Notes under the pieces: generated by a model
What the model was told of the DNA's origin: nothing
The model's database searches: none
What the model saw: the letters and a program-made list of their open reading frames with translations, nothing else
In this document: positions 1 to 64,000 of the stretch, piece by piece
Numbering within the stretch: position 1 is the first letter of the stretch
Layout of the letters: each line of letters starts with the position of its first letter
NCBI GenBank assembly: GCA_016712475.1
Contig: JADJRA010000001.1
Coordinates: 1,797,414 to 1,861,413 of the forward strand
Direction: 5' to 3'
DNA length: 64,000 nucleotides
Source: Deltaproteobacteria bacterium
GTDB taxonomy: Bacteria; Myxococcota_A; Polyangia; Nannocystales; Nannocystaceae
Program-made: the position numbers and the translations under genes

Positions 1-535
1 GCGCGGCATCGAGGCGGGCATCGAGCTGCTGCGGTCCGGGCAGCTCGAAGCCGATGCCCGACGACGCGATGGTCTGCTTGGCCCGGCTGATGCGCTGCGC
101 CATCGTTGCCTCGGGCACCAGGAACGCCCGCGCGATCTCGCCGGTCGTGAGCCCCGCGACCGCGCGCAGCGTCAACGCGATCGCCGAGGTGCGCGTCAGC
201 GCGGGGTGGCAACACATCAACACCAACGCGAGCGTGTCGTCGGCGGCGACCTCGGCATCGTCATCGGGTGCGGGGGCCGCGACCGGCCCGGCATCGAACA
301 CGAAGATCTCACGGCGCGTGCGCGCCAGCTCGGCGCGCACGTGATCGGCCAGCCTGCGCGACGCGACCCGCAGCAGCCACGCGCGCGGCTGCTGCGGGAC
401 GCCCGTGTCGGGCCACTGACGCGCGGCGGCCAGCAGTGCCTGCTGCAGGGCGTCCTCGGCGGCCGCGAAGTCGCGGTGGCGACGGGCCAGCTTGGCCAGC
501 ACCTGCGGCGCCAGCTCGCGCAGCAGCGTCGCCAT
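1..535 (-). CDS. ECF-type RNA polymerase sigma-70 factor (5' part in window; C-terminus runs off window start)
   Basis: Reverse-strand translation from ATG at ~535 gives MATLLRELAPQVLAKLARRHRDF...LTLRAVAGLTTGEIARAFLVPEATMAQRISRAKQTIAS. This is a sigma-70 region 2 followed by a region 4 HTH. The gene lies immediately downstream of a YciI-like gene, a common pairing. Confidence 0.6.
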   Translation of the reverse strand, partial: MATLLRELAPQVLAKLARRHRDFAAAEDALQQALLAAARQWPDTGVPQQPRAWLLRVASRRLADHVRAELARTRREIFVFDAGPVAAPAPDDDAEVAADDTLALVLMCCHPALTRTSAIALTLRAVAGLTTGEIARAFLVPEATMAQRISRAKQTIASSGIGFELPGPQQLDARLDAA

Positions 536-555
536 CGACCCCGCTGCGGCCGTAC

Positions 556-954
556 TCACGGCTCGACCGGCGGCGCGCCCATGACCTCGCGGATCTCGAT
601 CGGCATGCGCAACGGCTTACCGTCCTTGCCGGGCGCCGACGAGGCCTGCGCCGCGATCGCGTGGGCGCGCTCGGGCGTCTCGACGTCGACGATCCAGTAG
701 CCGGCGAGGAACTCCTTCGACTCGGCGAACGGCCCGTCGGTGACCTCGGGTGCGCCCTTGGCCCCGGCTCGCACGAGCCGCGCCTGGGCCGGTGGCGCGA
801 GGCCCTCGGCGGCGACCAGCTCGCCGTCGCGCTGCAGCGCCTCGGTCATCTCGGACATGTACCGCACGTGGGCCTGGATGGCCTCCATGGGCCACTTCAT
901 GACGTTCCAGTCACCGTCGCCGCGGGGGGCATTCATCATCAGCATGAACTTCAT
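556..954 (-). CDS. YciI-like (YCII/DGPF domain) protein
   Basis: A 132-aa ORF (MKFMLMMNAPRGDGDWNVMKWP...) whose size and composition fit the YCII-related domain. It is co-oriented with the adjacent ECF sigma gene. Confidence 0.6.
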   Translation of the reverse strand: MKFMLMMNAPRGDGDWNVMKWPMEAIQAHVRYMSEMTEALQRDGELVAAEGLAPPAQARLVRAGAKGAPEVTDGPFAESKEFLAGYWIVDVETPERAHAIAAQASSAPGKDGKPLRMPIEIREVMGAPPVEP

Positions 955-1072
955 GGCTTCGTCTCCTCGGGTGCTCGGCCGCCGGTGATTCGGGCGGCGT
1001 TCACGGCCCTGTCGGAGCCACCACCCGCGTTCTCGACATCGCGCCGCGACTTTTTTCGGAGGCCCTCGCGGG

Positions 1073-3085
1073 CTACAGGCACCCGCTCATGTCGGGGAAC
1101 GCGCAGACCCCATCGGTGCACTCGTTGGTGATCACGCCGGTGCGCAGGAAGGTGTCGAGCTGGCGCTGGAACTCCGGCAGCTTGCGCAGCTTGCCGTGGG
1201 GATCTTCGCAGGCGCGCTGCGGCAGGTTGCCGACCGGGTCGGGCGGCAGGCCGAACGCGTACTCGACGATGCCCGAGCCCTCGTGCGGCGCGGTCACGGT
1301 CTCGAGCCCGTAGATCTCCCGGACGCCGCTGTCGATGTGCGGCATGCCCATGGTCCGCGCCATCACGTGGGCACCGAGTGTGGTGACCTGGTGATCGCCG
1401 ACGGCGTCGTTGATGAAGACCTGGTGCGCGGGCGTACCCGGCAGCATGTCGCGCAGCACGTAGGGCGCATAGCCAGCGGGCTCGGTGCGCTCCCACAGCA
1501 TGTCGGTGAGCGCCAGCAGATACGTCTGCTGGCGGGTGTCGGGGTAGCTCGCGCGGATGATCTCGAAGAAGGGATCGAAGTCGGCGCTGCGGCTGAGCAG
1601 CAGGTTGTAGGGCATGCCCGGCACGCCCAGCACACCGCGCTCGACGTCGGTGGTGAGCGCCATGTACGTGGCGCCGAAGATCCCGCCCTGGCTGATGCCG
1701 TGGTAGTAGGCGCGCTCGGGATCGATGAACCCGCCGTAGTCCGGATCGGCGGCGAAGCGCCCCTTCATCATGCGCATCGCCAGCAGCGAGTTGAGCATGC
1801 CCTGGTGCTGGCGGTCGACGACGTCGGCGAAGCGGTGGAACTCGCCGGCAGCGATCAACGCACCGATCTGCAGCTCGTCGTCGGCGGCCATGCCGATGAA
1901 GTCGACGCCGAACATGATGTAGCCGTAGGCGTCCATGAACTCGAGGAAGTGACCGCTCTCGATCTGCTCCTTCTCGCCCAGCAGGCCGTGGCCGTACTGG
2001 ATGAGCCCCGCGGGCGCCTGCACGGCCGCGTGCGGGATGAGCACCTCGAAGCCGAAGCTCGCGGTCGGCATCGCGGGGTTGATCACCGGCAGGCCGTCAT
2101 CGCCGAAGACGAGCTTGGCGCCGGGCCCCGGTTGATCGAGGTACATCGGCACCGTCATCTCGCCGAAGATGCGGTAGGCGATGTGGTCGGGCTCGTAGTC
2201 GTCCTCGACGCTGGTGATGGTGTACTCGGGGCCATCGTCTCCCACCATCGCGAGCGACTCGTCGCGCATGCGCAGCATCCAGCCGGTCTGGTTGTCGCGC
2301 GACGCCGTGGTGAAGTCCCACGCCAGCTGCAGGCCGTCGCGGGCCACGCCCGCGTCCGCTAGGCGGGCGAAGATGTCGGCGTAGAGCGGTCGGCGGGCCT
2401 CGATCGAGGCCTCGTCGGAGGCGGTACCGTCGCGCAGGGCGGCGAAGCCTGCGGTCGGCGCGAGCTCGTCACCCACGCCGTTGCGCAGGTGCGAGTAGCC
2501 GACGATGTAGCGGTGATCGTCGCGCAGGCGGATCGCCGGATGCATGATGAGCAGCTTCTGCTCGGGATCGTCGGTGGTCGCGTCGAGCTCGACGAAGTGG
2601 GGGACACGCTCGCCGGTCTCGGCGTCGAGCAGGATGCTGGGGCAGTCGGCCGCCATCGAGCGCGCGATGTCCTTCGAGCTGGGGAAGCCGACCAGGCCGT
2701 AGGGCACCAGCTCCGGGAAGTGGGCCAGCATCGCGATGCCGGGCGTGAAGCCATCGGCGCGATTCCACGGATCGGCCTGGGGCCGACCGCCGTAGTAGTC
2801 CATCGGCATCGCGTCGACCTCGAGCTGCACGCGGCGACCGGTCTGGGTCGCGTCGTCGGCCACGGTGTACACGTTGCTCGGGAACGGCAGCGGGCAGAAG
2901 CTCGGCACCAGCGGATCGCACGCGACGTGCGGCCACTCGACCACCGGCGCGATCGGATCGCCGGTAGTGGTCGAGTCGGCGGCGCCGGTGCTGGTGTATG
3001 CGGCGCTGGTGCTGCCACCGGCGTCGCCACATGCGGCGAGGGTGAGCGTGACGAGCAGCGGAGCGAACGAGCGACAGGACTGCAT
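1073..3085 (-). CDS. secreted alpha/beta-fold serine hydrolase, lipoprotein
   Basis: Internal Met start MQSCRSFAPLLVTLTLAACGD gives a signal peptide with a lipobox. The nucleophile-elbow motif GISQGG (G-x-S-x-G) is present. The long upstream extension of the ORF is probably spurious. Confidence 0.5.
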   Translation of the reverse strand: MQSCRSFAPLLVTLTLAACGDAGGSTSAAYTSTGAADSTTTGDPIAPVVEWPHVACDPLVPSFCPLPFPSNVYTVADDATQTGRRVQLEVDAMPMDYYGGRPQADPWNRADGFTPGIAMLAHFPELVPYGLVGFPSSKDIARSMAADCPSILLDAETGERVPHFVELDATTDDPEQKLLIMHPAIRLRDDHRYIVGYSHLRNGVGDELAPTAGFAALRDGTASDEASIEARRPLYADIFARLADAGVARDGLQLAWDFTTASRDNQTGWMLRMRDESLAMVGDDGPEYTITSVEDDYEPDHIAYRIFGEMTVPMYLDQPGPGAKLVFGDDGLPVINPAMPTASFGFEVLIPHAAVQAPAGLIQYGHGLLGEKEQIESGHFLEFMDAYGYIMFGVDFIGMAADDELQIGALIAAGEFHRFADVVDRQHQGMLNSLLAMRMMKGRFAADPDYGGFIDPERAYYHGISQGGIFGATYMALTTDVERGVLGVPGMPYNLLLSRSADFDPFFEIIRASYPDTRQQTYLLALTDMLWERTEPAGYAPYVLRDMLPGTPAHQVFINDAVGDHQVTTLGAHVMARTMGMPHIDSGVREIYGLETVTAPHEGSGIVEYAFGLPPDPVGNLPQRACEDPHGKLRKLPEFQRQLDTFLRTGVITNECTDGVCAFPDMSGCL

Positions 3086-3198
3086 GGGCTTCCTCGCGGT
3101 CAAGGGGACCGCGCGAGGATAGCGAGCCGATGCGCGCTGCAGGGTACGCGCGCGCGTGCGTCTGGTCTCGCGCGTGCGAAGCATGTGTTCCATCGCGA

Positions 3199-3918
3199 TC
3201 AGTCACGTCGGGCCACGCGCGCGGCCCGACGCGCCCGCACGCGCTCGACGAACTCGCGCCACAGCGTCTTGGTGGGCACGTACTCGAGCCGATCACTGCG
3301 ACGGTACTGCGGCTCGATCGCGGCCATGTGGGTCTGGACGAGCACCGCGCCGCGCGAGACGGTGGAGCCCGCCACGAGGCGCGGGTCCTGTTCGTCCGCA
3401 TCGGCCTCGTCGGCGGCCTGGCCGGGCGGGTCACACGGTGCGTCGGCAGTCGCGTCTGCATCGCTCGCGTTGCCGGGCTCGATCGTGTCTTCATCGGCGA
3501 TCCGCAGCGCCTCGGCGTCGGCGGGCGCCACCGGGGTCGTCGCTGCGTCGACCGCCGGCGCGTAGGCGAGATCGAACGGCCGCGTCGACTCGGCCTCGGG
3601 CCACGTGCTGGGCGACACCTCGCCGTGCCCCGTGCACGCGGCGAGCCCTGCCAGCGCCGCCGCGAGCAGCGGCCGTGGGCTCGCAGGCTCGGGTCGCAGC
3701 GCGATGATGCCGTCGGCACGGGTGCGGTACTCGACGCAGATCCGCTCGCCGTCGTGCTGAGCCAGCAGCGCGCGGACCTCGGGCTCGGTCATCTCGCCCA
3801 GGCGCAGGACCGGCTTGCTGCACTGCTCACACCACGCGCGTCCGCGACCGCGCGCCGCCAGCTCGACCCCACTCGGACACGGCCCGATCACCGGCAGACG
3901 ATCGCGATGCAGCGGCAT
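3199..3918 (-). CDS. hypothetical membrane-anchored protein with N-terminal Cys motif
   Basis: This is the in-frame Met (MPLHRDRLPVIGPCPSG...CEQC...) inside the long fused 3199..4791 ORF. It has a central hydrophobic segment (PLLAAALAGLAAC) and an acidic C-terminal half. It lies between the TetR gene and the hydrolase gene on the same strand. Confidence 0.35.
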   Translation of the reverse strand: MPLHRDRLPVIGPCPSGVELAARGRGRAWCEQCSKPVLRLGEMTEPEVRALLAQHDGERICVEYRTRADGIIALRPEPASPRPLLAAALAGLAACTGHGEVSPSTWPEAESTRPFDLAYAPAVDAATTPVAPADAEALRIADEDTIEPGNASDADATADAPCDPPGQAADEADADEQDPRLVAGSTVSRGAVLVQTHMAAIEPQYRRSDRLEYVPTKTLWREFVERVRARRAARVARRD

Positions 3919-4025
3919 GGTGGCGGATCGAACGACACTGCACCGCGGCCCTGACACGACAACCGTCCCTGCCCGCCCTTGCACCAAGCCGTGAGGCTCG
4001 AATCGACGACGACGGGGGCGGCGGA

Positions 4026-4671
4026 TCACGCCACCGACGGTGCGCTCGCGGTGCCCGAGCCGAGGCCACGCCCGGGGTGCACGGCGATCGCATCCCAGCA
4101 CGCACGCTCGGCCTGCGCGACCACCTCGTCGTCGAGCACGAGTCGGCCCTCGGTGTGCGCGCGCATCATGCCCACGAAGGCGCCGAACACGAGCTCCATC
4201 AGCAACGTTGCGTCGAGCGGCTTCACGAGGCCCTGCGACTGCGCGAGCCCGAGCATGCTGCGCGCGAAGTCCTTCAGGTTGCGATCGAGCGCCACGCTCT
4301 CGTCGTCGAGATACGAGGCGTGGTTGTGGGTCTCGATGAACATGAACGCGTCGGGGTCGTCGCGCGCGAACGCGATGATCTCGAGCCACATCACGCGGAA
4401 TTGTTCGCGCGCGCCGACGCCCTGCGGGAAGGCCTTGAACACGCGCTGCATCACCACCGACTTCCACTTGCGGTAGAGCTCGTTGACCAGCGCCTCCTTG
4501 CTCGGGAAGTAGTGATAGATCGTGCCGGCCGCGACCTCGGCACGCTCGGCGATCTGCGGCATGGCGGTGCCATGGAAGCCGCGCTCCACGAAGCACGCGA
4601 GCGCGGCGGCCATGATCGACTCGCGTCGGTCCGGCCGGGCTGGCGGTCGGCCCCGTCTTGGCTTGCCCTCC
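4026..4671 (-). CDS. TetR family transcriptional regulator
   Basis: Has the TetR HTH signature RRESIMAAALACFVERGFHGTAMPQIAERAEVAAGTIYHYFPSKEAL. I chose a TTG start (MEGKPRRGRPPA...) so that the operator-like palindromes lie upstream rather than inside the CDS. The 253-aa ATG alternative would overlap them. Confidence 0.65.
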
Positions 4672-4675
4672 AAAA

Positions 4676-4795
4676 TACCGAATGAATGTTCGAACAATTC
4701 CGGGCGCTTTGCCAGCTCCCCGTGAATTTCCCTTGCCACGTGGGCTTCCCGGTGCTTCCCTACCCCACAGATTTTTCGAACGAACATTCAATCAG
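4676..4795. promoter_or_regulatory. putative TetR operator pair in divergent promoter region
   Basis: Two copies of GAATGTTCG-containing dyads are present: cgAATGAATGTTCGAACAATTc at ~4676-4700 (palindromic core TGTTCGAACA) and, on the opposite strand, tTTTCGAACGAACATTCAATc at ~4772-4795. They sit between the divergent TetR and lipase genes. The region is AT-richer than its surroundings. Confidence 0.35.
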
Positions 4796-4810
4796 GAACT
4801 CTGGAGCACC

Positions 4811-5884
4811 ATGACGACGCGATCCCTCCCCGCCCTGATGGGCCTGGCCCTGACCCTCACCACCGTCACCGCCTGCGACCTCGATCTGCCGCCCGGCGAC
4901 ATCACGCAGCCGCAGTACTGGGGTGACCTCTTCCTCGCCAAGTACGCCGACGAGCTGGTGCTGAACGAGCTCGAGCCCGGTCCCACTCCGCTCGAGCAGC
5001 CGCGCGTGGTGCTGCTCATCACCGGCGTCACGATCCCCGCGGCGTGGTTCGAGCCGATGATCGCACGGCTCGAGCGCGACGGCTTCGTGCCCGTGGTCTA
5101 CGAGCCGCCCGAGCTGCTGAGCGGTGACCTCTTCGAGAACTCCGAGCGGCTCGCCGATGTCATCGACCAGGTCCGCGCCGAGCACGGCGTCGACACCATC
5201 GACATCCTCGCCGAGTGCACCGGTGGTCTCATCGCGCGTCACTACGTGCAATCGCTCGGCGGCGCGCCCAAGGTCTCGCGACTCGTCACCTTCATCTCAC
5301 CGCAGCACGGCCTGCCCAAGGCTCCGTGGGCGCAGGACATCGTCGGCTGGCCCGCGCTCGACGACCTCACCCCCGGCAGCGAGTTCCTCTCGGCCGTCAA
5401 CGACGCGCCGCTACCCGAGGGCCTGCCGATCACGTCGATCTACACCTGCACCGACGAGTACATCCAACCCTACGAAACCTCGATCATCCCCGGCGCCCGC
5501 AACATCGGCCTGTGCGACGGCTTCGTCGGCCACTTCCAGTTCTTCTACGACCCCGCGATCTACCTCGTCATGCACGGCGCGCTCGTCGAGCCCCTCCCCG
5601 GCGACCCCGCACCCGGCGGTGACGACGACGGTGGTGAGGCCGACGACGGTGAGGCTGACGGTGGTGAGGCCGACGGTGGTGAGGCCGACGACGGTGGTGA
5701 GGCCGACGGTGAGGCCGACGACGGTGGTGAGGCCGAACCCGACGACGACGGTGATGATCCGGACGCAGACGCCCCCGGCGAGACGGCGCAGGGATGCAGC
5801 GTCGCCCCGCGCACGGCTGCTACGCCGACATGGCTCGCGGGCCTCGCGATCGCGCTGCGTCGCCGACGTCGCATCCGCGTTTGA
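4811..5884 (+). CDS. secreted lipase-family (class 2-like alpha/beta hydrolase) lipoprotein with acidic G-G-E-A-D repeats and MYXO-CTERM
   Basis: Signal peptide with lipobox (LTLTTVTAC). Lipase-like core with LITGVT...ILAECTGGLIARHY. Tandem GGEADD repeats. C-terminus QGCSVAPRTAATPTWLAGLAIALRRRRRIRV matches the MYXO-CTERM pattern. Confidence 0.6.
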   Translation: MTTRSLPALMGLALTLTTVTACDLDLPPGDITQPQYWGDLFLAKYADELVLNELEPGPTPLEQPRVVLLITGVTIPAAWFEPMIARLERDGFVPVVYEPPELLSGDLFENSERLADVIDQVRAEHGVDTIDILAECTGGLIARHYVQSLGGAPKVSRLVTFISPQHGLPKAPWAQDIVGWPALDDLTPGSEFLSAVNDAPLPEGLPITSIYTCTDEYIQPYETSIIPGARNIGLCDGFVGHFQFFYDPAIYLVMHGALVEPLPGDPAPGGDDDGGEADDGEADGGEADGGEADDGGEADGEADDGGEAEPDDDGDDPDADAPGETAQGCSVAPRTAATPTWLAGLAIALRRRRRIRV

Positions 5885-5885
5885 C
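5578..5885 (+). repeat. direct repeat copy 1 (~300 bp; 3' end of lipase gene including acidic repeats and MYXO-CTERM)
   Basis: Near-identical to 7394..7700. The flanks ALVEPLPGDPAPGGDDDGGEADDGEAD and DDDGDDPDADAPGETAQGCSVAPRTAATPTWLAGLAIALRRRRRIRV are conserved. The internal 12-15 bp GGTGAGGCCGACGAC units differ in number and sequence between copies. Confidence 0.8.
5640..5745 (+). repeat. 12-15 bp coding tandem repeats (ggtgaggccgac[gac]) encoding G-G-E-A-D(D)
   Basis: Direct inspection. A second, diverged array is in the duplicated copy at ~7440-7545. Confidence 0.7.
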
Positions 5886-5965
5886 GATCGCCATAGTCCC
5901 CTGTGGCTTCTGAGACCGAGAAGTCGCGAGGGCTCAGCACGGTTGGACCCCGGGGAGGTGACTCG

Positions 5966-7257
5966 TCACGCTGAGTCGGCGTCGCCCGTCTCTTCGCCGA
6001 CCCGCGAGGCCTCGCGCTCGTATGCTGTCAGGATGGCGGTCCGGAGCTTCGGCATGTCGTCGAGGCTCGTGAGAGCGAATCGTGACGCTCCAAAGGAGCC
6101 GCCATCAAACACGTCGACACCGGGTGCGAACACCCGTCCCTCATCGCACGTGACGTGGCGGAGCGCGACCCAGCCTGGCTTTCGGTCGAGGTTCAACCGT
6201 GCGAACCACTTGCGGAGGTTGCTCTGATGGAGCGTGAAGTAGCCCTTGCCATCGCGATGCGCCACACTCGCATCTGGCCGAACCTCTCGCACCCAACCGC
6301 CGACGATTCGAGCGACCTCGAGTTCTTCCGCCGTCGTCACAACCCCAGGCTTCGCTTCACTGCTTGGCGTTGCCGATGACTCCACCAATGGCGACGAATC
6401 GACGCGATCGGTGGAATTGGACTCACTCGGGTCGGGAGCCGAAACCTCGGGCGGTCGGGCGAACGACCTGGCGACGTGGTCGACGATTGCGCTCTGGATG
6501 GCTCGCCGGAGAATCGGAGTGAGCCGCTCGACCAACTTCACAGTGACTCGCGGCACGTCGGGGAGCTCGCCAGCGATCCAGCGGATGAACGACTCACTCG
6601 GTTCGCGCAACTGCTCGGCGACAGTCTTCAGGATCGAGTTGTAGTACACGGTCTCTTCCGCGAGACGGGAAACATCGGCGGGCACGAAGTCGGCCTTGCG
6701 GAAGTTTCTCAGAGACTCGACCTCCTCCGGCTTGATGTTGAGCAGATCGATGTCGAGCCACGGCGTGGGATCCATCAAGTTCGGCTGTTGCAAGTCCGTG
6801 TAGACACGGATGCGGACACCATCTGTGATGATGCCGACGCGGACGTCAGGGTCCGCGTTGAAGTAGCGCGCTAGCTGCCCGCCGTTGTCCTGCAACGAGG
6901 CGCCTAGTGCCTTGCACTCGACGAAGAGGGCTGGTTTTCCCCCGAGGAAGATCGCGTAGTCGACCTTCTCGAACTGCCCCGACTTCTTCACCGCGAAATC
7001 GGCGATGTACTCCGGCCTGACCTCGCGAGGATCGAAGACGTCGTACCCCAGCACTTGTAGCAGCGGAACGACCAACGCCTGCTTCGTGGCCTCCTCCCCC
7101 GCGGTCGGCGAACTCCGCTCACCCTCATGCCTGACGAACGGGATGCGATTTCGAATCTGCTCGATGTGCTTTGCGAGTTCGTCCTGAAATGCCACGTAGG
7201 TAGCGTGGGCGAGGTCAGTCGGACGTGTCAATGACGCGGAATCGCGCGAATCGAGCA
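5966..7257 (-). CDS. HsdR-N-like PD-(D/E)xK nuclease-domain protein (restriction-endonuclease-like), probably horizontally acquired
   Basis: Starts MLDSRDSASLTRPTDLAH... The N-terminal ~150 aa carry the type I restriction enzyme R-subunit N-terminal signature: VVPLLQVLGYDVF...EYIADFAV...KVDYAIFLGGKPALFVECKALG. This is the D...E-x-K nuclease core. The gene is visibly less GC-rich than its flanks, and its reading frame is opposite to both neighbours. The upstream ORF extension into 7258..7741 is antisense of repeat copy 2 and is rejected. Confidence 0.5.
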
Positions 7258-7383
7258 TCGGGGAGAGGACGGCGGCCGAATGGCCAGCAAGTGCGAGCCT
7301 CGAACATTCAATCCGGCGATCGCGATGCACGGCAGCAGTACGGTAGGATTGGCGGACTCCCCCCTGCGACCATGAACGCTCGA

Positions 7384-7690
7384 GACCTCGCGTGCGCTCG
7401 TCGAGCCCCTCCCCGGCGACCCCGCACCGGGCGGTGACGACGACGGTGGTGAGGCCGACGACGGTGAGGCTGACGACGGTGGTCAGGCCGACGACGGTGG
7501 TGAGGCCGACGACGGTGGTCAGGCCGACGACGGTGGTGAGGCCGATCCCGACGACGACGGTGATGATCCGGACGCGGACGCCCCCGGCGAGACGGCGCAG
7601 GGATGCAGCGTCGCCCCGCGCACGGCTGCTACGCCGACATGGCTCGCGGGCCTCGCGATCGCGCTGCGTCGCCGACGTCGCATCCGCGTT
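7384..7690 (+). pseudogene. orphan 3' fragment of the lipase gene (repeat copy 2), no start codon
   Basis: In the frame homologous to the lipase C-terminus it reads (stop)TLETSRALVEPLPGDPAPGGDDDGGEADDGEADDGGQADDGGEADDGGQADDGGEADPDDDGDDPDADAPGETAQGCSVAPRTAATPTWLAGLAIALRRRRRIRV(stop). A TGA lies immediately upstream and there is no in-frame start. Confidence 0.5.
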
Positions 7691-7782
7691 TGACGGCACC
7701 GCCCGCTCCTTGCGAACGCCGTCCCGGGTCGTCGGACGCACTTGGGTTGCCGCCCATCCGCGTCCGTGGCACCACGAGATCG

Positions 7783-8169
7783 ATGGACCTGTCCCCGCAG
7801 AACCTCGGGCGTGCTGGCGGCATCGTGGTGATCCTCCTCGGCGTGGCCGGAGTCGTGGGGGCCGGCTACATGGCGCAGGAGGAATGGGCGGCGTGGCTCT
7901 TCATCGGCACCGCGGCGTTCGGACTCGCCTTCGTGTTCGCAGGCGTGAGCGCGATCCGATCGGCCGCGCCACGAGTGGTCGAGGTGATGCCCAAGGACGA
8001 GCTGAAGCAGCTCATCGACGCCCGTCCGGTGCCGTTCTCGATCTGCGTGCGCTGTCGCGCGATCATGGATGGGGCCGCGCTCGGCTGCAGCGCCTGTGGG
8101 TCGGTCGTCGACTGCGTTCAGATCGCCACCGAGGCCGAACGCACCATGGGTCGCGCGGCGCTGGGATAG
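7783..8169 (+). CDS. small membrane protein with C-terminal CxxC...CxxC zinc-ribbon-like motif
   Basis: MDLSPQNLGRAGGIVVILLGVAGVVGAGYMAQEEWAAWLFIGTAAFGLAFVFAGV gives two predicted TM helices, followed by ...CVRCRAIMDGAALGCSACGSVVDC. Lies in the intergenic space after repeat copy 2. Confidence 0.35.
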   Translation: MDLSPQNLGRAGGIVVILLGVAGVVGAGYMAQEEWAAWLFIGTAAFGLAFVFAGVSAIRSAAPRVVEVMPKDELKQLIDARPVPFSICVRCRAIMDGAALGCSACGSVVDCVQIATEAERTMGRAALG

Positions 8170-8202
8170 GCGCGGCCGGTCTCCTGGCGGCGCCCAGCGC
8201 CA

Positions 8203-9903
8203 TCAATCGAAGCGGCTGCCGATGCGCAGGGTCCAGGACCCCAGCACGCCGGTGTTGCCGGCGACCGCATCGACCACGCGCAGGGTCCACTCGCCGTTGA
8301 CCGACTCGTCGCCCGAGAAGCCCACCGGCGCGGCGTGGAAGCGGAACAGATCGGCCTGGTCCTGTGCCACGAGCACCTCGTTGCCCGCGGGATTGGTGAG
8401 GGTGACGCGGAGGTCCTGCGGGTTGGCGTGGTCGATCTGCAGGTCGATCTCGACGTCCATGTCGACGGTCGCGAGGCCGTAGACGAGCAGCGAGCGCGAC
8501 AGCCCCTGCGCGTCGCCGTCGGGGATCGCGAGGTCGAGTGAGGTCTCGAAGCTGCCGTCGGCGAAGTTGCCGACCATCCACGCCGGCAGGCACAGGCCCT
8601 CGTCACCGCGGGTGAGTCCGGCGCACATCAGACCCTGACCGAGGTCGCACGGGGCCGATGCGCTGCACTCGGTCTGCTCACCGAAGCCCGAGAGCACGGT
8701 GCAGCGGCCCACGTTCGAGGCCTCGGAGCTGCCGACGCAGGTGCCCTCGGCACAGTCCGCGTTCGAGCTGCAATCCTGGCCCTGCGAGCCGACGCCGGCG
8801 CTGCAGCGCTCGATCTCGCCGTCGCTGATCACGGCGACGCGCTCGGCAGCGTCGAGCGGGAAGTAGGCGCCGACCGAGGTGTCGCCGGCGCCGAACTCGT
8901 AGACCACGTACGCGCGCGCGCTGGTGCGGTCCCACAGCTCGGTGCGGTTGATCTCGCCCTCGTCGGCGCGGGAGAACGCGTCGTCGACATCGGTCACGTC
9001 GGTGTGGGCCGAGCTGCGTACTGCCTCGACCACCTGCGCGCGCTGCAGCTCGCTCAGGCCAGCGGGCGACTGCAGCCGCACGCGCGGGCCGCTGACGACG
9101 TCGTGGGAGCTGCGCAGGTCGTGATACTGGTCCCCGAACACGCACTGCACGGCGAACGGCGACAGCTCGTCGAAGCATGCTGGGCCCATCTCCTGCGCGA
9201 AGGCCTCGAAGCCCGCCGCACAGAAGGCCGCCGGCATCGGCGCCTCGCACAGGCGATCGAACACCGGCCCGAGCGCCTCGCCATCGGTGCAGATCGCGAG
9301 CGCCTCGGCGGGGGTGAGATCTTGGCTCTCGGGATCGGCGGCCGAGTCGGCGACCTGCGCGTTCATGCAGGCGAGGATGTTGTTGGCGACGGTCTCGTCA
9401 CAGCCGGCGGGCGCCGGGGGCAGCGGCGCGCAGTCACCGTTCTCGCAGGTCGACGACAGGCGATAGGCCCCGCGACCCCGCGCGTCGTGGGTGCCGACCA
9501 CCACGAGGTACTCGCCGGCAGCGAGCGTGAGGCCGGTGATGCGGGACTGTCGACCCCAGCCCGCGTCGTCGTCGAAGGCGATCGCGGTGTCGCCGAAGGC
9601 CTCGCCCTGGCGGGGGCCGAACACGAACAGCGTGGTGTCGAGCGCCTTCGCGGTGCCCTGTCGCGTGATCTCGATGCGCACGCGTGCGCCCTCGCGGACC
9701 GAGAGGTGATAGCCGTGGAACTCGAGGTCCTCGGTGAAGCGACCGGTGCGGGCGGCCTCGAGCTCGAGCGTGCCGAGGTCTTCGACGTGGTCGATGGCGT
9801 CGCCTTTGCCATCGCCCAGCTCGGGGATCACGGCGTCGCTGCGATCGTCGGCGCTGCAGGCAAACAGGGAAACGGCGGCGAGTGCGGTGATGGAGGCGCG
9901 CAT
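8203..9903 (-). CDS. secreted lipoprotein with N-terminal pre-peptidase C-terminal (PPC)-like domain, Cys-rich middle and C-terminal proprotein-convertase P-domain
   Basis: Start MRASITALAAVSLFACS is a lipoprotein signal. The PPC-like block is LEFHGYHLSVREGARVRIEITRQG...AGEYLVVVGTHDARGRGAYRLS. The C-terminal P-domain-like block is SRSLLVYGLATVDMDVEIDLQIDHANPQDLRVTLTNPAGNEVLV...GEWTLRVVDAVAGNTGVLGSWTLRI. No subtilase catalytic domain is present. Confidence 0.5.
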   Translation of the reverse strand: MRASITALAAVSLFACSADDRSDAVIPELGDGKGDAIDHVEDLGTLELEAARTGRFTEDLEFHGYHLSVREGARVRIEITRQGTAKALDTTLFVFGPRQGEAFGDTAIAFDDDAGWGRQSRITGLTLAAGEYLVVVGTHDARGRGAYRLSSTCENGDCAPLPPAPAGCDETVANNILACMNAQVADSAADPESQDLTPAEALAICTDGEALGPVFDRLCEAPMPAAFCAAGFEAFAQEMGPACFDELSPFAVQCVFGDQYHDLRSSHDVVSGPRVRLQSPAGLSELQRAQVVEAVRSSAHTDVTDVDDAFSRADEGEINRTELWDRTSARAYVVYEFGAGDTSVGAYFPLDAAERVAVISDGEIERCSAGVGSQGQDCSSNADCAEGTCVGSSEASNVGRCTVLSGFGEQTECSASAPCDLGQGLMCAGLTRGDEGLCLPAWMVGNFADGSFETSLDLAIPDGDAQGLSRSLLVYGLATVDMDVEIDLQIDHANPQDLRVTLTNPAGNEVLVAQDQADLFRFHAAPVGFSGDESVNGEWTLRVVDAVAGNTGVLGSWTLRIGSRFD

Positions 9904-10154
9904 GTCGAGCTCGACCGGCCGCTGTGCAACCTCGGCGCCGCGGTCTGTCACGGACCCTCACGCGGGATCTCGGGGGCTTTCGCTGGACGCGTGACCCCGA
10001 CGTGACCCACGCGGGCCGGCCCGGCCGGCCGTGGCCACGAGAGTCGCCACCCCACCCGAGCGGCCGCCAGGGGCCCGCCCGAGGCCGTCGCGCACATGGG
10101 CGGCGCTGCCACGGATCGATTTGGCCGCGGGGTGCACGTGCAGGTCGAGACCCC

Positions 10155-10703
10155 ATGACACGCGCCACGCATGTTCCATCGTTGCTGATCCTCACCGCGC
10201 TCGCGGGCGCATGCGCCTTCGAGTCCACCGCAACCGCGCATCGCGTGCCGGTGCCGGTGTTGGTCGGGCCGGTCGAGCAGATCGGCGGCGCACCGCGTCC
10301 GAGCAGCGCCGACGACGGCCCGCAATTCGACATCAAGGTCGATCGCACGGTGACCGCCTCGAGCAGCTCGCAGACCAGCGGCAACGTCACCGTCACCACC
10401 ACCACCGCGACCGCCTCCACCGCCGGTGCCGGCCTGGTCGACGCCCGCGTGCGACTGGCCGCCAACGGCGCCAAGAACCGCCTGGTCCGCGTCGACCAGC
10501 TGCGCGTGAACTCGTACAGCGGGTTCTTCTACTCGGCGGCGTGGATCAGCAGCCGCGTGCGCATCAAGGGCCACGTCGGCCGCGATGTCGTGCTGCCGGA
10601 TGCGCCCGCGCTCGCGCCGGGAATCGAATCGCCGCCGGGTGACACCACGAACTCGAACGCGGCTGCAACGACGACACCCGCTGCGAACTCCAACCTGCGC
10701 TGA
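10155..10703 (+). CDS. hypothetical lipoprotein
   Basis: MTRATHVPSLLILTALAGACAFE signal with lipobox, followed by a Ser/Thr-rich segment. First of three consecutive small lipoprotein genes on the + strand. Confidence 0.4.
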   Translation: MTRATHVPSLLILTALAGACAFESTATAHRVPVPVLVGPVEQIGGAPRPSSADDGPQFDIKVDRTVTASSSSQTSGNVTVTTTTATASTAGAGLVDARVRLAANGAKNRLVRVDQLRVNSYSGFFYSAAWISSRVRIKGHVGRDVVLPDAPALAPGIESPPGDTTNSNAAATTTPAANSNLR

Positions 10704-10720
10704 CACCAAGGCCCCGGACC

Positions 10721-11236
10721 ATGACCCGCCGCATCTGTGCTCTCACGTCGATCTCCTGCGTCGTCCTCGCGCTCCTCGATGGCTGCGCCGGAGGACGCTC
10801 CAACCTCCGCTTCGACGACACGCGCTACCCCGTGTCGCTGTCGCCGACGGTGCTCGGCTCCGACGGCGTCGTGTTGTTGCCCGCACGTCGCGAGGTCGTC
10901 GGCAAGCTCGAGATCGAGACCAAGGTCTACGGCCTGCTGTGGGCCGCGGTGCCGCTGACGCCCAACAAAGATCTCTCGACACAGGTCAACGATCAGATCG
11001 AGCGCGCCGGCGGTCAGGCGGTCGTGAACCTGCGCGTCACCAGCCGGCAGTGCGGCCTCAACAGCGCGTGGGTGCTGAGCACGGTGCCGCTGTGGCCGGG
11101 GTGCAGCAAGGTCTTCGTGCAAGGCGACATCATCCGCGAGCGCGCGCCCGAGGCCGTGGTCGAGATCGAGGCGCCGCCCAGCGAAGCCGCGGCCAGCGAA
11201 CCGATCGCGCACGCCCACCCCATGACCCTGCCGTGA
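10721..11236 (+). CDS. hypothetical lipoprotein
   Basis: MTRRICALTSISCVVLALLDGCAGG signal with lipobox. 171 aa. Confidence 0.45.
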   Translation: MTRRICALTSISCVVLALLDGCAGGRSNLRFDDTRYPVSLSPTVLGSDGVVLLPARREVVGKLEIETKVYGLLWAAVPLTPNKDLSTQVNDQIERAGGQAVVNLRVTSRQCGLNSAWVLSTVPLWPGCSKVFVQGDIIRERAPEAVVEIEAPPSEAAASEPIAHAHPMTLP

Positions 11237-11256
11237 ACTCCGCGAGGAACTCCATC

Positions 11257-11637
11257 ATGAAGACGTTCGCATCTCTGCTCGCCACCTCGACCCTCATGCT
11301 CGCGTGCAAGCTGGCGCCACCGGCCCCGCCGTACCTCAGCACCGAGGAACTCGCCGTGGTCGTCGTGCGCCCCAGCCAGGACATGGCGATCCGCATCGCG
11401 CAGTACTGCGAGCCGGTCGCCGCGGTGACGGCCTTCGGCGACAACCACCTGCGCCAGAACGCGCACACCCGCGGCGCCAACCTCGTCGAGGTGCTGTACG
11501 ACGCCGGTGGCAGCACCGCGGTGCTACACAGCTGCCCGCTGGGCTTCGACGCCGGCGAGGGCACCTTCGAGAGCAACGACGCGGCCGCGCGCGGGTCCTC
11601 CTCGAGCGTGACCACCCAGACGGTGACGTTGCACTGA
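11257..11637 (+). CDS. hypothetical lipoprotein
   Basis: A GAGGAAC RBS-like motif lies 6 nt upstream of ATG. MKTFASLLATSTLMLACKLAPP signal with lipobox. 126 aa. Confidence 0.4.
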   Translation: MKTFASLLATSTLMLACKLAPPAPPYLSTEELAVVVVRPSQDMAIRIAQYCEPVAAVTAFGDNHLRQNAHTRGANLVEVLYDAGGSTAVLHSCPLGFDAGEGTFESNDAAARGSSSSVTTQTVTLH

Positions 11638-11728
11638 AAAGCGCTCCGCGCTCGGACGTTGGCGCGCACCCTGAGCCCGCATCGGGACACGCACACCCGC
11701 GGCGATCATCGCAGATGAATGCGAGAGG

Positions 11729-13030
11729 ATGCCGCCGGCTCTCGATCCCGACGCGCTCGCACTGCCGGTGCTGCAGGACCCTGCCTGCGCCGCCTACGTG
11801 CGCGAGCTGTTGCGCACGCGCTGGACCGACGGCCACGACGAAGACGCCGTGGCACGCGTGCAGGCCCGCATCGACGCACGCACGATCGTCTTCGTCGCCG
11901 TCCACCACGGCAACTTCCCCAGCCTCGAGTTCCTGGCGCCGGCCCTGCGCGAGCGCGGGCACACGACGTTGGCGATCTATCTGCAGGGCGACGCACACGG
12001 CGAGGGCTTCGACCACACCGAGTGCTGCGGTGGTTCGCTCTCGCGGCTGGCGGCGCTGCTGCGGGCACTGCCCGACGGCACCGCGATCTATCTGCAGGCC
12101 CATGCCCGCTGGGTGTGGCTCGGGCAGCTGGTCGCCGCGGTCGCACCGCGACTGCGGCTGGTGCAGGAGATCTGGGACTGGATGGATCAGTTCGCGCCGG
12201 CCGCACGCGCGCAGGACTTCGTCGACGACGGCGTGTTCACCCACGCCGAGCTCGCGCTGATGCGTGGCGCCGAGGCGTGGGTGCGTGACCACGCGTACGC
12301 GGTCGTGCACAAGCACGGTGGGCGCGAGCAGCCGCCGTGGCCCACCGGCGCCGCGGCGCGCGAGTGTCGGATCATGCCGTGCCCGCCGCGCGCGTGGTCG
12401 CGGCCGCCGCTGCGCCGCGAGCCCGGCCCGTGGCGGATCGTACACGTGGGACAGATCAAGTCGCAGCACGCACCGGTGCGGGCGTTCGGCGACCTGCAGC
12501 TCGCATCGCTGTTCCAGCGCTGGACCCGTCAGGGCCTCTACGTGAGCGCGTACCCCGGGGTCGCACCGGCCGCCGATGCACTCGTCGACTACGAGGCGCT
12601 CGCGCGCCGCGATCGGGCCTTCGCGCTGCATCGACACCGCTCGATCGGTGAGCTGGTCGGCGCACTGCACGGGGCCCACGACTACGGCCTGCTGCTGTAT
12701 CCGTTCCCGCGCGAGCTCGCGGTCGGTCGTGCGCACCTACGTACGGCGCTCGCGAGCAAGCTGTTCACCTACGTCGCCGCCGGCCTGCCGGTGTTGGTGA
12801 GTCCGGAGCTGGCGTACATGGCCGAGCTGGTCGAGCGCCACGGCATCGGCCTGGTCGTCGAGGCGCGCGATCACGATCGGTTGCGCGAGCGCCTCGACGT
12901 CGTCGACTACCCGGCACTGCAGCGCGCAGTCCGGGCCGCGCAGTCCGAGTTCCACATCGAGCGCTTCGTCCCCGCGCTGGTCGAGCTGCTCACCGCCTGC
13001 GGCCCCGTCGCCGCCGAAGCACCACCATGA
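11729..13030 (+). CDS. glycosyltransferase-like protein (GT-B fold C-terminal half)
   Basis: C-terminal LFTYVAAGLPVLVSPELAYMAELVERHGIGLVVEARDHDRLRERL resembles the GT1/GT4 C-terminal domain. The stop overlaps the next gene's start (ATGA at 13027). Confidence 0.45.
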   Translation: MPPALDPDALALPVLQDPACAAYVRELLRTRWTDGHDEDAVARVQARIDARTIVFVAVHHGNFPSLEFLAPALRERGHTTLAIYLQGDAHGEGFDHTECCGGSLSRLAALLRALPDGTAIYLQAHARWVWLGQLVAAVAPRLRLVQEIWDWMDQFAPAARAQDFVDDGVFTHAELALMRGAEAWVRDHAYAVVHKHGGREQPPWPTGAAARECRIMPCPPRAWSRPPLRREPGPWRIVHVGQIKSQHAPVRAFGDLQLASLFQRWTRQGLYVSAYPGVAPAADALVDYEALARRDRAFALHRHRSIGELVGALHGAHDYGLLLYPFPRELAVGRAHLRTALASKLFTYVAAGLPVLVSPELAYMAELVERHGIGLVVEARDHDRLRERLDVVDYPALQRAVRAAQSEFHIERFVPALVELLTACGPVAAEAPP

Positions 13031-14208
13031 CCGCTCGTCGACCGCAACGCATCGCGATCGCGCTGCCCCGCGACAATGACTTCTACCGCGCCCTCGCTGC
13101 GCAGATGTGCCGCGGCTTCGAGGCCTGCGGCCTCGAGGCCACCAGCGTGCTGCGTCTGCTCGCCGCGGACGACATGCGGGACTTCTGCGCCAGCGTGCGC
13201 CCCGACGTGTTGCTCGAGATGAACCGCTCGCGCGCGATGGCGGAGTTCGTGCCCGACGACGTCGTGCACCTGACGTGGGTCGTCGACCTCGGCGGTCGCG
13301 CGGTCGATGACTTCGCGGGCTCGGCGTACACGTATCTCTTCAGCGACGCGTGGCTGCCCCACTTCACGCTCGACGCGCCGCATCGTTGGCTCGGCCCCGG
13401 CGCGTGCCCGCAGGACTACCCGCAACGCGCCCACACCTCGAACCAACGCCTGGCGTTCCTCGGCCACATCCCGAATCCGTGGACCCCGGAGGAGCTCGCG
13501 CGCGACGTCACCGGCGGGGCTGGCGTGTGCGACTTCGGCAGTCTGCTACCGGCGATCGAGCGGCTGCTGCGACCCGACGATCCGCACCAAGCGCTGCTCG
13601 GCGTCGAGGACTTCCTACGTCGCATCGACGGGGCCTGCTATGCGATCGGCGGCCACCCCTTGGTGATCGACGACGCGCTCGCCTACGACATCACGTGCCG
13701 CGTGGTGCGGCACCTCAACCGCACCGAGCTGGCCGACGCGGCGCTCGCGATGGCATCGCGGCGCGGCCTGCAGGGCGACGCGCTCGCACGGTGGCTCGGC
13801 ATCTGGGGCACGCCCAACTGGTCGCGGTGGCCTCGCTTCGCGCCGCACTACCACGGCTGGCTCGCCACGCCGGCGCAGATGTCCGAGGTCTACACCGGCA
13901 CGGAGATCGTGCTGCACGAGGGCACCGGCGTGCACTTTCGATCGATGGATGCGATGAGCACCGGCGCGCTGGTGTCGTTCCGCGAGGGTGATCTCGGCAG
14001 CCATGTCGACGCGATCCACCTCGGCTTCGAGCCGCACGTGCACTTCGTGCCGTTCCACCTGCACGAGATCGACGACGCCCTCGCGCCGTACCTCGCCGAC
14101 CCCGTGCGCGCGCAGGCCATGCGCGACGCCGCGGCCGCGCGCATCCGCGACGCCCACACCTGGCGCCACCGCGCGCAGGGAATCCTCGACGACCTCGCGA
14201 GCCTGTGA
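13027..14208 (+). CDS. CgeB-like / DUF3880 (Glyco_trans_1_2) family protein
   Basis: C-terminal ...GTEIVLHEGTGVHFRSMDAMSTGALVSFREGDL...EPHVHFVPF...ADPVRAQAMRDAAAARIRDAHTWRHRAQGIL matches the CgeB C-terminal pattern (HTY/W-x-R). Translationally coupled to the upstream gene. The next gene starts 5 nt after its stop. Confidence 0.5.
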   Translation: MTARRPQRIAIALPRDNDFYRALAAQMCRGFEACGLEATSVLRLLAADDMRDFCASVRPDVLLEMNRSRAMAEFVPDDVVHLTWVVDLGGRAVDDFAGSAYTYLFSDAWLPHFTLDAPHRWLGPGACPQDYPQRAHTSNQRLAFLGHIPNPWTPEELARDVTGGAGVCDFGSLLPAIERLLRPDDPHQALLGVEDFLRRIDGACYAIGGHPLVIDDALAYDITCRVVRHLNRTELADAALAMASRRGLQGDALARWLGIWGTPNWSRWPRFAPHYHGWLATPAQMSEVYTGTEIVLHEGTGVHFRSMDAMSTGALVSFREGDLGSHVDAIHLGFEPHVHFVPFHLHEIDDALAPYLADPVRAQAMRDAAAARIRDAHTWRHRAQGILDDLASL

Positions 14209-14212
14209 CCCG

Positions 14213-16792
14213 ATGAACGCACCCGTAGCCACCGACACCCCGGTCGAGCCGACCGCCGCCGACGCGCGCTGGTCCGAGGCGCGGATCCACGAGGCACTGC
14301 TCGACGCCGGGCTACCGCTGCCCGAGCTCGACGCGGTGGTGCTGGCGATCCCGCAGCCCGCCGCCGCGATCGTGAGCCTGCGACGACTCGCACCGAACCT
14401 GCGCGCGATCGTGGTGCTGTCGTCGACGGCCAGCGATCTGCCGCTCGTCGGCGCGACCTCGCTGGTCATCGGTGACGCCGACACCCAACGCGACGACGGC
14501 CTCGCACTGCTCGAGACGCTGCTGCGTGCAGGCGTGCGTGCCGCTCGGGTCGCGTGGATCGACGACCCCGATGCCGGCGATGACGACGTTGCGACCGCGT
14601 TGGTGCGTGCGCTCGGTTGGCGTGGTCTGGAGCCGTGGCTCGACACGATCGCGCCGGAGGATGCTCGTGCGCACGCGGTGCTCGGCGCATGGGCCGAGCG
14701 ACTCGAGCTCGAGCAGAGCTCCGTGGCGGCGCTGCGACTGTGGCTGCTGCTCTACGCGCACACGCGCTCGGGCGCGATCGCAACCCGCGTCGCCATCGCC
14801 TACGACAAGCTCGGCGCACCCCAGCACGCTGCGCGATGGCTGCCGCGTGCCGATGCACCGCCCGCAGCGATCGACGAGCTGGTCGCCCAGGCACGCGCCG
14901 ACGCGGCCGTGCAGGCCCAGGCCGAGCAGGCCCAGCGCGACGCCAACCTCGCGGCCCTGCGCGAGCGCTGGCCGGCAGCCGCGGAGGCCCTCGCTGCCGC
15001 GTCGTGCAGCGGTCTGGACATCCTGTGCACCGATGCCCTGCCGTGGCGCTGGTCCAGCGCGGCCGGGGTCCGGCGCGATCCGTATCCGTTGGTCGTGAGC
15101 ATCGACGACGACGGCATGCGCGAGCGCGTTCGCGTGCACGCGCATCCCGAGTCGCCGGCCCGACTGCGCGCGCAGATGACCGCCCGCGTCGGCGCGGCGG
15201 GACGGCACGCGATGGTCGGCCTCGCCGACTGGGCCGCGGTCTTGAACCTGGTGGGCAACCGCGTCACCACCACCCTGCCGGGCTGGACGCAGCAGGTCTA
15301 CGGCTTCGCCGACGATACCGCAGTCCTGCGACGACTGCTGGGCGCGATCGATCTGCGTGCCGTGCTCGCGTCGGGCGTGTTCGCGGCGGTGTTCGTGGGC
15401 GATGACGCCACTTCGCAGGCCCTGCGATTCTTCGCGAGCGAGCGACTGCGACCGGTACCGAGGATTCGCGTGGGCTGTGATGCCATCGATCCCGCGCTCG
15501 CGCGACTCGATCGCGAGCGCATCGAGGGTTGGCACCAAACGACTGCGGCGCTCGCCGACCACCACCGCGACACCGCCGCCCGCGCGCTCGCGAAGCTCGA
15601 CGCCGGCGCACCGCTGCGCGTGTGGCTGTGGTCGTCGATCCACACCACGGTACTGCGCCACGTCGGCGCGGGTCTGATGGCCGGCTTCGACGCGCTCGGC
15701 CACACCGCGCAGCTGCAGATCGAGCACGACCCGCGCGACAACTACGACCTCCCCGCGGTCGCCGATGCATTGGCGGCGTTCGATGCCGACCTCGCGATCC
15801 AGCTCGATCACATCCGACCCGAGTACGGCCCGCTGCTGGCGCCCGGTCTCCCGGTCGCCGCGTGGGTGCTCGACGAGCTGCCGCCGCTGTCGGATCCTGC
15901 GCTCGTCGCCAAGCTCGGCGCGCTCGACCTCACCTTCGCGTGGAGCGCTCCACTGGCGCGTGCCTACGCCGAGCGCGGCCATCCCCACAGCGCCAAGCTG
16001 CTGTTCGCGGTCGACCCTGCCACCTACCACGCCCGCGATGCGCTGCCCGCCGAGGACGCGATCGCCTACGCGACCCATCTGACGCTGCCGTTCGAGCCAC
16101 GCTGGGCCCCTGGCATCTACGCCGAGCTCGAGCGCGTGCTGCAGACGATGCCACAGCTGCCGTCGGGCCTGGTCGAGCTCGCACCCGTGATCGAGCGGCT
16201 GCTCGCGCGCACCGGCGTGATCGTGCCGGAGCCGCTCGCGAGCACGTTTGCCTACGACGCCCTGCTGGTCGCGCGCCACGTCGAGCGCACCCGCGTGGCC
16301 GACGAGATCCTCGCCGCGGGTCTGCCCCTGCGACTCTACGGCCGCGGGTGGAATCGCATCGAGCGCTTCGCAGCCCACGCCCACGGCGAGATCGCGGCCG
16401 GGCCCGATCTGCGCGCGATGTACCAGCGCCACAAGGTCGTGCTGCACATCAACACCCGCTGCAACCTGCATCCCCGCGTGCTCGAGGCCGCGGCCAGCGG
16501 CGGCTTCGTGCTCGCGCGCTCCGACGGCGACTTCGACTGGGCCGATGGCGGGGTCCACGACGCGCTCGAGATCGGCCGCGAGCTGTGCCTGTTCGACGAC
16601 CCCGCCGACATGCTGGCCAAGCTGCGCCGGGCCCTCGTCGACGAGCCGTGGCGACGCGAGTTCGCGCGGGCGGCCCACGACCGCGTGCACGCCGATCACA
16701 CCTACGTGCAGCGGGCGCGTACGATCGTCGACGCGCTGCACGCCCGCCTGCGCGCCGTGGCCAGCGATCCGACCACGCACGACCCCGCGTAG
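14213..16792 (+). CDS. large (859 aa) multi-domain CgeB-like / DUF3880 glycosyltransferase-family protein
   Basis: Start MNAPVATDTPVEP. The ORF track's N-terminal extension to 13988 overlaps the previous gene and is rejected. C-terminal LRLYGRGWNRIERF...HKVVLHINTRCNLHPRVLEAAASGGFVLARSDGDF...EPWRREFARAAHDRVHADHTYVQRARTIVD is a strong CgeB-type signature. Confidence 0.55.
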   Translation: MNAPVATDTPVEPTAADARWSEARIHEALLDAGLPLPELDAVVLAIPQPAAAIVSLRRLAPNLRAIVVLSSTASDLPLVGATSLVIGDADTQRDDGLALLETLLRAGVRAARVAWIDDPDAGDDDVATALVRALGWRGLEPWLDTIAPEDARAHAVLGAWAERLELEQSSVAALRLWLLLYAHTRSGAIATRVAIAYDKLGAPQHAARWLPRADAPPAAIDELVAQARADAAVQAQAEQAQRDANLAALRERWPAAAEALAAASCSGLDILCTDALPWRWSSAAGVRRDPYPLVVSIDDDGMRERVRVHAHPESPARLRAQMTARVGAAGRHAMVGLADWAAVLNLVGNRVTTTLPGWTQQVYGFADDTAVLRRLLGAIDLRAVLASGVFAAVFVGDDATSQALRFFASERLRPVPRIRVGCDAIDPALARLDRERIEGWHQTTAALADHHRDTAARALAKLDAGAPLRVWLWSSIHTTVLRHVGAGLMAGFDALGHTAQLQIEHDPRDNYDLPAVADALAAFDADLAIQLDHIRPEYGPLLAPGLPVAAWVLDELPPLSDPALVAKLGALDLTFAWSAPLARAYAERGHPHSAKLLFAVDPATYHARDALPAEDAIAYATHLTLPFEPRWAPGIYAELERVLQTMPQLPSGLVELAPVIERLLARTGVIVPEPLASTFAYDALLVARHVERTRVADEILAAGLPLRLYGRGWNRIERFAAHAHGEIAAGPDLRAMYQRHKVVLHINTRCNLHPRVLEAAASGGFVLARSDGDFDWADGGVHDALEIGRELCLFDDPADMLAKLRRALVDEPWRREFARAAHDRVHADHTYVQRARTIVDALHARLRAVASDPTTHDPA

Positions 16793-16806
16793 TATCGTCA
16801 CCCGCG

Positions 16807-17874
16807 ATGCTCTTCCCGCGTCGCGCCTCGCTCGGTGTGTCCCTCGTCGTGCTCGCGTGCGGGTCGCCCTCGGGCGGTGACACCGGCACTAGCTCCGGCG
16901 ACGGCAGCACCTCCTCGACCGGCAGCGACGCCAGCGACAGCGGCACCTCCGACCCGGGCACCAGCGGCAGCTCCGGTGCCGCCGATGGCTCGAGCAGCAC
17001 CGGCACCACCGGCGATCCCGACGCGTGCTGGACCGACCTCGCGTTCGGCGAGCAAGAGGTCTTCTACGACGGCTTCGCCGACGGCAGTGAGGGGCTCGCG
17101 TTCGGTGCCGACGGCAAGCTCTACGCGACCACGATCGCGGGCACCGACGGCACGCTGTGGCAGCTCGACGCCGATGGCAACGCCGTCGACTTCGCCCACG
17201 TGCCCTACGCCCTCGGACTCGCGCCGCGACCCGAGGGCGGCTTCGTGGTCGCGTCCATCGGGGTCAACATGCAGCCCGACGGCGCGGTGTATCGCGTCGA
17301 CGCCGACGGCACCGCCACACAGTGGGCGACCGGCATCGACAGCCCCAACTTCGTCACGCTCACGCCCGACGGCGGCGCGTTGGTATCCGACGATTTCGAC
17401 ACCCGCATCTTCCACGTCGCCGCCGACGGCACCGTCACCGTCGCGCTCGAGATGATCGAGTCACCCAACGGCATGGCCTACAGCCCCGACGGCAGCCACC
17501 TCTACGTCGCGACCACCTTCGCCGACGATCCACCGATCACACGCTTCGAGGTCGACGCGCAGGGGCTGCCCGTGGCCGGCACCGGGGTCGAGATCCTCCG
17601 CATCGGCCCGGTCTCGACGCCCGACGGCATCGCGGTCGACGAGGCCAACATGGTCTACGTCGCCGCCAACTTGAAGGGCGAGATCTGGCGGGTCGACGGT
17701 GGGTCGACCGAGGTCGTGCCCGGCGAGCTGGTGAGCGATGGCCTCGGCTCGCCGGCGAGCCTCGCGTTCGGCCACGGCGCCGGCTTCGACCCGTGTTCGA
17801 TCTACGTCACGCAGCTGTTCGGCGCGAGGATCCTGCGGGTCGGCATCGGCACACGCGGCCTGCCGCTGCCGTAG
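16807..17874 (+). CDS. SMP-30/gluconolactonase/LRE-like beta-propeller lipoprotein
   Basis: MLFPRRASLGVSLVVLACGS is a lipobox signal, followed by a Ser/Gly/Thr linker. Repeated ...DGTLWQLDADGN..., ...DGAVYRVDADGT... and ...DGSHLYVAT... blocks resemble SGL-family propeller blades. Sits directly downstream of the GT-like operon on the same strand. Confidence 0.45.
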   Translation: MLFPRRASLGVSLVVLACGSPSGGDTGTSSGDGSTSSTGSDASDSGTSDPGTSGSSGAADGSSSTGTTGDPDACWTDLAFGEQEVFYDGFADGSEGLAFGADGKLYATTIAGTDGTLWQLDADGNAVDFAHVPYALGLAPRPEGGFVVASIGVNMQPDGAVYRVDADGTATQWATGIDSPNFVTLTPDGGALVSDDFDTRIFHVAADGTVTVALEMIESPNGMAYSPDGSHLYVATTFADDPPITRFEVDAQGLPVAGTGVEILRIGPVSTPDGIAVDEANMVYVAANLKGEIWRVDGGSTEVVPGELVSDGLGSPASLAFGHGAGFDPCSIYVTQLFGARILRVGIGTRGLPLP

Positions 17875-17918
17875 CGCGGGAGTCCCTGGACGCCTCACCG
17901 CGCGTCGCGTCGCGTGCG

Positions 17919-20759
17919 TCACCGCAGGTCGTCGTGCTCGCGCAGCCACGCCTGCACGGCGGCCAGATCGAGCGGCGTCTTCTCGGGATGCTCGCGGTAG
18001 AGCGCGAGGGCTTCGCGCGCCAGCGACAGCGCTCGTGCTCGCTCGCGTGGCTGCGTCCAGAGCACACGAGCGAGGGCCCAACGCGTGGCCGCGAGCTCGT
18101 CGCTCGGCAAGGGCTCGCTGGCTTGCAACGCCAGCGCGCGCTCGAGCACAGGGCGAGCCTCGGCCACCTGGCCCGCGCGCAGCTGCGCCTCGCCCAGCAG
18201 CGTCAAGAACGACGCGAGCTTGATGTGCTCCGGGCCGAACTTGGACTCATAGATCGCGATCGCCCGCGAGACGTGCTCGCGGGCGTCATCGAGACGCGCG
18301 AGCTCGATCTCGGTCGCCGCGAGGTACGACAGTGCGCGCGCGAGGTCGGGGTGGTTGGGCCCCAGCGCGGCCTCACGCAGCGCACACACGCGGAGATAGC
18401 CCTCGCGCGCGGCATCGAGGTTGCCCAGCGACATCTCGTCGCTCGCGAGGTTGCCGAGCGCCATCGTCGTGATCGGATGCTCGGGCCCGTATACCCGCGA
18501 CGCGAGCTCGTAAGCCCGCTGATCGAGATCGCGGGCACTCGCATGCTCCCCGCGCGCATCCTCGGTGACACCCAGCGACAGCAGCGACGACACCAACTCC
18601 GGGTGATCGGGCGGCAACGATCGCTCGCGGATCAACAGCGCACGCTCGATCAGCACGCGGGCCTCGTCGTAACGACCCACCTGCACCAACGCCGTGCCGA
18701 GGTTGTCGATCGCGAAGGCGGTGTCGGGGTGGTCGGCACCGAGCGCTGCTTGGCTGTCGTCCGCGAGTCGCCGCATGATGTCGAGCGCGATCGTGGTGTC
18801 GCCCAGCTGCAATCGGATCGCCGCGAGCAACGTGTCGGCGCGAGATGCCTCGGGACTGCCGACGATGGTCGTCTCGCGGGAGCTCTGCGCCGCCAGCTCG
18901 GCATACGCGTGCGCGAGCGGCAGCTCGCCCATCTCCATCAGCGAGAGCGCCAGATGCGAGAACAGGCGCGTGCGGAGATACGAATCCTGATCGCCGGCTC
19001 GCATGCGATGCAGCTGCGCCCGCTCGGCCCACGCGAGCCCGTCCTCGAAGCGCCGCATCCGCGCGCCGATGAGTGCGAGCAGGCTGGCCGCCGCATGCGC
19101 GGCCTCCTGCTCGAGGCCGGCACCGGCGGCGCGGTAGTACGCGTCGAGCATCATGGCCTCGGCGCGCGGCAGCTGCCCGACCTCGCCGAGCTGCAGCGAC
19201 AGCCGCATGCGGCTCTCGACCACCAGCGGTACCCAGGCGAGTCGATCGGCCTGCGCGACCGCGGACTCGAGCGACTCGAGCATCTCGTCGATGCGGCCGG
19301 TCAGCCGCGTGGCGGCGGCGCTGGCGAGGTGTTCGCGAATCGACGCGATCTCGTCGTCGGCACCTGCAGGCTGCGCAGGCTGTCGTAGCAGCGCATCGTC
19401 GTCGAGGCAGGTGGCGACGCTGGGCAGCGAGAGCGCGGCACCGGCCGCCAGCCGTAGCATCGCGGTATCGGCGGTCGGCAGGCGGTGCACCAGGCCTGCG
19501 AGCACGAGCTGGCGGTTCGCGAGGCAGGCATCGGCGCGCGCGACGAGCTCGCGATCCCAATCACGCGCGAGCTCGGCATGACCACACACCTCCGCGCGCG
19601 CGGTCGCGAGTTCCGCGGCGTAGGCATCGAGCCGCGCTTCGACCCGCTCGTCGGTGGCGGCGGCGTAGCCCGCCCCGGTCGCCAGCAGGCCCTCGCGCAC
19701 CGCCGTGCGCACGCCGTCGTCGACGCCCGGCCACACCGCGACGATCGACTCGCCCGCCTCGGCGCAGCCGGCCGCACGGCGTCGTTCGTCGAGTTCCTGC
19801 CAGCCCCACCGCATCGACGCCACCGCGACCACGAGCCCGAGCGCACCGAGGGCGACGCGACGGCGCCTGCGCGCACGCAGCTGGGCGAGCGCGTCGAGCA
19901 GCGCATCCATCGACGCAAAGCGACGGGTGGGGTCGGCCTCGAGCCCACGCGCGAGCACCCGACGCAGCGCGGGCTCGGGCTGCGCGACCATGGGGTGCTC
20001 GCCGCGATCGGGCTCCTGCGTGACGCGGCTGTTGGGTCGCACGCCGCACAGCGCCTCCCAGGCGCTCACGCAGAAGGCGTACTGATCGGAGCGGGCATCG
20101 GCGGTGGCCCCCGCGAACAGCTCGGGCGCCATGTACCCCGGCGTGCCCGCGATGCGAGCACCAGTTGCGTTGGACTCGGCCGGTGTCGGCGCGCTGCCGT
20201 CCGATTCGTACCCATCGACGCCGCTGGCGATCGCGAGGCCGAAGTCCAGCACGCGCACGCGCCCATCGTCGCCGAGCATCGCGTTGTCGAGCTTGAAGTC
20301 GCGATGCACGATCCCGACCGCGTGCGCGGCCGCGAGCGCACGACCGGCCTGCACGAGCAGCTGCAGCACCGCGCGGGGGCGCCGATGCGCCGCGCGCAAC
20401 CACGTCCGCAGCGTCTGCCCCTGCACCTGCTCCATCGCCACGAACAGCTGCCCCTCGTGCGTGCCGACCTCGAAGACCGCGACGACATTGGGGTGGTTCA
20501 GCTGCGCCAGTGCCCGCGCCTCGCTACGCAGCTGCTCGGGGTCGGCCGCGTGCGCGTGCAACAGCTTGATCGCGACCCCCCGGTCCAACAGCGGATCGAA
20601 CGCCGCGTAGACGCTGCCCATCCCACCACGCCCGAGCGTGGCGACGATGCGATAGCGACCGATGCACTGCAGCGGCGTGCTCGGATCGAACAGCCGCTGC
20701 TGTACGATCGCCTGCGTCGCGGCGGTGTCGATGCCCGGGGCCTGCTCGCGCGTGTCCAT
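17919..20759 (-). CDS. serine/threonine protein kinase with C-terminal TPR repeats
   Basis: Start MDTREQAPGI. Kinase subdomains are present: GRGGMGSVYAA (Gly loop), VAIK (Lys), HRDFKLDN (catalytic loop), DFGLA, and GTPGYMAPE (activation loop). After a TM-like segment come ~500 aa of TPR-like helical repeats. The ORF track's upstream 290-codon extension is rejected. Confidence 0.8.
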   Translation of the reverse strand: MDTREQAPGIDTAATQAIVQQRLFDPSTPLQCIGRYRIVATLGRGGMGSVYAAFDPLLDRGVAIKLLHAHAADPEQLRSEARALAQLNHPNVVAVFEVGTHEGQLFVAMEQVQGQTLRTWLRAAHRRPRAVLQLLVQAGRALAAAHAVGIVHRDFKLDNAMLGDDGRVRVLDFGLAIASGVDGYESDGSAPTPAESNATGARIAGTPGYMAPELFAGATADARSDQYAFCVSAWEALCGVRPNSRVTQEPDRGEHPMVAQPEPALRRVLARGLEADPTRRFASMDALLDALAQLRARRRRRVALGALGLVVAVASMRWGWQELDERRRAAGCAEAGESIVAVWPGVDDGVRTAVREGLLATGAGYAAATDERVEARLDAYAAELATARAEVCGHAELARDWDRELVARADACLANRQLVLAGLVHRLPTADTAMLRLAAGAALSLPSVATCLDDDALLRQPAQPAGADDEIASIREHLASAAATRLTGRIDEMLESLESAVAQADRLAWVPLVVESRMRLSLQLGEVGQLPRAEAMMLDAYYRAAGAGLEQEAAHAAASLLALIGARMRRFEDGLAWAERAQLHRMRAGDQDSYLRTRLFSHLALSLMEMGELPLAHAYAELAAQSSRETTIVGSPEASRADTLLAAIRLQLGDTTIALDIMRRLADDSQAALGADHPDTAFAIDNLGTALVQVGRYDEARVLIERALLIRERSLPPDHPELVSSLLSLGVTEDARGEHASARDLDQRAYELASRVYGPEHPITTMALGNLASDEMSLGNLDAAREGYLRVCALREAALGPNHPDLARALSYLAATEIELARLDDAREHVSRAIAIYESKFGPEHIKLASFLTLLGEAQLRAGQVAEARPVLERALALQASEPLPSDELAATRWALARVLWTQPRERARALSLAREALALYREHPEKTPLDLAAVQAWLREHDDLR

Positions 20760-20836
20760 CCCGGCGTGTGACCGACGGTGACGAATGGGAGGGCCTGCTG
20801 TCCAGGCCTGCGCGCAACCGCACCACCGGCGGGCCG

Positions 20837-21823
20837 CTAGCCGGGGTCGTCGGCCAGCGCGGGCGCGGCCGGGTCCTCGACGTGGGCGGCACACCCGGCG
20901 AAGCCGCGGCGCAGCGCGTCGGCATCGAGGGCGTAGCCGACCACGACCATGCGACCGTGGCGCGGCGTGGCGTCCCACGGCGCGCCGAAGGTGATCTCGA
21001 CCAGGTCCGCGACGCCCTGCAGGATCATCCGCTCGTCGACGCCGGCGACCGCGAGGATGCCCTTGGTGCGGAAGATGCGACCAGCGAAGGGCGCGAGCTC
21101 GGTCTCGATGAACTCGGCGAAGCGATCGCCGTCCACATCGCCGTCGAGGCTGAGCGAGACCGACTCGTAGACGTGGCGCATCCGCTTGGGCGCCGGCCCA
21201 CGGTAGACGGGCAGCTCGCCGTCTCGTGCGGCGAGCAAGGCGTCGAGCGAGCCCGAGGCCGCGATCTCGCCGCGCGCGCTGGCGACCACCACCGCCGCGC
21301 CGTTGTGCGCCGCGATCACGCGGGTGGCGTCGGCAATCGCGACGTGGTCGCACGCGTCGGTGCGCGAGAGCACCACGACGTCGGCATAGCCGACCTGTTC
21401 GACCGCGAGGTCGTGGCGCTCGAGCAGGTTCACGCGCGTGGCATCGACCACGGTGATCACACCGTCGAGGACGAACGCGCCCGAGCGACCGCCGCTGGCG
21501 ATGGCGGTGACGACACCGGCGGGTGAGGCCGCGCCAGAGGTCTCGATCAGAATCCGGCGCGGCGGGGTCGCGGTGGCCGCGATCTCGTCGAGTGCGTGCA
21601 CGAGCTCGGCCTGCGTGCTGCAGCAGATGCACCCGCCGGTGATCTCGACGAGCGTACGCACCCGCGCCGCGAGCAGCTCGCCATCGATGCCGATGTCGCC
21701 GTGTTCGTTGACGATGACCGCGACCTCACCGCGAGCGAACCCGCCCAACCACGCGTTGACGAGCGTGGTCTTGCCGGCGCCGAGGAAGCCGGTCACGACC
21801 GTCACGGGCACGGGCAGCGACAT
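20837..21823 (-). CDS. COG0523-family GTPase (CobW/YjiA/ZigA-like metal chaperone)
   Basis: Start MSLPVPVTVVTGFLGAGKTTLVN gives the P-loop. The GCICC motif (ITGGCICCSTQ) and CobW C-terminal domain are present. 328 aa. Confidence 0.75.
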   Translation of the reverse strand: MSLPVPVTVVTGFLGAGKTTLVNAWLGGFARGEVAVIVNEHGDIGIDGELLAARVRTLVEITGGCICCSTQAELVHALDEIAATATPPRRILIETSGAASPAGVVTAIASGGRSGAFVLDGVITVVDATRVNLLERHDLAVEQVGYADVVVLSRTDACDHVAIADATRVIAAHNGAAVVVASARGEIAASGSLDALLAARDGELPVYRGPAPKRMRHVYESVSLSLDGDVDGDRFAEFIETELAPFAGRIFRTKGILAVAGVDERMILQGVADLVEITFGAPWDATPRHGRMVVVGYALDADALRRGFAGCAAHVEDPAAPALADDPG

Positions 21824-21919
21824 CCCTCGCGAGTGTGGCACGCGCGACGCCTCGTCGCGAAATCCCGCGCGCGCGAGGCCATCGCGCTGCTGCCGGCGAC
21901 ACCCCGTGGTCGTCGCCGT

Positions 21920-22672
21920 ATGATCGCGGCCATGGCAAACGGCAGCGCTCATCGGGGTGTGGCGTGCTTGGTGGCGTGGCTCGTGGCGTGCGCACCACCG
22001 ACGTCGCCCAGCTCGAACGCCGCTCCGGTGGAGCCCGCGACGCCGAGCTCACCGGCGGCGCCGGTCGAGCCCGCCACGCCGACGTCGCCCGTCGAACCGG
22101 CCACGCCGGCCGCAGCGGCCACGCCGGTCGAGCCCGCCGCGCCGGCGACACCGGTGCGTGCCGACGAGACGCCGCCACCCGGCTTCACGCCGATCCCCGC
22201 CTCGCGCAAGGGCGCCTTCCCGGGTGTGGCGTTCACCGAGGTGCGGGCGTTCGCATTCGATCTGCATGTCGACGAGCGCTCGGTGTGCGGCATGCCGCTC
22301 GATGCCGACGGCACACCGTGCGAGACCGTCGAGGGACCCGGCGTGGTGCTGACCGAAGCGCAGACCAAGACGCTGCTCGCGATGCTGTCGAGCAAGAGCA
22401 CGTTCGGGTCGGGCTCGTCGTGCTTCCTGCCGCACCACGGCTTCGTGTTCTACGACGCCGCCGGCACACCGGTCGCAGAGCTCTCGCTGTGCTTCATGTG
22501 CGCGATGATGGTCGCGCTGCCCTCGCTGCCGAAGATGAAGCCGGTCCAGGGCACCGATACCTACGGGCTCAACGAGAAGTCGACCGCACGACTGCGGGCG
22601 CTGTGCCACGAGCTGGGCCTGCCGATGTGCGACGCGAAGAATCCGGCGGAGTTCTCCGGCACCGCTCGCTAG
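21920..22672 (+). CDS. lipoprotein with PVEPATP tandem repeats and conserved Cys/His-rich C-terminal domain
   Basis: MIAAMANGSAHRGVACLVAWLVACAPP lipobox. Five APVEPATP repeats (27-bp DNA units). C-terminal CGMPLDADGTPCE...SSCFLPHHGF...LCFMCAMM...LCHELGLPMCD. Divergent from the COG0523 gene with ~95 bp between starts. Confidence 0.45.
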   Translation: MIAAMANGSAHRGVACLVAWLVACAPPTSPSSNAAPVEPATPSSPAAPVEPATPTSPVEPATPAAAATPVEPAAPATPVRADETPPPGFTPIPASRKGAFPGVAFTEVRAFAFDLHVDERSVCGMPLDADGTPCETVEGPGVVLTEAQTKTLLAMLSSKSTFGSGSSCFLPHHGFVFYDAAGTPVAELSLCFMCAMMVALPSLPKMKPVQGTDTYGLNEKSTARLRALCHELGLPMCDAKNPAEFSGTAR

Positions 22673-22681
22673 CGCGCCGCT

Positions 22682-23128
22682 TCAGGGGAGTTCGGCGTCG
22701 ATCGACTCGCCGCCGAGGTAGTACCAACGCACGCCCTCGCGCACGAAGGTGCTGTGCTCGGTGAAGCTGACGTCGCGACCGTCCTGACGCAGCGCGGCGG
22801 TGAAGGTGACGCTCGCTCGACCGGCCGCGTCGTCGCGCTCGTGCGCGTGCACGGTCAGCCCCACGAACTCGGTCGCGCGACAGTAGGCCACCAGCTCCTG
22901 CTTCCACGCGCGCCGATCGGCTTGGGCGTGCGGACTCTCGGGATGGGTGGTGTCGATGAGGAAGTTCGCGTCACCCGTCGCATACGCGCTGTAGCGTGCT
23001 CGCATCAACGCCGGCGGCGTGGCCGGACGGCCACGGTGGTAGACGCCACAGCACTGCTTGAGCTTGGCACCGGAGCCGCACGGGCACGGCGCGTTGGGCG
23101 AGGGCTTCACGCCGCGCGAGCTTAGCAA
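22682..23128 (-). CDS. YchJ-family (UPF0225) protein with SEC-C zinc-binding motifs
   Basis: PCPCGSGAKLKQCCG is a SEC-C motif. 148 aa, typical of the family. Confidence 0.65.
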   Translation of the reverse strand: MLSSRGVKPSPNAPCPCGSGAKLKQCCGVYHRGRPATPPALMRARYSAYATGDANFLIDTTHPESPHAQADRRAWKQELVAYCRATEFVGLTVHAHERDDAAGRASVTFTAALRQDGRDVSFTEHSTFVREGVRWYYLGGESIDAELP

Positions 23129-23610
23129 TGAACGGCGGTGACGAGACCTGCCCGCGCCGCGGGGCCGCGGCGCTGCGGCGCTGCCGGGGTGCTATCGTCG
23201 GCGCCGTGGCACAGCTCGACCTGGTGACGCTCATCGTCGAGGAGTACGACCCTGCGATCCGATTCTTCGTCGGTGCGCTCGGCTTCGATCTCGTCGAAGA
23301 CTCGCCCTCGACCACCAACGACGGTCGCGCCAAGCGATGGGTGGTGGTGCGCCCGCCCGGCGGTCAGACCGGCCTGCTGCTCGCCCGCGCCGACGGCGAT
23401 CGTCAGCGCGACGCGATCGGCCAGCAGATGGCCGGCCGCGTGGGCCTGTTCCTGCGCGTCGACGACTTCGAGGCCAGCCATGCCCGCATGCGCGCCGCGG
23501 GGGTCGAGTTCGTCAGCGAGCCCCGCGACGAGCCCTTCGGCCGGGTCGCGATCTTCGTCGACATCGCCGGCAATCGCTGGGACCTGCTGGGCCCGCGGCC
23601 CGGTCGCTGA
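23128..23610 (+). CDS. VOC-family (glyoxalase/bleomycin-resistance/dioxygenase fold) protein
   Basis: LVTLIVEEYDPAIRFFVGALGFDLVEDSP...GLFLRVDDFEASHARMRAAGVEFVSEPRDEPFGRVAIFVDIAGNRWDLL is a typical VOC pattern. The true start is probably an internal GTG ~70 nt downstream of 23128. Confidence 0.55.
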   Translation: MNGGDETCPRRGAAALRRCRGAIVGAVAQLDLVTLIVEEYDPAIRFFVGALGFDLVEDSPSTTNDGRAKRWVVVRPPGGQTGLLLARADGDRQRDAIGQQMAGRVGLFLRVDDFEASHARMRAAGVEFVSEPRDEPFGRVAIFVDIAGNRWDLLGPRPGR

Positions 23611-23622
23611 CGCAGATCACCG

Positions 23623-24165
23623 TCACGCATGTGCAGCGGCGGCCTGCTCGACGAGGCAGGCCCGCAGCGCGTGCTTGGCCCGGTGCAGCAAGACATCGAC
23701 GTGGCCACGGGTGAGCCCGAGCGCAGCCGCGACATCCTCACCGCCCTGCTCTTCGAGCAGGCGCAGCGTGACGACCGCGCGTTGCGTGTCGCACAGCCGC
23801 GCGACGCAGGCCTGCACGCGCACGTGCTCCTCGGCGCGGGCGATCCACAGCTCGGCATCGTCGATGTCGCCGCTGGGCTCGGCGCCATCGATCGGCAGGT
23901 GGGGCTTGGCGAGATGATGCCGGCGTCGACGGTTGCGCGCGGCGTTGCGTACCATGCCGGCGAGGTACGGCCGCAGGGCCTCGTCGTCGTCGAGCTCCAG
24001 CTCACCCTGGGCCAGCATCGACAGCAGCGTGCACAGGCCGTCCTGCACGCAGTCGACCGCGTCCTCGGGGGCGAGGCCCTCGCGGCGGGCGACCGCGGCG
24101 AGCGCGGATCGATCCACGAGGATCAGCCGCTGCAGGAGCGCGAGGGGATCGAAGGACGCAGTCAT
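23623..24165 (-). CDS. ECF-type RNA polymerase sigma factor
   Basis: A 180-aa protein with a region 2 (...DAVDCVQDGLCTLL...) and a region 4 HTH (QRAVVTLRLLEEQGGEDVAAALGLTRGHVDVLLHRAKHALRACL). Confidence 0.7.
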   Translation of the reverse strand: MTASFDPLALLQRLILVDRSALAAVARREGLAPEDAVDCVQDGLCTLLSMLAQGELELDDDEALRPYLAGMVRNAARNRRRRHHLAKPHLPIDGAEPSGDIDDAELWIARAEEHVRVQACVARLCDTQRAVVTLRLLEEQGGEDVAAALGLTRGHVDVLLHRAKHALRACLVEQAAAAHA

Positions 24166-24239
24166 CCGTGGGTGTGAGGTGCCCGGGCCCCCGCGATCTT
24201 ACGCCGGTAAGATCGAACGCGCCCGCGACCTCCCCGGGC

Positions 24240-24563
24240 ATGTCCCCGCTGCTTCCCGACACCGTCGATGCGACCTTCCCCGCCGCCGCCGCCGCCGCAC
24301 CCACGACCGCGCTCTACTTCTCGGCGACCTGGTGCGGCCCCTGCCGCAGCTTCGGCCCGCTGCTCGAGCGCGTGATCGCCACCATGGGCGATCGCGTCGC
24401 GCTCGTGAAGGTCGACGTCGACGCGTCGCCGGAGCTCGCCGTGAAGTACGGCGTGCGCAGCGTGCCGACCGTGGTCGTGCTGCGCGACGGTGAGATGGTG
24501 GCACGCAACAGCGGTACGCTGCCCGAGGGCGGCGTGCGGCGTCTGCTCCACGCAGACGGCTGA
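24240..24563 (+). CDS. trxA: thioredoxin
   Basis: WCGPC active site. The 107-aa product (from MSPLLPD) has the thioredoxin fold pattern ...LVKVDVDASPELAVKYGVRSVPTVVVLRDGEMV. Divergent from the ECF sigma gene. Confidence 0.75.
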   Translation: MSPLLPDTVDATFPAAAAAAPTTALYFSATWCGPCRSFGPLLERVIATMGDRVALVKVDVDASPELAVKYGVRSVPTVVVLRDGEMVARNSGTLPEGGVRRLLHADG

Positions 24564-24578
24564 CGGTCGCGGCGTGAC

Positions 24579-25613
24579 TCACACTTCGGCGATCTCGGCG
24601 TGGTTCGTGCGGCGCTTCGGTGATTGTGTGGCACCGAGCAGCGCCGCGAAGCGTCGCGCCATGGCGGCCGCGCGCCGCGGACTCGGCCCCCCGAGCCCCG
24701 GTGGTGTCGCCGCCGCGGCTGCAGCAGCGCGCGTCGGCAACGCCGCCAGCGCCTGCGCACGCGCGGCTTCCACCTGCGCGCGCTGATCCGACGGCAAGCG
24801 TGCGAGCAGCCACGCGTGCACGTCGAACGCCAGCTGACCGTGCCGACACTCGTCGTCGGCGATCGTCGCGAACACCCGACGCAGCTGCACGTCGGTGAGC
24901 GCCTGCACCTGGGCAGCCGCGAGCACGGCTGCGAAGGCCTCGTCGACGCAGCCCTCGACGGCGTTGTGCAACGCGACGGCGAACAGGTCGTCGTGGCACG
25001 GCCCGGCTTCGCAGCGCGGCACCGTGGCGCCCTCGCGTGCGGCCAGCCGCGCCATCGCGTGCGCATGCCGACGTTCGTCGCGCGCCGCTGCGACGCAGCG
25101 CGACCGCAGCCCCACCGGCGCCCGGTGTCGCGCGAGCGCCCGCGCGAGCTCCTCGAAGGCCTGCACCGACGCGGCCTCGAGGTGGGCCGCGAGCGCGAAC
25201 CACCGGCCACGCCCGTCGCCCGCCACGGTCGCCGCGCGGTGCCCCTGCGGTCGCCGGCCGCAGGTCGGCTCGACCTGCTGCGACTCGATGCTCTCGACGC
25301 GGCAGCTCACCGTCACCGCGGTCTTCTCCGGCGACCATGGATCGACGACCTCGTCGGGGTCACCGGTGCTGCACGCGGTGATGTAGGTCCCGTAATCGTC
25401 GTCCACGTCGAACAGCAGGTGGCACGCCGCCTCGCAGCGCGCGTCGTCGTCGAGCTCGGCCTCGCGAACCTGCTGCACCTGCGCGGCGGTGAGGGTCCCT
25501 TGGTGCTCGGTGGTCACGGTGGTCTCGACGGTCTCGAGCCCACCGCAGCAGCAGCCGTCCGCCAGCACCGCGGCGACCAACGAGGCGAGGTGTGGGAGAT
25601 GCGTTCGCGCCAT
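24579..25613 (-). CDS. ferritin-like (di-iron four-helix) domain protein with N-terminal Cys-rich segment
   Basis: After MARTHLPHLASLVAAVLADGCCCGG come helices carrying E...ExxH-like pairs: EAASVQAFEEL, ARDERRHAHAMARL, AVEGCVDEAFAA and DDECRHGQLAFDVHAW. Confidence 0.4.
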   Translation of the reverse strand: MARTHLPHLASLVAAVLADGCCCGGLETVETTVTTEHQGTLTAAQVQQVREAELDDDARCEAACHLLFDVDDDYGTYITACSTGDPDEVVDPWSPEKTAVTVSCRVESIESQQVEPTCGRRPQGHRAATVAGDGRGRWFALAAHLEAASVQAFEELARALARHRAPVGLRSRCVAAARDERRHAHAMARLAAREGATVPRCEAGPCHDDLFAVALHNAVEGCVDEAFAAVLAAAQVQALTDVQLRRVFATIADDECRHGQLAFDVHAWLLARLPSDQRAQVEAARAQALAALPTRAAAAAAATPPGLGGPSPRRAAAMARRFAALLGATQSPKRRTNHAEIAEV

Positions 25614-25683
25614 GGCAGCCGAGGTGGTGCCGCGCCAGGCGAAACGATCACCGGTGCGCACGAGATTCTTCGCAATGCCCTAG

Positions 25684-26610
25684 CTAGCAGCCGATGCGTT
25701 GGGTCGCGAACACCACGTCGTCCACGAAGAACGACAGCCGGCGAGCGGAGGGCTCGCCATGGTTCGTGAAGCGCAGCGCGTTCCAACCAGCGGCTGCCCA
25801 GCTGCCGCGAAAGCGGATGTCGGTGACCGCGATCTGCGGCTCACCGTCGACCCAAACCCGCGCTTCGCCGTCGTCGAGGCCGGGTCGATCGAGCCGCACG
25901 AAGGCCTCGACGCAGCGCCAGCGCCCGACGTGGGCGGCATCGAACCACGGCGTGCGACCGCGGCGGGCCCACAGCCGCTGCAGGCCGCCGCGCCAGTCGT
26001 TGCGACCGTCGCAGCCCAGGCGGCCCTCGGCGTCGATGCAGCTCCAGCCCAGCGGTTCGAGCAGCGCCGGCGCCTCGGAGCGGATCGCGATCTCGGCTGC
26101 GATCGCCCACCGCGTGGGATCCATCGCGATGACCTCGCCGAGATCACCGGGCGCGTCGCGGCGCCAGTCGTCGTCGGTGCGCACGCGGTAGCGAACCCAT
26201 AGCTCGTCGAAGCGCCGGTCGGCAGCGGCGACCGCCTCGGCGCGCCCGGCCGGCTCGGGGCCCGCACCGACCCGCAGCGTGACCCAGCCACCGAAGCCGA
26301 CGTGGGCGGCTCGCGTCACCCGCAGCACGCGGTTGCCTGCGTCGGCGCCGTGCGATGGATCGGGCTCGATCGCGAAGCCGTCGTCGAACACCAACCACTC
26401 CGCGAGCTGCAGCCGCGGATCGTCGATGGCGTCGAAGTCCTGGCAGGCGATCCATGCCGCGGGCGCGGCCTCGGAGCAGCCCTCGGCGACATGCGCGTCC
26501 GTGGCCACGGCCACCTGCTGCGAGGGCGCCCGCATGTCCCCACGCGTCGACGGGCCACACGCCGTGCACGCGACGACCAGCCAAGATCCCCCACGCACGC
26601 GGTGCCGCGC
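25684..26610 (-). CDS. hypothetical protein (possible lipoprotein)
   Basis: The C-terminal ~280 aa of the 25684..27072 ORF do not overlap other calls. A possible short signal/lipobox (WLVVACTAC) is present. The start is uncertain; the alternative is Met at ~26535. No recognisable domain. Confidence 0.3.
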   Translation of the reverse strand, partial: ARHRVRGGSWLVVACTACGPSTRGDMRAPSQQVAVATDAHVAEGCSEAAPAAWIACQDFDAIDDPRLQLAEWLVFDDGFAIEPDPSHGADAGNRVLRVTRAAHVGFGGWVTLRVGAGPEPAGRAEAVAAADRRFDELWVRYRVRTDDDWRRDAPGDLGEVIAMDPTRWAIAAEIAIRSEAPALLEPLGWSCIDAEGRLGCDGRNDWRGGLQRLWARRGRTPWFDAAHVGRWRCVEAFVRLDRPGLDDGEARVWVDGEPQIAVTDIRFRGSWAAAGWNALRFTNHGEPSARRLSFFVDDVVFATQRIGC

Positions 26611-26654
26611 CACCTCGCGAACGCTACCCGATCCCCGCGTCACTGCGGGGCCGA

Positions 26655-27872
26655 TCACTCGCTGGCGTAGGGTGCGAAGCGCTGCTCGCTCTTGCGGCCG
26701 CGGTTGAGCTCCGCGAGCTCGTCGGCGGGATAGGCGTCGGCGCTGCCGGCCGGGAGGTGCTTGCGCACGAACGCGACGATGCTCTCGCGTGCGCGGGTGC
26801 CCGCGCCCTTGCGCACCTCGTCGATGCGCGGCACCTCGGCGTCCTCGAAGCCCGGCAGCGCCACGCGCATGCGCTCGTCGCAGTCGTCCCAGCGGTCGAA
26901 CAGCGTGCGCCGCCGCGATCGCGCGTCGCGATCGGGGGCGCCCCACACGTCGAGGAGATCGCGGTACAGCGCCGCGAGTCGACGATCGATCTGCGCCTCG
27001 GCGTGCGCCACGGCGATCGCCAAGCGCAGCTCGAACGTGCGCTCGAGCAGGAGCTGCTTGTCGCGCGACCACAGCTCGCGCTTTTGTCCCTTGCGCACGA
27101 GCGTGTACAGATCGGGGATCTTCAGGCCACCGGGCGCGGCCTTGACGATGTGATCCTTGAAGCGCACGCGGCCGTCGGGCAGGAGCTTGGCCGTGAAGTG
27201 ACCGGCGGGCTCGCGGTAGGCGTAGTTGCCTCGACGATCGCGCGCGAAGCCGGCTTCGGCCAGCGTGCGCGGCTTGCCATCGCTGCGCCGCCGGTCCCCC
27301 TCGGGCTCCCCACCGATGCCTTCGTCGGCGCCCGGCGAGGCCCCGAGCGCCGCCGCGCTCGAGCCCGACAGCCGCGGGCTCGGCAGCGTCACCTTGCCGG
27401 CCGTGGCCTGATCCCGCAGACCGCTCAGCGCGAGCGCGTGCGGTGAGGCCCGCGTGCCGGCGCGATCGGAGGGCGGCGCCGCCTCGGACGGCGCGGGCAC
27501 GGCCGCCGGTGGACTCGGCTTCGGATCCGTCGGCGCGCCGCGATCAGGACGATCACGACGATCAGGACGATCAGGGGATCGCGATCCACGGGGCGTCGTC
27601 CCGGTCGCCGCCGCGCTGGGCCCCGGTGTGTCGGCCGTGGGGCGCGGCGCGGGGGCCTCGGCCTCGGGCGGCGGTGCGGCCGGACGCGCACCAGCGGGCT
27701 GCGACGGATCCCAACGGACCACCTCGATCGGCGCGAAGGACTCCGATCCGCCCACGAGATCCGGCAGCAGCGGCGGCGCATCGACGCGCGACACCAGCAC
27801 GAACGCCAGGCCGTGCACCGCGAGCGACACCACCACGAGCACCGTGTGGCGGACTGGAGACGACGACGCCAT
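26655..27872 (-). CDS. membrane-anchored Pro-rich protein of unknown function
   Basis: N-terminal TM helix VLVVVSLAVHGLAFVLV, then a ~130-aa Pro/Ala-rich disordered region including a PDRPDRRDRPDR repeat (DNA 12-mer repeats ~27541-27590), then a basic/coiled C-terminal domain. Confidence 0.4.
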   Translation of the reverse strand: MASSSPVRHTVLVVVSLAVHGLAFVLVSRVDAPPLLPDLVGGSESFAPIEVVRWDPSQPAGARPAAPPPEAEAPAPRPTADTPGPSAAATGTTPRGSRSPDRPDRRDRPDRGAPTDPKPSPPAAVPAPSEAAPPSDRAGTRASPHALALSGLRDQATAGKVTLPSPRLSGSSAAALGASPGADEGIGGEPEGDRRRSDGKPRTLAEAGFARDRRGNYAYREPAGHFTAKLLPDGRVRFKDHIVKAAPGGLKIPDLYTLVRKGQKRELWSRDKQLLLERTFELRLAIAVAHAEAQIDRRLAALYRDLLDVWGAPDRDARSRRRTLFDRWDDCDERMRVALPGFEDAEVPRIDEVRKGAGTRARESIVAFVRKHLPAGSADAYPADELAELNRGRKSEQRFAPYASE

Positions 27873-27953
27873 GGACCGCGCGCGCGAGCATAGCTCGCCG
27901 CTGCGGCGGGCGCCGCGACGTCACCTTGCCGGAGCCGAAGGCGCGTCGTCCGT

Positions 27954-28676
27954 TCACCGCAACAGCTCCGCCAAGCAGCCGTCGATCGCCGCCCACGCAC
28001 GGGCCGCGGCGATGGGATGGAACGCGAGTCCGTGTTCGGGCGCGGCCGCCTTCGCGAACGTGAAGGCGTGCATGGCATGCCCGTACGCACGCAGCTCCCA
28101 GTCAGCCCCGGCGGCGGTCAGCTCGGCCGTGATCGCGAGCACGTCGGCGGGTGGTGCGACGGGATCCTCCCAGCCGTGCAACAGCAGCACCCGCGCATCG
28201 ATCGGCCGCTGCTCCCCGAGCGACGGCGGCGCGAGGGCCCCGTGCACGCTGATGACACCGCGCAGGCCCGCCGGCTGCGCGCGGACCAGGTCGAGCACGC
28301 ACAGACCACCGAAGCAGAAGCCCAGCGCGGCGCAGCGCGAGCCATCGATCGCGGGATGCCGACGCGCGGCGTCCATGGCCCCGAGCAGGCGCGCGCGCAG
28401 CAACCCGCGATCGGCGAGCAGCGGGTTCATCAACGCGTGGTTGTCGCCCAGCGGGTCGCCGCGCACGCCCTCGCCGTAGACGTCGAACGCAAACACGGCG
28501 TGGCCGCCACCCGCGAGGCGATCCGCGATCTCGCGGATGCCGTCGTGCAGTCCGCTCCAGTCGTGGGCCAGCAACACGGCGGGTCGCGGCGGGCCCTCGG
28601 GCCACGCGACGTAGGCCTCGAAGCGCCCGTGGTCCATGCGATGTCGATGGGTCTCGCGGTGGATCGCCGGGGACAT
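27954..28676 (-). CDS. dienelactone hydrolase family protein
   Basis: YVAWPEGPPRPAVLLAHDWSGLHDGIREIADRLA...ALGFCFGG...LLLHGWEDPVAP...YGHAMHAF are the DLH-fold landmarks, with the nucleophile in the CFGG context. Confidence 0.6.
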   Translation of the reverse strand: MSPAIHRETHRHRMDHGRFEAYVAWPEGPPRPAVLLAHDWSGLHDGIREIADRLAGGGHAVFAFDVYGEGVRGDPLGDNHALMNPLLADRGLLRARLLGAMDAARRHPAIDGSRCAALGFCFGGLCVLDLVRAQPAGLRGVISVHGALAPPSLGEQRPIDARVLLLHGWEDPVAPPADVLAITAELTAAGADWELRAYGHAMHAFTFAKAAAPEHGLAFHPIAAARAWAAIDGCLAELLR

Positions 28677-28751
28677 GTGCGCCCCAGCTGAGCACGGCAC
28701 GCGCGCCGACGATTGAACGAATCGGACGCCCGCGACGGCCGGTGGCCGGCG

Positions 28752-29582
28752 CTACAGATAGAACGCCACCGGCGCATCGAGACCGAGCGTGTCCTGCACG
28801 AGCACGGATCGCCCGGCGCGTCGGTAGGCCCCCGGCGTGGTCGCGAGGCGTCGACGCCAGCTGCGGATCTGGTGCGCTTGATCGCTGTAGCCGTCGAGCG
28901 ACTCACCACGCCCGTGCTGCACCGCGAGCACGCTCGCGTGGAGCCGCTCGAGATCCATCAGCGCCTTGGGTGCGACGCCGAGGTGACGGCGCAGCCATCG
29001 GTCGAGCTGGCGCACGTGCGTGTCGGCGGCCGCAGCCGCGTCGGTGACCTTGGCCCCCGCGCGCAGGCATGCATGCGCCCTGGTGATCGCCGCGAGCTCC
29101 GGTGGTGCCGCGACGCGCTGGGCGAGCGCGAAGAACCACGCGTCGAGGGTCGCAGCGCGCTCGGCTTGGCTGCCGGCGGCCAACATCGACCCGCGCAGCC
29201 GCGCGGCCGCGGCGTCGCCGATCACCGCGCCAAGATCGAGCAACGCGGCCGCCGACGCACCGCTGTGCGGCAACAAGCGCGCGAGCCCGACCGGCGTCAG
29301 CATCACCATCACGAAGTCGGTGCATTCGGACGGCCACCAGCACCGCGCGCGCGACTGCAGCCCGAGCAGCGAGGTCGTCGGCACCGGGCGGCCGCACTCG
29401 TCGGCGTTCGGACGCCCGAGATCGATCGACAGCACCGCAAAGGGTACCGGCCCGGTTCGCACCGGACGCCCTCGGTGCGCCCCCTCGAGGTCGCGCACGA
29501 ACCAGTAGCCGGCGATCCACCCGCGCAGCGGTCCCGCCGGCGCGACGATCGACAGCGGCGTCGGCGGTGTGCGCAGATCCAT
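28752..29582 (-). CDS. AraC-family transcriptional regulator
   Basis: Start MDLRTPPTPLSIV. The C-terminal AraC HTH pair is ...VTDAAAAADTHVRQLDRWLRRHLGVAPKALMDLERLHASVLAVQHGRGESLDGYSDQAHQIRSWRRRLATTPGAYRR. The upstream part of the 478-aa ORF is rejected. Confidence 0.6.
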   Translation of the reverse strand: MDLRTPPTPLSIVAPAGPLRGWIAGYWFVRDLEGAHRGRPVRTGPVPFAVLSIDLGRPNADECGRPVPTTSLLGLQSRARCWWPSECTDFVMVMLTPVGLARLLPHSGASAAALLDLGAVIGDAAAARLRGSMLAAGSQAERAATLDAWFFALAQRVAAPPELAAITRAHACLRAGAKVTDAAAAADTHVRQLDRWLRRHLGVAPKALMDLERLHASVLAVQHGRGESLDGYSDQAHQIRSWRRRLATTPGAYRRAGRSVLVQDTLGLDAPVAFYL

Positions 29583-29820
29583 CGCGTCGCGATCGTAGCG
29601 CGTGCCGCCATCGATCGTCGCGGGGCAACACGCGCACGTCCGCGCGCCTTGCTCGGCGGTCCAGCGCCACGGTTCCTTGCGTCGGCCGGGCCGACGCGCG
29701 CGCAGATCGTTCTCCTCGGCCCCATGGCCGGCGTCGCTATCTTCGAGCGACACCGAGCACGCGATCGCTCGCTGCCCTGCGCGCGATCGCCATGTTCCCC
29801 GCCCAAGGAGCACAGACGTG

Positions 29821-30930
29821 ATGCACCCCCAAACCTCCCCGACCTTCGATCGCACCGTGATGCGTGCCGTCCTCACGGTGACGCTGTCGACCACGGCCGC
29901 CTGCTTCAACCCGGGGGCGAAAAGCTCCTCGGACACCGGCACGGAGGGCTCGTCGAGCGGCACGTCGACCACCGACGGCAGCAGCTCCGGATCGAGCGCG
30001 ACCGACACGAGCACCACGCACGATGGCAGCAGCAGCGGCGCGGCGGATAGCAGCAGCGGTGGCGACGACACGTCGAGCTCGAGCACGACGGCGCAGACGG
30101 ACTCCGGCTCGTCGAGCAGCGGCGAGCCGGTCGCGGTCTGTGGCGATGGTGTGCTCGACCGCGCGACCGAGCAGTGCGACGATGCCAACGACGTCGCCGG
30201 CGATCTCTGCGACGCCGCCTGTCACTTCGAGAGCCTCACGTTCTCGTTCACCGGCGCGAGCGAGAGCTTCGAGGTCCCCGCGTGGGTCGACGAGCTGCGC
30301 ATCGAGGCCTGGGGCGCGCAGGGCGGTGGCGGCCGCTGTTGCGACGACACGCACCAAGATGACGGCGGGCTCGGTGGCTACGTGGCCGCAACCTTGCCGG
30401 CCCTCGCCGGCGAGACGCTGACGATCGCGGTCGGCGGGCAGGGCACCTCCGAGGGCGCCGGTGGCTTCAACGGCGGCGGCAACGGTGGCCTGTACGCAGC
30501 CGGCGGTGGCGGTGCTTCGGATGTCCGCATCGGCGACGATCTGCTCGCGCGCCTCGCCGTCGCGGCGGGTGGCGGCGGGGGCAACTGCGGCTGTCCGGAC
30601 TACGGAGCCGGCGGCGCGGGCGGTGGCCTCGACGGCGACCCCGGCCTGAGCTACGGCGGGTACCCGGCGGCAACCGGCGGCACACAGAGCGCAGGCGGTA
30701 GCCCCGGTGATGTCGCGACGGCGGGGGATCTCGGCGTCGGCGGTGGTCCGTTGATGGACTCGTATCACATCGCCGGCGGCGGCGGCGGTTACTACGGCGG
30801 CGGTGCGGCCTACGCCGCCGGTGGCGGTGGCGGTTCGTCGTACTACGGCGCCGCCCTCGATGCCTCGACCACCGCGGGCCTGCGGGCGGGCGATGGCGAG
30901 CTCGTGATCACGCCGCTGTCGGCGTTGTGA
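29821..30930 (+). CDS. lipoprotein with Myxococcus-type cysteine-rich repeat and glycine-rich C-terminal domain
   Basis: MHPQTSPTFDRTVMRAVLTVTLSTTAAC lipobox. Ser/Thr-rich linker. CGDGVLDRATEQCDDANDVAGDLCDAAC is the Myxo cysteine-rich repeat pattern. Then GGGG/GGNGG glycine runs. Confidence 0.5.
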   Translation: MHPQTSPTFDRTVMRAVLTVTLSTTAACFNPGAKSSSDTGTEGSSSGTSTTDGSSSGSSATDTSTTHDGSSSGAADSSSGGDDTSSSSTTAQTDSGSSSSGEPVAVCGDGVLDRATEQCDDANDVAGDLCDAACHFESLTFSFTGASESFEVPAWVDELRIEAWGAQGGGGRCCDDTHQDDGGLGGYVAATLPALAGETLTIAVGGQGTSEGAGGFNGGGNGGLYAAGGGGASDVRIGDDLLARLAVAAGGGGGNCGCPDYGAGGAGGGLDGDPGLSYGGYPAATGGTQSAGGSPGDVATAGDLGVGGGPLMDSYHIAGGGGGYYGGGAAYAAGGGGGSSYYGAALDASTTAGLRAGDGELVITPLSAL

Positions 30931-31057
30931 TCGCGGGCGCTGACGCCACGTTGGGCGGTGGCCGCACGGGCGCGTGCCCGCGCGCATGCGTGGGTCGCCG
31001 CGTCGTCGCGCGGCACCGCGGTTGCACTCGCGGCCCACCTTGCCGAAGCTGCACGCG

Positions 31058-33448
31058 CCGATGCCCGCGACCGCGACGCCCCCGCGCACCCCATGGGTCC
31101 GACGCTTCGTCCTGGCGATGCTGCTGTGCTCGTGCGTCGCGCAGCGCGAGCGTCAGCTCGAACGGCGCTTCGGCGCGCTCGCGGTGCGCGATCGCAGCAT
31201 CGATCACGTCGACGCGGGCGCCATCGACTACACCACGCAGGTGCGCCCGATCCTCGAGGCGCGCTGCGTGGTCTGCCACGCCTGCTTCGACGCACCGTGC
31301 CAGCTCGATCTCGGCTCGCCCGAGGGCATCGATCGTGGCATCAGCAAGCAGCGCGTCTACGAGGCCACACGCCTGCTGAACATCGACCCCACGCGGCTGT
31401 TCGAGGACGAGCAGAGCACGACGGCGTGGCGCGAGAAGCACGACTTCCGCCCGGTGCTCAACGAGCACGACCAGAGCGAGAAGGCCAATCGCGAGGCCAG
31501 CGTGTTGTTCCGCGCGCTCGAGCTCAAGCGCAAGCATCCGCTGCGCGCGGGCGCGACGCTGTCCGACGACATCGACCTCGACCTGCACCGCGATCAGCAG
31601 TGCCCGACCGAAGCCGAGTACAGCCGCTTCGCGCAGAAGCATCCCCAGTGGGGCATGCCGTTCGCGCTGCCGGGCCTCGATGATCGCGAGCACGAGATCG
31701 TCACGCGGTGGATCGCCGAAGGTGCCCGCAGCACGCCCACACCCCCGCTTCCCGCGTCGCTGCAGCAGCAGGTCGAGCGCTGGGAGGCGTTCTTCAACGC
31801 CGACGACGCCAAGACGCGTCTGACCAGCCGCTATCTCTACGAGCACCTTTTCCTCGCCCACCTCTACTTCGGCGAGCCACAGGGTGCGCCGCAGTTCTTC
31901 GAGCTGGTGCGCTCCAAGACCCCGCCCGGTCAGCCCATCGAGCGCATCTCGACGCGGCGGCCCTACGACGATCCCGGCGTCGCGCGTCCATTCTACCGCC
32001 TGTGGCCGGTGCACGAGTCGATCATCTCGAAGCTGCACCTGCCCTACCGCCTCGACGAGGCGCGACGCGAGCGCTGGACCAAGTGGTTCATCGACGCCGA
32101 CTACACGCTCGACGCGGTGCCCGACTACCGCAACGGCGCCAACCCCTTCGCGACCTTTGCGGCGATCCCGGCCCGCTCGCGCTATCGCTTCCTGCTCGAC
32201 GAGGCCGAGTTCACGATCATGGGCTTCATCAAGGGCCCGGTGTGTCGTGGGCCGGGCGCGATCAATGTCATCGAGGAGCAGTTCTGGGTCTACTTCGTCG
32301 ACCCCGAGCTCGACACCCAGCTGAACGACGCCGGGTTCCTGGCGCGCAACGCCAGCGCGCTCGCGTTGCCGGCCGAGGCGGGCTCGAATGCGCGGCCGCT
32401 GGCGACCTGGCTGCACCAGAGCAAGGACGAGGAGCGCTGGGCCAAGGCCCGTCAGCGCGCGTTGCGAGAGGACTTCGCCGAGCGTCGCGCGGACCTCGGG
32501 ATGTTGTGGGACGGCGACGGTGACAACGCCAACGCCGTGCTCACGGTGTTCCGCCACTTCGACAGCGCAGCGGTGGTCAAAGGGATGGTTGGTGACGCCC
32601 CCAAGACCGCGTGGGTGATCGACTACCCCGTCTTCGAGCGCATCCACTACCTGCTCGTGGCCGGCTTCGACGTCTACGGCAACGTCGGGCATCAGCTCGC
32701 CACGCGCACCTACATGGACTTCTTGCGCATGGAGAGCGAGATCAACTTCCTGCAGCTCCTGCCACCGAGGGCGCGCAGCAGCGAGCGGGCGTACTGGTAC
32801 CGCGACACTCACGAGCGTCCGTACCGCGAGCTCGTCGATCGCTTGATGAAGACCGACATCACGACCGGCATCGAGTACGCGACCGATCGACCCAAGCAGG
32901 AGCTCTACGCCGCGCTCGCCCGCCACTTCGAGCAGCTCCTCGAACGCCGCTACGATCTCGACGAGGCACCCGACGACATCGCGACCCCACTGGCCGAGCT
33001 CGGCCAGCTCCACGGCGCGCGACTCCAGCACGCCGTGCAGGCAGCGCTGTTGCTGATCCCCGACGCACCCGCGGGCTCGCAGATCATCAGCATCATCCGC
33101 AACGACGGCCACACCAACATCGCGTCACCGTTCTTCGAGGAGAACCGACGCGTGCCGGCCGAGGACACCCTCACGATCGCCCGCGGCTTCGTCGGTACCT
33201 ACCCGAACGCGTTCTGGGAGGTCGAGCGCGCGCGACTCGGCGAGTTCGTGCGGCGCTTCGCGGCGGTCGACGGCGAGGCCGACTACGCGGCCCTGCAACA
33301 CGACTTCGGCAAGCGTCGCACCGACCCCGACTTCTGGCAGACCAGCGATCGCGTCGCGGAGATCTACCGCAACGACTCGCCGATCGAGTTCGGCCTGCTC
33401 GACCTCGCCCGCTACGAGCGCCCCGCGAAGCTGTCGCGGGGCCGCTAG
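31058..33448 (+). CDS. cti: fatty acid cis/trans isomerase (Cti)-family protein, c-type heme motif
   Basis: About 800 aa with a signal peptide (RRFVLAMLLCSCVA) and the heme-binding CVVCHACFDAPCQL motif near the N-terminus, as in Pseudomonas Cti. This is a family-level recollection only; no search was run. The start could also be 30974. Confidence 0.45.
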   Translation, partial: PMPATATPPRTPWVRRFVLAMLLCSCVAQRERQLERRFGALAVRDRSIDHVDAGAIDYTTQVRPILEARCVVCHACFDAPCQLDLGSPEGIDRGISKQRVYEATRLLNIDPTRLFEDEQSTTAWREKHDFRPVLNEHDQSEKANREASVLFRALELKRKHPLRAGATLSDDIDLDLHRDQQCPTEAEYSRFAQKHPQWGMPFALPGLDDREHEIVTRWIAEGARSTPTPPLPASLQQQVERWEAFFNADDAKTRLTSRYLYEHLFLAHLYFGEPQGAPQFFELVRSKTPPGQPIERISTRRPYDDPGVARPFYRLWPVHESIISKLHLPYRLDEARRERWTKWFIDADYTLDAVPDYRNGANPFATFAAIPARSRYRFLLDEAEFTIMGFIKGPVCRGPGAINVIEEQFWVYFVDPELDTQLNDAGFLARNASALALPAEAGSNARPLATWLHQSKDEERWAKARQRALREDFAERRADLGMLWDGDGDNANAVLTVFRHFDSAAVVKGMVGDAPKTAWVIDYPVFERIHYLLVAGFDVYGNVGHQLATRTYMDFLRMESEINFLQLLPPRARSSERAYWYRDTHERPYRELVDRLMKTDITTGIEYATDRPKQELYAALARHFEQLLERRYDLDEAPDDIATPLAELGQLHGARLQHAVQAALLLIPDAPAGSQIISIIRNDGHTNIASPFFEENRRVPAEDTLTIARGFVGTYPNAFWEVERARLGEFVRRFAAVDGEADYAALQHDFGKRRTDPDFWQTSDRVAEIYRNDSPIEFGLLDLARYERPAKLSRGR

Positions 33449-33500
33449 CGGAGCTCGGACGCCACCTCGGTTCACGAAGTGGCCCGCGCTCGGGCGACGG

Positions 33501-33920
33501 TCAGCAGGCGATGTGCCGGCAGTTCCAGGTCTTGCAGACCCAGCCAGCCGAGGTCTCCTTGCACGATGCGTCGCAGATCGTGCACGTGCCGTGGTCCTCC
33601 GGCGGAAGCTCTTGGGGGTCGAGCGTCGCCTGCAAGTCGCTCGCGCCCACGTTCGGGTTGTCACGCGAAGGCGAGCTGTCGAGCTCGACCGCGAAGTCTC
33701 CCTCTTCGGTGCGCAGCGTGCCCGAGGCTCGGTCGGCGCCGAGCCACAGCTCGCCGTCGACGAACTCGTCGAACGTCGTGACGATCGAGAGTCGGGTGGG
33801 CGCGTCGTCGCCGTCGTCGACGAGCTCGTCAGCGTCGCGGTCGAAGGTCGGCGCCTGCTCGGCGTCGCACGCAACCGCCAGCGCCGTCATGATTCCAAGG
33901 ATGGTGATCAGGGTCTTCAT
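33501..33920 (-). CDS. small secreted lipoprotein with C-terminal Cys cluster
   Basis: MKTLITILGIMTALAVACDA lipobox. Acidic middle. C-terminal CTICDASCKETSAGWVCKTWNCRHIAC. Confidence 0.35.
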   Translation of the reverse strand: MKTLITILGIMTALAVACDAEQAPTFDRDADELVDDGDDAPTRLSIVTTFDEFVDGELWLGADRASGTLRTEEGDFAVELDSSPSRDNPNVGASDLQATLDPQELPPEDHGTCTICDASCKETSAGWVCKTWNCRHIAC

Positions 33921-34099
33921 CGCTCGTCTCCTCTTCGGTGCATTGCGGCACCGATCGCGAGCCATGAGTGGATGCGGCCCTTGGCTTCCGTCACCGGCCG
34001 GATGGCGCGAGCCTCCGCAGTGATCACGGACACGCTCCGGTGAGCGCGCGCGCGGCCCAGGCGGTGGCTCGTCACGACGCCCGAGCCGTGCGACCGGCG

Positions 34100-34333
34100 T
34101 TACGCGATCGCGGCGCGCGGGCTGGACGGCATCACCGCGAGGAGGATCAAGTACAGCAGCACGCCCTTGCCGAACAGCAGCGCAAGGGCCACGAAGCCGA
34201 GGCGGAACAACACCGGGTCGGCACCGAAGCGCTCCGCGAGGCCGGCGCAGACGCCAAAGAGCACGCGATTGTCACGCGAACGAACGAGCGGGCGGGTCAC
34301 GAAGGGGTTCAATCCAGGGTGCGGTGTCGCCAT
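34100..34333 (-). CDS. PspC-domain membrane protein
   Basis: LVRSRDNRVLFGVCAGLAERFGADPVLFRLGFVALALLFGKGVLLYLILLAVM is the canonical PspC domain. 77 aa. Confidence 0.6.
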   Translation of the reverse strand: MATPHPGLNPFVTRPLVRSRDNRVLFGVCAGLAERFGADPVLFRLGFVALALLFGKGVLLYLILLAVMPSSPRAAIA

Positions 34334-34386
34334 TCCCTCGCCCCCACGCGGGTGTGACGGCGATCGCCGACGGCACGTGCCGCGGT

Positions 34387-35658
34387 TCAGCTGAGGTCGG
34401 CGAGGTCGGCCATTGCCTTGGCGACCTGCGGCCGCACCTCGGGCGGGAAGATCGCCCGGTAGTGGACGAAGGTCTCGCGCGATAGACCGCGTAGTACCGG
34501 CGACGCGTCGAGCAGCCGTTCGAGCCGGCCACCGCTGCGGACCATGAGGGTGGCGTCCTCGATGTACGCATCGATCTCGACGCGATCGATGCTCGCCTGA
34601 TCGCCGTCGATGGCGGCGCTGCGCATGACCTCGGCGAGGCGCTCGCGGGCCTGCTCGACGGCGACGTCCTTGCGCAGGCGGAGCGTCTTGAACAGCCGTC
34701 GCTCGCGCAGCCGCGTGGCCAGCTCGGCGAGCTGACGATCGTCCGAGTCGCTCCACGCCCGTAGCCCCGACTCGAGCGCGTGATCGTCGAGATCGAGGTA
34801 GCCCGCGACGTCGATCGGCTGACCCGCCAGCAGCGCGGCCAGCGGGGCCGGCGTGCCGCGCTGCGGGCCGAGCCGCGCGAGCCGACGAAACAACGACCGC
34901 AGCACCGCCTCGGCGGCGCGCACCGCCTTGTGCAGGTAGACCTGGCGATACATGTACAGCCGCGCGAGGAAGAAGCCTTCGACCGCGGTGAGGCCCTTCT
35001 CGCCGTCGACCGTGAGGGTGACCGCGCTCGCGCCGGGAGCGTGATCGAGGCGCAGCGAGCCCAGCAGCCAGTCGAGATCGAGCAGGCCGTAGCGCACGCC
35101 GGTCATGTGCGAGTCGCGGAGCAGGTAGTCGCAGCGATCGACATCGAAGGTGCCCGACACGGCGCGCGCGAGGTGGCCGATCGGATGCTCGCCGTGGATC
35201 AACCGCTCGACCTTGGCGGGCATCGTGGGATCGATGCTGCGCAGCACCGCGTTCACCTCGGAGCCGCGATCGAGCAGGATGCGCGAGGTCCAGTCCTCGT
35301 GGGCCAGCGCGCCCGGGACCACCGCCTCGAAGGTGTGGCTGTAGGGTCCGTGACCGAGGTCGTGCAGCAGCGCCGCCGCGAGTGCGACGCGCGCGTCGTC
35401 CGGCTCGATGCGCTCGCGCTGCGGGATGTCGCTCGACAGCCTTGCGACCCGCTGGAGGTAGCGCTTCATGACGTGCGCCGAGCCGATCGCGTGGGCGAAG
35501 CGCGAGTGCTCCGCACCCGGGAACGCCAGCGAGGCCGCACCGAGGCTGCGGATCCTGCGGAGGCGTTGCACCTCGCGGGTGTCGAGCAGTCGCACCACCA
35601 CCGACTCGACCTCGCCATCGAACGCGATGAGGCCGTGGACCGGATCGCGCAGGATCAT
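34387..35658 (-). CDS. HD-domain phosphohydrolase (dGTPase-like)
   Basis: Start MILRDPVHGLIAF. RFAHAIGSAHV...LAAALLHDLGHGPYSH gives the H...HD...D metal ligands. 423 aa, consistent with dGTP triphosphohydrolase-like proteins. The track's upstream TTG extension is rejected. Confidence 0.6.
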   Translation of the reverse strand: MILRDPVHGLIAFDGEVESVVVRLLDTREVQRLRRIRSLGAASLAFPGAEHSRFAHAIGSAHVMKRYLQRVARLSSDIPQRERIEPDDARVALAAALLHDLGHGPYSHTFEAVVPGALAHEDWTSRILLDRGSEVNAVLRSIDPTMPAKVERLIHGEHPIGHLARAVSGTFDVDRCDYLLRDSHMTGVRYGLLDLDWLLGSLRLDHAPGASAVTLTVDGEKGLTAVEGFFLARLYMYRQVYLHKAVRAAEAVLRSLFRRLARLGPQRGTPAPLAALLAGQPIDVAGYLDLDDHALESGLRAWSDSDDRQLAELATRLRERRLFKTLRLRKDVAVEQARERLAEVMRSAAIDGDQASIDRVEIDAYIEDATLMVRSGGRLERLLDASPVLRGLSRETFVHYRAIFPPEVRPQVAKAMADLADLS

Positions 35659-35846
35659 CACTGCATCACTACCTGGTTTGTTCGCTTTGGACCATGCCGG
35701 TGTCGGGCCCCGACGCCCGACTGGGGTTCCAGTGCGCGCTGGCTCGGGACACACGAAGGTGTGCGCATGGGCGCCGTCGTGCCGCAATCAGGCCCGCATC
35801 GGCCGCTTCGCGCTGGGGCTGCCGTGCTATGCTGCCGCGAGCTGAA

Positions 35847-38800
35847 GATGGCGACCTGCGCGAAGTGTGGTTTCGTGATGGACGCGCGGCGGCCGACGCC
35901 GCCCAGCTGTTCGCGCTGCGGTTCGCCGATGGCTGCGGCTGCGGGCAGCTCCGGTCCACCCTCGGTCGGCCTCGAGGATCTCGATGGCGTCGGCGCGCCG
36001 CCGGCGTTCGGCGGAGAGGGCCACATCGGCACCACCTCGGGCTCGACGCTGTTCGGACTGATCCCCGACGACGCCCTCGACGCCCCGGTCACGCGGCCGC
36101 ACGGCGCGAGCTTCGACGACACCTTCGGTGAGCTCGACCTGCCGATGCCCGGCGACGATCTCGAGCTCGATCTGCTGTCGGGGACACCGGTCGGCCCGAC
36201 GCCGCAATCGTCGCGTGTGACCCCGGCCGTGGCGACCCCCGCAGCTCGCTCCGCACCGGCACCGATGCCGCCGCCGCGCAGCGGTCCATCGCGGGACACC
36301 ATCGACGCACCGGCGCCGCGCATGTCGAGCGCGGCCCCGCCACCGGCACCGGCACGCAGGCCCGCCGCTGCACCGGCCTCGCCACCGGCCTCGCCACCGC
36401 CCTCGCCACCGGCCTCGCCACCGCCCTCGCCACCGGCCGCTGCGCGACGCCCGGACGTGCCCACGCCGTTCGACCTGCCGGCACCGGTCGATCGCGCCGC
36501 CACGCCTGCCTTTCGTCCGCCGTCGGATCTGCCCGCGCCGGTGGAGCGCGGCACGTCGAGCACCTTCAAGGTGCCCTCGGTGGATCTGCCGGCGCCGTCG
36601 CGTCCGGTGCCCACGGCGTTCCGCGCCCCAGAGCCTCCGCCGTTTCGTGGGCCACCGAGCCCACCCGGCGGCACGCGACCGTCGGACGGGGCGCCCCGCT
36701 TCGGCACCGACAACAACATGATCTCGATCGCCGAGCTCGACTTTCCATCGAGCAGCGACGCCGATCTACCCGCACCCGCGGGCGTCACCGATCTGCCACG
36801 CCCCGCGGGCCTCATCGATCTGCCCAAGCCCAGCGAGGCCAACCTGCCGCAATCCGCCGAGGGTGGGCTGCTGCGGCCGGCCGAGGGCGGAATGCTCACC
36901 TCGGCCGAGGGCGGCCTGCTCACGCCGGCCGCGCTCGACGTCGAGCCCGCACACATCCTGCCGACCGCGGCCGAGCAAGCGCTCGTGCCCGCGGGCGAGC
37001 TCCCGGCACCGAAGCAGGGTGGCAGTGCCGCGGCGAGGGCCGCCGGCGCGAAGGCAGCCGCCGACGTGGCCGCGGTGGGTGTCGATCCCATGGGTGCCCG
37101 CCGCTCGCCGGCACCGCGTGCCGTGAGGGGCGAAGGTGGTCGACGTCCGTTGATCCTCGCCGCGGTCGGCGTCGGTCTCATCGGCCTGCTCGCCGGCGGC
37201 GCGTGGGCGGCCGGCGTGTTCGACCCGCCGAGCGACGAGGTGCCGGTGACGCGCGGCGGTGCCGGCTCCAAGCCCAAGCCCAAGCCCAATGCGCCGGTGG
37301 CCCCGGCCGGCAAGGCGGTCGAGCGCGCACCCGAGGTGTTGGGACAGCTCGCCCTCGACACGCCCGCCGGCTACGCCGCGGCGATCGATGCCGCGGCCGC
37401 CACCGGTGATCCGGTCGGTCAGGCCGAGGCGGCGCTGTTGCTGCACCTGCGCTTCGGCCCCGATCCGCTGCGCAGCGGCCAGGCCGCCGGTTGGCTCGAA
37501 CCCTACGCAAAGCAGGGCGAGCCCTTCGTGCAACGCGTGCTCGGGCTCGCCGCGCTCGCGGCCGGCGCGTTGCCGCAGGCCGAGTCCGCCTGTGCCGACG
37601 ACGGCCCACGCACGCGCGTGTGTCGAGCGATGATCCGCATCGCACAGCGTCGCTTCACCGACGCGGTCACCGAGGCGGACGCCGTGCTCGCGACCACGCC
37701 CTCCGAGGTGATCGCGACCGTGCTGCGTCACGAGGCCCAGGCCGCGATCGATGCCAGCGCGGAGCTGCCGAAGATCGAAGCGTCGCTCGCGAAGCTCCCG
37801 CACCACCCCGACCTGCTCGTGGTCGGCATCCATGCGGCGGTCGACGCTGGTGCGCTGCGAAAGGCCCACGCGTGGCTCGCCGAGCTCGGCCCCGCCGATC
37901 CGAGCAGCAAGTCGGCCAGCGCGCTGCGGCTGCGACTGCGCGCCGAGCTGGCGCAGGCCGCCGGCGCCACCGCCCAGGCGGCACGACTGTACGAAGAGGT
38001 CGCGGGCCTCGTGCCCGACGACACCGCGTCCTCCATCGCGCGGGTGCGATCGCTGATCGCAGCCAACCGCGTGCTCGAGGCCGAGACCGCGCTGCGGCCA
38101 TTGCTGCAGTCGCGCCCCGACGACGCCGCGGTCGCGATCTTGGCGGCGACGGCGAAGCTCGAGGCCGGCAAGGGCGACGACGCGCTCGCGGCGGTACAGG
38201 CGATCGAAGCCAAGTGGCCGGGCCGTGGCGACACCGCGCTCGTGCTCGGCCAGGTGCAGGCCATGCGCCTGCAGAGCGAGGCCGCACAGACCTCGTTCGC
38301 CTCGGCGCTGCAGCGCGACCCCACGCTCGTGCAGGCGTCGATCGAAGAGGCGCGCCTGCTGGCGACACTCGATCGACTCGGCGACGGCATCGCCAAGCTG
38401 GACACCGCCCGCAAGCACGCCAGCGACCGTGGCGATCCGGCCGCGGTCGCGCAGGTGCTACGGGCCAAAGCCGCCCTGCTCGACAAGGGTGGCCAGCAGA
38501 CCGCCGCGCTGGCGGCCTACGATCAAGCCCTCGAGGCACGACCGAACGACAACGCCGCCCAGCTGGCGCGTGGGCTGCTGCGCCTGCAGCTCGGGCAGCA
38601 CGACGCCGGCCGCAGCGATCTGCTCGCGGTCTACGAGCGCACCGGCAGCTTCGTCGGGCTCACGGCACCGCTCGGCCGCATCTTCGTCCGCGAGGGCACC
38701 TACGACCAGCTCGAGGCGCTGGTCGGTGACAGCCTCGACGATCCCGACGCACCGACCGAGATGCTCATCGTCGGCGCGCGACTGCGCCTGTCGCAGGGCA

Positions 38801-39525
38801 AGACCGACGACGCCAAGGCGTTGCTGCAGCGCGTGCTGGCGGTCTCGCCCAACGACTGGGAGACCCACCTGCTGATGGCGCAGGCGCTGCTCGACGCGCA
38901 GGAGAAGGAGGAAGCGCTGGCCGAGATCGACCGCTCGATGCCCGCGACCCCGAGCGCCGAGCGACACCTGCTCCGCGGCAAGATCCTCGAGCATCTCGGA
39001 CGCTACCCCGAGGCGCGGCCCGACTACCTCAAGGCGCTGCAGATCGATCCCGATCTCGACGAGGCGCGGTTCCTGTACGGACGGCAGCTCTCGCGCGCCG
39101 GTGAATCGCGGGCCGCCGTCGAAGAGCTCGGCACCGTCACCTCGCACACCGATCGCTTCCCGGCCGCGTACGTCGATCTCGGACGGTCGTGGCGCGAGCT
39201 CGGCGAGGGTGGCAAGGCGATCGCCGCACTCGATCGCGCACTCGAGCTCGACGCCACGCTCTACGAGGCCTACTACCTCCGGGGTCGCGCATACTTCGAT
39301 TCGAACGAGATCGCCAAGGCGGCGACCTCGTTCGAGTCGGCGTGCGCGGAGGCGGCGTCGCACGAGTATTGGTACCCCGAGGCGCTGGTATTCCTCGGCC
39401 GCGCACAGGCTCGCAGCGGCAAGACCAAGGCTGCGCGCGAGGCCTTCGAGAAGTTCCTCGCGGTCGCGCCCGCCAACCATGCCAGCCGTGCCGAGGCCGA
39501 GCGTCAGCTCGCCGACCTCCGATAG
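35847..39525 (+). CDS. large zinc-ribbon / disordered Pro-rich / TM / TPR-repeat protein
   Basis: N-terminal MATCAKCGFVMDARRPTPPSCSRCGSPM (CxxC...CxxC). Then ~450 aa Pro/Ala-rich low-complexity region including (ASPP)n encoded by a 12-bp tandem repeat at ~36340-36440. Then a TM helix (PLILAAVGVGLIGLLAGGAWAAGV) and ~750 aa of TPR-like repeats. Coordinates are ±1 nt. Confidence 0.55.
36340..36440 (+). repeat. 12-bp coding tandem repeat (gcctcgccaccg)x~5 encoding (ASPP)n
   Basis: Direct inspection of the sequence. Lies within the disordered region of the 35847..39525 protein. Confidence 0.7.
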
Positions 39526-39555
39526 CGCCCTCGACATGGCGACACCGACGGCTCG

Positions 39556-40275
39556 CTACGCGAGCTGCACGTCGGTGTCGTACTCGCGCGTCACTTCCTT
39601 GCGCTCCGGATCGACCATGAACACCCGCGCCTTGCCGGTGTGTCCGTCGAACTCCGTGAGCAGCCAGATCTCGACGGCCCAGTTCTCGGTGTTCGCCAGG
39701 CACGGCGGCGCCCAGCCGATCACCACCGCCCCACCGAGTCCGTCGGTGCGGCGCGAGGCCGCCGCCTTCTGGTAGTTGGGACTGCGCGTGACGGTCTTGA
39801 TGGCCTGGTCCGCGATCGTGCCGCCGACCTGCTTGCGCCAGTGGCTGAGGAACCGGAAGTCCTCGATCTTCGAGGTGCCGGCCCGCAGCACCGCGACGTA
39901 GGACTCGCTGGCGTCGATCTCCCCGTAGTCGGGCAGATCGAACTCGGGATAGAGATTGGTCTCGCCGATCTCGTCGTCGCGATCCTCGACGACCGCCTCG
40001 ACGCGCTCGCGGTCGCGCTCGTCGTACGAGGCGAGCACGCGCAGCAGATAGAACTGCGACGGTAGCTGGTGATCCCAGTCGAGGATCGCCCGCACCGAGG
40101 CGAAGGTCTTGCCGCCGAACGCCGACAGCTGGGGCAGCGCACCCGCCAGCTCCTGCAACATGGTCGGGTCGGGCGCGTGGCCCTGATCGATCACCCGCGG
40201 ATGCAGCTTCAGCTGCTCGAGGATCGCGCGCCGCACGAGCTCGATGTCACGTTGCCGCTCGGCGCCTGTGCTCAC
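39556..40275 (-). CDS. hypothetical protein
   Basis: A 239-aa ORF with no recognisable motif. Its stop overlaps the start of hisG (ATGA arrangement at 40272-40275), so it is probably co-transcribed with murA-hisG. Confidence 0.4.
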   Translation of the reverse strand: MSTGAERQRDIELVRRAILEQLKLHPRVIDQGHAPDPTMLQELAGALPQLSAFGGKTFASVRAILDWDHQLPSQFYLLRVLASYDERDRERVEAVVEDRDDEIGETNLYPEFDLPDYGEIDASESYVAVLRAGTSKIEDFRFLSHWRKQVGGTIADQAIKTVTRSPNYQKAAASRRTDGLGGAVVIGWAPPCLANTENWAVEIWLLTEFDGHTGKARVFMVDPERKEVTREYDTDVQLA

Positions 40276-40922
40276 GCGACCTCCTGTCGTGCCGTCGCGG
40301 CCGCACGGATCGCCGCCACCGCAGCCGCGATGACCGTGGGCCGCAGCTTCGACGCCGCGGGGTGCACCACGAGGCGGCCCGTCACGTCCACGATGGTCTC
40401 GACCTCACGCAGCCCATTCTGCCGCAGGGTCTCGCCGCTCTCCACCAGATCGACGATCTGATCGGCGAGTTCGGTCACCGCGGCGAGCTCGACCGAGCCG
40501 GACAGCTCGATGACCTCGGGGTCGATGCCGCGCCCCGCGTAGTGCCTGCGCGCGACCTGGGGATACTTGGTGGCCACCCGCACGCTCGTGCCGCGCCGCA
40601 GCGTCGCCGGCCGCGCGGTCGGCTCGGCAACCACCAACCGGCAGCGACCGATGCCCAGATCGACTGGCTCGTAGAGGTCCCGCCCCTGCTCGAGCAGGGT
40701 GTCGAGGCCCGCGATGCCCAGCTCGGCCACGCCGTACTCGACGTAGGTCGGCACGTCGATCGGCTTGACGAGCAACACCCGGTGCCCGCCCGGCAGATCG
40801 ATGCTGAGCCGGCGGTCGTCGGCCGCGAGCGCGCGCGTATCGAAGCCGGCCGCCGCCAGGATCGAGGCCGCGCCGCGGAGAATTCGCCCCTTGGGCAGCG
40901 CGAACGTCAGACCGTCGACCAC
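40272..40922 (-). CDS. hisG: ATP phosphoribosyltransferase (short form)
   Basis: MVDGLTFALPKGRILRGAASILAAAGFD...LLVKPIDVPTYVEYGVAELGIAGLDTLLE...RVATKYPQVARRHY is the HisG signature. ~216 aa is the short form. Confidence 0.8.
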   Translation of the reverse strand: MVDGLTFALPKGRILRGAASILAAAGFDTRALAADDRRLSIDLPGGHRVLLVKPIDVPTYVEYGVAELGIAGLDTLLEQGRDLYEPVDLGIGRCRLVVAEPTARPATLRRGTSVRVATKYPQVARRHYAGRGIDPEVIELSGSVELAAVTELADQIVDLVESGETLRQNGLREVETIVDVTGRLVVHPAASKLRPTVIAAAVAAIRAAATARQEVA

Positions 40923-41022
40923 GGAGGTCTTTGGAGACTACCACCGTTCGCCGGCCGCGGCGCTGGACGAGCGGGCCTCGCGGGGCCCGACCCCGACCCG
41001 ATCGCGGCCACGGCCAGCCCGT

Positions 41023-42288
41023 TCAGCCCTTGGCGCCGTGGAACCGGCGGATGTTGGCGCCCAGCCCACGCAGCCGCTTCTCGATCGCCTCGTAGCCGCG
41101 ATCGAGGTGGTAGACCCGGCGGATCTCGGTGGTGCCGTCGGCCACGAGCCCCGCGAGCACCAGCGACGCGGATGCGCGCAGGTCGGTCGCCATGACCTCG
41201 GCGCCGGTCAGCCGTGGACCGCCGCGCACGACCGCGCTGTGACCGTGCACGGTGACGTCGGCGCCCATGCGCGCGAGCTCGGGCACATGCATGAAGCGGT
41301 TCTCGAAGATCGTCTCGGTGATCAGGCTCTGCCCGGCCGCACAGGTCGCGAGCACCATCATCTGCGCCTGCATGTCGGTGGGGAAGCCCGGGTAAGGTCG
41401 CGTCGAGATGTCGACCGGCGACAGTCGCTCGGGCCCGATCACGCGCAGGCCGGCGTTCTCCACCCGGCACTCGACGCCGGCCTCCTCGAGCTTCGCGATC
41501 GTCGCGTGCATGTGATCGACCGGCGCATCGAGCAGCATCACGTCGCCGCGCGTGACGGCGGCCGCGACCGCGAACGTGCCGGCCTCGATGCGATCGGGCA
41601 CCACCGCGTGATCGAAACCGTCCAGCGCGTCGACGCCCTCGATCTCGATCGCAGTGCCGCCGGCGCCGCTGATGCGAGCACCCATCTTGACGAGCACCCG
41701 CGCCAGCTCCTCGACCTCGGGCTCGCGCGCGACATTCTCGAGCCGCGTGACACCCTTGGCCAACGTGGCCGCCATCATCACGTTCTGCGTGCCACCGACG
41801 GTCACGGTGTCGAACACGAAGTTCGCACCGCGCAGTCGCTTGGCCTTGAGTTCGACGTAGCCGTGCTTGATCGCGATCTTCGCCCCGAGCGCCTCGAGCC
41901 CCTTGAGGTGCTGGTCGATGGGCCGCGCACCGATCGCACAGCCACCCGGCAGCGACACCCGACAGAACCCGTGCCGCGCGAGCAACGGCCCCATCACGGT
42001 GACCGACGCGCGCATGGTCTTGACCATCTCGTACGGCGCCTCGCGCGGACCTTCGCCGACGCCGGCGGGGTCGATCTTCAGCGTTCGATCACCGGTCACC
42101 TCGCAGCCGAGGTGGCCGAGCAGCTCGGACATCGTCGCGATGTCGGACAGTCGCGGGAGATGCCGGATCGCACACTTGCGATCGGTCAGCAGCGCCGCGC
42201 ACTGGATGAGCAGAGCGGCATTCTTGGCGCCGTGGATCGTGACCTCGCCCTTGAGGCGCTGGCCACCGTGGATGACGATCTTGTCCAT
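41023..42288 (-). CDS. murA: UDP-N-acetylglucosamine 1-carboxyvinyltransferase
   Basis: [26 protein letters not shown]...[23 protein letters not shown]...[30 protein letters not shown]. Full-length 421 aa with canonical MurA motifs including the active-site Cys in the PGGCAIG loop. Confidence 0.85.
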
Positions 42289-42319
42289 GCTGTTGGCTTC
42301 GGGGTCGCGTCGGTCGGGC

Positions 42320-43390
42320 TCACGGCGAGGGCAGACGCACGGTGCCGTCGTCGGGGTTCTCGCGGCGCGCGCGGGCATCGGCGCGGCGCAGGGTCTCGGC
42401 GTCGGCGAGCTGGGCGAGCGCGTCGTCGATCGCCGCGCGTGCGTCGGCATCGATGGCGACCCCGAGCTGCGGCAGCGCGCCGGCACAGGCGTCGAGCGCC
42501 TGCAGCTCCCACGTGCGCACCACCGGTGCGAAGCTTCGATCGGCGGTCGGCTGCGGGAAGCGATGGTTGACGCGCGTGCGTGACCACAGCGGGCGGCCGT
42601 GATCGAGCGAGACCAGCGTCATGCGATCGGTCTCGATGCCTTGGCCCTCGTGGCCGTCGTCCCAGTGGCTCTCGACCAGCGCCACGCGCTGCCCTGCGAT
42701 CTCGTAGACACCGGCCAGGCGCTCGCGCCACGGCATCGAGATGCACGCACGATGGTGATTGTCGGGCCCGCCGCCACCGGTCTGGGGATCGACGCACGGC
42801 GAGCGGTTGCACTTCCCTTCGACCCGCAGGCCGTTCCAGTGCTCGTCGACCGCAACGGTGCGCGCAGGCAACAGCGGCCAACCCAGCGCGAACGCGTCTT
42901 CCATCGGATCCCAGGTCCGCGGCATGCAGGCCGCCGTCGGGGCCGCCGGCCCGTAGAACGCCGCGCTCGCCGACGCATCGCGCACCTGGCCGCGCCGCTC
43001 GGCCCGAAGGCCGCGGTAGTACAGCTCGAGCGCGGCGGTCTCACCGGCCGGGATCGCGACTCCGTCGGCGACGTGATCGTCGTGATCGGCATCGCGACCG
43101 AGCGCGAGCCACGAGACCGAGTCCTGCTCGTGCATCTGCGCAGGCGTATAGGACGCGGACAGGCGCAGCACCTGCGGACAGTCGCGTGCCGGGGCCTGCC
43201 ACGCCAGGTTCGCGGCGGCGTCGGACACCGGCTCGACCTCGAGCCCCAACGGCGCCAACGCCTCGCGCAGCGCCGGCAACGCGTGATACGTCGAGCCCGG
43301 CGCCTCGGCGCACGCGGAGCTGACGAGGCACATCGTCACGAAGATCTGCAGCGACGCACGCACGGGCAGGCCGCAGGAGCATCGCCCCAT
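42320..43390 (-). CDS. hypothetical secreted lipoprotein
   Basis: N-terminus ...[18 protein letters not shown] is a lipobox. 356 aa with no recognised domain. Confidence 0.4.
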
Positions 43391-43485
43391 CGCGCGCGCT
43401 TGGGCAAGTCCGCCACCACCCTCGCACCGTGGGGCCGCGTCGAAAACTTGCGCACTGCGTCGCAGTTGTGTCTTTGGCGTGGGTC

Positions 43486-44082
43486 ATGCTCCGCGCGATC
43501 ACCCACCGCGTCATCACTGCTCCCGCGCTCGCCGCCGTCTTCGCGAGCTCGCTGGTCGGCGGTCTCGTCGTCCCCACGCAAGCATCGGCGAGCAACAACA
43601 GCCTCACCACGCCGATCACCGGCGCCTCACTCGATGCGATGTGGCCCATCGCCGTCGAGGTCGAGATCGTGCGCGTCGACGGCGACGGCGAGACCGTGCC
43701 GCGCACGCGATCGCGGGCCGTGCTCAGGCGTCAGCGATCGATCGTGCCCGATGGACACGAGCTGCAGCTGCACAGCGCCGTGCGAACCGATCGCGGCCGT
43801 CGAGAGTTCGCACTGAGCGTCACCGCCCATCAGCACCCAGGTGATGCGGTCGAGCTCGAGTGGTCGCTGCAGGTGCGCGATGCCGAGTACCGCAAGCTCG
43901 ATGCGCCCTCATACTTGCTCCATCGTCTGCAGCTCTCCAACGTGCTGGAGCTGGCCGAGCCGACCCTGAAGATCGCGCGCGCGGACATCGTCTCGGTGCG
44001 ACGCGAAGGCCACACGCAGCGGCTCGAGATCGACGGAGAACTCCACGAAATCCGCATCTTTGCCCGCTCCATGCGCGGTTGA
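43486..44082 (+). CDS. hypothetical secreted protein
   Basis: MLRAITHRVITAPALAAVFASSLVGGLVVPTQASA is a signal peptide. ~198 aa. Immediately upstream of pal-like/ybgF on the same strand. Confidence 0.35.
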   Translation: MLRAITHRVITAPALAAVFASSLVGGLVVPTQASASNNSLTTPITGASLDAMWPIAVEVEIVRVDGDGETVPRTRSRAVLRRQRSIVPDGHELQLHSAVRTDRGRREFALSVTAHQHPGDAVELEWSLQVRDAEYRKLDAPSYLLHRLQLSNVLELAEPTLKIARADIVSVRREGHTQRLEIDGELHEIRIFARSMRG

Positions 44083-44203
44083 CACAGGCCACCGGCGTGC
44101 TATTGCTTGGCCCGCCGAAAGCCCCGCTGCGGTACCTTCGTTCGGGCTTCGCGGCAACCACCGACCCACCCGCCGCACCCTCTTCTGCGGGAGAACCGAA
44201 ACG

Positions 44204-45055
<852 letters not shown>

Positions 45056-45077
45056 TCTGCGAAGGGGAGTGTTGAAC

Positions 45078-45917
45078 GTGCGAATCCGTCTCGGTGCTCC
45101 ATTCGTTCTCGCGCTCGCGCTCCCCCTGCTGCCCACCGGCTGCCTCGCGCTCAAGGCCGATCAGGACGAGATCGCCCGCGAGGTGGCCAAGCTGCGCAAG
45201 GAGGTGGCGCAGAGCCAGGAGACCCTGCAGCGCGCGTCGTCGCTCTCCGACGAGCTCGAGAAGAAGCTCGCGCAGGTCGAAGAGGTGCTGCGCAGCAACC
45301 AGGCCGGCCTCGGTGCCCGCGTCGACGTGCTCGAGACCGACACCCAGGACCTCCGCGGTCGGGTCGAGAACGCCGAGAACGTCGCGAGCGCGGTGCAATC
45401 CGAGCTCAAGGAGGTCCGCTCGGATCTCGACGCGCGCCTCAAGCAGCTCGAAGAGAAGCTCAACGAGGCCACCAACATCCCCGAAGGCAAGTCGGAACTC
45501 TACGCCGAGGCCGATCGGCAGATGAAGGCGAAGAAGTACAAGAACGCCCGACGGCTGTGGCGCACCTACGAATCGCGCTACCCCGAGGACAGCAAGCTGG
45601 CCGAGGTCAAGTTCTTCATCGGGCTGACGTACTTCTCGGAGCGCGACTACAAGGCCGCGCTCGGCGAGTTCTACAACGTAATCCAGCAGTCGCCGGACTC
45701 CTCGGTCATCCCCGACGCGCTGTACTACTCGGGCCTCGCGTTCGCGAAGCTCGGTCAGTGCACCAACGCGATCGCGTACTTCGACGCACTGCGCCAGAAG
45801 AAGACCAAGGCCCCCGAGGACTACAAGAAGAAGGCCGGCGAGCAGATCGATCTGCTCAAGAAGGACACCGGCGAGATCTGTCTCGACAAGGACAAGGCGC
45901 CCGCGAAGCCCAGCTAG
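45078..45917 (+). CDS. ybgF: Tol-Pal system protein YbgF/CpoB (coiled-coil + TPR)
   Basis: A GAAGGGGAG RBS precedes a GTG/TTG start. Signal peptide and lipobox-like PLLPTGCLA. Long coiled coil (AREVAKLRKEVAQSQETLQRAS...). C-terminal TPR (AEVKFFIGLTYFSERDYKAALGEFYNVIQQSPDSSVIPDALYYSGLAFAKLGQ). Position directly after pal is classic. Confidence 0.65.
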   Translation: MRIRLGAPFVLALALPLLPTGCLALKADQDEIAREVAKLRKEVAQSQETLQRASSLSDELEKKLAQVEEVLRSNQAGLGARVDVLETDTQDLRGRVENAENVASAVQSELKEVRSDLDARLKQLEEKLNEATNIPEGKSELYAEADRQMKAKKYKNARRLWRTYESRYPEDSKLAEVKFFIGLTYFSERDYKAALGEFYNVIQQSPDSSVIPDALYYSGLAFAKLGQCTNAIAYFDALRQKKTKAPEDYKKKAGEQIDLLKKDTGEICLDKDKAPAKPS

Positions 45918-45962
45918 GCGCGGCGTCCGGCCCTCGCACGAAGGCCGGCGCCGCTGCAGCCG

Positions 45963-47129
45963 CTACAGCAGCTGCATGTACGCGATGATGTCCGCGCGCT
46001 CGTCCATCGACAGCGGCGGCAACCCGACGATCTGGAAGTAGTCGGAGTAGTGGGCCATCAGCTCGTCGAGGTCGGCGGCGGAGTTGTCGTGGAAGTACGG
46101 CGCGGTGTCCTTGGCGCCCCACACCGTGGGGATGCGGAAGAAGTTGGCCTCGGCCGGATCGCCCGTGACGAGCGCGCGACCCGGATCGGGCGAGTCGATC
46201 ACGGTGGTGGTGCCGTCGCCATTGTCGACCACGAAGCTCTGCACCGGGTTGCCGGCCTTGTTGAGCTCCGACACGAACGCGGTGAAGAACCGCGAGCCCG
46301 GGGGCAGCGGCGCGAGCAGGAACTACGAGGTCTGGTTCAGCATCGGGCCGGCGTGGCAGTGCCCGCAGACGCCGCCCGCGCTGGGCACGAACCACGCGCG
46401 CCCGCGGATCTGCGCCGGCGTGTTACCCGGCGGCAGCGTCGGCTCGGGGCCACCGTTGGCCCAGTGCTTGAGCTTGTTGTTCGAGAAGAACTTGTTGGTC
46501 TGCTGGAACTCCGCGATCGCGGTCAGCTCGGCGAAGGTCGGCTCGCGGCCAGGCTCGGCGTGGGCATGGATGGCGCCGTTGGCCTGGTCCTGCAGCGTGG
46601 TGAAGCGACCGTCGGCCATGAAGATGGTGTCGAGCGATGGCACGTTGTTGGTGGTGGGCACGCCGCGGGCAAAGGTCGCGTGGGTCGCCGATGGATCGGC
46701 GGCGAGCGACCAGTTCGCCGGCAGCGGGATGTCGATCAGCACCGTCGCGTCGGTGAGCAGGCGATCGTAGGACTCGCCCAGGCGATCGTCGCTGTCGAGC
46801 GCGCGAAACAGCGGCCCGTCGTCGTCGCACTCGAACGCGTCCTGCACCTGCTCGGGCGACAGCGCGCCGGTCGAGCTGGTGTGGCACGTGCGGCACGTGC
46901 GTCCGTTGCCATCGAAGGTCTCGTCTTCGAACAGCTTCTTGCCGTTGGGTTTCTTCGCGGCCTGTGGCGAGGTCGCGGCGGCGAGCCCGACGTCGGCCAC
47001 CGGCGGGTCGTCGGGCTCGACGAGCGAAGCGGTGGGCGTGGGCCCATCACCACCTTCGTCGCAGGCGACAGGCAGCAGCAACATGCAGGCGGCGAGGAGC
47101 GAGAGCGGAGCAGAGCGGTCGGCGTGCAT
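45963..47129 (-). pseudogene. di-heme cytochrome c peroxidase (CCP/MauG family) interrupted by an in-frame TAG
   Basis: Start MHADRSAPLSLLAACMLLLPVAC is a lipoprotein signal. First heme CRTCHT. Second heme CGHCHAGPMLNQTS, then TAG (plus-strand cta at 46323-46325). The same frame continues FLLAPLPPGSRFFTAFVSELNKAGNPVQSFVV... to a natural stop at 45963. Confidence 0.6.
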
Positions 47130-47306
47130 CGTCAGCCACGATGGACCTCGCCGTCGCGGGTGGTCAAGCGCGGCCCACGGACACGAACGCCGTGACACGG
47201 GCGTCGACGCGACGCGATGCGCGATCACGAACTCGCGCATGCGATGGCCACCGCCGTTCGGTGGTTTCAATCACACTTTGCGGCACCACGCTCGGTGATG
47301 GCCGGT

Positions 47307-48629
47307 TCAGCCGCGGAAGTAGGCGCGGCCGGCCAGCACACCGATGACCCCGCGTGCGCGCAGCTGCGTGCTCTGCAGGCGGATCATCTCATCGGGGTTG
47401 CCGGGGCGCACGGCCTCGATCTGGAACTGCACCTGCGGGAACGGCTCGAGGCTCTGCAGGTACTCGAGCGAGTACTTGCGGGCCTCGTCCTCGTCGCGGG
47501 CGAGCACGCTGAACCCGGTGGTGTAGCCGTGGGCGTCCTCGGGCCAGTGCTCGAGGGCCGAGGGCGACTGCGCGCGCGCGGTGACGGTGAAGGTCGTCAT
47601 CTCGGGCGCACGCCCGTGGTCGGCCTCGTTCAGGGTCTCGAGCATGTGCGCGGTGATCCAGTCGCGCTGGCCGGCCATGCGCGCGACCTCGCGGGCCTCG
47701 CCGTAGCGCTGCCGCGACCACAACGCGTCGAACACCTCTTCGGACACCAGGCTCGCATAGCTCGGCGAGAGATGGGCCGAGTCGATCGCCGCCAGCCGAT
47801 CGATGGCGCCGTAGAGCAGGCCCAGCGCCTTGTCGAGATCCGCATCGGGCTGCGCCAGCGTCCACGCGCCGAAGACCGCCAGCGTCAGCGGGCTGTTCGG
47901 GTCGGACTCGTGGGCGTTGCGCATCGACGCGAACGCCTCCTCGGGCTGACCCATGCGGTACTGCGTGATCGCGAGGTTGTACCAGCCGCTGCCGTGGGTG
48001 CGGTCGATCGAGAGCGCGGTCTGGAAGCGATCGATCGCCTCCTCGAACTCGTCGAGATCCGACAGGCAGATGCCGTGCTCGACCAACATCTCGACCGACA
48101 GCGGGTCTTCGTCGAGGTAGGCCTCGTAGACGTCGGCGGCCTCCTCGAGCCGACCGCTGCGACGCAGCAAGGCACCCAGGGCGGCATTGGCCTCGAAGAG
48201 GGTCGGGCCATCGCCGTCGACCTCGATCGAGCGGCGATAGCACTGCTCGGCCGCGGACTCGTCGCCCAGGCGCTCGAGCACGGCGCCGAGGTTGTAGTGC
48301 TGCAGCGAGCCGGTCGCGTCGACCTCGATGGCCTTCACGAAGGCGTCGCGGGCATCGGTCAGCTGGCCGCGAAGGTCGTAGACGTTGCCCAGCGCGATCA
48401 GCACGTCGGCCTCGCGGGGCAGCTCGTCGGCGGCGCGCTCGGCCAGGGTCAGCGCGTGGTCGAGGTCACCGGTGTCGCACAGGCCGCGGATCCACATGCA
48501 GTAGAGCGGCAGGCGATCTTCGTCCGGTAGCTCGGGCTCCCAGGAGCTGCGGAGCATCCGTACCGCGGAGTTCGAGGCGCCCTCGTCCAGGAGCGTGGCC
48601 GCGGCGTCTAGCTGAGCGCGAAGCGACAT
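47307..48629 (-). CDS. TPR-repeat protein
   Basis: Start MSLRAQLDAAATLL. Multiple canonical TPR units (W-LG-Y-A-F-A-P pattern, e.g. ALGNVYDLRGQLTDARDAFVKAIEVD...HYNLGAVLERLGDESAAEQCYRRSIEVD). 440 aa. The upstream ORF extension is rejected. Confidence 0.55.
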   Translation of the reverse strand: MSLRAQLDAAATLLDEGASNSAVRMLRSSWEPELPDEDRLPLYCMWIRGLCDTGDLDHALTLAERAADELPREADVLIALGNVYDLRGQLTDARDAFVKAIEVDATGSLQHYNLGAVLERLGDESAAEQCYRRSIEVDGDGPTLFEANAALGALLRRSGRLEEAADVYEAYLDEDPLSVEMLVEHGICLSDLDEFEEAIDRFQTALSIDRTHGSGWYNLAITQYRMGQPEEAFASMRNAHESDPNSPLTLAVFGAWTLAQPDADLDKALGLLYGAIDRLAAIDSAHLSPSYASLVSEEVFDALWSRQRYGEAREVARMAGQRDWITAHMLETLNEADHGRAPEMTTFTVTARAQSPSALEHWPEDAHGYTTGFSVLARDEDEARKYSLEYLQSLEPFPQVQFQIEAVRPGNPDEMIRLQSTQLRARGVIGVLAGRAYFRG

Positions 48630-48866
48630 CAGGCAGCTCCAAGATTTTTTGCACGGTCGGGCCCACGAGGCAATTGCCGAAACGGTGCGGGTCCTCGCGG
48701 GGCGATGCGGCGCACACCGACCTCGCCTGCACCAGGGCTCGTGGGCGCTCGTCCGCGGCGTCGCGCGACGACGAGCGCCGGGTTGACAGATGCGATGCAA
48801 ACAGCGGCCGCGCGAGCCCGGTTCGGGCGCCCAGGGCGCCCGGACGGTTCCGCGCGGCCCGCTCGA

Positions 48867-50447
48867 TCAGCGACGCACGCGGCGACGAGCGGCCCATGCA
48901 CCGAGCACGAGCAGCGCCCACGCCGGGGAGCCGAAGCGTGCGCCGGGATCGACCGCACACGACTGCTCGCCCTCGACCCCGCGCCCCCACACGTCGCCGC
49001 CGCCGATGCCGTCGTTGGCGTCGGGGTCGACGCCCGCGGCCTGCTCGTCGATCCGGGTCAGACGGATCGCGTCGAACACCACGCGCCGACCGAGCGAGTT
49101 GGACTCACCGGTGGCATCGGCGAGCGTCAGCGAGCCCCCGCTGCCGCCGTCGAAGTTGAACGTGCCCAGCGACACCCAGCCGTTCTTCGTCGACTGGTTC
49201 ATCACCACGGTCGCGAGTCCACCGGCGTGCTGGAGCTTGTACTTGGCCTGCTTGCTGGTGTTGTTCGGCGTCGGCACGTTGGCCTCGACGCGGTACGTGC
49301 CGGCCTCGGCGAAGTCGAACAGCACCTCGGCGTAGTTGGTGACCGTGGTCTTGGTGGTGCCGGTCCACACCGAGTCACCGCCCTGACCGCCCTGGACCTT
49401 GCGCCACCACTGCGAGGGCCCGTGGAAGACGTAGCAGGCGTCGCCGTCGTCGATGGTGCCGCCGTCGGCCGCGATCAGACCGCAGCTGGGACAGTCGGCC
49501 GCGCAGGTGCTGCTGTCCTCGCTGCCACCGCAGGTGCCGTCGCCACAGCTGTCGCCGTTGCCACCCCAGGCCAGCAGCGCCTCGAGATCGCCGTTGAAAC
49601 GGTTGGTGTCGGTGTTGCCGTTGACGCCGGCGGTCGAGCCGCTGTCGGTGTATTGGTGGAACGTCCACTCGCTCCACTGCGACGGCAGGTTGGGGCAGCC
49701 GTTCGTATAGTGGGCGATCCACAGCGGGTAGTCGGCGAACGCGGACGACTTGACGTAGTCCTGCCAGAAGAAGCGGCCGGTGTAGATGATCGGCTTGACG
49801 CCGGTGGCCGCCTCGACGCGGTTGACCCACTTCGTCACCGCCGCCGCGACCGCGGTCGACGACAGACCGCCATGGCTCTCGACGTCGATCACCGGCGGCA
49901 GGTCACCCGGCTGCAGCGGGCCCATGTGCTCGAGCAGCAGGTCGGCCTGCGCCTCGGCGTTCTGGCCGGGCTCGAAGTACTGGTACACGCCGACCCGCAG
50001 ACCCGCCGCGCGGGCCTTGGACCAGTTCGCGTCGAAGAACTGATCGAAGGTGTTGAGCCCGTGCGAGACGCGGACGAACGCGAACTCGACCCCGTCGTTG
50101 GCGACCGAGGTCCAGTTGACGTTGCCCTGCCACTTGGAGATGTCGATGCCCTTGACCGTGCCCCCGCTGGCGCACACCGAGGCGGCGCTGGGATCGATCT
50201 CGGTCGCGAGCTCGTCCGGTGAGCTCTGGCCGGCGGCCTCGACCTCGCCGGCGCGCAGGGCCGCCGCGAGCTCGTAGTCGCGCAGGCCGTCGCCCATGGC
50301 GCGGTCGTCGTCGGGGTGTGCCGGGGCGGCGGTGGCCGTCGCAGGCAGGCCCACGAGGGCCAGGGTGATGCCGAGGTTCAGGACGCTCGCCGCTACCGCG
50401 GCCCACACCGTGCGGCGCTCTCGCCCGATTCGAAGTCGCTCTCGCAT
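48867..50447 (-). CDS. glycoside hydrolase family 25 muramidase (lysozyme) with C-terminal accessory domain and MYXO-CTERM
   Basis: Signal peptide MRERLRIGRERRTVWAAVAASVLNLGITLALVGLPATATAAPA. GH25 signature GIDISKWQGNVNWTSVANDGVEFAFVRVSHG...GVYQYF...PPVIDVES. Cys-rich linker. ~200-aa C-terminal domain. Ends ...SCAVDPGARFGSPAWALLVLGAWAARRRVRR. Confidence 0.7.
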   Translation of the reverse strand: MRERLRIGRERRTVWAAVAASVLNLGITLALVGLPATATAAPAHPDDDRAMGDGLRDYELAAALRAGEVEAAGQSSPDELATEIDPSAASVCASGGTVKGIDISKWQGNVNWTSVANDGVEFAFVRVSHGLNTFDQFFDANWSKARAAGLRVGVYQYFEPGQNAEAQADLLLEHMGPLQPGDLPPVIDVESHGGLSSTAVAAAVTKWVNRVEAATGVKPIIYTGRFFWQDYVKSSAFADYPLWIAHYTNGCPNLPSQWSEWTFHQYTDSGSTAGVNGNTDTNRFNGDLEALLAWGGNGDSCGDGTCGGSEDSSTCAADCPSCGLIAADGGTIDDGDACYVFHGPSQWWRKVQGGQGGDSVWTGTTKTTVTNYAEVLFDFAEAGTYRVEANVPTPNNTSKQAKYKLQHAGGLATVVMNQSTKNGWVSLGTFNFDGGSGGSLTLADATGESNSLGRRVVFDAIRLTRIDEQAAGVDPDANDGIGGGDVWGRGVEGEQSCAVDPGARFGSPAWALLVLGAWAARRRVRR

Positions 50448-50611
50448 GTCCGCATCTCGTCTCTCTGCCCCAGCCCAACATCACCTTAGGGGGGCGCGAC
50501 GACGAGCGACAGCTCAGTGAGGGCGCGACTACGCAGGCCTACGTACGAAGATCGCATGTAGGCAACGGCCGCGGTGAACCGCGACCGCAATTGCAGCACG
50601 CGGTCGGCCGA

Positions 50612-52252
50612 TCAGCCGCGGCGTCGCTGCACACGACGTCGGCGTGGCCACACGATTGGCAGCAGCAACCACCACGCCGACGCGCGTGCGTCGAGATCGC
50701 TGCGACAGCCACAACCGCCGGCGTCGTCGCCATCGGCGAAGCCCGGCGGCAGCGCACTGTCGTCGCCGCTGTCGACCCCACCGCTGCTGTCGCCGCTGGG
50801 CAGGCCCTCGGTGCCCTCGCTCGGCGACCCGTCATCGGTGTCGTCGCCCGCGGTCGGATCGGTGGTGCCGCCGGTGTCGTCGCTCGCGGGCGGATCGAGC
50901 CGCGTGAGCCGCACCGCGTCGTAGACCAGCTTGATCTCGCTGGCCGGCGGATCGCCGGTGTTGTCATCGAGCTCGATGGCCTGGTCGTGACCACCGGCCT
51001 CGAACACGAACTCGCCCAGCTGCGCCCAGCCGTCGTCGGACGCGGCCGCTGCGACCTGATCGACGATCATGTCGTTGCTGCCGCCGGCGTGGGTGATGTG
51101 GTAGCGGGCCCGCGTCGACATCGCGAACTCGGGCACGAGGTGGGCCTCGACGCGGTAGGTGCCGGCGTCGGCGAAGTGCAGCTCGATGCGACCGAAGTTC
51201 GACTTCGTGTCGTAGTCGGTGGCCATCGTCCACGCCAGATCGCCGCCTTCACCGACGCTCTCGTGACGCCAATACTCCTGCGGTCCGCCCAACTGATAGC
51301 AGGCGTCGCCGTCGTCGATGGTGCCGCCCAGCGCATCGACGATGCCGCACGCGGTGCAGTCCTCCGGGCACACGTCGGCGTCCTCGTCACCGGTGCACTT
51401 GCCGTCGCCGCACACCGCGGGCGCGGCGAACAAGCCCGAGAGCGCGGTCAGATCGCCGTTGAAGTCATTGCGATCGACGTCGCCGCTGATGCCCGCGACC
51501 GAGCCGCTGCTGGTGTACTGGTGGAAGTACCAGTCGTCCCACTGATCGGGGATGTTCGGGCAATCGGTCGTGTAGTGGGCGATCCACAGCGGGTAGTCGG
51601 CGAACGCCGGCGACTGCACGTAGTCCTGCCAGAAGTAGCGACCGGTGTAGATGATCGGCTTCACGCCGGTCGCGGCCTCGACGGTCGCGATCCACTGCGC
51701 CACCGCGTTCGCGACCTCGGCCGGCGGCAGGTTGCCGTGGCTCTCGACGTCGATCACCGGCGGCAGATCCTCGGGCCCGAGCGGGCCCATCATCTCGAGC
51801 ATGATGTTGGCCTGCTCGACGGCATCCTGACCCGGCTCGAAGTACTGGTACACGCCGCCGTAGATGCCGGCCGCGCGCGACTCGGCCCAGTTCTCGTCGA
51901 AGAACTCGTCGATCGTGTTGATGCCGTGGGTCGCCCGCATGATCGCGTAGACGATTCCGGCGCCCGCGACCGAGTTCCAGTTGATCGAGCCCTGCCACTT
52001 CGAGACGTCGATGCCCGGCAGCGTGGTGCCGTCGGCACAGGTGGTCGCGGCGAAGGGGTCCTGCGGCGCGAGCAGCTCGTCGGCGCCGACGGCATCACCG
52101 GCGCGCTGCAGCCCCGCGCCCATCGTGCCCACCGGTCGCAGCTCGGCGGCCCCTGCGATCCCCGCGACCGTCATCGCCGACAGCGATGCGACTGCAGTCA
52201 CACGCCCGACGCGACCCGCACGCCCCACTCGAAGTCCCTGTCGCTCGCCCAT
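50612..52252 (-). CDS. glycoside hydrolase family 25 muramidase paralog with C-terminal accessory domain and MYXO-CTERM-like tail
   Basis: Start MGERQGLRVGRAGRVGRVTAVASLSAMTVAGIAGAAE, preceded by GGGAGGGG. GIDVSKWQGSINWNSVAGAGIVYAIMRATHG...GVYQYF...PPVIDVES. About 60% identical to the upstream paralog across the catalytic and C-terminal domains. Ends ...GGCGCRSDLDARASAWWLLLPIVWPRRRRV. The large upstream ORF extension to 53773 is rejected. Confidence 0.7.
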   Translation of the reverse strand: MGERQGLRVGRAGRVGRVTAVASLSAMTVAGIAGAAELRPVGTMGAGLQRAGDAVGADELLAPQDPFAATTCADGTTLPGIDVSKWQGSINWNSVAGAGIVYAIMRATHGINTIDEFFDENWAESRAAGIYGGVYQYFEPGQDAVEQANIMLEMMGPLGPEDLPPVIDVESHGNLPPAEVANAVAQWIATVEAATGVKPIIYTGRYFWQDYVQSPAFADYPLWIAHYTTDCPNIPDQWDDWYFHQYTSSGSVAGISGDVDRNDFNGDLTALSGLFAAPAVCGDGKCTGDEDADVCPEDCTACGIVDALGGTIDDGDACYQLGGPQEYWRHESVGEGGDLAWTMATDYDTKSNFGRIELHFADAGTYRVEAHLVPEFAMSTRARYHITHAGGSNDMIVDQVAAAASDDGWAQLGEFVFEAGGHDQAIELDDNTGDPPASEIKLVYDAVRLTRLDPPASDDTGGTTDPTAGDDTDDGSPSEGTEGLPSGDSSGGVDSGDDSALPPGFADGDDAGGCGCRSDLDARASAWWLLLPIVWPRRRRVQRRRG

Positions 52253-52558
52253 CGCCGCCGCCCCTCCCAGAAGGACCCGAGGGTCCCCCATGAGAGGTAC
52301 CCGGTTGCTCGCCCGGTGAGGGCGACGATATCGCCGCGTACGCAGGCCGGCGTAGGCGTTCACGCGCATCGCCCTCGGGCACGCGCACGCGCACGCGCGC
52401 GCGAGGGCGGGGACTCCGCCACCGGTGCCCCGCGTGGCCCCGGCCGACCAAGCTCTCGCCAGTTTCAGCCGCGAACCCGCCTTCGGACGCCGATCTTGCG
52501 CCAGGTCACGTTTCGCCGATCGCTTGATCGTGCCGCCACGACGACTAAGATCTGGCCC

Positions 52559-53152
52559 ATGTTCGCGTCGTCTCGTCTGCGCGCCCGCTTCGTGGTCCCT
52601 GGCTTGTTCGGTCTCTCCCTCGCGGTCTCGGGCCTCGTGTTGCCCGTCGCCCACGCCGAGGACGACGACGTGATCGCGGCCGAAGACGAAGACGCGCCCA
52701 AGGACGCCGCGGCGATCAAGATCGAGCTCAAGCAGGAGAGCGGCAAGGTCCTCAAGTACGACGGCGCCGTGCTCGACTGGGGCGCCGACGGCAACGTCGA
52801 GTTCAAGGCCGACAACCACGTGCACGACGTCGCGCTGCGGGTCGATCGCGGCGAGGGCGAGGGCAAGACCATCCAGCTGACGGTCGGCTACACCCGCGAT
52901 GGCAAGTCCATCATCGAGGACCACACGGTGTCCTCGGAGATCAAGAAGCGCGAGGTCATCCGCATCGAAGGTGGCATCGCAATCGCGATCACCGTGACGC
53001 CGAAGCCGAGCAAGGCCACGCCGCCGCCGGAGGAGACCAAGCCGAGCGAGAAGCCCGACGAGACGCCCGACGAGCCCAGCGAGCCGCCCGCGCCCAAGAA
53101 GCGCAAGATCGAGGGCGGCGACAGCGACGACCCGCTCGACGGCCTGCGCTGA
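52559..53152 (+). CDS. hypothetical secreted Lys/Glu-rich protein
   Basis: MFASSRLRARFVVPGLFGLSLAVSGLVLPVAHA is a signal peptide. 197 aa with a Lys/Pro/Glu-rich C-terminal tail. Confidence 0.45.
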   Translation: MFASSRLRARFVVPGLFGLSLAVSGLVLPVAHAEDDDVIAAEDEDAPKDAAAIKIELKQESGKVLKYDGAVLDWGADGNVEFKADNHVHDVALRVDRGEGEGKTIQLTVGYTRDGKSIIEDHTVSSEIKKREVIRIEGGIAIAITVTPKPSKATPPPEETKPSEKPDETPDEPSEPPAPKKRKIEGGDSDDPLDGLR

Positions 53153-53175
53153 TCCATCGGCCCCGCAACGCCAAC

Positions 53176-53221
53176 GGGCTCGGCACCACACCCACGTGGT
53201 CCCGAGCCCGTCGTCGTTTTC
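53176..53221 (+). terminator. candidate rho-independent terminator (GC hairpin + T-run)
   Basis: GGGCTCGG-caCCACacccacGTGGtc-CCGAGCCC followed by gtcgtcgTTTTcgg. Lies 24 nt after the stop of 52559..53152, in a convergent intergenic region. It is followed by a (GTGC)4-5 microsatellite at ~53223-53242. Confidence 0.4.
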
Positions 53222-53241
53222 GGTGCGTGCGTGCGTGCGTG

Positions 53242-54420
53242 CTACCGGCCGGCGGCCTCGAGCTTGGCGAGCCGCTGCTCGAGACTGCCGAGCTCGCGCT
53301 GCAACGCCGCCTTGTCCTCGCGCAGCTGCTCGAGCTCGGCGTGTAGCGCCTGGATCGACGCCAGCGCGACACCATCGGCGTCGACCTGGAAGATGAGCCT
53401 GTCGGTCTTGCCCACGCCGAACGCGGCGTGGAAGTCCTGCGCCATCGGGCCGATGTGCCGGATCGCCTCGTCCTCGAAGCGGTAGCTCCACGTCGTGATC
53501 GGCATCGCGAGCACACGCTCGAGCACGTTCTTCGGATCGACGGCCGCGAAGTTGTGCTTGCGATTGCGATCGCTGATCGGACACACCTGCCCGCAGAACT
53601 CCTGGCCGGGCTCGATCGGCACGCCGCCGCAACACTGCAGGTCTTCGCAGCAGGCTTCGCCCATCGCACAGCTCTCGCCGTCGCCGACGCACATCCCGCC
53701 GCAGACCTCGCCCAGATCGCACGCGGGCGGTTCGTCGCCGTTGGGGCACTGCCACATGCCGTCGGCGCAGCACGACGCCGTGCCGATCAGGCAGAAGGGC
53801 ATCGCGTCGGGGTCGCAGCAGCTCGGCGGCGGCGGACAGGGCTCGCCCTCGACGTCACAGGCCCCCTGCTCGGGGCATGACCACTCGCCATTGCCGCAGC
53901 AGGAAGCCGGGCCGCCCATGCACGCCGGCGGATCGCCGACGCAGCACTGGGGCTGCTCGCACACGACGCCGACGTCGCAGGTCGGATTGCCACCCTCGTC
54001 GTTGCACGCCCACGTGCCGTCGACGCAGCAGCTCGATCCTTCGATGCACGGCGGCGCCTCTTCCGGCAAGCAGCACACGTCGGGACCCGTCGTGTTGCCG
54101 CCGCTGCTGCTGCTGCCGTCGCTGCTCCCGCTGCTGCTGCTGCCACCGCTGCTCCCGCTGCCACTGCTGCCACCGCTGCTGCTGCTGCCATCGGTGGTCG
54201 CCGTCGTCGTCGCGGTCGTGCCGGTGTCATCGGTCGTCGTCGCGGTGCTCGACGCCGAGGTGTCCGCGGTGGTCGCGGTCGTCGATGCGGTGGTCGAGGT
54301 CGAACCGCCCGAGGCCGAGCTCGAGCTCGAGCCCGAGGGATCGGTGTCGCCGGTGACATCGTCACCACAACCCGCGACGAGACACGCCGACGCAAAACCA
54401 ATGGAGATCAACTTGCGCAT
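53242..54420 (-). CDS. lipoprotein with Ser/Thr-rich linker, Cys-rich module and C-terminal peptidase-S74 intramolecular-chaperone (tail-fiber/endosialidase chaperone) domain
   Basis: MRKLISIGFASACLVAGCGDD lipobox. ~100-aa S/T/G linker. ~25 Cys in CC/CxC patterns. C-terminus ISDRNRKHNFAAVDPKNVLERVLAMPITTWSYRFEDEAIRHIGPMAQDFHAAFGVGKTDRLIFQVDADGVALASIQALHAELEQLREDKAALQRELGSLEQRLAKLEAAG matches the S74 chaperone pattern (SDxRxK.N...W.Y.......HiG..AQ). Confidence 0.6.
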   Translation of the reverse strand: MRKLISIGFASACLVAGCGDDVTGDTDPSGSSSSSASGGSTSTTASTTATTADTSASSTATTTDDTGTTATTTATTDGSSSSGGSSGSGSSGGSSSSGSSDGSSSSGGNTTGPDVCCLPEEAPPCIEGSSCCVDGTWACNDEGGNPTCDVGVVCEQPQCCVGDPPACMGGPASCCGNGEWSCPEQGACDVEGEPCPPPPSCCDPDAMPFCLIGTASCCADGMWQCPNGDEPPACDLGEVCGGMCVGDGESCAMGEACCEDLQCCGGVPIEPGQEFCGQVCPISDRNRKHNFAAVDPKNVLERVLAMPITTWSYRFEDEAIRHIGPMAQDFHAAFGVGKTDRLIFQVDADGVALASIQALHAELEQLREDKAALQRELGSLEQRLAKLEAAGR

Positions 54421-54747
54421 GGTCCACCAAGCCCTTCCCGGCCCGCGGATGAACGCCATCCACGAGGTCCGCTCGGGTGAACGGCCGCGACGCGGGCAAT
54501 CCTTCGCCGAGGATTGCTCGCGCCTTGCGGGACCGGTCGGAACCGACGTCCGGTGGCATCGCGACCTGCCGTAAGGTGACGTCCCGACGGACGTGCACGT
54601 CGGTGCACAAGCGCGGACGTTGGCGGCGAGTGACGCGTGCCCGCGGCGTGCTACGCTCGCTGCGGAGCGCCCGCGTTGGGGTGTTTCGAGCATCGGGTCC
54701 CATTGGGGGGCCGAGCAGGGCCGGACCGGCCAGGTGGGGTGGAGACG

Positions 54748-56103
54748 ATGGTCGCGATGGATCTCGTGCGTGCAACCATGGTGGGTTTGGTCGTCGCATC
54801 GGCGTGCGGCGGTACCGGCGGCGGCGATGGCAGCGGTGACGGCTCCGGTGGTTCGTCATCGGCGTCGACGCACGGCGACGACAGCAGCGCCGGTGGTTCG
54901 TGCGTCGAGGGGTGTCCAGCCGGCAGCGATTGCGTCGACGGCACCTGCGTGCCCTGGTGCGACTGCGCCGATCCATGCAACTGCGGCTGTGCCGTGGCCG
55001 CGGACGACTGCCCGTCGATCGAGTGCTCCGTCGACGGTGACTGCGGCGAAGGCCAGGTCTGCCTCGACGGCCTGTGCAACCCGGCACCCCCGGATTGCGC
55101 GTCGCGTCCACAACCTGGCCCCGCGGAGCCGCTCGCGCTCGGCGAGGGCGACGGCGTCGTCACGGCGCTGGCCTTCGTCGAGATCGATGCCGGCGCGCCG
55201 CAGCTGCTCGTCGCGCGCGGCGACGCCGTGTTGGCCGCGAGCGACACCACCGTGACACCCCTGCTCACCGCCGGGCCGGTGCAGCGCTTCGCAGCCGCCG
55301 ACCTCGACGGCGATGGCGTGGCCGAGCTCGCCGTCGCCGGCATCGCGCCGGCGCCGACACTGCAGGTGTTCCGCCGCGATGCGGACGGCACCACGTGGAC
55401 CGCCTTTCATGAAGACGCGCTCGGCGGGCACGCCATCGACGTGTTGGTCTTCGGCGATCACGACGGTGACGGCATGATCGATCTGTTGGTGCAGACCGAA
55501 GCCGGTATCTCGTCGCTGCCGGGCCTCGGCGGCGGCGGTCTCGCGGACGCGGTCGCGCTGGGTGCCGCACAGGCGCAGGGCCGCATGGCCGCCGGCGATT
55601 TCGACGGCGACGGCAGCGTCGACCTCGCATATCCCGTGGCCATGGGCTACGGCATCATCGTCGGCGGTGCGGGTGGCGAAGCCGGCCTCGAGGGGGTCGG
55701 TGCCGCCTCGCCGTCGGTCGGGATGTTCGCTGACGACTTCGACGGTGACGGCGTGGTCGATCTGCTCGACGTACGCGCCGACGCGAACCTGCGCCTGTGG
55801 GACCCCGCGTTCGGAAGCCGTGGCAACGCCGACGACTTCGATCTCACCGACGTCGTCCACGTCGGCGTCGCGCGCATCGACAGCAACGAACGGGCCGACG
55901 TGTTCGCGATCGCCTCCGACGGCTCGCTGGCGACGCGCTTCGGCTGGGACGTGCGCCCGGAGCTCGAGCGGGTGCCGCTGGCGTGCGACGAGGTCGACGC
56001 CTCGCTGACGCCGCCCTCGGTCGTCGCGGTCGGACGCGACGCGGACGGGGTGCTGTGGCTCGCGACCAGCGATGGCAGCACGGTCGAGCGACGCCGCTGG
56101 TGA
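54748..56103 (+). CDS. FG-GAP/integrin-alpha-like repeat lipoprotein with N-terminal Cys-rich module
   Basis: METMVAMDLVRATMVGLVVASACGG lipobox. Cys-rich CVEGCPAGSDCVDGTCVPWCDC.... Four DxDGDGxxDL calcium-binding FG-GAP cores (DLDGDGVAEL, DHDGDGMIDL, DFDGDGSVDL, DFDGDGVVDL). Confidence 0.55.
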   Translation: MVAMDLVRATMVGLVVASACGGTGGGDGSGDGSGGSSSASTHGDDSSAGGSCVEGCPAGSDCVDGTCVPWCDCADPCNCGCAVAADDCPSIECSVDGDCGEGQVCLDGLCNPAPPDCASRPQPGPAEPLALGEGDGVVTALAFVEIDAGAPQLLVARGDAVLAASDTTVTPLLTAGPVQRFAAADLDGDGVAELAVAGIAPAPTLQVFRRDADGTTWTAFHEDALGGHAIDVLVFGDHDGDGMIDLLVQTEAGISSLPGLGGGGLADAVALGAAQAQGRMAAGDFDGDGSVDLAYPVAMGYGIIVGGAGGEAGLEGVGAASPSVGMFADDFDGDGVVDLLDVRADANLRLWDPAFGSRGNADDFDLTDVVHVGVARIDSNERADVFAIASDGSLATRFGWDVRPELERVPLACDEVDASLTPPSVVAVGRDADGVLWLATSDGSTVERRRW

Positions 56104-56127
56104 ACCACCGACCGACGCCCGACGGGC

Positions 56128-56925
56128 TCAACCACCCGACGGATGCGTCGGCTGGTCGTGCGACTGCGGCGCGGCCTGCTGCTGGCCCGGGTCGTAGTAT
56201 TGGGCCTGGTATTGGGCCTGGTATTGGGCCTGGTATTGGGCCTGGGCCGCCGCCTGCTCCTGCTGCCAGCGTGCCACCGCTTCGGCGTCGGCGCGGGTCT
56301 GCTTGCGTGCGAACAGGGCGTATCCACCCGCCGCGAGCAGCAGCACCGCCGCGACCACCGCGGAGACCATCGCTTGGTTGCGGTCCGGGTGGCCGCCGTG
56401 CTCGATGACGAGATAGCGGCTATCCACCTTCGGGAAGTTGCGCTCGACGAGCACCCGATCGTCGCGCCGCACGGTCGTCGTCAACCCGGTCGTGCCGTCT
56501 CCGACCACGAGCGGCGTCAGCTCTTCGAGCACGCCGAGCACCGCTGCGTCGTCGCTGGCGCGCTCGAGCTCGCCCGTCAGCTCGATGACGCGCGGATCCT
56601 CGCTGACCAGCAGCGTCACCGTATCCGCGGCCGCCCCAGACCCCGGCGGCACCAGCGGGAGCCACACCGCATCGACCCGCGAGCCCTTGCTGATCACGAA
56701 GATCTCGTCGAACGCGATCTCGCACGTCGGCAGCTTCACCCACCGATTCGAGCCGATGTCCTGCGCCGCGGCGGCGTCGCACGCGAGCGTCGTGAGCTCC
56801 GGATTGCGCTGCACCGTCTCGAACCCTCCGGCCGCCACGACGGCGAAGGCGAGCCCGAAGAACAACATCAGTCCCGCCGGAACGTAGCGATACTTGGCGC
56901 GCGCGGTGGCTCCTGCCGGTGTCAT
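56128..56925 (-). CDS. membrane protein with C-terminal (AQYQ)n repeat
   Basis: Two predicted TM helices (LMLFFGLAFAVVAAGGF near the N-terminus; MVSAVVAAVLLLAAGGYALFA near the C-terminus). Tail QEQAAAQAQYQAQYQAQYQAQYYDPGQQQAAPQ is encoded by a 12-bp x4 tandem repeat (gtattgggcctg) at ~56197-56250. Confidence 0.45.
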   Translation of the reverse strand: MTPAGATARAKYRYVPAGLMLFFGLAFAVVAAGGFETVQRNPELTTLACDAAAAQDIGSNRWVKLPTCEIAFDEIFVISKGSRVDAVWLPLVPPGSGAAADTVTLLVSEDPRVIELTGELERASDDAAVLGVLEELTPLVVGDGTTGLTTTVRRDDRVLVERNFPKVDSRYLVIEHGGHPDRNQAMVSAVVAAVLLLAAGGYALFARKQTRADAEAVARWQQEQAAAQAQYQAQYQAQYQAQYYDPGQQQAAPQSHDQPTHPSGG

Positions 56926-57060
56926 GATTCGCGTTATATCAAGCGCCCGCGCACGCCGCAGCCACGCTTTCGCACGCGGCGTGAATGGCCGTTCGATCGC
57001 ATTGTCGGCAGCGGCGATCCGGCCGGTGCGAGCGAGCGCGGCGATATGCTCGCGCGCCCC

Positions 57061-58296
57061 TCAGCGTGACAGTCGTGTGATGCCGGCCGGCAAGCTCGCG
57101 AACACCGAGCCGACATCGCCCGCGCGCGCGCTGCTCTGTCCGTCGCTGCCCGCTCGGCCGGGCTGGCCCGCGCTGCCCTCGGCGCCATCGATGCCGTGCT
57201 TGCCCGCCTTGCCGCCGCTGCCCTGGCCGTTGCCGCTGAAGCCACCGTCGCCCGCACGGCCCGCACGGCCGGCCTCACCCGCGCGACCGGCCGAGGCATC
57301 GAGCGCGATCATGCTCGCGAGCTCTGGCAGTGACGCGTCGTAGATCACCTCGAGCACACCGCCGTTGCCGCCGTTGCCACCGCTGCCTCCGTTGCCGCCG
57401 CGGCCACCATTGCCGCCGGTGCCACCGGGGTTGCCTCCGCCGCCGCTGCCTCCGCGACCACCATTGCCACCGGCACCACCATCACCGCCGTCGCCCCCAC
57501 CGGCGACGATCATCACCGGCTTCGAGGCGTCCATGAGCACGAGGTCGTCGACATCGCCCTCGATCTTCACGAGCACCATCCGATCGTGGTGTGGCGTCTT
57601 CACGAGCGTGGCGTAGGCGGTGATGCGCGGCCCATCGGCACCGTCGCCGCCATTGCCACCGTCGCCACCGTCGTCGCCGATCGCACCATCGGCACCCGGC
57701 GCGCTGTCACCTCCGCCGTCGCCAGACTTGCCCATCGAGCCTGTCGCACCACCGCGACCGCTGCTGCCGAACTCGCCGAACGATCCAGCGTGGGTGATGC
57801 AGTCGTAGCTCGGCTCGAAGCGCAGGGTCGAAGGCGCGACCTTGCGCTCGCGGGGATAGCTCGCCGTGATGGTGAAGCCGCTCAGCTCGTTGGCGAGCAT
57901 GTCGCTGCCCGGCACGAATGCGCCGGTCTCGAGATCGACCTCGCCGCCCTCGGCGGTGAACCCGAACTCCTCGAAGTCGAGCTTGCCGGCGTGCTTGCCC
58001 TCGTCGGCCAGCGACCAGGTCTCGAGCCGCTTGTGCTTGCCCTTGCGGCGCTTGTGCTGCGCGTCGGCGTACACCGCCAGCTGGACGCCACCGCGGGCAC
58101 AGATGCCCTTGGCGTCGCGCAGCCCCAGCGTAATCTTCGAGACCTCCCAGTGATCGAGCTTGGCGGCGTTCTTCTTCGCCGCATCGACCACCATCGTGAT
58201 GATGCTGCAGCCCGCCAGCGGAGCCGCGAGCGCGGTGACGAGGGACGCGGCGAGCAGCTTGGTGGGGAGCTTCGTTCGGAGCTTCGTTCGGTGCAT
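57061..58296 (-). CDS. lipoprotein with glycine-rich GGxGG runs and collagen-like Gly-X-Y triplets
   Basis: MHRTKLRTKLPTKLLAASLVTALAAPLAGCS lipobox. GGDGGDGGAGGNGGRGGSGGGGNPGGTGGNGG runs. C-terminal GEAGRAGRAGDGG...GKAGKHGIDGAEGSAGQPGRAGSDG gives ~8 uninterrupted G-X-Y triplets. Confidence 0.5.
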   Translation of the reverse strand: MHRTKLRTKLPTKLLAASLVTALAAPLAGCSIITMVVDAAKKNAAKLDHWEVSKITLGLRDAKGICARGGVQLAVYADAQHKRRKGKHKRLETWSLADEGKHAGKLDFEEFGFTAEGGEVDLETGAFVPGSDMLANELSGFTITASYPRERKVAPSTLRFEPSYDCITHAGSFGEFGSSGRGGATGSMGKSGDGGGDSAPGADGAIGDDGGDGGNGGDGADGPRITAYATLVKTPHHDRMVLVKIEGDVDDLVLMDASKPVMIVAGGGDGGDGGAGGNGGRGGSGGGGNPGGTGGNGGRGGNGGSGGNGGNGGVLEVIYDASLPELASMIALDASAGRAGEAGRAGRAGDGGFSGNGQGSGGKAGKHGIDGAEGSAGQPGRAGSDGQSSARAGDVGSVFASLPAGITRLSR

Positions 58297-58634
58297 GGCG
58301 GGGCCTCTTGGCGTCCCCTCGAGAGCAGGCGGTGTTCCAGGCCCGGCGAGTGCCCCGTGGAGAGCCGCGATACCCGTGGGATCGCGCAGGCTTGTGCGGC
58401 GCACGAAGGGCCCGGGCCGCGAGCTGGGTCGACGCGGATCGATCCGCACACGACCCCTGCGATGACCCGATCCGCGTCGCGGCGCGACCGCACCGCACCG
58501 CGGGCGGTGTCACGTTCGCCCATGGCGTCAGCGCACGATGGTCAGGCCGAACTCCCGCTCGATGCAGGGCGCGCGGGTGAGCGGGGGTTCGTCGCGACTG
58601 CAGAGCCCCGTGCCGCTGCTGGCGTGATAGCCTG

Positions 58635-60470
58635 TTGGTGCGAATGCTCCGCGTCGCGCTCGCCGCTTGTGCCCTCGCGCTGGCCTGCGTTCGACCGAGC
58701 AGCGCACCGCCCTCGGGTTCGCAAGCCGTGCCGGCGGGGCGCGGGCGGGCGATCGGCATCGTGACCGGCACTCCGTGGATCGGCGGCGGCCCGCCGGACC
58801 ACCGACCGTGGCGGGCGATCACGGCGCTCGACCGTCGATTCGACCTCGTGCCGCTCGACCTCGATGGTCCGATCGAAGCCAGCGTCGGCGTCGTCGTCGT
58901 GCCGCAGCTCTCCTCGCTCACTCAGCCGCAGCTCGAACGCCTCGCGGAAGCCATCGACGGCGGCGTGCCGGCGATCCTCGTCGCCGATCCGATACCGATC
59001 GTCGACCTCCGCCTCGGGCCGAGCGAACCGATCGCCGGCAGCGCGGGGTCGAGCCTGTCGGGCGACACGTCGGGCCCGACCAAAGGCAATGCCGTCGGGT
59101 TTCTCGCACGACTGGGCGTCGCGTGGCGGCCCGGTGACGTCGTGGTCGATGCCGAGGGCATCGCGGACGCGCCGCTCGAGCTGGTGACCGCCGACGCCAA
59201 GGCGCCGCTGGTCGGACCGCTGGTGCTGTCGTTCTCCGGTGACCTCTCCGCCACCGGCGATGCCATCGCGTGGACGCCCCTCGTGACGACGCGGCGTCCG
59301 ACGCGGACCGCCGCGAACGACGACTACGTCCAGCATCATCCGTTGTTCGGGCCGCAACTCATCCGCTCGAGCGAGGAGGCACCCGTGCCGCGCAAGAGCA
59401 CCGATGCGCAGGTGCGCACGATCGTGGCCCGCGTCGACGCACCCGGCGGCACGACCCGCGCGCCGGTGATCGTCGCCGCCGACCTCGACGTCTTCGGCGA
59501 CGCGCGCATCGACCTCGAGATCGACCACGAGCGAGTCGCCAACGAACGCCTGCTCGCCGGCCTCGTCGGCCAGCTCGTGGGCGATGGCGACGACCCCGTG
59601 GCACCGGTCGTCGGCGCGCCGTTGTTGGATCCGGCGACGCGCGCCTCGGTCGTCGCGATCGAGGTGCGCTCGCAATACGATCGCAGGCTGCCGGCGGAGC
59701 TCGGCAGTCACCAGGAGCGGCTCCTCCAGTGGCTCCGGTTGGAGCACCGCGAGAACGCGTGGATCATGCATTCCGGCCTCGCCGAGCCCGCCGAGCCGGC
59801 ACGCGTGGACGCGCTGCTCGACGCGCTCGCGACGGCGCGCTGGGAGCCCGCGCCAGCAATGTCCACGGTACTGCGAGATCCGAGCGCCGATGGCACGTCG
59901 GACGCGATCCGGATCGTCGCGCGCGATGCCGACGGCGCGACCGTCCTCGACGTGCTCGTCGCCGGCAACGGCGACCCACGACTCGCGCATCCGACCTTCG
60001 CCTCCGAGCCACGCGCCGTCCGGCTGGCGCTCGCGGCGAACCCATCGGTGCGGTCGTTCGCCCGCGGCGTCGATCTCGGCCCGACGCCCCCGCAGATCGC
60101 GTCGGCATCCGTGACCACCTATCGCATCGACGCGGCGCGAGGGCTCCTCGCCGACGTCCAGACACACCCCGCGAACGCTGCGGCCCTCGCCGCGTTGCTC
60201 GGCGCTCGCTTCTTCCCGATCCATCGATCGACCCAAACGACGGCCCTCGAGCTCGCCGCGCGCGGGTTCAACCTCACGCAAGGCGGGAAGCTCTGGGGCA
60301 GCGTCGGCGAGATCGAGCTGAAGCTCGCGAGCGGCAAGACGATGCGCGTCGTGTTCGGCGCCTCCGGCGACGACGGGCGCGCCACGCTCGTCGAGGGACG
60401 CGACGACGACGCGCTGTGGATCTACGCCGTCGACGAGGCGATCGTGCAGCGCGTGCTCAGCGGGAGCTGA
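58635..60470 (+). CDS. hypothetical secreted lipoprotein (possibly ABC-transporter-auxiliary/GldG-like)
   Basis: MVRMLRVALAACALALAC lipobox. 611 aa. The GldG-like assignment is a weak impression from VVVPQLSSLTQPQLERLAEAIDGGVPAILVADP only. Confidence 0.35.
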   Translation: MVRMLRVALAACALALACVRPSSAPPSGSQAVPAGRGRAIGIVTGTPWIGGGPPDHRPWRAITALDRRFDLVPLDLDGPIEASVGVVVVPQLSSLTQPQLERLAEAIDGGVPAILVADPIPIVDLRLGPSEPIAGSAGSSLSGDTSGPTKGNAVGFLARLGVAWRPGDVVVDAEGIADAPLELVTADAKAPLVGPLVLSFSGDLSATGDAIAWTPLVTTRRPTRTAANDDYVQHHPLFGPQLIRSSEEAPVPRKSTDAQVRTIVARVDAPGGTTRAPVIVAADLDVFGDARIDLEIDHERVANERLLAGLVGQLVGDGDDPVAPVVGAPLLDPATRASVVAIEVRSQYDRRLPAELGSHQERLLQWLRLEHRENAWIMHSGLAEPAEPARVDALLDALATARWEPAPAMSTVLRDPSADGTSDAIRIVARDADGATVLDVLVAGNGDPRLAHPTFASEPRAVRLALAANPSVRSFARGVDLGPTPPQIASASVTTYRIDAARGLLADVQTHPANAAALAALLGARFFPIHRSTQTTALELAARGFNLTQGGKLWGSVGEIELKLASGKTMRVVFGASGDDGRATLVEGRDDDALWIYAVDEAIVQRVLSGS

Positions 60471-60583
60471 GCCGGCACGAGGCTCCCGCACCCCCTCGAG
60501 GGCCGAGCATTCGCCCACCGGGCTCGGACGAGGCCGACTGTGCGCTGAGCCGTCTTGCCCGGCTCGTGCGACCTCCTACCGCG

Positions 60584-63500
60584 ATGCCCACGCGCCCGCT
60601 TCCGTGGTTGTTCCCGGCCCTCGTCGTCGCGCTGCCCGCGGTCGCGCACGCGCAGGACGAACCGATCGTCTACGTGCGCTGCCCCCACACGACCGAGCCG
60701 CTGCAGTTGCCGACCGGCACGACGATTTTCGGCATCGACATCTACGACATCCTGCCCGACGTCACGCACTTCTTCGGGGGCTTCGCAGCACCGTGCGATC
60801 TGGTGCTGCGCGAACCCGAGGGCACCGAGACCGTGCTGTACGACTGCACCGCGACCTCGACCGACGAGGCCGGTTGCGCGGCGATGGACCCGGCGGTCTC
60901 GTTCGACGGCGAGACCATCGCGTTCTCGGTGTTTCGCGGTCCGCTGGTGCCCGGCGAGGAGAGCTTCTCCGAGGCGATCGGCGGCGACGGGGCCTTTCAC
61001 GACCTGCCCGGGCGCAACCTCGCGACGACCGAAGCGCAGCTGCACCTGGTCGATGTCGCCAGCGGCGAGGTGACCGCGCTGCCCCACGTGGCGGGCGCGA
61101 TCGATGCCGGCCCCGCCTGGCTGCCCGACGGACGCATCGCGTTCACATCGACGCGCGACGGCAACCGCTCGACGATGGTCTTCGGCACCAACAGCGCCGC
61201 GCCGGGTTCGCGGATCTGGTCGATGGATCCCGACGGCCGCAACGTCGATTTGGCGAGCCATCACTCGCTGTCCCAGGAGCAGCATCCGCTCGTGCTCGCC
61301 GACGGACGCGTGGCCTACTCGAGCTGGCAGATCTTCGGCGGCATCACGTTCCGCTACACCAACGGCAGCCCGGGCGGCTTCGGCACCATCGGCAACCACT
61401 TCAACATCTTCGTGCAGTCACCCGACGGCGCCGAACCGTTCGCGTTCTATGGGCAGCACTGCGGCGACCACTCGCCGATCACCTCGGCCAATGTCGATCA
61501 CAAGGCCGCGCACTTTCTCACCCAGGACTCCGCCGGCCGCGTGTGGTTCAACGACTACTACCGCGGCAACAACAACGCGCTCGGAAACATCGTCGGCGTG
61601 ATGCCCGAGCCCGAGGGGCAAGAGGGCATGCTCGACCCCGAGGCGCCCCTGCCGGATCTGTACGCGCCGCGCGACATCATCCGACTCGCGACGTGGTCGA
61701 GCAGCTCGGACAGCTTCGCGGCGCTGATGCCTGCGCCCGCGTACGTCCATCCCGAGTACGCCGATCCGCTGCCGTGGGCGGGCAAGCTCGGCCACCCCAC
61801 GGCGCTACCCGACGGTGGCCTCGCGGTGGTGTGGGGCAAGGGCGCGTGCAGCACGGTCGCAGACAACGGCGTGTTCGCGTCGTTGGGCCTGCCCACGCCG
61901 CCGAACACCTCCGGCTCGGGGGGTGGCAACGCGGCCAACGTGTTCACCCAGCTCGGCCTCGACACACCAGGCTGTGATGCGGGCATCTACGAGGTCACGA
62001 CGATCCCATCGCTGCATCCGAGCGACCTCGAACAGATCGTCGATTCGAAGCAGTATCATGAGATCATGCCGCGCGCGGTGGTCCCCTACGCGGCGATCCA
62101 CGGCATCGAACGCCCGGCCGAGATCCCACGCGCCGATCGGGCCACATCGCGCCCAGACCTTCCTGTCGGCACGCCGTTCGGCCTGCTCGGCGCCGCGTCG
62201 ATCCTCGACCGCGAGACCCACCCCGTGGGTGGCATCCACTTCCAGGGCGAGCACCAGTTCCACCTGCAGGGCACCGACACGATCGACTACGGCGACGACG
62301 ATCTGTGCGGCGTGCGGATCCTCGGCGTGATGCCCAACCGCGGCGACAACACCTACGAGCAGATCGCCAACGTCGCCGGGGAGCGCGTGCTGATCCTGGG
62401 CGAGTTCGGCGTGCGCAACACCGACGAGGGCGGCGCCGCGCTGATGGATCCGAGTGGCAACCCCGACACGAGCTTCCTCGTGCGCTTCCCGGCCAACATG
62501 CCGTACTTGATGCAGGGCATCGATTGCGACGGCCGCACGCTCAACACCGACCAGAGCTGGCAGAGCCTGCGCCCCGGTGAGATGAAGACCTGCGGTGGAT
62601 GCCACGTGCACTCGAAGGAATCGCGCGTCGGGTTCGACGAGACCTTCGCCGCCCTCCCCGACTACCCCATCATCACGCTCGGCGAGGGCACCGTGCCCCT
62701 GCTGGCCGGCGTCACCGCCGACGGTCCCGCGGTGCGCGAGGTCGAGGGCTACGGGCTGCAGATCGACTTCGAGCGCGACATTTCGCCGATCTTCGACGCC
62801 CACTGCAACAGCTGCCATGGCGGCGCGACGCCGGCGGGATCGCTGGCGCTCGATCTGCCGGGTATCGAAGAGGGCTCGACGTGGTGGTGCCTCGTCGAAG
62901 ACGGCGGGCAGTCATGCGTGCCCGAGGCGCAACGCATGAACACCGGCGCCGGTGGCAGCAGCACCTCGTTCCGCCGGCCGCAGCTCACCCGCTACGTGCG
63001 CGCGTTCAACTCGCTGGGGAGCTTGCTGTACTGGAAGGCCGCCGGCCAGCGCACCGACGGCAACACCGATGCGACCTTCGACGACGCGAGCCCGGCGGAG
63101 GATCGCGACCTCGACTTCGGTCCCGCCCACGAGACCACGATCACGCCCGAGGAGCTGGGCCTGCTCGCACGTTGGATCGAGATCGGTGCACCTGGCGGCC
63201 CCGAGGAGCTCACCGACACGCAGCGCCCCACGCTCACGCTCGCGGCGCGGTACGAGAACGACGCCGTCACGGCGTTGCGCGTCGGCACCGTCGACGTCCC
63301 CAGCGGCATCGATGTCGCGTCGCTGCTGGTGTGCATCGTCGACGGCGCGGGCAACTGCACCACCATGCTCGCCGAAGGCGGCGCGATGCCCCACGACGTG
63401 CTCGAGATCCCGCTCGACACGCCTCTGGACGATCCCGAGGTCGAGGTGCTGGCACGCGTGCGCGACCTGGCGGGCAACGAGACCGAGCTCCGACGCACCG

Positions 63501-63772
63501 TGCGATGGCTGCTCGACTCGCCGCTGCCGCCCGACCCCGCGGGCACGACCGGTGGCGCGGACGAGGGCGGCTCGGGTTCGGCCACCGCCGACGGCACTGC
63601 TGGCGGAGCTTCGGCCGGCACGGCCAACGACGAGAGCGGCGCGGGGCTCGATGGCGGCGGCGGTGGTGGCGGCAGCGGCTGCGGCTGCACGCAGTCGCGC
63701 GGCAGCAGCGGGTGGTGGCTCGCGCTGGTCTGCGTCGCGCTGCGGCGCCGTCGCGCAGCCGCTCGCGCGTGA
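60584..63772 (+). CDS. secreted TolB-like beta-propeller protein with two CxxCH heme-c motifs and MYXO-CTERM
   Basis: MPTRPLPWLFPALVVALPAVAHA is a signal peptide. PD40/TolB-type blade motifs (IAFSVFRG, IAFTSTRDGNRST, SMDPDGRNVDLA, VAYSSW). CGGCHVHS and CNSCHGG are heme-c binding sites. Ends GSGCGCTQSRGSSGWWLALVCVALRRRRAAARA. The ORF track's upstream 438-codon extension from 59270 is rejected. Confidence 0.6.
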   Translation: MPTRPLPWLFPALVVALPAVAHAQDEPIVYVRCPHTTEPLQLPTGTTIFGIDIYDILPDVTHFFGGFAAPCDLVLREPEGTETVLYDCTATSTDEAGCAAMDPAVSFDGETIAFSVFRGPLVPGEESFSEAIGGDGAFHDLPGRNLATTEAQLHLVDVASGEVTALPHVAGAIDAGPAWLPDGRIAFTSTRDGNRSTMVFGTNSAAPGSRIWSMDPDGRNVDLASHHSLSQEQHPLVLADGRVAYSSWQIFGGITFRYTNGSPGGFGTIGNHFNIFVQSPDGAEPFAFYGQHCGDHSPITSANVDHKAAHFLTQDSAGRVWFNDYYRGNNNALGNIVGVMPEPEGQEGMLDPEAPLPDLYAPRDIIRLATWSSSSDSFAALMPAPAYVHPEYADPLPWAGKLGHPTALPDGGLAVVWGKGACSTVADNGVFASLGLPTPPNTSGSGGGNAANVFTQLGLDTPGCDAGIYEVTTIPSLHPSDLEQIVDSKQYHEIMPRAVVPYAAIHGIERPAEIPRADRATSRPDLPVGTPFGLLGAASILDRETHPVGGIHFQGEHQFHLQGTDTIDYGDDDLCGVRILGVMPNRGDNTYEQIANVAGERVLILGEFGVRNTDEGGAALMDPSGNPDTSFLVRFPANMPYLMQGIDCDGRTLNTDQSWQSLRPGEMKTCGGCHVHSKESRVGFDETFAALPDYPIITLGEGTVPLLAGVTADGPAVREVEGYGLQIDFERDISPIFDAHCNSCHGGATPAGSLALDLPGIEEGSTWWCLVEDGGQSCVPEAQRMNTGAGGSSTSFRRPQLTRYVRAFNSLGSLLYWKAAGQRTDGNTDATFDDASPAEDRDLDFGPAHETTITPEELGLLARWIEIGAPGGPEELTDTQRPTLTLAARYENDAVTALRVGTVDVPSGIDVASLLVCIVDGAGNCTTMLAEGGAMPHDVLEIPLDTPLDDPEVEVLARVRDLAGNETELRRTVRWLLDSPLPPDPAGTTGGADEGGSGSATADGTAGGASAGTANDESGAGLDGGGGGGGSGCGCTQSRGSSGWWLALVCVALRRRRAAARA

Positions 63773-64000
63773 CCACGGACACGCGCCACGACGAGCGTGG
63801 TTCGTGATCGACGTGACGGTCGATCGCGGCGACGCCGAACGGACCGATCGCGGTGCGGCTCGGCGACGACGCAGCGGCGCTCGCACGGTTGAGTCGTGGC
63901 TCTGTGCAGGCAGTGATGACGTCGCTGCGTCGAGCTACACGTGGATCCCGTCCACGGCGAGCGCCTCGACGAGGAGTGCCTTGCCTTGCGTCAGCCCGCG

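Follow-up and report, generated by a model that had tools for sequence, protein, structure and literature searches.

The R subunits of type I restriction systems (PF04313/PF13588; EcoR124I HsdR, 2w00; Vibrio vulnificus HsdR, 3h1t) have an N-terminal nuclease domain similar to that of the protein described here, which, in contrast to them, is only 409 residues long, has no SF2 helicase/translocase and no HsdM or HsdS among its neighbours, and contains instead a helical connector and, at the C-terminus, a YjbR-like domain. The type IIG/IIL enzymes DrdV (7lo5) and BpuSI (3s1s) extend into methyltransferase and target-recognition domains, whereas neither is present here. Type IV restriction enzymes, like the present protein, are solitary nucleases without a cognate methyltransferase. 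The architecture is identical to that of PHROG 4225, so that the nuclease family is one already known, and the copy discussed here stands out only by the insertion scar in which it sits.

The scar itself recalls another group of systems. It is generally known that elements integrating at the 3' ends of genes, like circular DNA that enters by a single crossover, leave the target gene intact and an orphan 3' end beyond the insert, with each copy of the gene tail joined to a different downstream sequence; all of this is found here. Unlike the 3'-end integrative elements, the locus lacks an integrase, and no short att core is set in otherwise diverged arms. Instead, it has a 300-bp repeat at 98% identity, an insert of 1.5 kb, and a junction with short patches from nearby sequence.

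Layout of the locus and its state in sister genomes

In one strain of a Nannocystaceae-like myxobacterium, within the window (the whole 64-kb stretch of DNA that was analysed), a nuclease gene is located directly 3' of a lipase gene, between two copies of the last ~300 bases of the latter. The locus is a strain-variable spot between the convergent lipase and p582 genes, and its features are the following:

4026..4787, minus strand: gene of a TetR-family regulator, transcribed divergently from the lipase gene (Pfam TetR_N 70.8 bits, TetR_C_10 94.7 bits)
4680..4692, minus strand: operator-like site 1, CGAACATTCATTC, between the TetR and lipase genes; conserved at this position in orthologous loci
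4781..4796, plus strand: operator-like site 2, CGAACATTCAATCAGG, 15 nt before the lipase start codon
4811..5884, plus strand: lipase/alpha-beta-hydrolase gene, intact; the 357-aa product combines an acidic GGEAD-type linker with a MYXO-CTERM-like tail
5579..5886, plus strand: repeat copy A, 308 nt; the intact lipase gene's 3' end, running 2 nt past the stop codon
5882-5899: left junction, TGACGATCGCCATAGTCC
5887..5894: octamer ATCGCCAT, right after copy A; 7/8 match to the L033 junction octamer ATCGCGAT
5887..7393: unique segment, 1507 bp, absent from the ~99% sisters, of low GC (0.60-0.64)
5966..7195, minus strand: solitary HsdR_N-type PD-(D/E)xK nuclease gene, 409 aa from GTG 7195 or 430 aa from the in-frame ATG 7258
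7301..7316, plus strand: third operator-like patch, CGAACATTCAATCCGG, 15/16 against site 2; half-site only
7320..7333, plus strand: 14-nt patch, TCGCGATGCACGGC, 12/14 against lipase positions 5565-5578, the bases just before copy A
7384-7405: right junction, GACCTCGCGTGCGCTCGTCGAG
7394..7695, plus strand: repeat copy B, 302 nt, orphan lipase 3' end
7783..8169, plus strand: p128, a small gene encoding a protein with two hydrophobic stretches and a CxxC...CxxC motif
8196-8203: second copy of the octamer, AGCGCCAT
8203..9951, minus strand: p582, a convergent gene with a P_proprotein domain

The true start of the TetR-family gene is probably near 4613-4670, and its product in a sister genome was called as 195 aa. 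The TetR-lipase pair is kept in 24 of the 26 related genome loci (L003-L028), and the lipase orthologues are 59-99% identical. The lipase matches Pfam Palm_thioest (26.8 bits) and, more weakly, Abhydrolase_1 and Lipase_2, while its tail scores 18.5 bits against TIGR03901 (MYXO-CTERM), under the cut-off of 20. Nucleotide homology between p128 and its homologues elsewhere is limited to 7781-8177, and their contexts are unrelated. In the species-level relatives no synteny was found past the TetR-lipase pair, and they are therefore unusable as empty sites; the informative loci came from a metagenome scan (L033) and from a look-up of p128 (L103 and others).

In L103, as well as in L104-L108 and L111 (~99% identity), the order is TetR-lipase (347 aa)-p128-p582, with one lipase tail and no nuclease gene. 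Positions 58-5913 of L103 align to 1-5886 of the window and positions 5636-12387 to 7394-14169, the single tail being common to both blocks. This is the arrangement that the first-pass annotation had proposed to look for, in which the lipase gene is followed directly by the gene at 7783. The more distant L033 (~97% identity) has neither the nuclease gene nor p128; it joins window position 5891 to 8198, with TTTGACGATCGCGATCAATCG at the junction, and there the stop codons of p582 and the lipase gene are 9 nt apart. The site is thus polymorphic in three states in which p128 is also involved: no cassette, p128 only, and p128 plus nuclease. No relative was found to have the same nuclease at the same place, the gene being absent from all the lipase-holding loci examined (26 genome loci and 60 metagenome loci), nor was a nuclease-bearing donor haplotype without p128 found. 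Exact look-ups of the window's lipase and of its nuclease, the latter as both the 430-aa and the 409-aa form, returned no record in any other assembly, and the arrangement is borne out by no independent assembly.

The repeat, the insert and its junctions

The duplication of the lipase 3' end, already described in the first-pass annotation, is confirmed by alignment: the alignment of copies A and B spans 296 columns and has 6 mismatches, with 19 gap columns that all fall inside 12-18-nt acidic repeat units, and both copies stop 2 nt past the lipase stop codon (TGACG). Within the 64-kb window there is no third copy. Copy B, which had been called an orphan, is indeed one and not the real end of an intact gene: a TGA is present at 7373-7375 in the homologous frame, with no in-frame ATG, GTG or TTG after it (an ATG at 7372 was considered as a start and rejected, being in a different frame). 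Copy A has private substitutions at 5614, 5737 and 5767 with respect to copy B and the sister genomes, and copy B equals L103 at all three sites. Copy A is followed by the L033-type junction octamer, and copy B by the p128 segment, as in L103.

The same annotation had regarded the event as an older one, a view that the divergence of the repeat contradicts. The copies differ by ~2%, compared with about 10-14% for unconstrained sequence between the window and L033 (about 86-91% identical), which makes the repeat younger than the divergence from L033 and roughly contemporary with that from the 99% sisters. Nine homologues of the nuclease in other genomes have no flanking repeats, which marks the duplication as a single event rather than a trait of the cassette or of the family.

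The composition of the insert is in agreement with the lower GC content noticed at first pass, since GC is 0.60-0.64 across 5850-7350 and 0.69-0.75 in the flanks, and the GC3 of the nuclease gene is 0.775, compared with 0.867-0.925 in five neighbouring genes. Nuclease homologues in other genomes also lie 2-5 GC points under their flanks, so part of the deficit here may be intrinsic to the family. The flanking parts of the 5887..7393 segment gave no match in any fetched locus.

The ends of the insert have a composite character. The A(T/G)CGCCAT octamers flank the entire 2.3-kb difference from L033, and they fit a target-site duplication, a microhomology deletion or a donor-derived junction equally well. 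The operator-like motif occurs three times in 64 kb (0.02 expected) and is conserved only in TetR-lipase intergenic regions; its third occurrence, between the nuclease gene and copy B, makes the junction a patchwork. Upstream of the closest nuclease homologue (L001) this patch is absent. The placement of the 14-nt patch has a chance probability of ~0.002, a figure estimated after the match was noticed and therefore suggestive only, and 60 nt of unrelated sequence (7334-7393) lie between the patch and copy B. When the junction segments were compared with the window by short-word BLAST, the operator patch was the only match beyond chance 9-13-mers, and a BLAST against all the fetched loci matched the known sisters only.

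No recombinase or integrase gene is present in 5887-7393 or in 5887-8203, and there is no transposase, the 1.5-kb insert containing a single gene and the 2.3-kb difference from L033 two. Judged by eye, the insert ends have no convincing terminal inverted repeats, and a scan of 5800-7800 for consensus promoters and terminators found nothing. The junctions look like products of illegitimate or homology-assisted recombination.

Gain and loss of the nuclease gene

The description of the locus as a foreign-looking, solitary HsdR_N nuclease in an insertion-type scar is supported by the deviant GC3 and by the empty sites of the sisters. The explanation that accounts best for these observations, and that we consider rather probable, is that a foreign 1.5-kb single-gene piece was added by insertion-duplication to a lipase-p128-p582 arrangement of the sister type, the cargo being a restriction-like nuclease. 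The incoming DNA would already have contained the lipase tail and the downstream octamer of a conspecific haplotype without p128, and a single crossover, or some other homology-assisted illegitimate joining, would have produced the insertion-duplication. The event left the final ~300 bp of the lipase gene on both sides of the insert, and copy A would be donor-derived and copy B original. A replication template switch would be expected to give the same picture. Another candidate, one transposon-like insertion of 2.3 kb that duplicated 8 bp of its target, is less likely, because the cargo would need a conspecific tail pre-joined to p128.

The opposite direction, in which the window-type arrangement is the older one, is possible but on balance unlikely. 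According to this history, the L103 type arose by RecA-type recombination between the 300-bp repeats and L033 by a deletion from octamer to octamer. Both sister states are exact products of deletion between direct repeats that are observed, and recombination between the repeats in a window-like ancestor would give exactly the sister arrangement; moreover, the octamer stands at both ends of the 2.3-kb difference from L033, and deletion between repeats is a frequent event. The number of events is two for the gain history and two for the loss history. The identity of the copies, however, argues against loss: at 98%, against an unconstrained divergence of 10-14% between the window and L033, an old repeat would need continuing gene conversion. 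The L103 tail equals copy B at the three sites private to copy A, which would confine the crossover to the first 34 nt of the repeat. The foreign GC3 of the nuclease gene and its absence from every other locus holding the lipase gene also count against loss, and the adjacency of tail and p128 in a pre-formed 2.3-kb insert would itself require a donor of the L103 type.

Another proposal, which we consider highly unlikely, is that of a decayed segmental duplication, in which the operator-lipase unit was doubled, 770 bp were lost from the 5' end of the second copy, and the nuclease gene landed between the two. The operator patch (15/16), the 12/14 match to 5565-5578 and copy B do follow the order of the intact gene. 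This history, however, needs at least three events, and it has to contend with an operator that is a half-site only, a weak 14-nt match, the 60 nt of unrelated sequence before copy B and the lack of any trace of a second unit in the sister genomes. It is very improbable that the repeat is an assembly artefact, with two co-existing haplotypes of the metagenome-assembled genome strung together around a misplaced fragment. In favour of an artefact, the nuclease protein and the lipase allele are in no other assembly, each tail has a junction of a different haplotype type, and short-read contigs of related strains end at window position 7521, which is inside the acidic repeat. Against it, the 1.5-kb segment is not homologous to any known allele of the locus, its gene is intact, the differences between A and B fit real divergence, and a simple linearised bubble would add neither an operator patch nor 60 nt of new sequence to the junction.

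Returning to insertion-duplication, the 98%-identical repeats can in turn excise the cassette cleanly by homologous recombination, which would restore the sister arrangement. The presence of near-identical sisters with the same site empty makes this a case of ordinary accessory-gene turnover seen at unusually high resolution. The three-state natural series, within genomes that are 97-99% identical, illustrates the entry of single accessory genes into a large myxobacterial genome, and their possible exit from it, without a dedicated mobility gene; beyond this series and the nuclease family, what is observed is ordinary strain-level gene turnover.

The nuclease, its family and its possible role

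As had been stated at first pass, a single opposite-strand gene lies between the copies, with its stop codon at 5966-5968; the start given there, 7257, was off by one (the ATG is at 7258), and the family consensus start MAFQDDL places the start at GTG 7195, for a product of 409 aa. The assignment of the N-terminus to the HsdR-N nucleases was upheld by Pfam HSDR_N (PF04313; 46.8 bits, cut-off 25.1), and HSDR_N_2 (PF13588) scores 25.1 bits against a cut-off of 25. The catalytic residues of the D...ExK and QxxxY motifs are intact: D100, E114, K116, Q128 and Y132 (430-aa numbering) show no variation among 63 sequences, and we take them to be equivalent to D151/E165/K167 and Q179/Y183 of EcoR124I. 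The protein has a restriction-endonuclease-like fold, its closest folds being restriction enzymes. HSDR_N is the only domain that Pfam finds in the 409-aa protein, with the SF2 helicase/translocase domains absent, and it is followed by a helical connector and a YjbR/YdhG/DUF419-like C-terminal domain. No modified-base reader domain is recognisable, YjbR/YdhG/DUF419 not being a known one. A PDB sequence search gave noise only, and NCBIfam profiles gave no match.

The C-terminal half, described at first pass as uncharacterised, is not peculiar to this protein but belongs to a large conserved family, in which the whole ~400-aa architecture is shared. The match to the PHROG 4225 endonuclease profile is full-length (E 1.3e-86, 291.9 bits, residues 28-393 against profile positions 19-352 of 357), and the family comprises at least 1310 clusters at E<=1e-30, the architecture being the same in these more distant representatives as in at least 291 close ones. 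The closest homologue (86% amino acid identity, in L001) is in another genomic context, and nucleotide homology to it covers only 7250-5975. Homologues are solitary in varied contexts, on plasmids and in temperate-phage lysogeny modules; one, gene 2 of Streptococcus phage IPP25, has the integrase gene on one side and the repressor gene on the other, and another is found beside HicAB in a Porphyromonas phage. Their neighbours vary, with no conserved partner gene. No adjacent hsdM or hsdS was found here, where the nuclease gene is surrounded by the genes for the lipase, p128 and p582, or beside the homologues. The literature on COG2810, the HsdR N-terminal domain and DUF450 offers classification and one anecdote only.

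Prophage lysogeny modules are the usual place of defence-type restriction genes, and it is by association with relatives in such modules that a defence role is suggested. The protein is predicted to be a stand-alone restriction-like DNA endonuclease directed against incoming phage or plasmid DNA, possibly in a modification-dependent manner, and it may act as a defence or addiction element. A role other than defence, as a DNA repair or recombination factor or as a selfish homing-type nuclease, is the lesser possibility but one that deserves some weight. Many chromosomal homologues sit among housekeeping genes, there is no methyltransferase or immunity partner beside the nuclease or its homologues, and PADLOC-DB v2 has no family that matches at E<=1. 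The PD-(D/E)xK fold, moreover, serves many tasks (PMC3424549). Against this reading stand the homologues in temperate-phage lysogeny modules and beside toxin-antitoxin genes, the patchy, strain-specific presence of the gene, and the restriction enzymes as closest folds.

The predicted defence role gains a wider meaning if PHROG 4225, with its HsdR_N-connector-YjbR-like architecture, is an uncatalogued single-gene anti-phage or anti-plasmid nuclease that enters genomes as a bare, recombinase-free cassette through target-duplicating, homology-assisted insertion, a proposal that is speculative and more likely wrong than right. PHROG 4225 is, in any event, a large family of solitary restriction-type nucleases in prophage lysogeny modules, of putative function and missing from defence catalogues. 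Were the bare-cassette proposal true, the gain would be reversible by recombination, and the acquired TetR-operator half-site could tie the expression of the nuclease to the lipase regulon.

The duplicated lipase tail

Sequence reading of 3800-9000, a pairwise alignment (5540-5920 against 7355-7735) and a repeat finder confirm the observation of the first-pass annotation, the interpretation of which is largely right with some corrections: the 3' end of a lipase gene is duplicated around one opposite-strand gene. Copy A (5579-5886) and copy B (7394-7695) form a direct repeat, and the single open reading frame between them lies on the minus strand and ends at 5966.

Features of the locus (window positions unless a locus is named)
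4680-4692 and 4781-4793; L003-L027 ~9800-9990: conserved site pair
4811-5884, plus strand: lipase / alpha/beta-hydrolase gene, intact, 357 aa, with acidic linker and MYXO-CTERM-like tail; copy A is its 3' end
5620-5740 and 7440-7530; L103 5680-5760: acidic repeat array
5966-7195 or 7258, minus strand: nuclease gene
7696-8203; L033 7120-7140: insertion/deletion region of p128
7783-8169, plus strand: p128, a small gene
8203-9951, minus strand: p582, convergent gene

Aligned with MAFFT over 296 columns, the copies show 6 mismatches and 19 gap columns, all of the latter inside GGT-GAG-GCC-GAC-type units. Both end 2 nt past the lipase stop codon (TGACG), and the 64-kb window holds no third copy. 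Copy B is indeed an orphan, as an in-frame TGA (7373-7375) is followed by no start codon. The lipase matches Pfam Palm_thioest (26.8 bits), and its tail scores 18.5 bits with TIGR03901, slightly under the cut-off. The linker differs in its number of acidic units (12-18 nt), both from strain to strain (347-aa versus 357-aa products) and from copy to copy, and it is within this array, at window 7521, that the three short-read contigs L109, L110 and L112 all break.

The site in related genomes

Among species-level relatives (26 genome and 60 metagenome loci) the divergent TetR-lipase pair is kept and the rest of the neighbourhood is not, and none of these loci has the nuclease beside the lipase. 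The closest comparisons are two. In L033 (WBZX01000641.1), approximately 97% identical to the window, 1269-7131 corresponds to window 1-5891 and 7129-16866 to window 8198-17922; since the alignment joins 5891 to 8198, with the convergent stop codons of lipase and p582 9 nt apart (TTTGACGATCGCGATCAATCG), this relative lacks the nuclease, copy B and p128. The exact p128 protein occurs on at least 15 contigs, one of them L103, a 3.67-Mb contig of GCA_016709225.1. Relatives in which the lipase leads directly to p128 had been proposed as a check on the insertion, and L103, L104-L108 and L111 have exactly that arrangement (TetR-lipase(347 aa)-p128-p582), without the nuclease. Positions 58-5913 of L103 align with window 1-5886 (98.8%) and 5636-12387 with window 7394-14169 (99.1%), its single tail being common to both blocks; what the window has in addition is a second tail and 1507 bp (5887-7393) of unique sequence.

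The p128 gene, too, differs by insertion or deletion: the 99% sisters carry it and the 97% relative does not. It encodes a product with a CxxC...CxxC motif and a pair of hydrophobic segments, and nucleotide homology to its few homologues elsewhere (L097-L102) covers the reading frame only (7781-8177), in unrelated contexts. The p582 product carries a P_proprotein domain and is called as 566 or 658 aa on some related contigs, so its 5' end is strain-variable too.

Junctions, age and direction of the event

Each repeat copy is joined to the downstream sequence of a different haplotype. Copy A is followed by ATCGCCAT, which in a multiple alignment of all tails matches ATCGCGAT of L033 at 7/8 positions (chance estimated at ~1e-3), and copy B, like the tail of L103, by GCACC...p128. 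Right of p128, at 8196-8203, there is a second octamer, AGCGCCAT. Three substitutions (5614, 5737 and 5767) are private to copy A, and at all three copy B equals L103; L033 agrees with them at 5614 and 5737 only. Against L103, the two copies have in common T5656/7471 and CG5853-4/7662-3.

Towards copy B, the unique segment carries CGAACATTCAATCCGG (7301-7316), which matches 4781-4796, just upstream of the lipase start, at 15/16 positions. Its 13-mer core occurs three times in the window (0.02 expected) and in the TetR-lipase intergenic region of 19 of 26 orthologous genome loci, often as two sites ~100 nt apart; it is presumably a TetR operator, of which 7301 holds a half-site only. No such site lies upstream of the closest nuclease homologue (L001). 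Three bases further on, a stretch of 14 nt resembles lipase 5565-5578 at 12 positions, and 60 nt of unrelated sequence separate it from copy B. The insert has no transposase or integrase, and no convincing terminal inverted repeats by eye. In the intergenic region, GA(A/T)TGAATGTTCG and CGAAC(A/G)TTCAATC form a conserved pair, ~100 nt apart, which recurs in metagenome-assembled genomes of Nannocystaceae, Polyangiaceae and Kofleriaceae and presumably serves this TetR regulator as its operator.

The hallmarks of the event are a foreign single-gene segment, a 300-bp target duplication, patches of nearby sequence at the junction and no mobility gene. The donor DNA may have come from a conspecific without p128 that carried the nuclease after its lipase, and have integrated in an L103-type cell, either through a single crossover or through illegitimate joining aided by homology, close to the left end of the shared tail; copy A would then be donor-derived and copy B original. 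The same structure would be expected from replication template switching in which short stretches no more than a few kb away were copied; the operator patch, 14-mer and octamer would each be one such copy.

Window and L033 are 97-100% identical in constrained coding sequence, 86-91% between TetR and lipase genes and 89-91% in the lipase tail. From L103 the window diverges by 0.4-1% overall; in the tails the figure is ~2%. Because the copies differ from each other by 2%, the repeat is much younger than the L033 split and about as old as the L103 split, unless gene conversion has kept them alike.

Gain and loss each require two events. The somewhat favoured history is gain, from L033-type to L103-type (p128 gained) to window-type (nuclease gained, with the duplication). 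Loss, in which the L033-type became window-type in one 2.3-kb step and then L103-type through recombination between the tails, seems rather unlikely: it requires a pre-formed insert with a conspecific lipase tail already joined to p128, a junction that in itself amounts to the L103 arrangement; the nuclease, unlike p128, is foreign in composition; the L103 type is common, and no second assembly on record has the nuclease-bearing allele; and the L103 tail matches copy B throughout. An assembly artefact is very improbable. The scar is a case of accessory-gene turnover resolved unusually well, and the cassette would be removable by homologous recombination between the repeats.

The nuclease and its relatives

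The lower GC of the nuclease gene claimed at first holds (0.60-0.64 in the insert, 0.69-0.75 outside), as does its HsdR-type N-terminal fold, while its start at 7257 needs correction. GC3 is 0.775 against 0.867-0.925 in neighbouring genes. The first in-frame ATG is at 7258 (430 aa), and MAFQDDL, the start of 62/62 homologues, corresponds to a GTG at 7195 (409 aa). The 55-60 nt upstream of this consensus start are conserved in frame (78% of nucleotides) between window 7196-7258 and L001 2145-2208, and may be either a short N-terminal extension of a subgroup or a conserved leader.

The protein matches Pfam HSDR_N (46.8 bits, cut-off 25.1), HSDR_N_2 (25.1 bits) and, over its full length, PHROG 4225 'endonuclease' (E 1.3e-86), and no NCBIfam or PADLOC model. 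D100, E114, K116, Q128 and Y132 are invariant in a 63-sequence alignment. Spaced as D-13 residues-ExK and then QxxxY 12 residues on, they form the motif set known from the nuclease domain of EcoR124I HsdR. An AlphaFold2 model built on the same alignment (pLDDT 86) divides into three parts: the nuclease domain is joined to a long connector of helices, and a compact alpha/beta domain follows the disordered linker at 274-299. A survey of PD-(D/E)xK enzymes files HSDR_N, COG2810 and EcoR124I in one group (PMC3424549).

A word-indexed protein search gives at least 291 relatives (47-86% identity over 93-99% of the length), and a profile search against 1.84 billion cluster representatives yields at least 1310 clusters with E<=1e-30, a number that rises to 3076 with E<=1e-10; most are 350-400 aa long and match end to end. 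The protein is a new member of an already known family and would most likely act as a stand-alone restriction-like endonuclease, with nucleic-acid binding predicted for the YjbR-like domain at its C-terminus and cleavage for the HsdR-type domain. A putative role in defence is suggested by the proteins related to it in fold, by its occurring alone and patchily, and by the position of such genes in prophage lysogeny modules. The one functional hint found in the literature on solitary HsdR_N proteins is a case present in a phage-resistant Campylobacter strain and absent from a sensitive one, its role being called unclear (PMC8713573).

Homology to L001 (79% of nucleotides) is limited to window 7250-5975. 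No partner gene is constant among the chromosomal homologues, whose neighbours are unrelated, and nine homologues elsewhere have no flanking repeats. By tblastn, relatives at 30-37% identity occur in 19 phage and 48 plasmid records: between integrase and repressor in Streptococcus phage IPP25, adjoining HTH regulators in a Clostridium plasmid-prophage and HicAB in a Porphyromonas phage. Two plasmid-collection records are actually chromosomes, of Neisseria gonorrhoeae (2.17 Mb) and E. coli (4.90 Mb), with unannotated homologues at 32-33% identity. In L032 (8001-11155), a 51%-identical homologue directly adjoins a large serine recombinase gene, beyond which small genes follow in a row, together with an AAA_25/DnaB-like gene; the arrangement resembles the margin of an integrated element.

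What the first reader, a model, noticed from the sequence alone, without database searches (positions are those of the whole stretch)
60584..63772. 1062-aa TolB-like beta-propeller protein carrying two c-type heme motifs and a MYXO-CTERM tail
A signal peptide is followed by WD40-like TolB/PD40 blade motifs, two well-separated CxxCH sites (CGGCHVHS at ~aa 665; CNSCHGG at ~aa 745), and a C-terminal Gly/Ser-rich stretch ending GSGCGCTQSRGSSGWWLALVCVALRRRR. The combination of a surface-sorted beta-propeller with di-heme motifs is uncommon and is not an obvious member of a named family. It could be an extracellular redox enzyme or sensor.
Basis: partly seen in the sequence, partly recalled or inferred. 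Interest (0 to 1): 0.6.

Follow-up and report, generated by a model that had tools for sequence, protein, structure and literature searches.

The report
Surface-anchored hydrazine-synthase-alpha-like di-haem protein
This gene encodes a cell-surface protein of a myxobacterium with a six-bladed propeller and two covalent haem sites; it belongs to a widespread, already catalogued but never characterised family distantly related to the alpha subunit of anammox hydrazine synthase, and it is almost certainly not a hydrazine synthase.

Summary
ORF 60584-63772 (+) encodes 1062 aa with a signal peptide, a TolB/PD40-type propeller, CxxCH at aa 670-674 and 741-745, and a MYXO-CTERM-type tail.

It hits Pfam PF18582 (HZS_alpha) above threshold. 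Its AlphaFold model (pLDDT 85.9) matches Kuenenia hydrazine synthase alpha (5C2V_A) along the whole chain (Foldseek E 1e-25); the next hits cover the propeller only.

Both haem motifs are kept in almost all 119 full-length homologues. Relatives at 39-82% identity (mostly above 50%) occur in Myxococcota, Bdellovibrionota, Lysobacterales, Colwellia/Thalassotalea, Nitrosomonas and Nitrospirales. Sources already name some of them 'HzsA-related protein'.

It is not a hydrazine synthase:
- The Tyr591 haem ligand is absent (Lys678).
- Haem 1 carries the superfamily signature CxGCHxH plus Glu666, both altered in anammox HzsA.
- It scores 47 bits against the 800-bit equivalog cut-off.
- No beta/gamma-like di-haem gene lies within 10 kb in any of 84 loci.

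Best reading: a stand-alone, surface-displayed di-haem redox enzyme of unknown substrate. Haem 1 is probably catalytic. Haem 2 is bis-His (His745/His849) and probably relays electrons. Interest is moderate.

The parts
60584..63772 (+). Complete gene, 1062 codons plus stop: HzsA-related di-haem propeller protein
   Evidence: Translation. Codon-position GC 0.68/0.52/0.90. 267 homologues at E<=1e-3, the best at 98% identity.
60584..60652 (+). Sec signal peptide, aa 1-23 (MPTRPLPWLFPALVVALPAVAHA, predicted cleavage before QDEP)
   Evidence: Read from the sequence. Orthologue N-termini have the same layout. pLDDT is low here. The cleavage site is inferred.
60662..62083 (+). N-terminal TolB/PD40-type beta-propeller, aa ~27-500 (six blades inferred). 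It carries the superfamily-conserved His234, His310 and Tyr325-Tyr326.
62084..62749 (+). Middle domain, aa ~501-722, homologous to the HZS alpha middle domain. Near-invariant residues: Arg578, Asp628, Ser630, Asp647, Glu666.
   Evidence: PF18582 matches aa 627-674, E 2.2e-10. phmmer and profile alignments to 5c2v_A. Conservation.
62591..62611 (+). Haem 1 attachment motif CGGCHVH (Cys670, Cys673, His674, His676), equivalent to haem alpha-I of hydrazine synthase
   Evidence: Invariant in the 45-sequence alignment A1. 246 of 252 superfamily sequences have His at +2. Aligns to CSGCHYG of 5c2v_A.
62753..63199 (+). C-terminal class-I-like cytochrome c domain, aa ~724-872 (mostly helical)
   Evidence: AF2 helices at 729-745, 766-772, 814-820 and 855-866. 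Aligns to 5c2v_A 643-669 and to PccH 4rlr_A.
62804..62818 (+). Haem 2 attachment motif CNSCH (Cys741, Cys744, His745), equivalent to haem alpha-II
   Evidence: Invariant in A1. 97% conserved in superfamily representatives. Aligns to CAMCH of 5c2v_A.
63128..63130 (+). His849, candidate distal ligand of haem 2 (bis-His)
   Evidence: Invariant in A1. Present in 71 of 123 superfamily representatives. It sits in the motif DxDFGxxH...ITxEE...RWIxIGA, which aligns to GRLLH(772)NKFLTQDERYAIVEWIDLGA of 5c2v_A. That stretch scores weakly on its own; the match rests on the motif.
63230..63511 (+). Ig-like beta-sandwich domain, aa ~883-976, with the conserved D-x-AGN motif
   Evidence: AF2 strands 883-972 at pLDDT above 90. 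Invariant Gly901, Asp904, Asp961, Gly964, Asn965. Absent from anammox HzsA, whose crystallised chain is 782 aa.
63512..63673 (+). Disordered Gly/Ser/Ala/Asp-rich linker, aa 977-1030
   Evidence: pLDDT below 50 for aa 988-1045. Composition read from the sequence.
63674..63769 (+). MYXO-CTERM-type sorting signal: SGCGC motif, short spacer, hydrophobic helix WWLALVCVAL, RRRR
   Evidence: Sequence. AF2 helix 1044-1061. Three-part definition in PMC11980579. Orthologue tails and their source names. Other such tails lie in the window at 4616-5881, 48867-50447 and 50612-52639. No NCBIfam MYXO-CTERM model hit.

Best explanation
The gene encodes a stand-alone member of the HzsA (hydrazine synthase alpha) superfamily that is displayed on the cell surface.

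**Export and anchoring (inferred from the sequence and from published work on these systems)**
- The precursor is exported by Sec.
- Two c-type haems are attached in the periplasm, at Cys670/Cys673 and at Cys741/Cys744.
- The MYXO-CTERM tail is cleaved at the GCGC motif by myxosortase (MrtX).
- The probably lipidated protein is then moved to the cell surface, where the Ig-like domain and the Gly/Ser linker act as a stalk.

**Fold (shown by model and fold search)**
- It has the three-domain HZS-alpha body: propeller, middle domain with haem 1, and cytochrome c domain with haem 2.

**Haem sites (inferred)**
- Haem 1 is the catalytic site. It probably lies between the middle domain and the propeller.
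- Its proximal ligand is probably the canonical His674, not a tyrosine.
- Its pocket is built from residues that are near-invariant across the superfamily: His676, Glu666, Asp647, Asp628, Ser630, Arg578, and the propeller residues His234, His310 and Tyr325-Tyr326.
- Haem 2 is a low-spin bis-His haem (His745/His849). It probably exchanges electrons with an outside partner.

**Function**
- The most likely role is a redox enzyme acting on a small diffusible molecule outside the cell. Candidates are a peroxide or reactive oxygen species, or a nitrogen oxide or hydroxylamine. The substrate is not determined.
- It does not make hydrazine.
For: **Family and fold**
- PF18582 scores above its gathering cut-off.
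- phmmer and the A1 profile hit only 5c2v_A plus a small cytochrome c in the PDB, and align both haem regions.
- The AF2 model has pLDDT 85.9 and pTM 0.85.
- Foldseek's best PDB hit is 5c2v_A: E 1e-25, 994 aligned columns, target-normalised TM 0.62. The next hits are TolB at E 3e-9 and cover the propeller only.

**Haem sites**
- Both CxxCH motifs are conserved.
- His849 is invariant in the close family and aligns to alpha-His772.

**Not a hydrazine synthase**
- The position of Tyr591 is Lys678. Only 1 of 252 superfamily sequences has Tyr there, whereas both anammox-type sequences read CSGCH[YD]GSY.
- Glu666 and His676 are at least 97% conserved in the superfamily, but are His and Gly in 5c2v_A.
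- The NCBIfam hydrazine_alpha equivalog scores 47 bits against a cut-off of 800.
- No ORF with two or more CxxCH lies within 10 kb in any of 84 loci.
- No neighbour gene family is shared across phyla.

**Surface display**
- The tail is of MYXO-CTERM type (PMC11980579).
- Homologues in other lineages end differently. Colwellia and Thalassotalea copies end in a Gly-rich stretch followed by a hydrophobic helix and basic residues. Some copies carry long Ig/cadherin/PKD extensions. Lysobacterales copies end in ...NGFE.

**Selection**
- Identity of 39-82% (mostly above 50%) across Myxococcota, Gamma- and Betaproteobacteria, Nitrospirales and Bdellovibrionota points to strong constraint.
Against: - No biochemical data exist for any member. 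Published studies of HzsA homologues found no characterised relative other than HZS itself (PMC12758564, PMC10732223).
- I could not read coordinates from the model. The placement of haem 1 against the propeller, the choice of His674 as ligand and the pocket residues are therefore inferences from conservation and from the HZS description, not measurements.
- In HZS, haem alpha-II is reported not to be within efficient electron-transfer distance of the other hemes (PMC12607021). If the same geometry holds here, an electron-relay role for haem 2 is doubtful.
- The MYXO-CTERM assignment rests on pattern and on orthologue names, not on a model hit.
- No gene context hints at a substrate.
Confidence: 0.7

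Rival explanations
1. It is a true hydrazine synthase alpha subunit or an equivalent N-N bond-forming enzyme, so this myxobacterium carries out anammox-like chemistry.
For: Same three-domain fold and both haem sites. His849 aligns to alpha-His772. Many paralogues occur in the nitrifiers Nitrosomonas marina and Nitrospirales.
Against: - Tyr591 is absent. Glu666 and His676 replace the anammox His and Gly.
- 47 bits against the 800-bit equivalog cut-off.
- Only 14% identity in the structural alignment.
- No beta/gamma-like di-haem gene within 10 kb in 84 loci.
- The hosts are mostly aerobic heterotrophs or predators (the physiology is my own knowledge).
- Surface sorting is incompatible with an anammoxosome enzyme.
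- Published analyses of other HzsA homologues reached the same negative conclusion (PMC12758564).
Confidence: 0.03
2. It is a surface haem peroxidase or reactive-oxygen-detoxifying enzyme. A five-coordinate His-ligated haem 1 reacts with H2O2 or organic peroxides, with conserved His/Arg/Tyr residues acting as acid-base and radical sites. This is one specific version of the best explanation.
For: - Near-invariant His234, His310, Arg578 and Tyr325-Tyr326 resemble the distal His/Arg sets of peroxidases. That comparison is from memory.
- The hosts are aerobes and predators, and the protein is displayed at the surface.
- A Kelch-propeller gene lies directly upstream in L001 and L004. Homologous ORFs flank the gene in L022, L069 and L077. 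A Kelch-like domain is fused at the C-terminus in P0017 and P0027.
Against: - The geometry of these residues relative to the haem was not determined.
- The Kelch neighbour shows no detectable similarity to copper radical oxidases and is absent from this window.
- There is no peroxidase family hit.
Confidence: 0.2
3. It is a surface enzyme acting on nitrogen oxides or hydroxylamine (for example NH2OH or NO oxidation or reduction), sharing substrate class but not reaction with hydrazine synthase.
For: - The only characterised relative handles NH2OH and NH3 at the equivalent haem (PMC12607021).
- At least four copies per genome in Nitrosomonas marina Nm71 and Nm22, plus copies in other Nitrosomonas and in Nitrospirales MAGs.
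Against: - The family is at least as common in Myxococcota, Lysobacterales, Colwellia/Thalassotalea and Bdellovibrionota, lineages not known as nitrifiers (my own knowledge).
- No N-cycle genes are adjacent.
- The haem 1 ligand environment differs from HZS.
Confidence: 0.15
4. It is not an enzyme. It is a redox sensor, an electron shuttle for extracellular electron transfer, or a haem-carrying adhesin or binding protein.
For: - In HZS, haem alpha-II has no assigned function (PMC12607021).
- Many homologues carry adhesin-like Ig/cadherin/PKD repeats.
- The Nannocystaceae paralogue clade sits next to ECF sigma and FecR genes.
Against: - Two haems in a ~1000-aa protein is a poor electron conduit.
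- About ten polar residues around haem 1 and in the propeller are 85-99% conserved across 123 diverged cluster representatives. That pattern is typical of an active site.
- ECF/FecR linkage applies to a paralogue, not to this gene, and usually marks a regulated gene rather than a sensor.
- No signalling domain is present.
Confidence: 0.12
5. It is an ordinary TolB-like periplasmic propeller protein, and the two CxxCH motifs are fortuitous.
Against: - TolB equivalog score is 19 against a cut-off of 343.
- Chance probability of two CxxCH is about 5e-5, and both are conserved across phyla.
- About 560 residues beyond the propeller match HZS alpha.
- No tol-pal genes are adjacent.
Confidence: 0.01

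Closest known systems
Hydrazine synthase alpha subunit (HzsA, kuste2861) of 'Candidatus Kuenenia stuttgartiensis', PDB 5C2V/5C2W chain A
   Same: - Same three-domain architecture: propeller, middle domain with a c-type haem, and C-terminal cytochrome c domain with a second haem.
- Foldseek E 1e-25 over the whole chain.
- Both CxxCH motifs align. Asp628, Ser630 and Asp647 are shared. His849 aligns with the distal ligand alpha-His772.
   Different: - Only about 14% identity.
- The proximal Tyr591 is replaced by Lys678. The superfamily-invariant Glu666 and His676 are His and Gly in HzsA.
- No HzsB or HzsC partners are encoded nearby.
- This protein adds an Ig-like domain, a linker and a surface-sorting tail.
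- The host is a Nannocystaceae myxobacterium rather than an anammox planctomycete.
HzsA-like proteins of clades I-IV in Planctomycetota, Desulfobacterota and others (Hagglund et al. 2025, PMC12758564), and the hzs-like genes of Dalcin Martins et al. 2023 (PMC10732223)
   Same: - Distant HzsA homologues that keep the haem alpha-I site, lack Tyr591 and are judged unable to make hydrazine.
- Function unknown. A broader enzyme family with other substrates has been proposed.
   Different: - Those clades were defined by co-location with a fused beta-gamma-like multihaem gene (most also with an FG-GAP/CRTAC1 gene), and the paper highlights anaerobic hosts. Here there is no such partner.
- Clade I is reported to lack the His772 equivalent, and clades II and III lack haem alpha-II altogether. 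This family keeps both.
- This family carries lineage-specific surface-sorting tails.
TolB (Tol-Pal system propeller protein)
   Different: TolB has no haem domains and no sorting tail, and it is encoded in the tol-pal operon. The equivalog score here is 19 against a cut-off of 343.
MYXO-CTERM / myxosortase (MrtX) substrates such as TraA of Myxococcus xanthus (PMC11980579)
   Same: C-terminal three-part signal: Cys-containing motif (GCGC), hydrophobic helix and Arg-rich end, preceded by a flexible linker.
   Different: Only the sorting tag is shared; the passenger domains are unrelated. Processing of this protein has not been shown, and no NCBIfam MYXO-CTERM model scored.
Propeller-plus-cytochrome-c redox enzymes (cytochrome cd1 nitrite reductase, quinohaemoprotein dehydrogenases, NirN)
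   Different: Blade number, cofactors (haem d1, PQQ) and domain order all differ. There is no sequence-family hit.

Membership tests
HzsA superfamily (Pfam PF18582 HZS_alpha-containing proteins) | Match to PF18582 above the gathering score | tested here: met
   41.4 bits against a cut-off of 26.6, E 2.2e-10, aa 627-674.
HzsA superfamily (Pfam PF18582 HZS_alpha-containing proteins) | Three-domain fold: propeller, haem-binding middle domain, C-terminal cytochrome c domain | tested here: met
HzsA superfamily (Pfam PF18582 HZS_alpha-containing proteins) | Conserved haem alpha-I CxxCH in the middle domain | tested here: met
   Cys670, Cys673 and His674 are invariant and align to CSGCH of 5c2v_A.
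Bona fide hydrazine synthase alpha subunit (NCBIfam NF052339 equivalog) | Score above the equivalog cut-off | tested here: not met
   47.3 bits against a cut-off of 800.
Bona fide hydrazine synthase alpha subunit (NCBIfam NF052339 equivalog) | Tyr591 as proximal ligand of haem alpha-I (motif CxxCHxxxY) | tested here: not met
   The aligned residue is Lys678. Tyr is at +4 in 1 of 252 superfamily sequences, whereas the anammox type reads CSGCH[YD]GSY.
Bona fide hydrazine synthase alpha subunit (NCBIfam NF052339 equivalog) | Zinc site formed by His587 and Cys303 | not testable with these tools
   His674 aligns to His587. The Cys303 equivalent could not be mapped, for three reasons:
- No coordinates or residue-level structural alignment are returned.
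- No full-length anammox HzsA sequence could be retrieved.
- The propeller region does not align at sequence level.

Cys303 is not universal even among anammox bacteria (PMC12758564).
Bona fide hydrazine synthase alpha subunit (NCBIfam NF052339 equivalog) | Bis-His haem alpha-II (CxxCH plus distal His772) | tested here: met
   Cys741, Cys744 and His745 are invariant. His849 is invariant in A1 and aligns to His772 through the motif ...H...TxEE...WIDxGA. The HMMER score of that stretch alone is weak.
Bona fide hydrazine synthase alpha subunit (NCBIfam NF052339 equivalog) | Encoded with hzsB and hzsC (propeller beta subunit and di-haem CCP/MauG-like gamma subunit) | tested here: not met
   - No ORF with two or more CxxCH lies in the 10-kb flanks of 84 related loci.
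- In this window, the only multi-CxxCH frames in the ~16.5 kb scanned upstream (44001-60583) are shadow frames of other genes.
- Only 228 nt downstream are visible, and they hold the end of a convergent gene.
TolB (TIGR02800) | Score above the equivalog cut-off and tol-pal gene context | tested here: not met
   19.3 bits against a cut-off of 343. Neighbours are ABC_transp_aux, a Gly-rich collagen-like protein, an FG-GAP protein and GH25 enzymes.
MYXO-CTERM / myxosortase-sorted proteins | C-terminal signature motif with invariant Cys, then a transmembrane helix, then an Arg-rich end (PMC11980579) | tested here: met
   ...SGCGCTQSRGSSGWWLALVCVALRRRRAAARA. AF2 helix 1044-1061. Orthologue tails have the same layout.
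MYXO-CTERM / myxosortase-sorted proteins | Hit to the curated MYXO-CTERM model | tested here: inconclusive
   No MYXO-CTERM domain model was reported, even for the isolated tail. There were only weak alignments to the tails of two myxosortase-dependent families, NF045638 and NF045523. Short models are often lost by HMMER filters. NCBI and JGI label the orthologues P0030, P0053 and P0106 as MYXO-CTERM.
MYXO-CTERM / myxosortase-sorted proteins | Cleavage by MrtX and surface localisation | not testable with these tools
   This needs experiment. No mrtX gene was looked for in the window.

The most novel reading that the evidence does not exclude
The stand-alone, surface-displayed HzsA-related proteins may be an uncharacterised class of extracellular haem enzymes of aerobic bacteria that carry out nitrogen-oxide or hydroxylamine chemistry, possibly including N-N bond formation or cleavage, outside the cell. 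They are kept at 39-82% identity (mostly above 50%) across Myxococcota, Proteobacteria, Nitrospirales and Bdellovibrionota, and are multi-copy in Nitrosomonas marina. On this reading they represent the ancestral state (His-ligated haem with the CxGCHxH/Glu signature) from which the Tyr-ligated anammox hydrazine synthase site was remodelled. That would link nitrifiers, predators and anammox through one enzyme lineage.
Probability: 0.12. Interest if true: 0.8.

Novelty: new member of a known kind. Interest (0 to 1): 0.42.

Why it matters
Hydrazine synthase is the signature enzyme of anammox and was long thought to have no relatives. Recent work found distant homologues, emphasised a few anaerobes, and defined its clades by linkage to beta-gamma-like genes (PMC12758564).

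This gene is one instance of a much larger branch with four features:
- It is highly conserved.
- It stands alone, with no partner subunit genes nearby.
- It carries surface-sorting signals.
- It is found in aerobic heterotrophs, predators and nitrifiers.

The branch keeps both haem sites but has a different, superfamily-wide haem 1 signature (CxGCHxH plus Glu). Characterising one member would give three things:
- A function for hundreds of 'HzsA-related' database entries.
- Evidence of what the hydrazine synthase active site evolved from.
- A guard against misannotation. PF18582 hits are used to call hzsA in metagenomes (PMC9325076), so proteins like this one are a source of false 'anammox potential'.

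For this window itself the result is mostly a correct annotation rather than a discovery.

Tried and rejected
- **Conserved operon partner.**
  - Five encoding-contig look-ups and a genome scan of 78 loci were followed by tblastx synteny.
  - All-against-all ORF clustering followed, then tblastn of the recurring neighbours against the window.
  - Nothing is shared across phyla, and there is no synteny even with the closest Nannocystaceae loci.
- **Beta/gamma-like partner.** A count of CxxCH-bearing ORFs in all flanks found none with two or more motifs.
- **Kelch neighbour or fusion as an H2O2-producing copper radical oxidase,** which would have supported a peroxidase role. There were only generic Kelch repeat hits and no PDB relative. 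The idea stays unsupported.
- **Full-length anammox HzsA for residue mapping.** A search with a 57-aa fragment read from the 5c2v alignment returned only a 94-aa fragment, P0266. Cys303 and the propeller residues could not be mapped.
- **Dietl et al. 2015 (Nature)** is not held in the library. Active-site facts were taken from PMC12607021 and PMC12758564.
- **AFDB Foldseek** was not available.
- **NCBIfam scan of the isolated tail** gave no MYXO-CTERM model hit.
- **Promoter and terminator scan** of 60200-64000 found nothing. That is uninformative in a 71% GC myxobacterial genome.
- **Literature searches** linking hydrazine-synthase-like proteins to Myxococcota or Nitrosomonas marina found nothing.
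- **Rejected readings:** TolB, S9/tricorn-type peptidase (propeller-only fold hits, no hydrolase domain), and a true hydrazine synthase.

Full report

Yes. Window 60584-63772 (+) translates to 1062 residues and a stop. GC at the three codon positions is 0.68/0.52/0.90, uniform along the gene. That is the coding signature of this 71% GC window. The longer 1500-codon open frame listed by the ORF tool is just the upstream extension that is normal in high-GC DNA. The ATG at 60584 yields a classical signal peptide (MPTRPLPWLFPALVVALPAVAHA|QDEP), and orthologues start the same way.

The other features are also present:
- A PD40 repeat scores above the Pfam cut-off (aa 172-194).
- CGGCH lies at aa 670-674 and CNSCH at aa 741-745. 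From the protein's own composition only 0.010 CxxCH are expected, so P(>=2) is about 5e-5.
- The tail ...SGCGCTQSRGSSGWWLALVCVALRRRRAAARA is as quoted. It fits the three-part MYXO-CTERM definition of a Cys motif, a helix and an Arg-rich end (PMC11980579).
- The window holds at least three other proteins with such tails.
- No curated MYXO-CTERM model scored on this tail. Sources do label orthologues as MYXO-CTERM proteins.

**2. What is it?**

Pfam gives one diagnostic hit: PF18582, 'hydrazine synthase alpha subunit middle domain' (41.4 bits against a 26.6 cut-off). Against all PDB sequences, the protein and a 45-sequence family profile (A1) each hit only two entries. These are hydrazine synthase alpha (5c2v_A) and a small cytochrome c, and both haem regions align.

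An AlphaFold2 model built on A1 is confident (pLDDT 85.9, pTM 0.85). It shows these regions:

| Residues | Region |
|---|---|
| ~27-500 | propeller |
| ~501-722 | mixed middle domain |
| ~724-872 | helical cytochrome c domain |
| ~883-976 | Ig-like sandwich |
| 988-1045 | disordered (pLDDT below 50); includes the Gly/Ser linker |
| 1044-1061 | terminal helix |

**3. How widespread and how conserved is it?**

- A word-indexed search found 267 homologues. The 120 listed carry PF18582 almost without exception.
- Among the full-length ones, motif 1 is universal, and motif 2 is missing in only three.
- In alignment A1, with members at 51-80% identity to the query, Cys670, Gly672, Cys673, His674, Val675, His676, Cys741, Cys744, His745 and His849 are invariant.
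- An exhaustive profile search found 355 clusters (50% identity) at E<=1e-30, 1222 at <=1e-10 and 4539 at <=1e-3.
- A genome scan returned 78 distinct loci. The closest, at 75-82% identity, are Nannocystaceae MAGs, so the window is from that family.
- Other loci come from Sandaracinaceae, Polyangiaceae, Labilithrix, Archangium, Bdellovibrionota, Lysobacterales (Dokdonella, Pseudomarimonas, Tahibacter), Colwellia, Thalassotalea, Glaciecola, Alcanivoracaceae, Sedimenticola, Burkholderiales and Nitrospirales.
- Many Nitrosomonas genomes carry it, with at least four copies each in N. marina Nm71 and Nm22.
- UniRef and NCBI already name some members 'HzsA-related protein' or 'Hydrazine synthase alpha subunit middle domain-containing protein'.
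- C-terminal ends vary by lineage, which fits an exported, cell-associated protein everywhere:
  - Myxococcota: MYXO-CTERM.
  - Colwellia and Thalassotalea: a Gly-rich stretch, then a hydrophobic helix and basic residues.
  - Lysobacterales: ...NGFE ends.
  - Several lineages: long Ig/cadherin/PKD extensions.

**4. Is it a hydrazine synthase?**

No, on five counts.
- The NCBIfam equivalog for HzsA scores 47 bits against a cut-off of 800.
- The haem 1 ligand differs. In Kuenenia HzsA the CxxCH histidine (His587) binds zinc and Tyr591 ligates haem alpha-I (PMC12607021, PMC12758564). Here CGGCHVHSK aligns to CSGCHYGSY, so Tyr591 corresponds to Lys678.
- Across 252 superfamily sequences, the residue two after the CxxCH histidine is His in 246. 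The residue four after is Tyr in only one. Both anammox-type sequences available (5c2v_A and fragment P0266) read CSGCH[YD]GSY.
- Glu666 (98% conserved) and His676 (97%) are His and Gly in 5c2v_A. Asp628, Ser630 and Asp647 are shared. The anammox enzyme therefore looks like a remodelled derivative of a different, widely conserved haem pocket.
- There is no partner. No ORF with two or more CxxCH motifs lies within 10 kb in any of 84 loci. ORF clustering found no neighbour family shared across phyla.

The immediate neighbours in the window are unrelated:
- A GldG-like ABC_transp_aux protein lies 113 nt upstream.
- Further upstream are a Gly-rich collagen-like protein, an FG-GAP protein and two GH25 lysozymes.
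- The flanks show no synteny with even the closest relatives.
- Only 228 nt are visible downstream, and they hold the end of a convergent gene.

One feature is more HzsA-like than in the published homologues. His849 is invariant in the family. It aligns with alpha-His772, the distal ligand of haem alpha-II, through the motif DxDFGxxH...ITxEE...RWIxIGA, matching ...GRLLHNKFLTQDERYAIVEWIDLGA. Clade I of Hagglund et al. lacks this histidine, and clades II and III lack the haem (PMC12758564).

**5. How does it most likely work?**

Shown:
- The protein has a signal peptide and two conserved haem c attachment sites.
- It has the HZS-alpha fold, an extra Ig-like domain, a disordered linker and a MYXO-CTERM-type tail.

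Inferred from established knowledge:
- Sec export and periplasmic haem attachment.
- Cleavage at the Cys motif by myxosortase, probable lipidation, and surface display through the type II secretion system (PMC11980579).

Inferred from conservation:
- Haem 1 is the functional centre. Across 123 diverged cluster representatives the best-conserved polar residues are all around it or in the propeller: Asp628 and Ser630 (99%), Glu666 (98%), His674 (99%), His676 (97%), Asp647 (93%), Arg578 (92%), Tyr325-Tyr326 (91-92%), His310 (87%) and His234 (83%).
- His234, His310 and His404 occupy the same position at the start of successive PD40 repeats (xHPxxxxDG). In propeller enzymes such positions usually line the central channel. 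That last point is my reading of the sequence, not a measurement.
- This pattern is what one expects of an active site, not of a simple electron carrier.
- Haem 2 is probably bis-His and low spin, like alpha-II (Em about -360 mV and surface-exposed in HZS; PMC12607021). It is the natural contact point for a redox partner.
- In HZS, however, alpha-II is reported to be too far from the other haems for efficient transfer. The relay role therefore remains open.

The substrate is unknown. I rate a peroxide or reactive-oxygen role at about 0.2, a nitrogen-oxide or hydroxylamine role at about 0.15, and a non-enzymatic role at about 0.12.

**6. Context clues that led nowhere definite**

- HzsA-like paralogues often sit side by side. 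They are convergent in L001, L007, L030 and L033, and tandem in L013, L026 and L027.
- A roughly 40%-identical paralogue clade in Nannocystaceae is linked to ECF sigma and FecR genes.
- Some Myxococcota loci have a Kelch-propeller gene directly upstream (L001 and L004). Homologous ORFs flank the gene in L022, L069 and L077. P0017 and P0027 carry a Kelch-like domain fused at the C-terminus.
- That Kelch protein shows no recognisable relation to copper radical oxidases.
- None of these genes occurs in the window.
- Six loci have a DUF1501 plus PSCyt-like gene pair nearby.

**7. Comparison with what is known, and novelty**

The closest characterised protein is HZS alpha. It shares the fold and both haem sites, at about 14% identity. 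It differs in haem 1 chemistry, partner subunits, cellular location and host.

The closest described uncharacterised relatives are the HzsA-like clades of PMC12758564 and the 'hzs-like' genes of PMC10732223. The authors of the latter already proposed a broad family with alternative substrates. Neither paper, nor any other I could find, describes this stand-alone, surface-sorted branch from aerobes.

Since databases already catalogue and name the family, this gene is a new member of a known, functionally uncharacterised kind. A practical point follows: PF18582 hits are used to call hzsA in metagenomes (PMC9325076), so proteins like this one can produce false 'anammox potential'.

**8. Verdict**

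The parts list and the extracytoplasmic redox role hold. The claims 'no named family' and 'uncommon' do not.
- Interest is moderate (0.42). The annotation is solid, and the family is widespread but unstudied with an intriguing link to hydrazine synthase evolution. Nothing in this particular locus points to a function.

Noticed in passing
window 30944-33448 (+): An 834-aa protein matches fatty acid cis/trans isomerase (CTI, PF06934) over its full length at E 6e-257. From memory, CTI is a periplasmic haem-c enzyme best known from Pseudomonas and Vibrio, so a myxobacterial copy is worth a look.
   Followed up: no
window 48867-50447 (-) and 50612-52639 (-): Two adjacent paralogous GH25 lysozyme-like proteins, each with a Golvesin_C domain and a MYXO-CTERM-type tail. 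They are plausibly surface-anchored cell-wall lytic enzymes.
   Followed up: partly
window 53242-54693 (-): A Ser/Thr/Gly-rich and then Cys-rich protein that ends in a Peptidase_S74 'chaperone of endosialidase' domain and a coiled coil. That domain is the self-cleaving C-terminal domain of phage tail-fibre and endosialidase proteins (from memory), and is unusual in a chromosomal myxobacterial gene.
   Followed up: no
window 54637-56103 (+): FG-GAP repeat protein (PF13517, E 9e-12). FG-GAP/CRTAC1 genes sit between the alpha-like and beta-gamma-like genes in clades I-II of PMC12758564. Here it is 4.5 kb away, separated by divergent genes, and there is no beta-gamma gene, so this is probably coincidence.
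   Followed up: partly
window 58635-60470 (+): A gene for a GldG-like ABC_transp_aux protein (PF09822) lies directly upstream, on the same strand with a 113-nt gap. It is not found next to the homologues in other genomes.
   Followed up: partly
window 57061-58449 (-): A 462-aa protein whose C-terminal half is an extreme Gly-rich (GGxG/GNGG) collagen-like repeat region.
   Followed up: no
L001 13157-16150 (-), L007 6057-8855 (-), L013, L026, L027, L030, L033: HzsA-related genes often occur as adjacent paralogue pairs, convergent or tandem, at 28-61% identity to the query. Both copies checked keep both CxxCH motifs.
   Followed up: partly
L001 16150-19055; L007, L072, L073, L077, L079-L081: In Nannocystaceae, the roughly 40%-identical paralogue clade is linked to an ECF sigma factor, a FecR-type anti-sigma factor and a 345-aa protein with no family hit. 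This suggests signal-dependent regulation of that paralogue.
   Followed up: partly
L001 8585-9964, L004 6658-7941, L022, L069, L077; proteins P0017, P0027: A Kelch-propeller gene (MYXO-CTERM-tailed in L001) lies directly upstream in L001 and L004, and homologous ORFs flank the HzsA-related gene in L022, L069 and L077. A weakly similar Kelch-like domain is fused to the C-terminus of the HzsA-related protein in P0017 and P0027. It shows no detectable similarity to copper radical oxidases.
   Followed up: partly
L031, L036, L038, L042 (N. marina Nm71); L037, L054, L056, L060 (Nm22): Nitrosomonas marina strains carry at least four copies each. Several lie at contig ends, as if repeated sequence broke the assembly.
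   Followed up: no
L017, L022, L055, L072, L073, L077: A DUF1501-like (Tat-signal) gene, paired with a gene for a PSCyt-like protein carrying one CxxCH, lies a few kb from the HzsA-related gene in six Myxococcota loci. L004 also starts with a DUF1501 gene.
   Followed up: no
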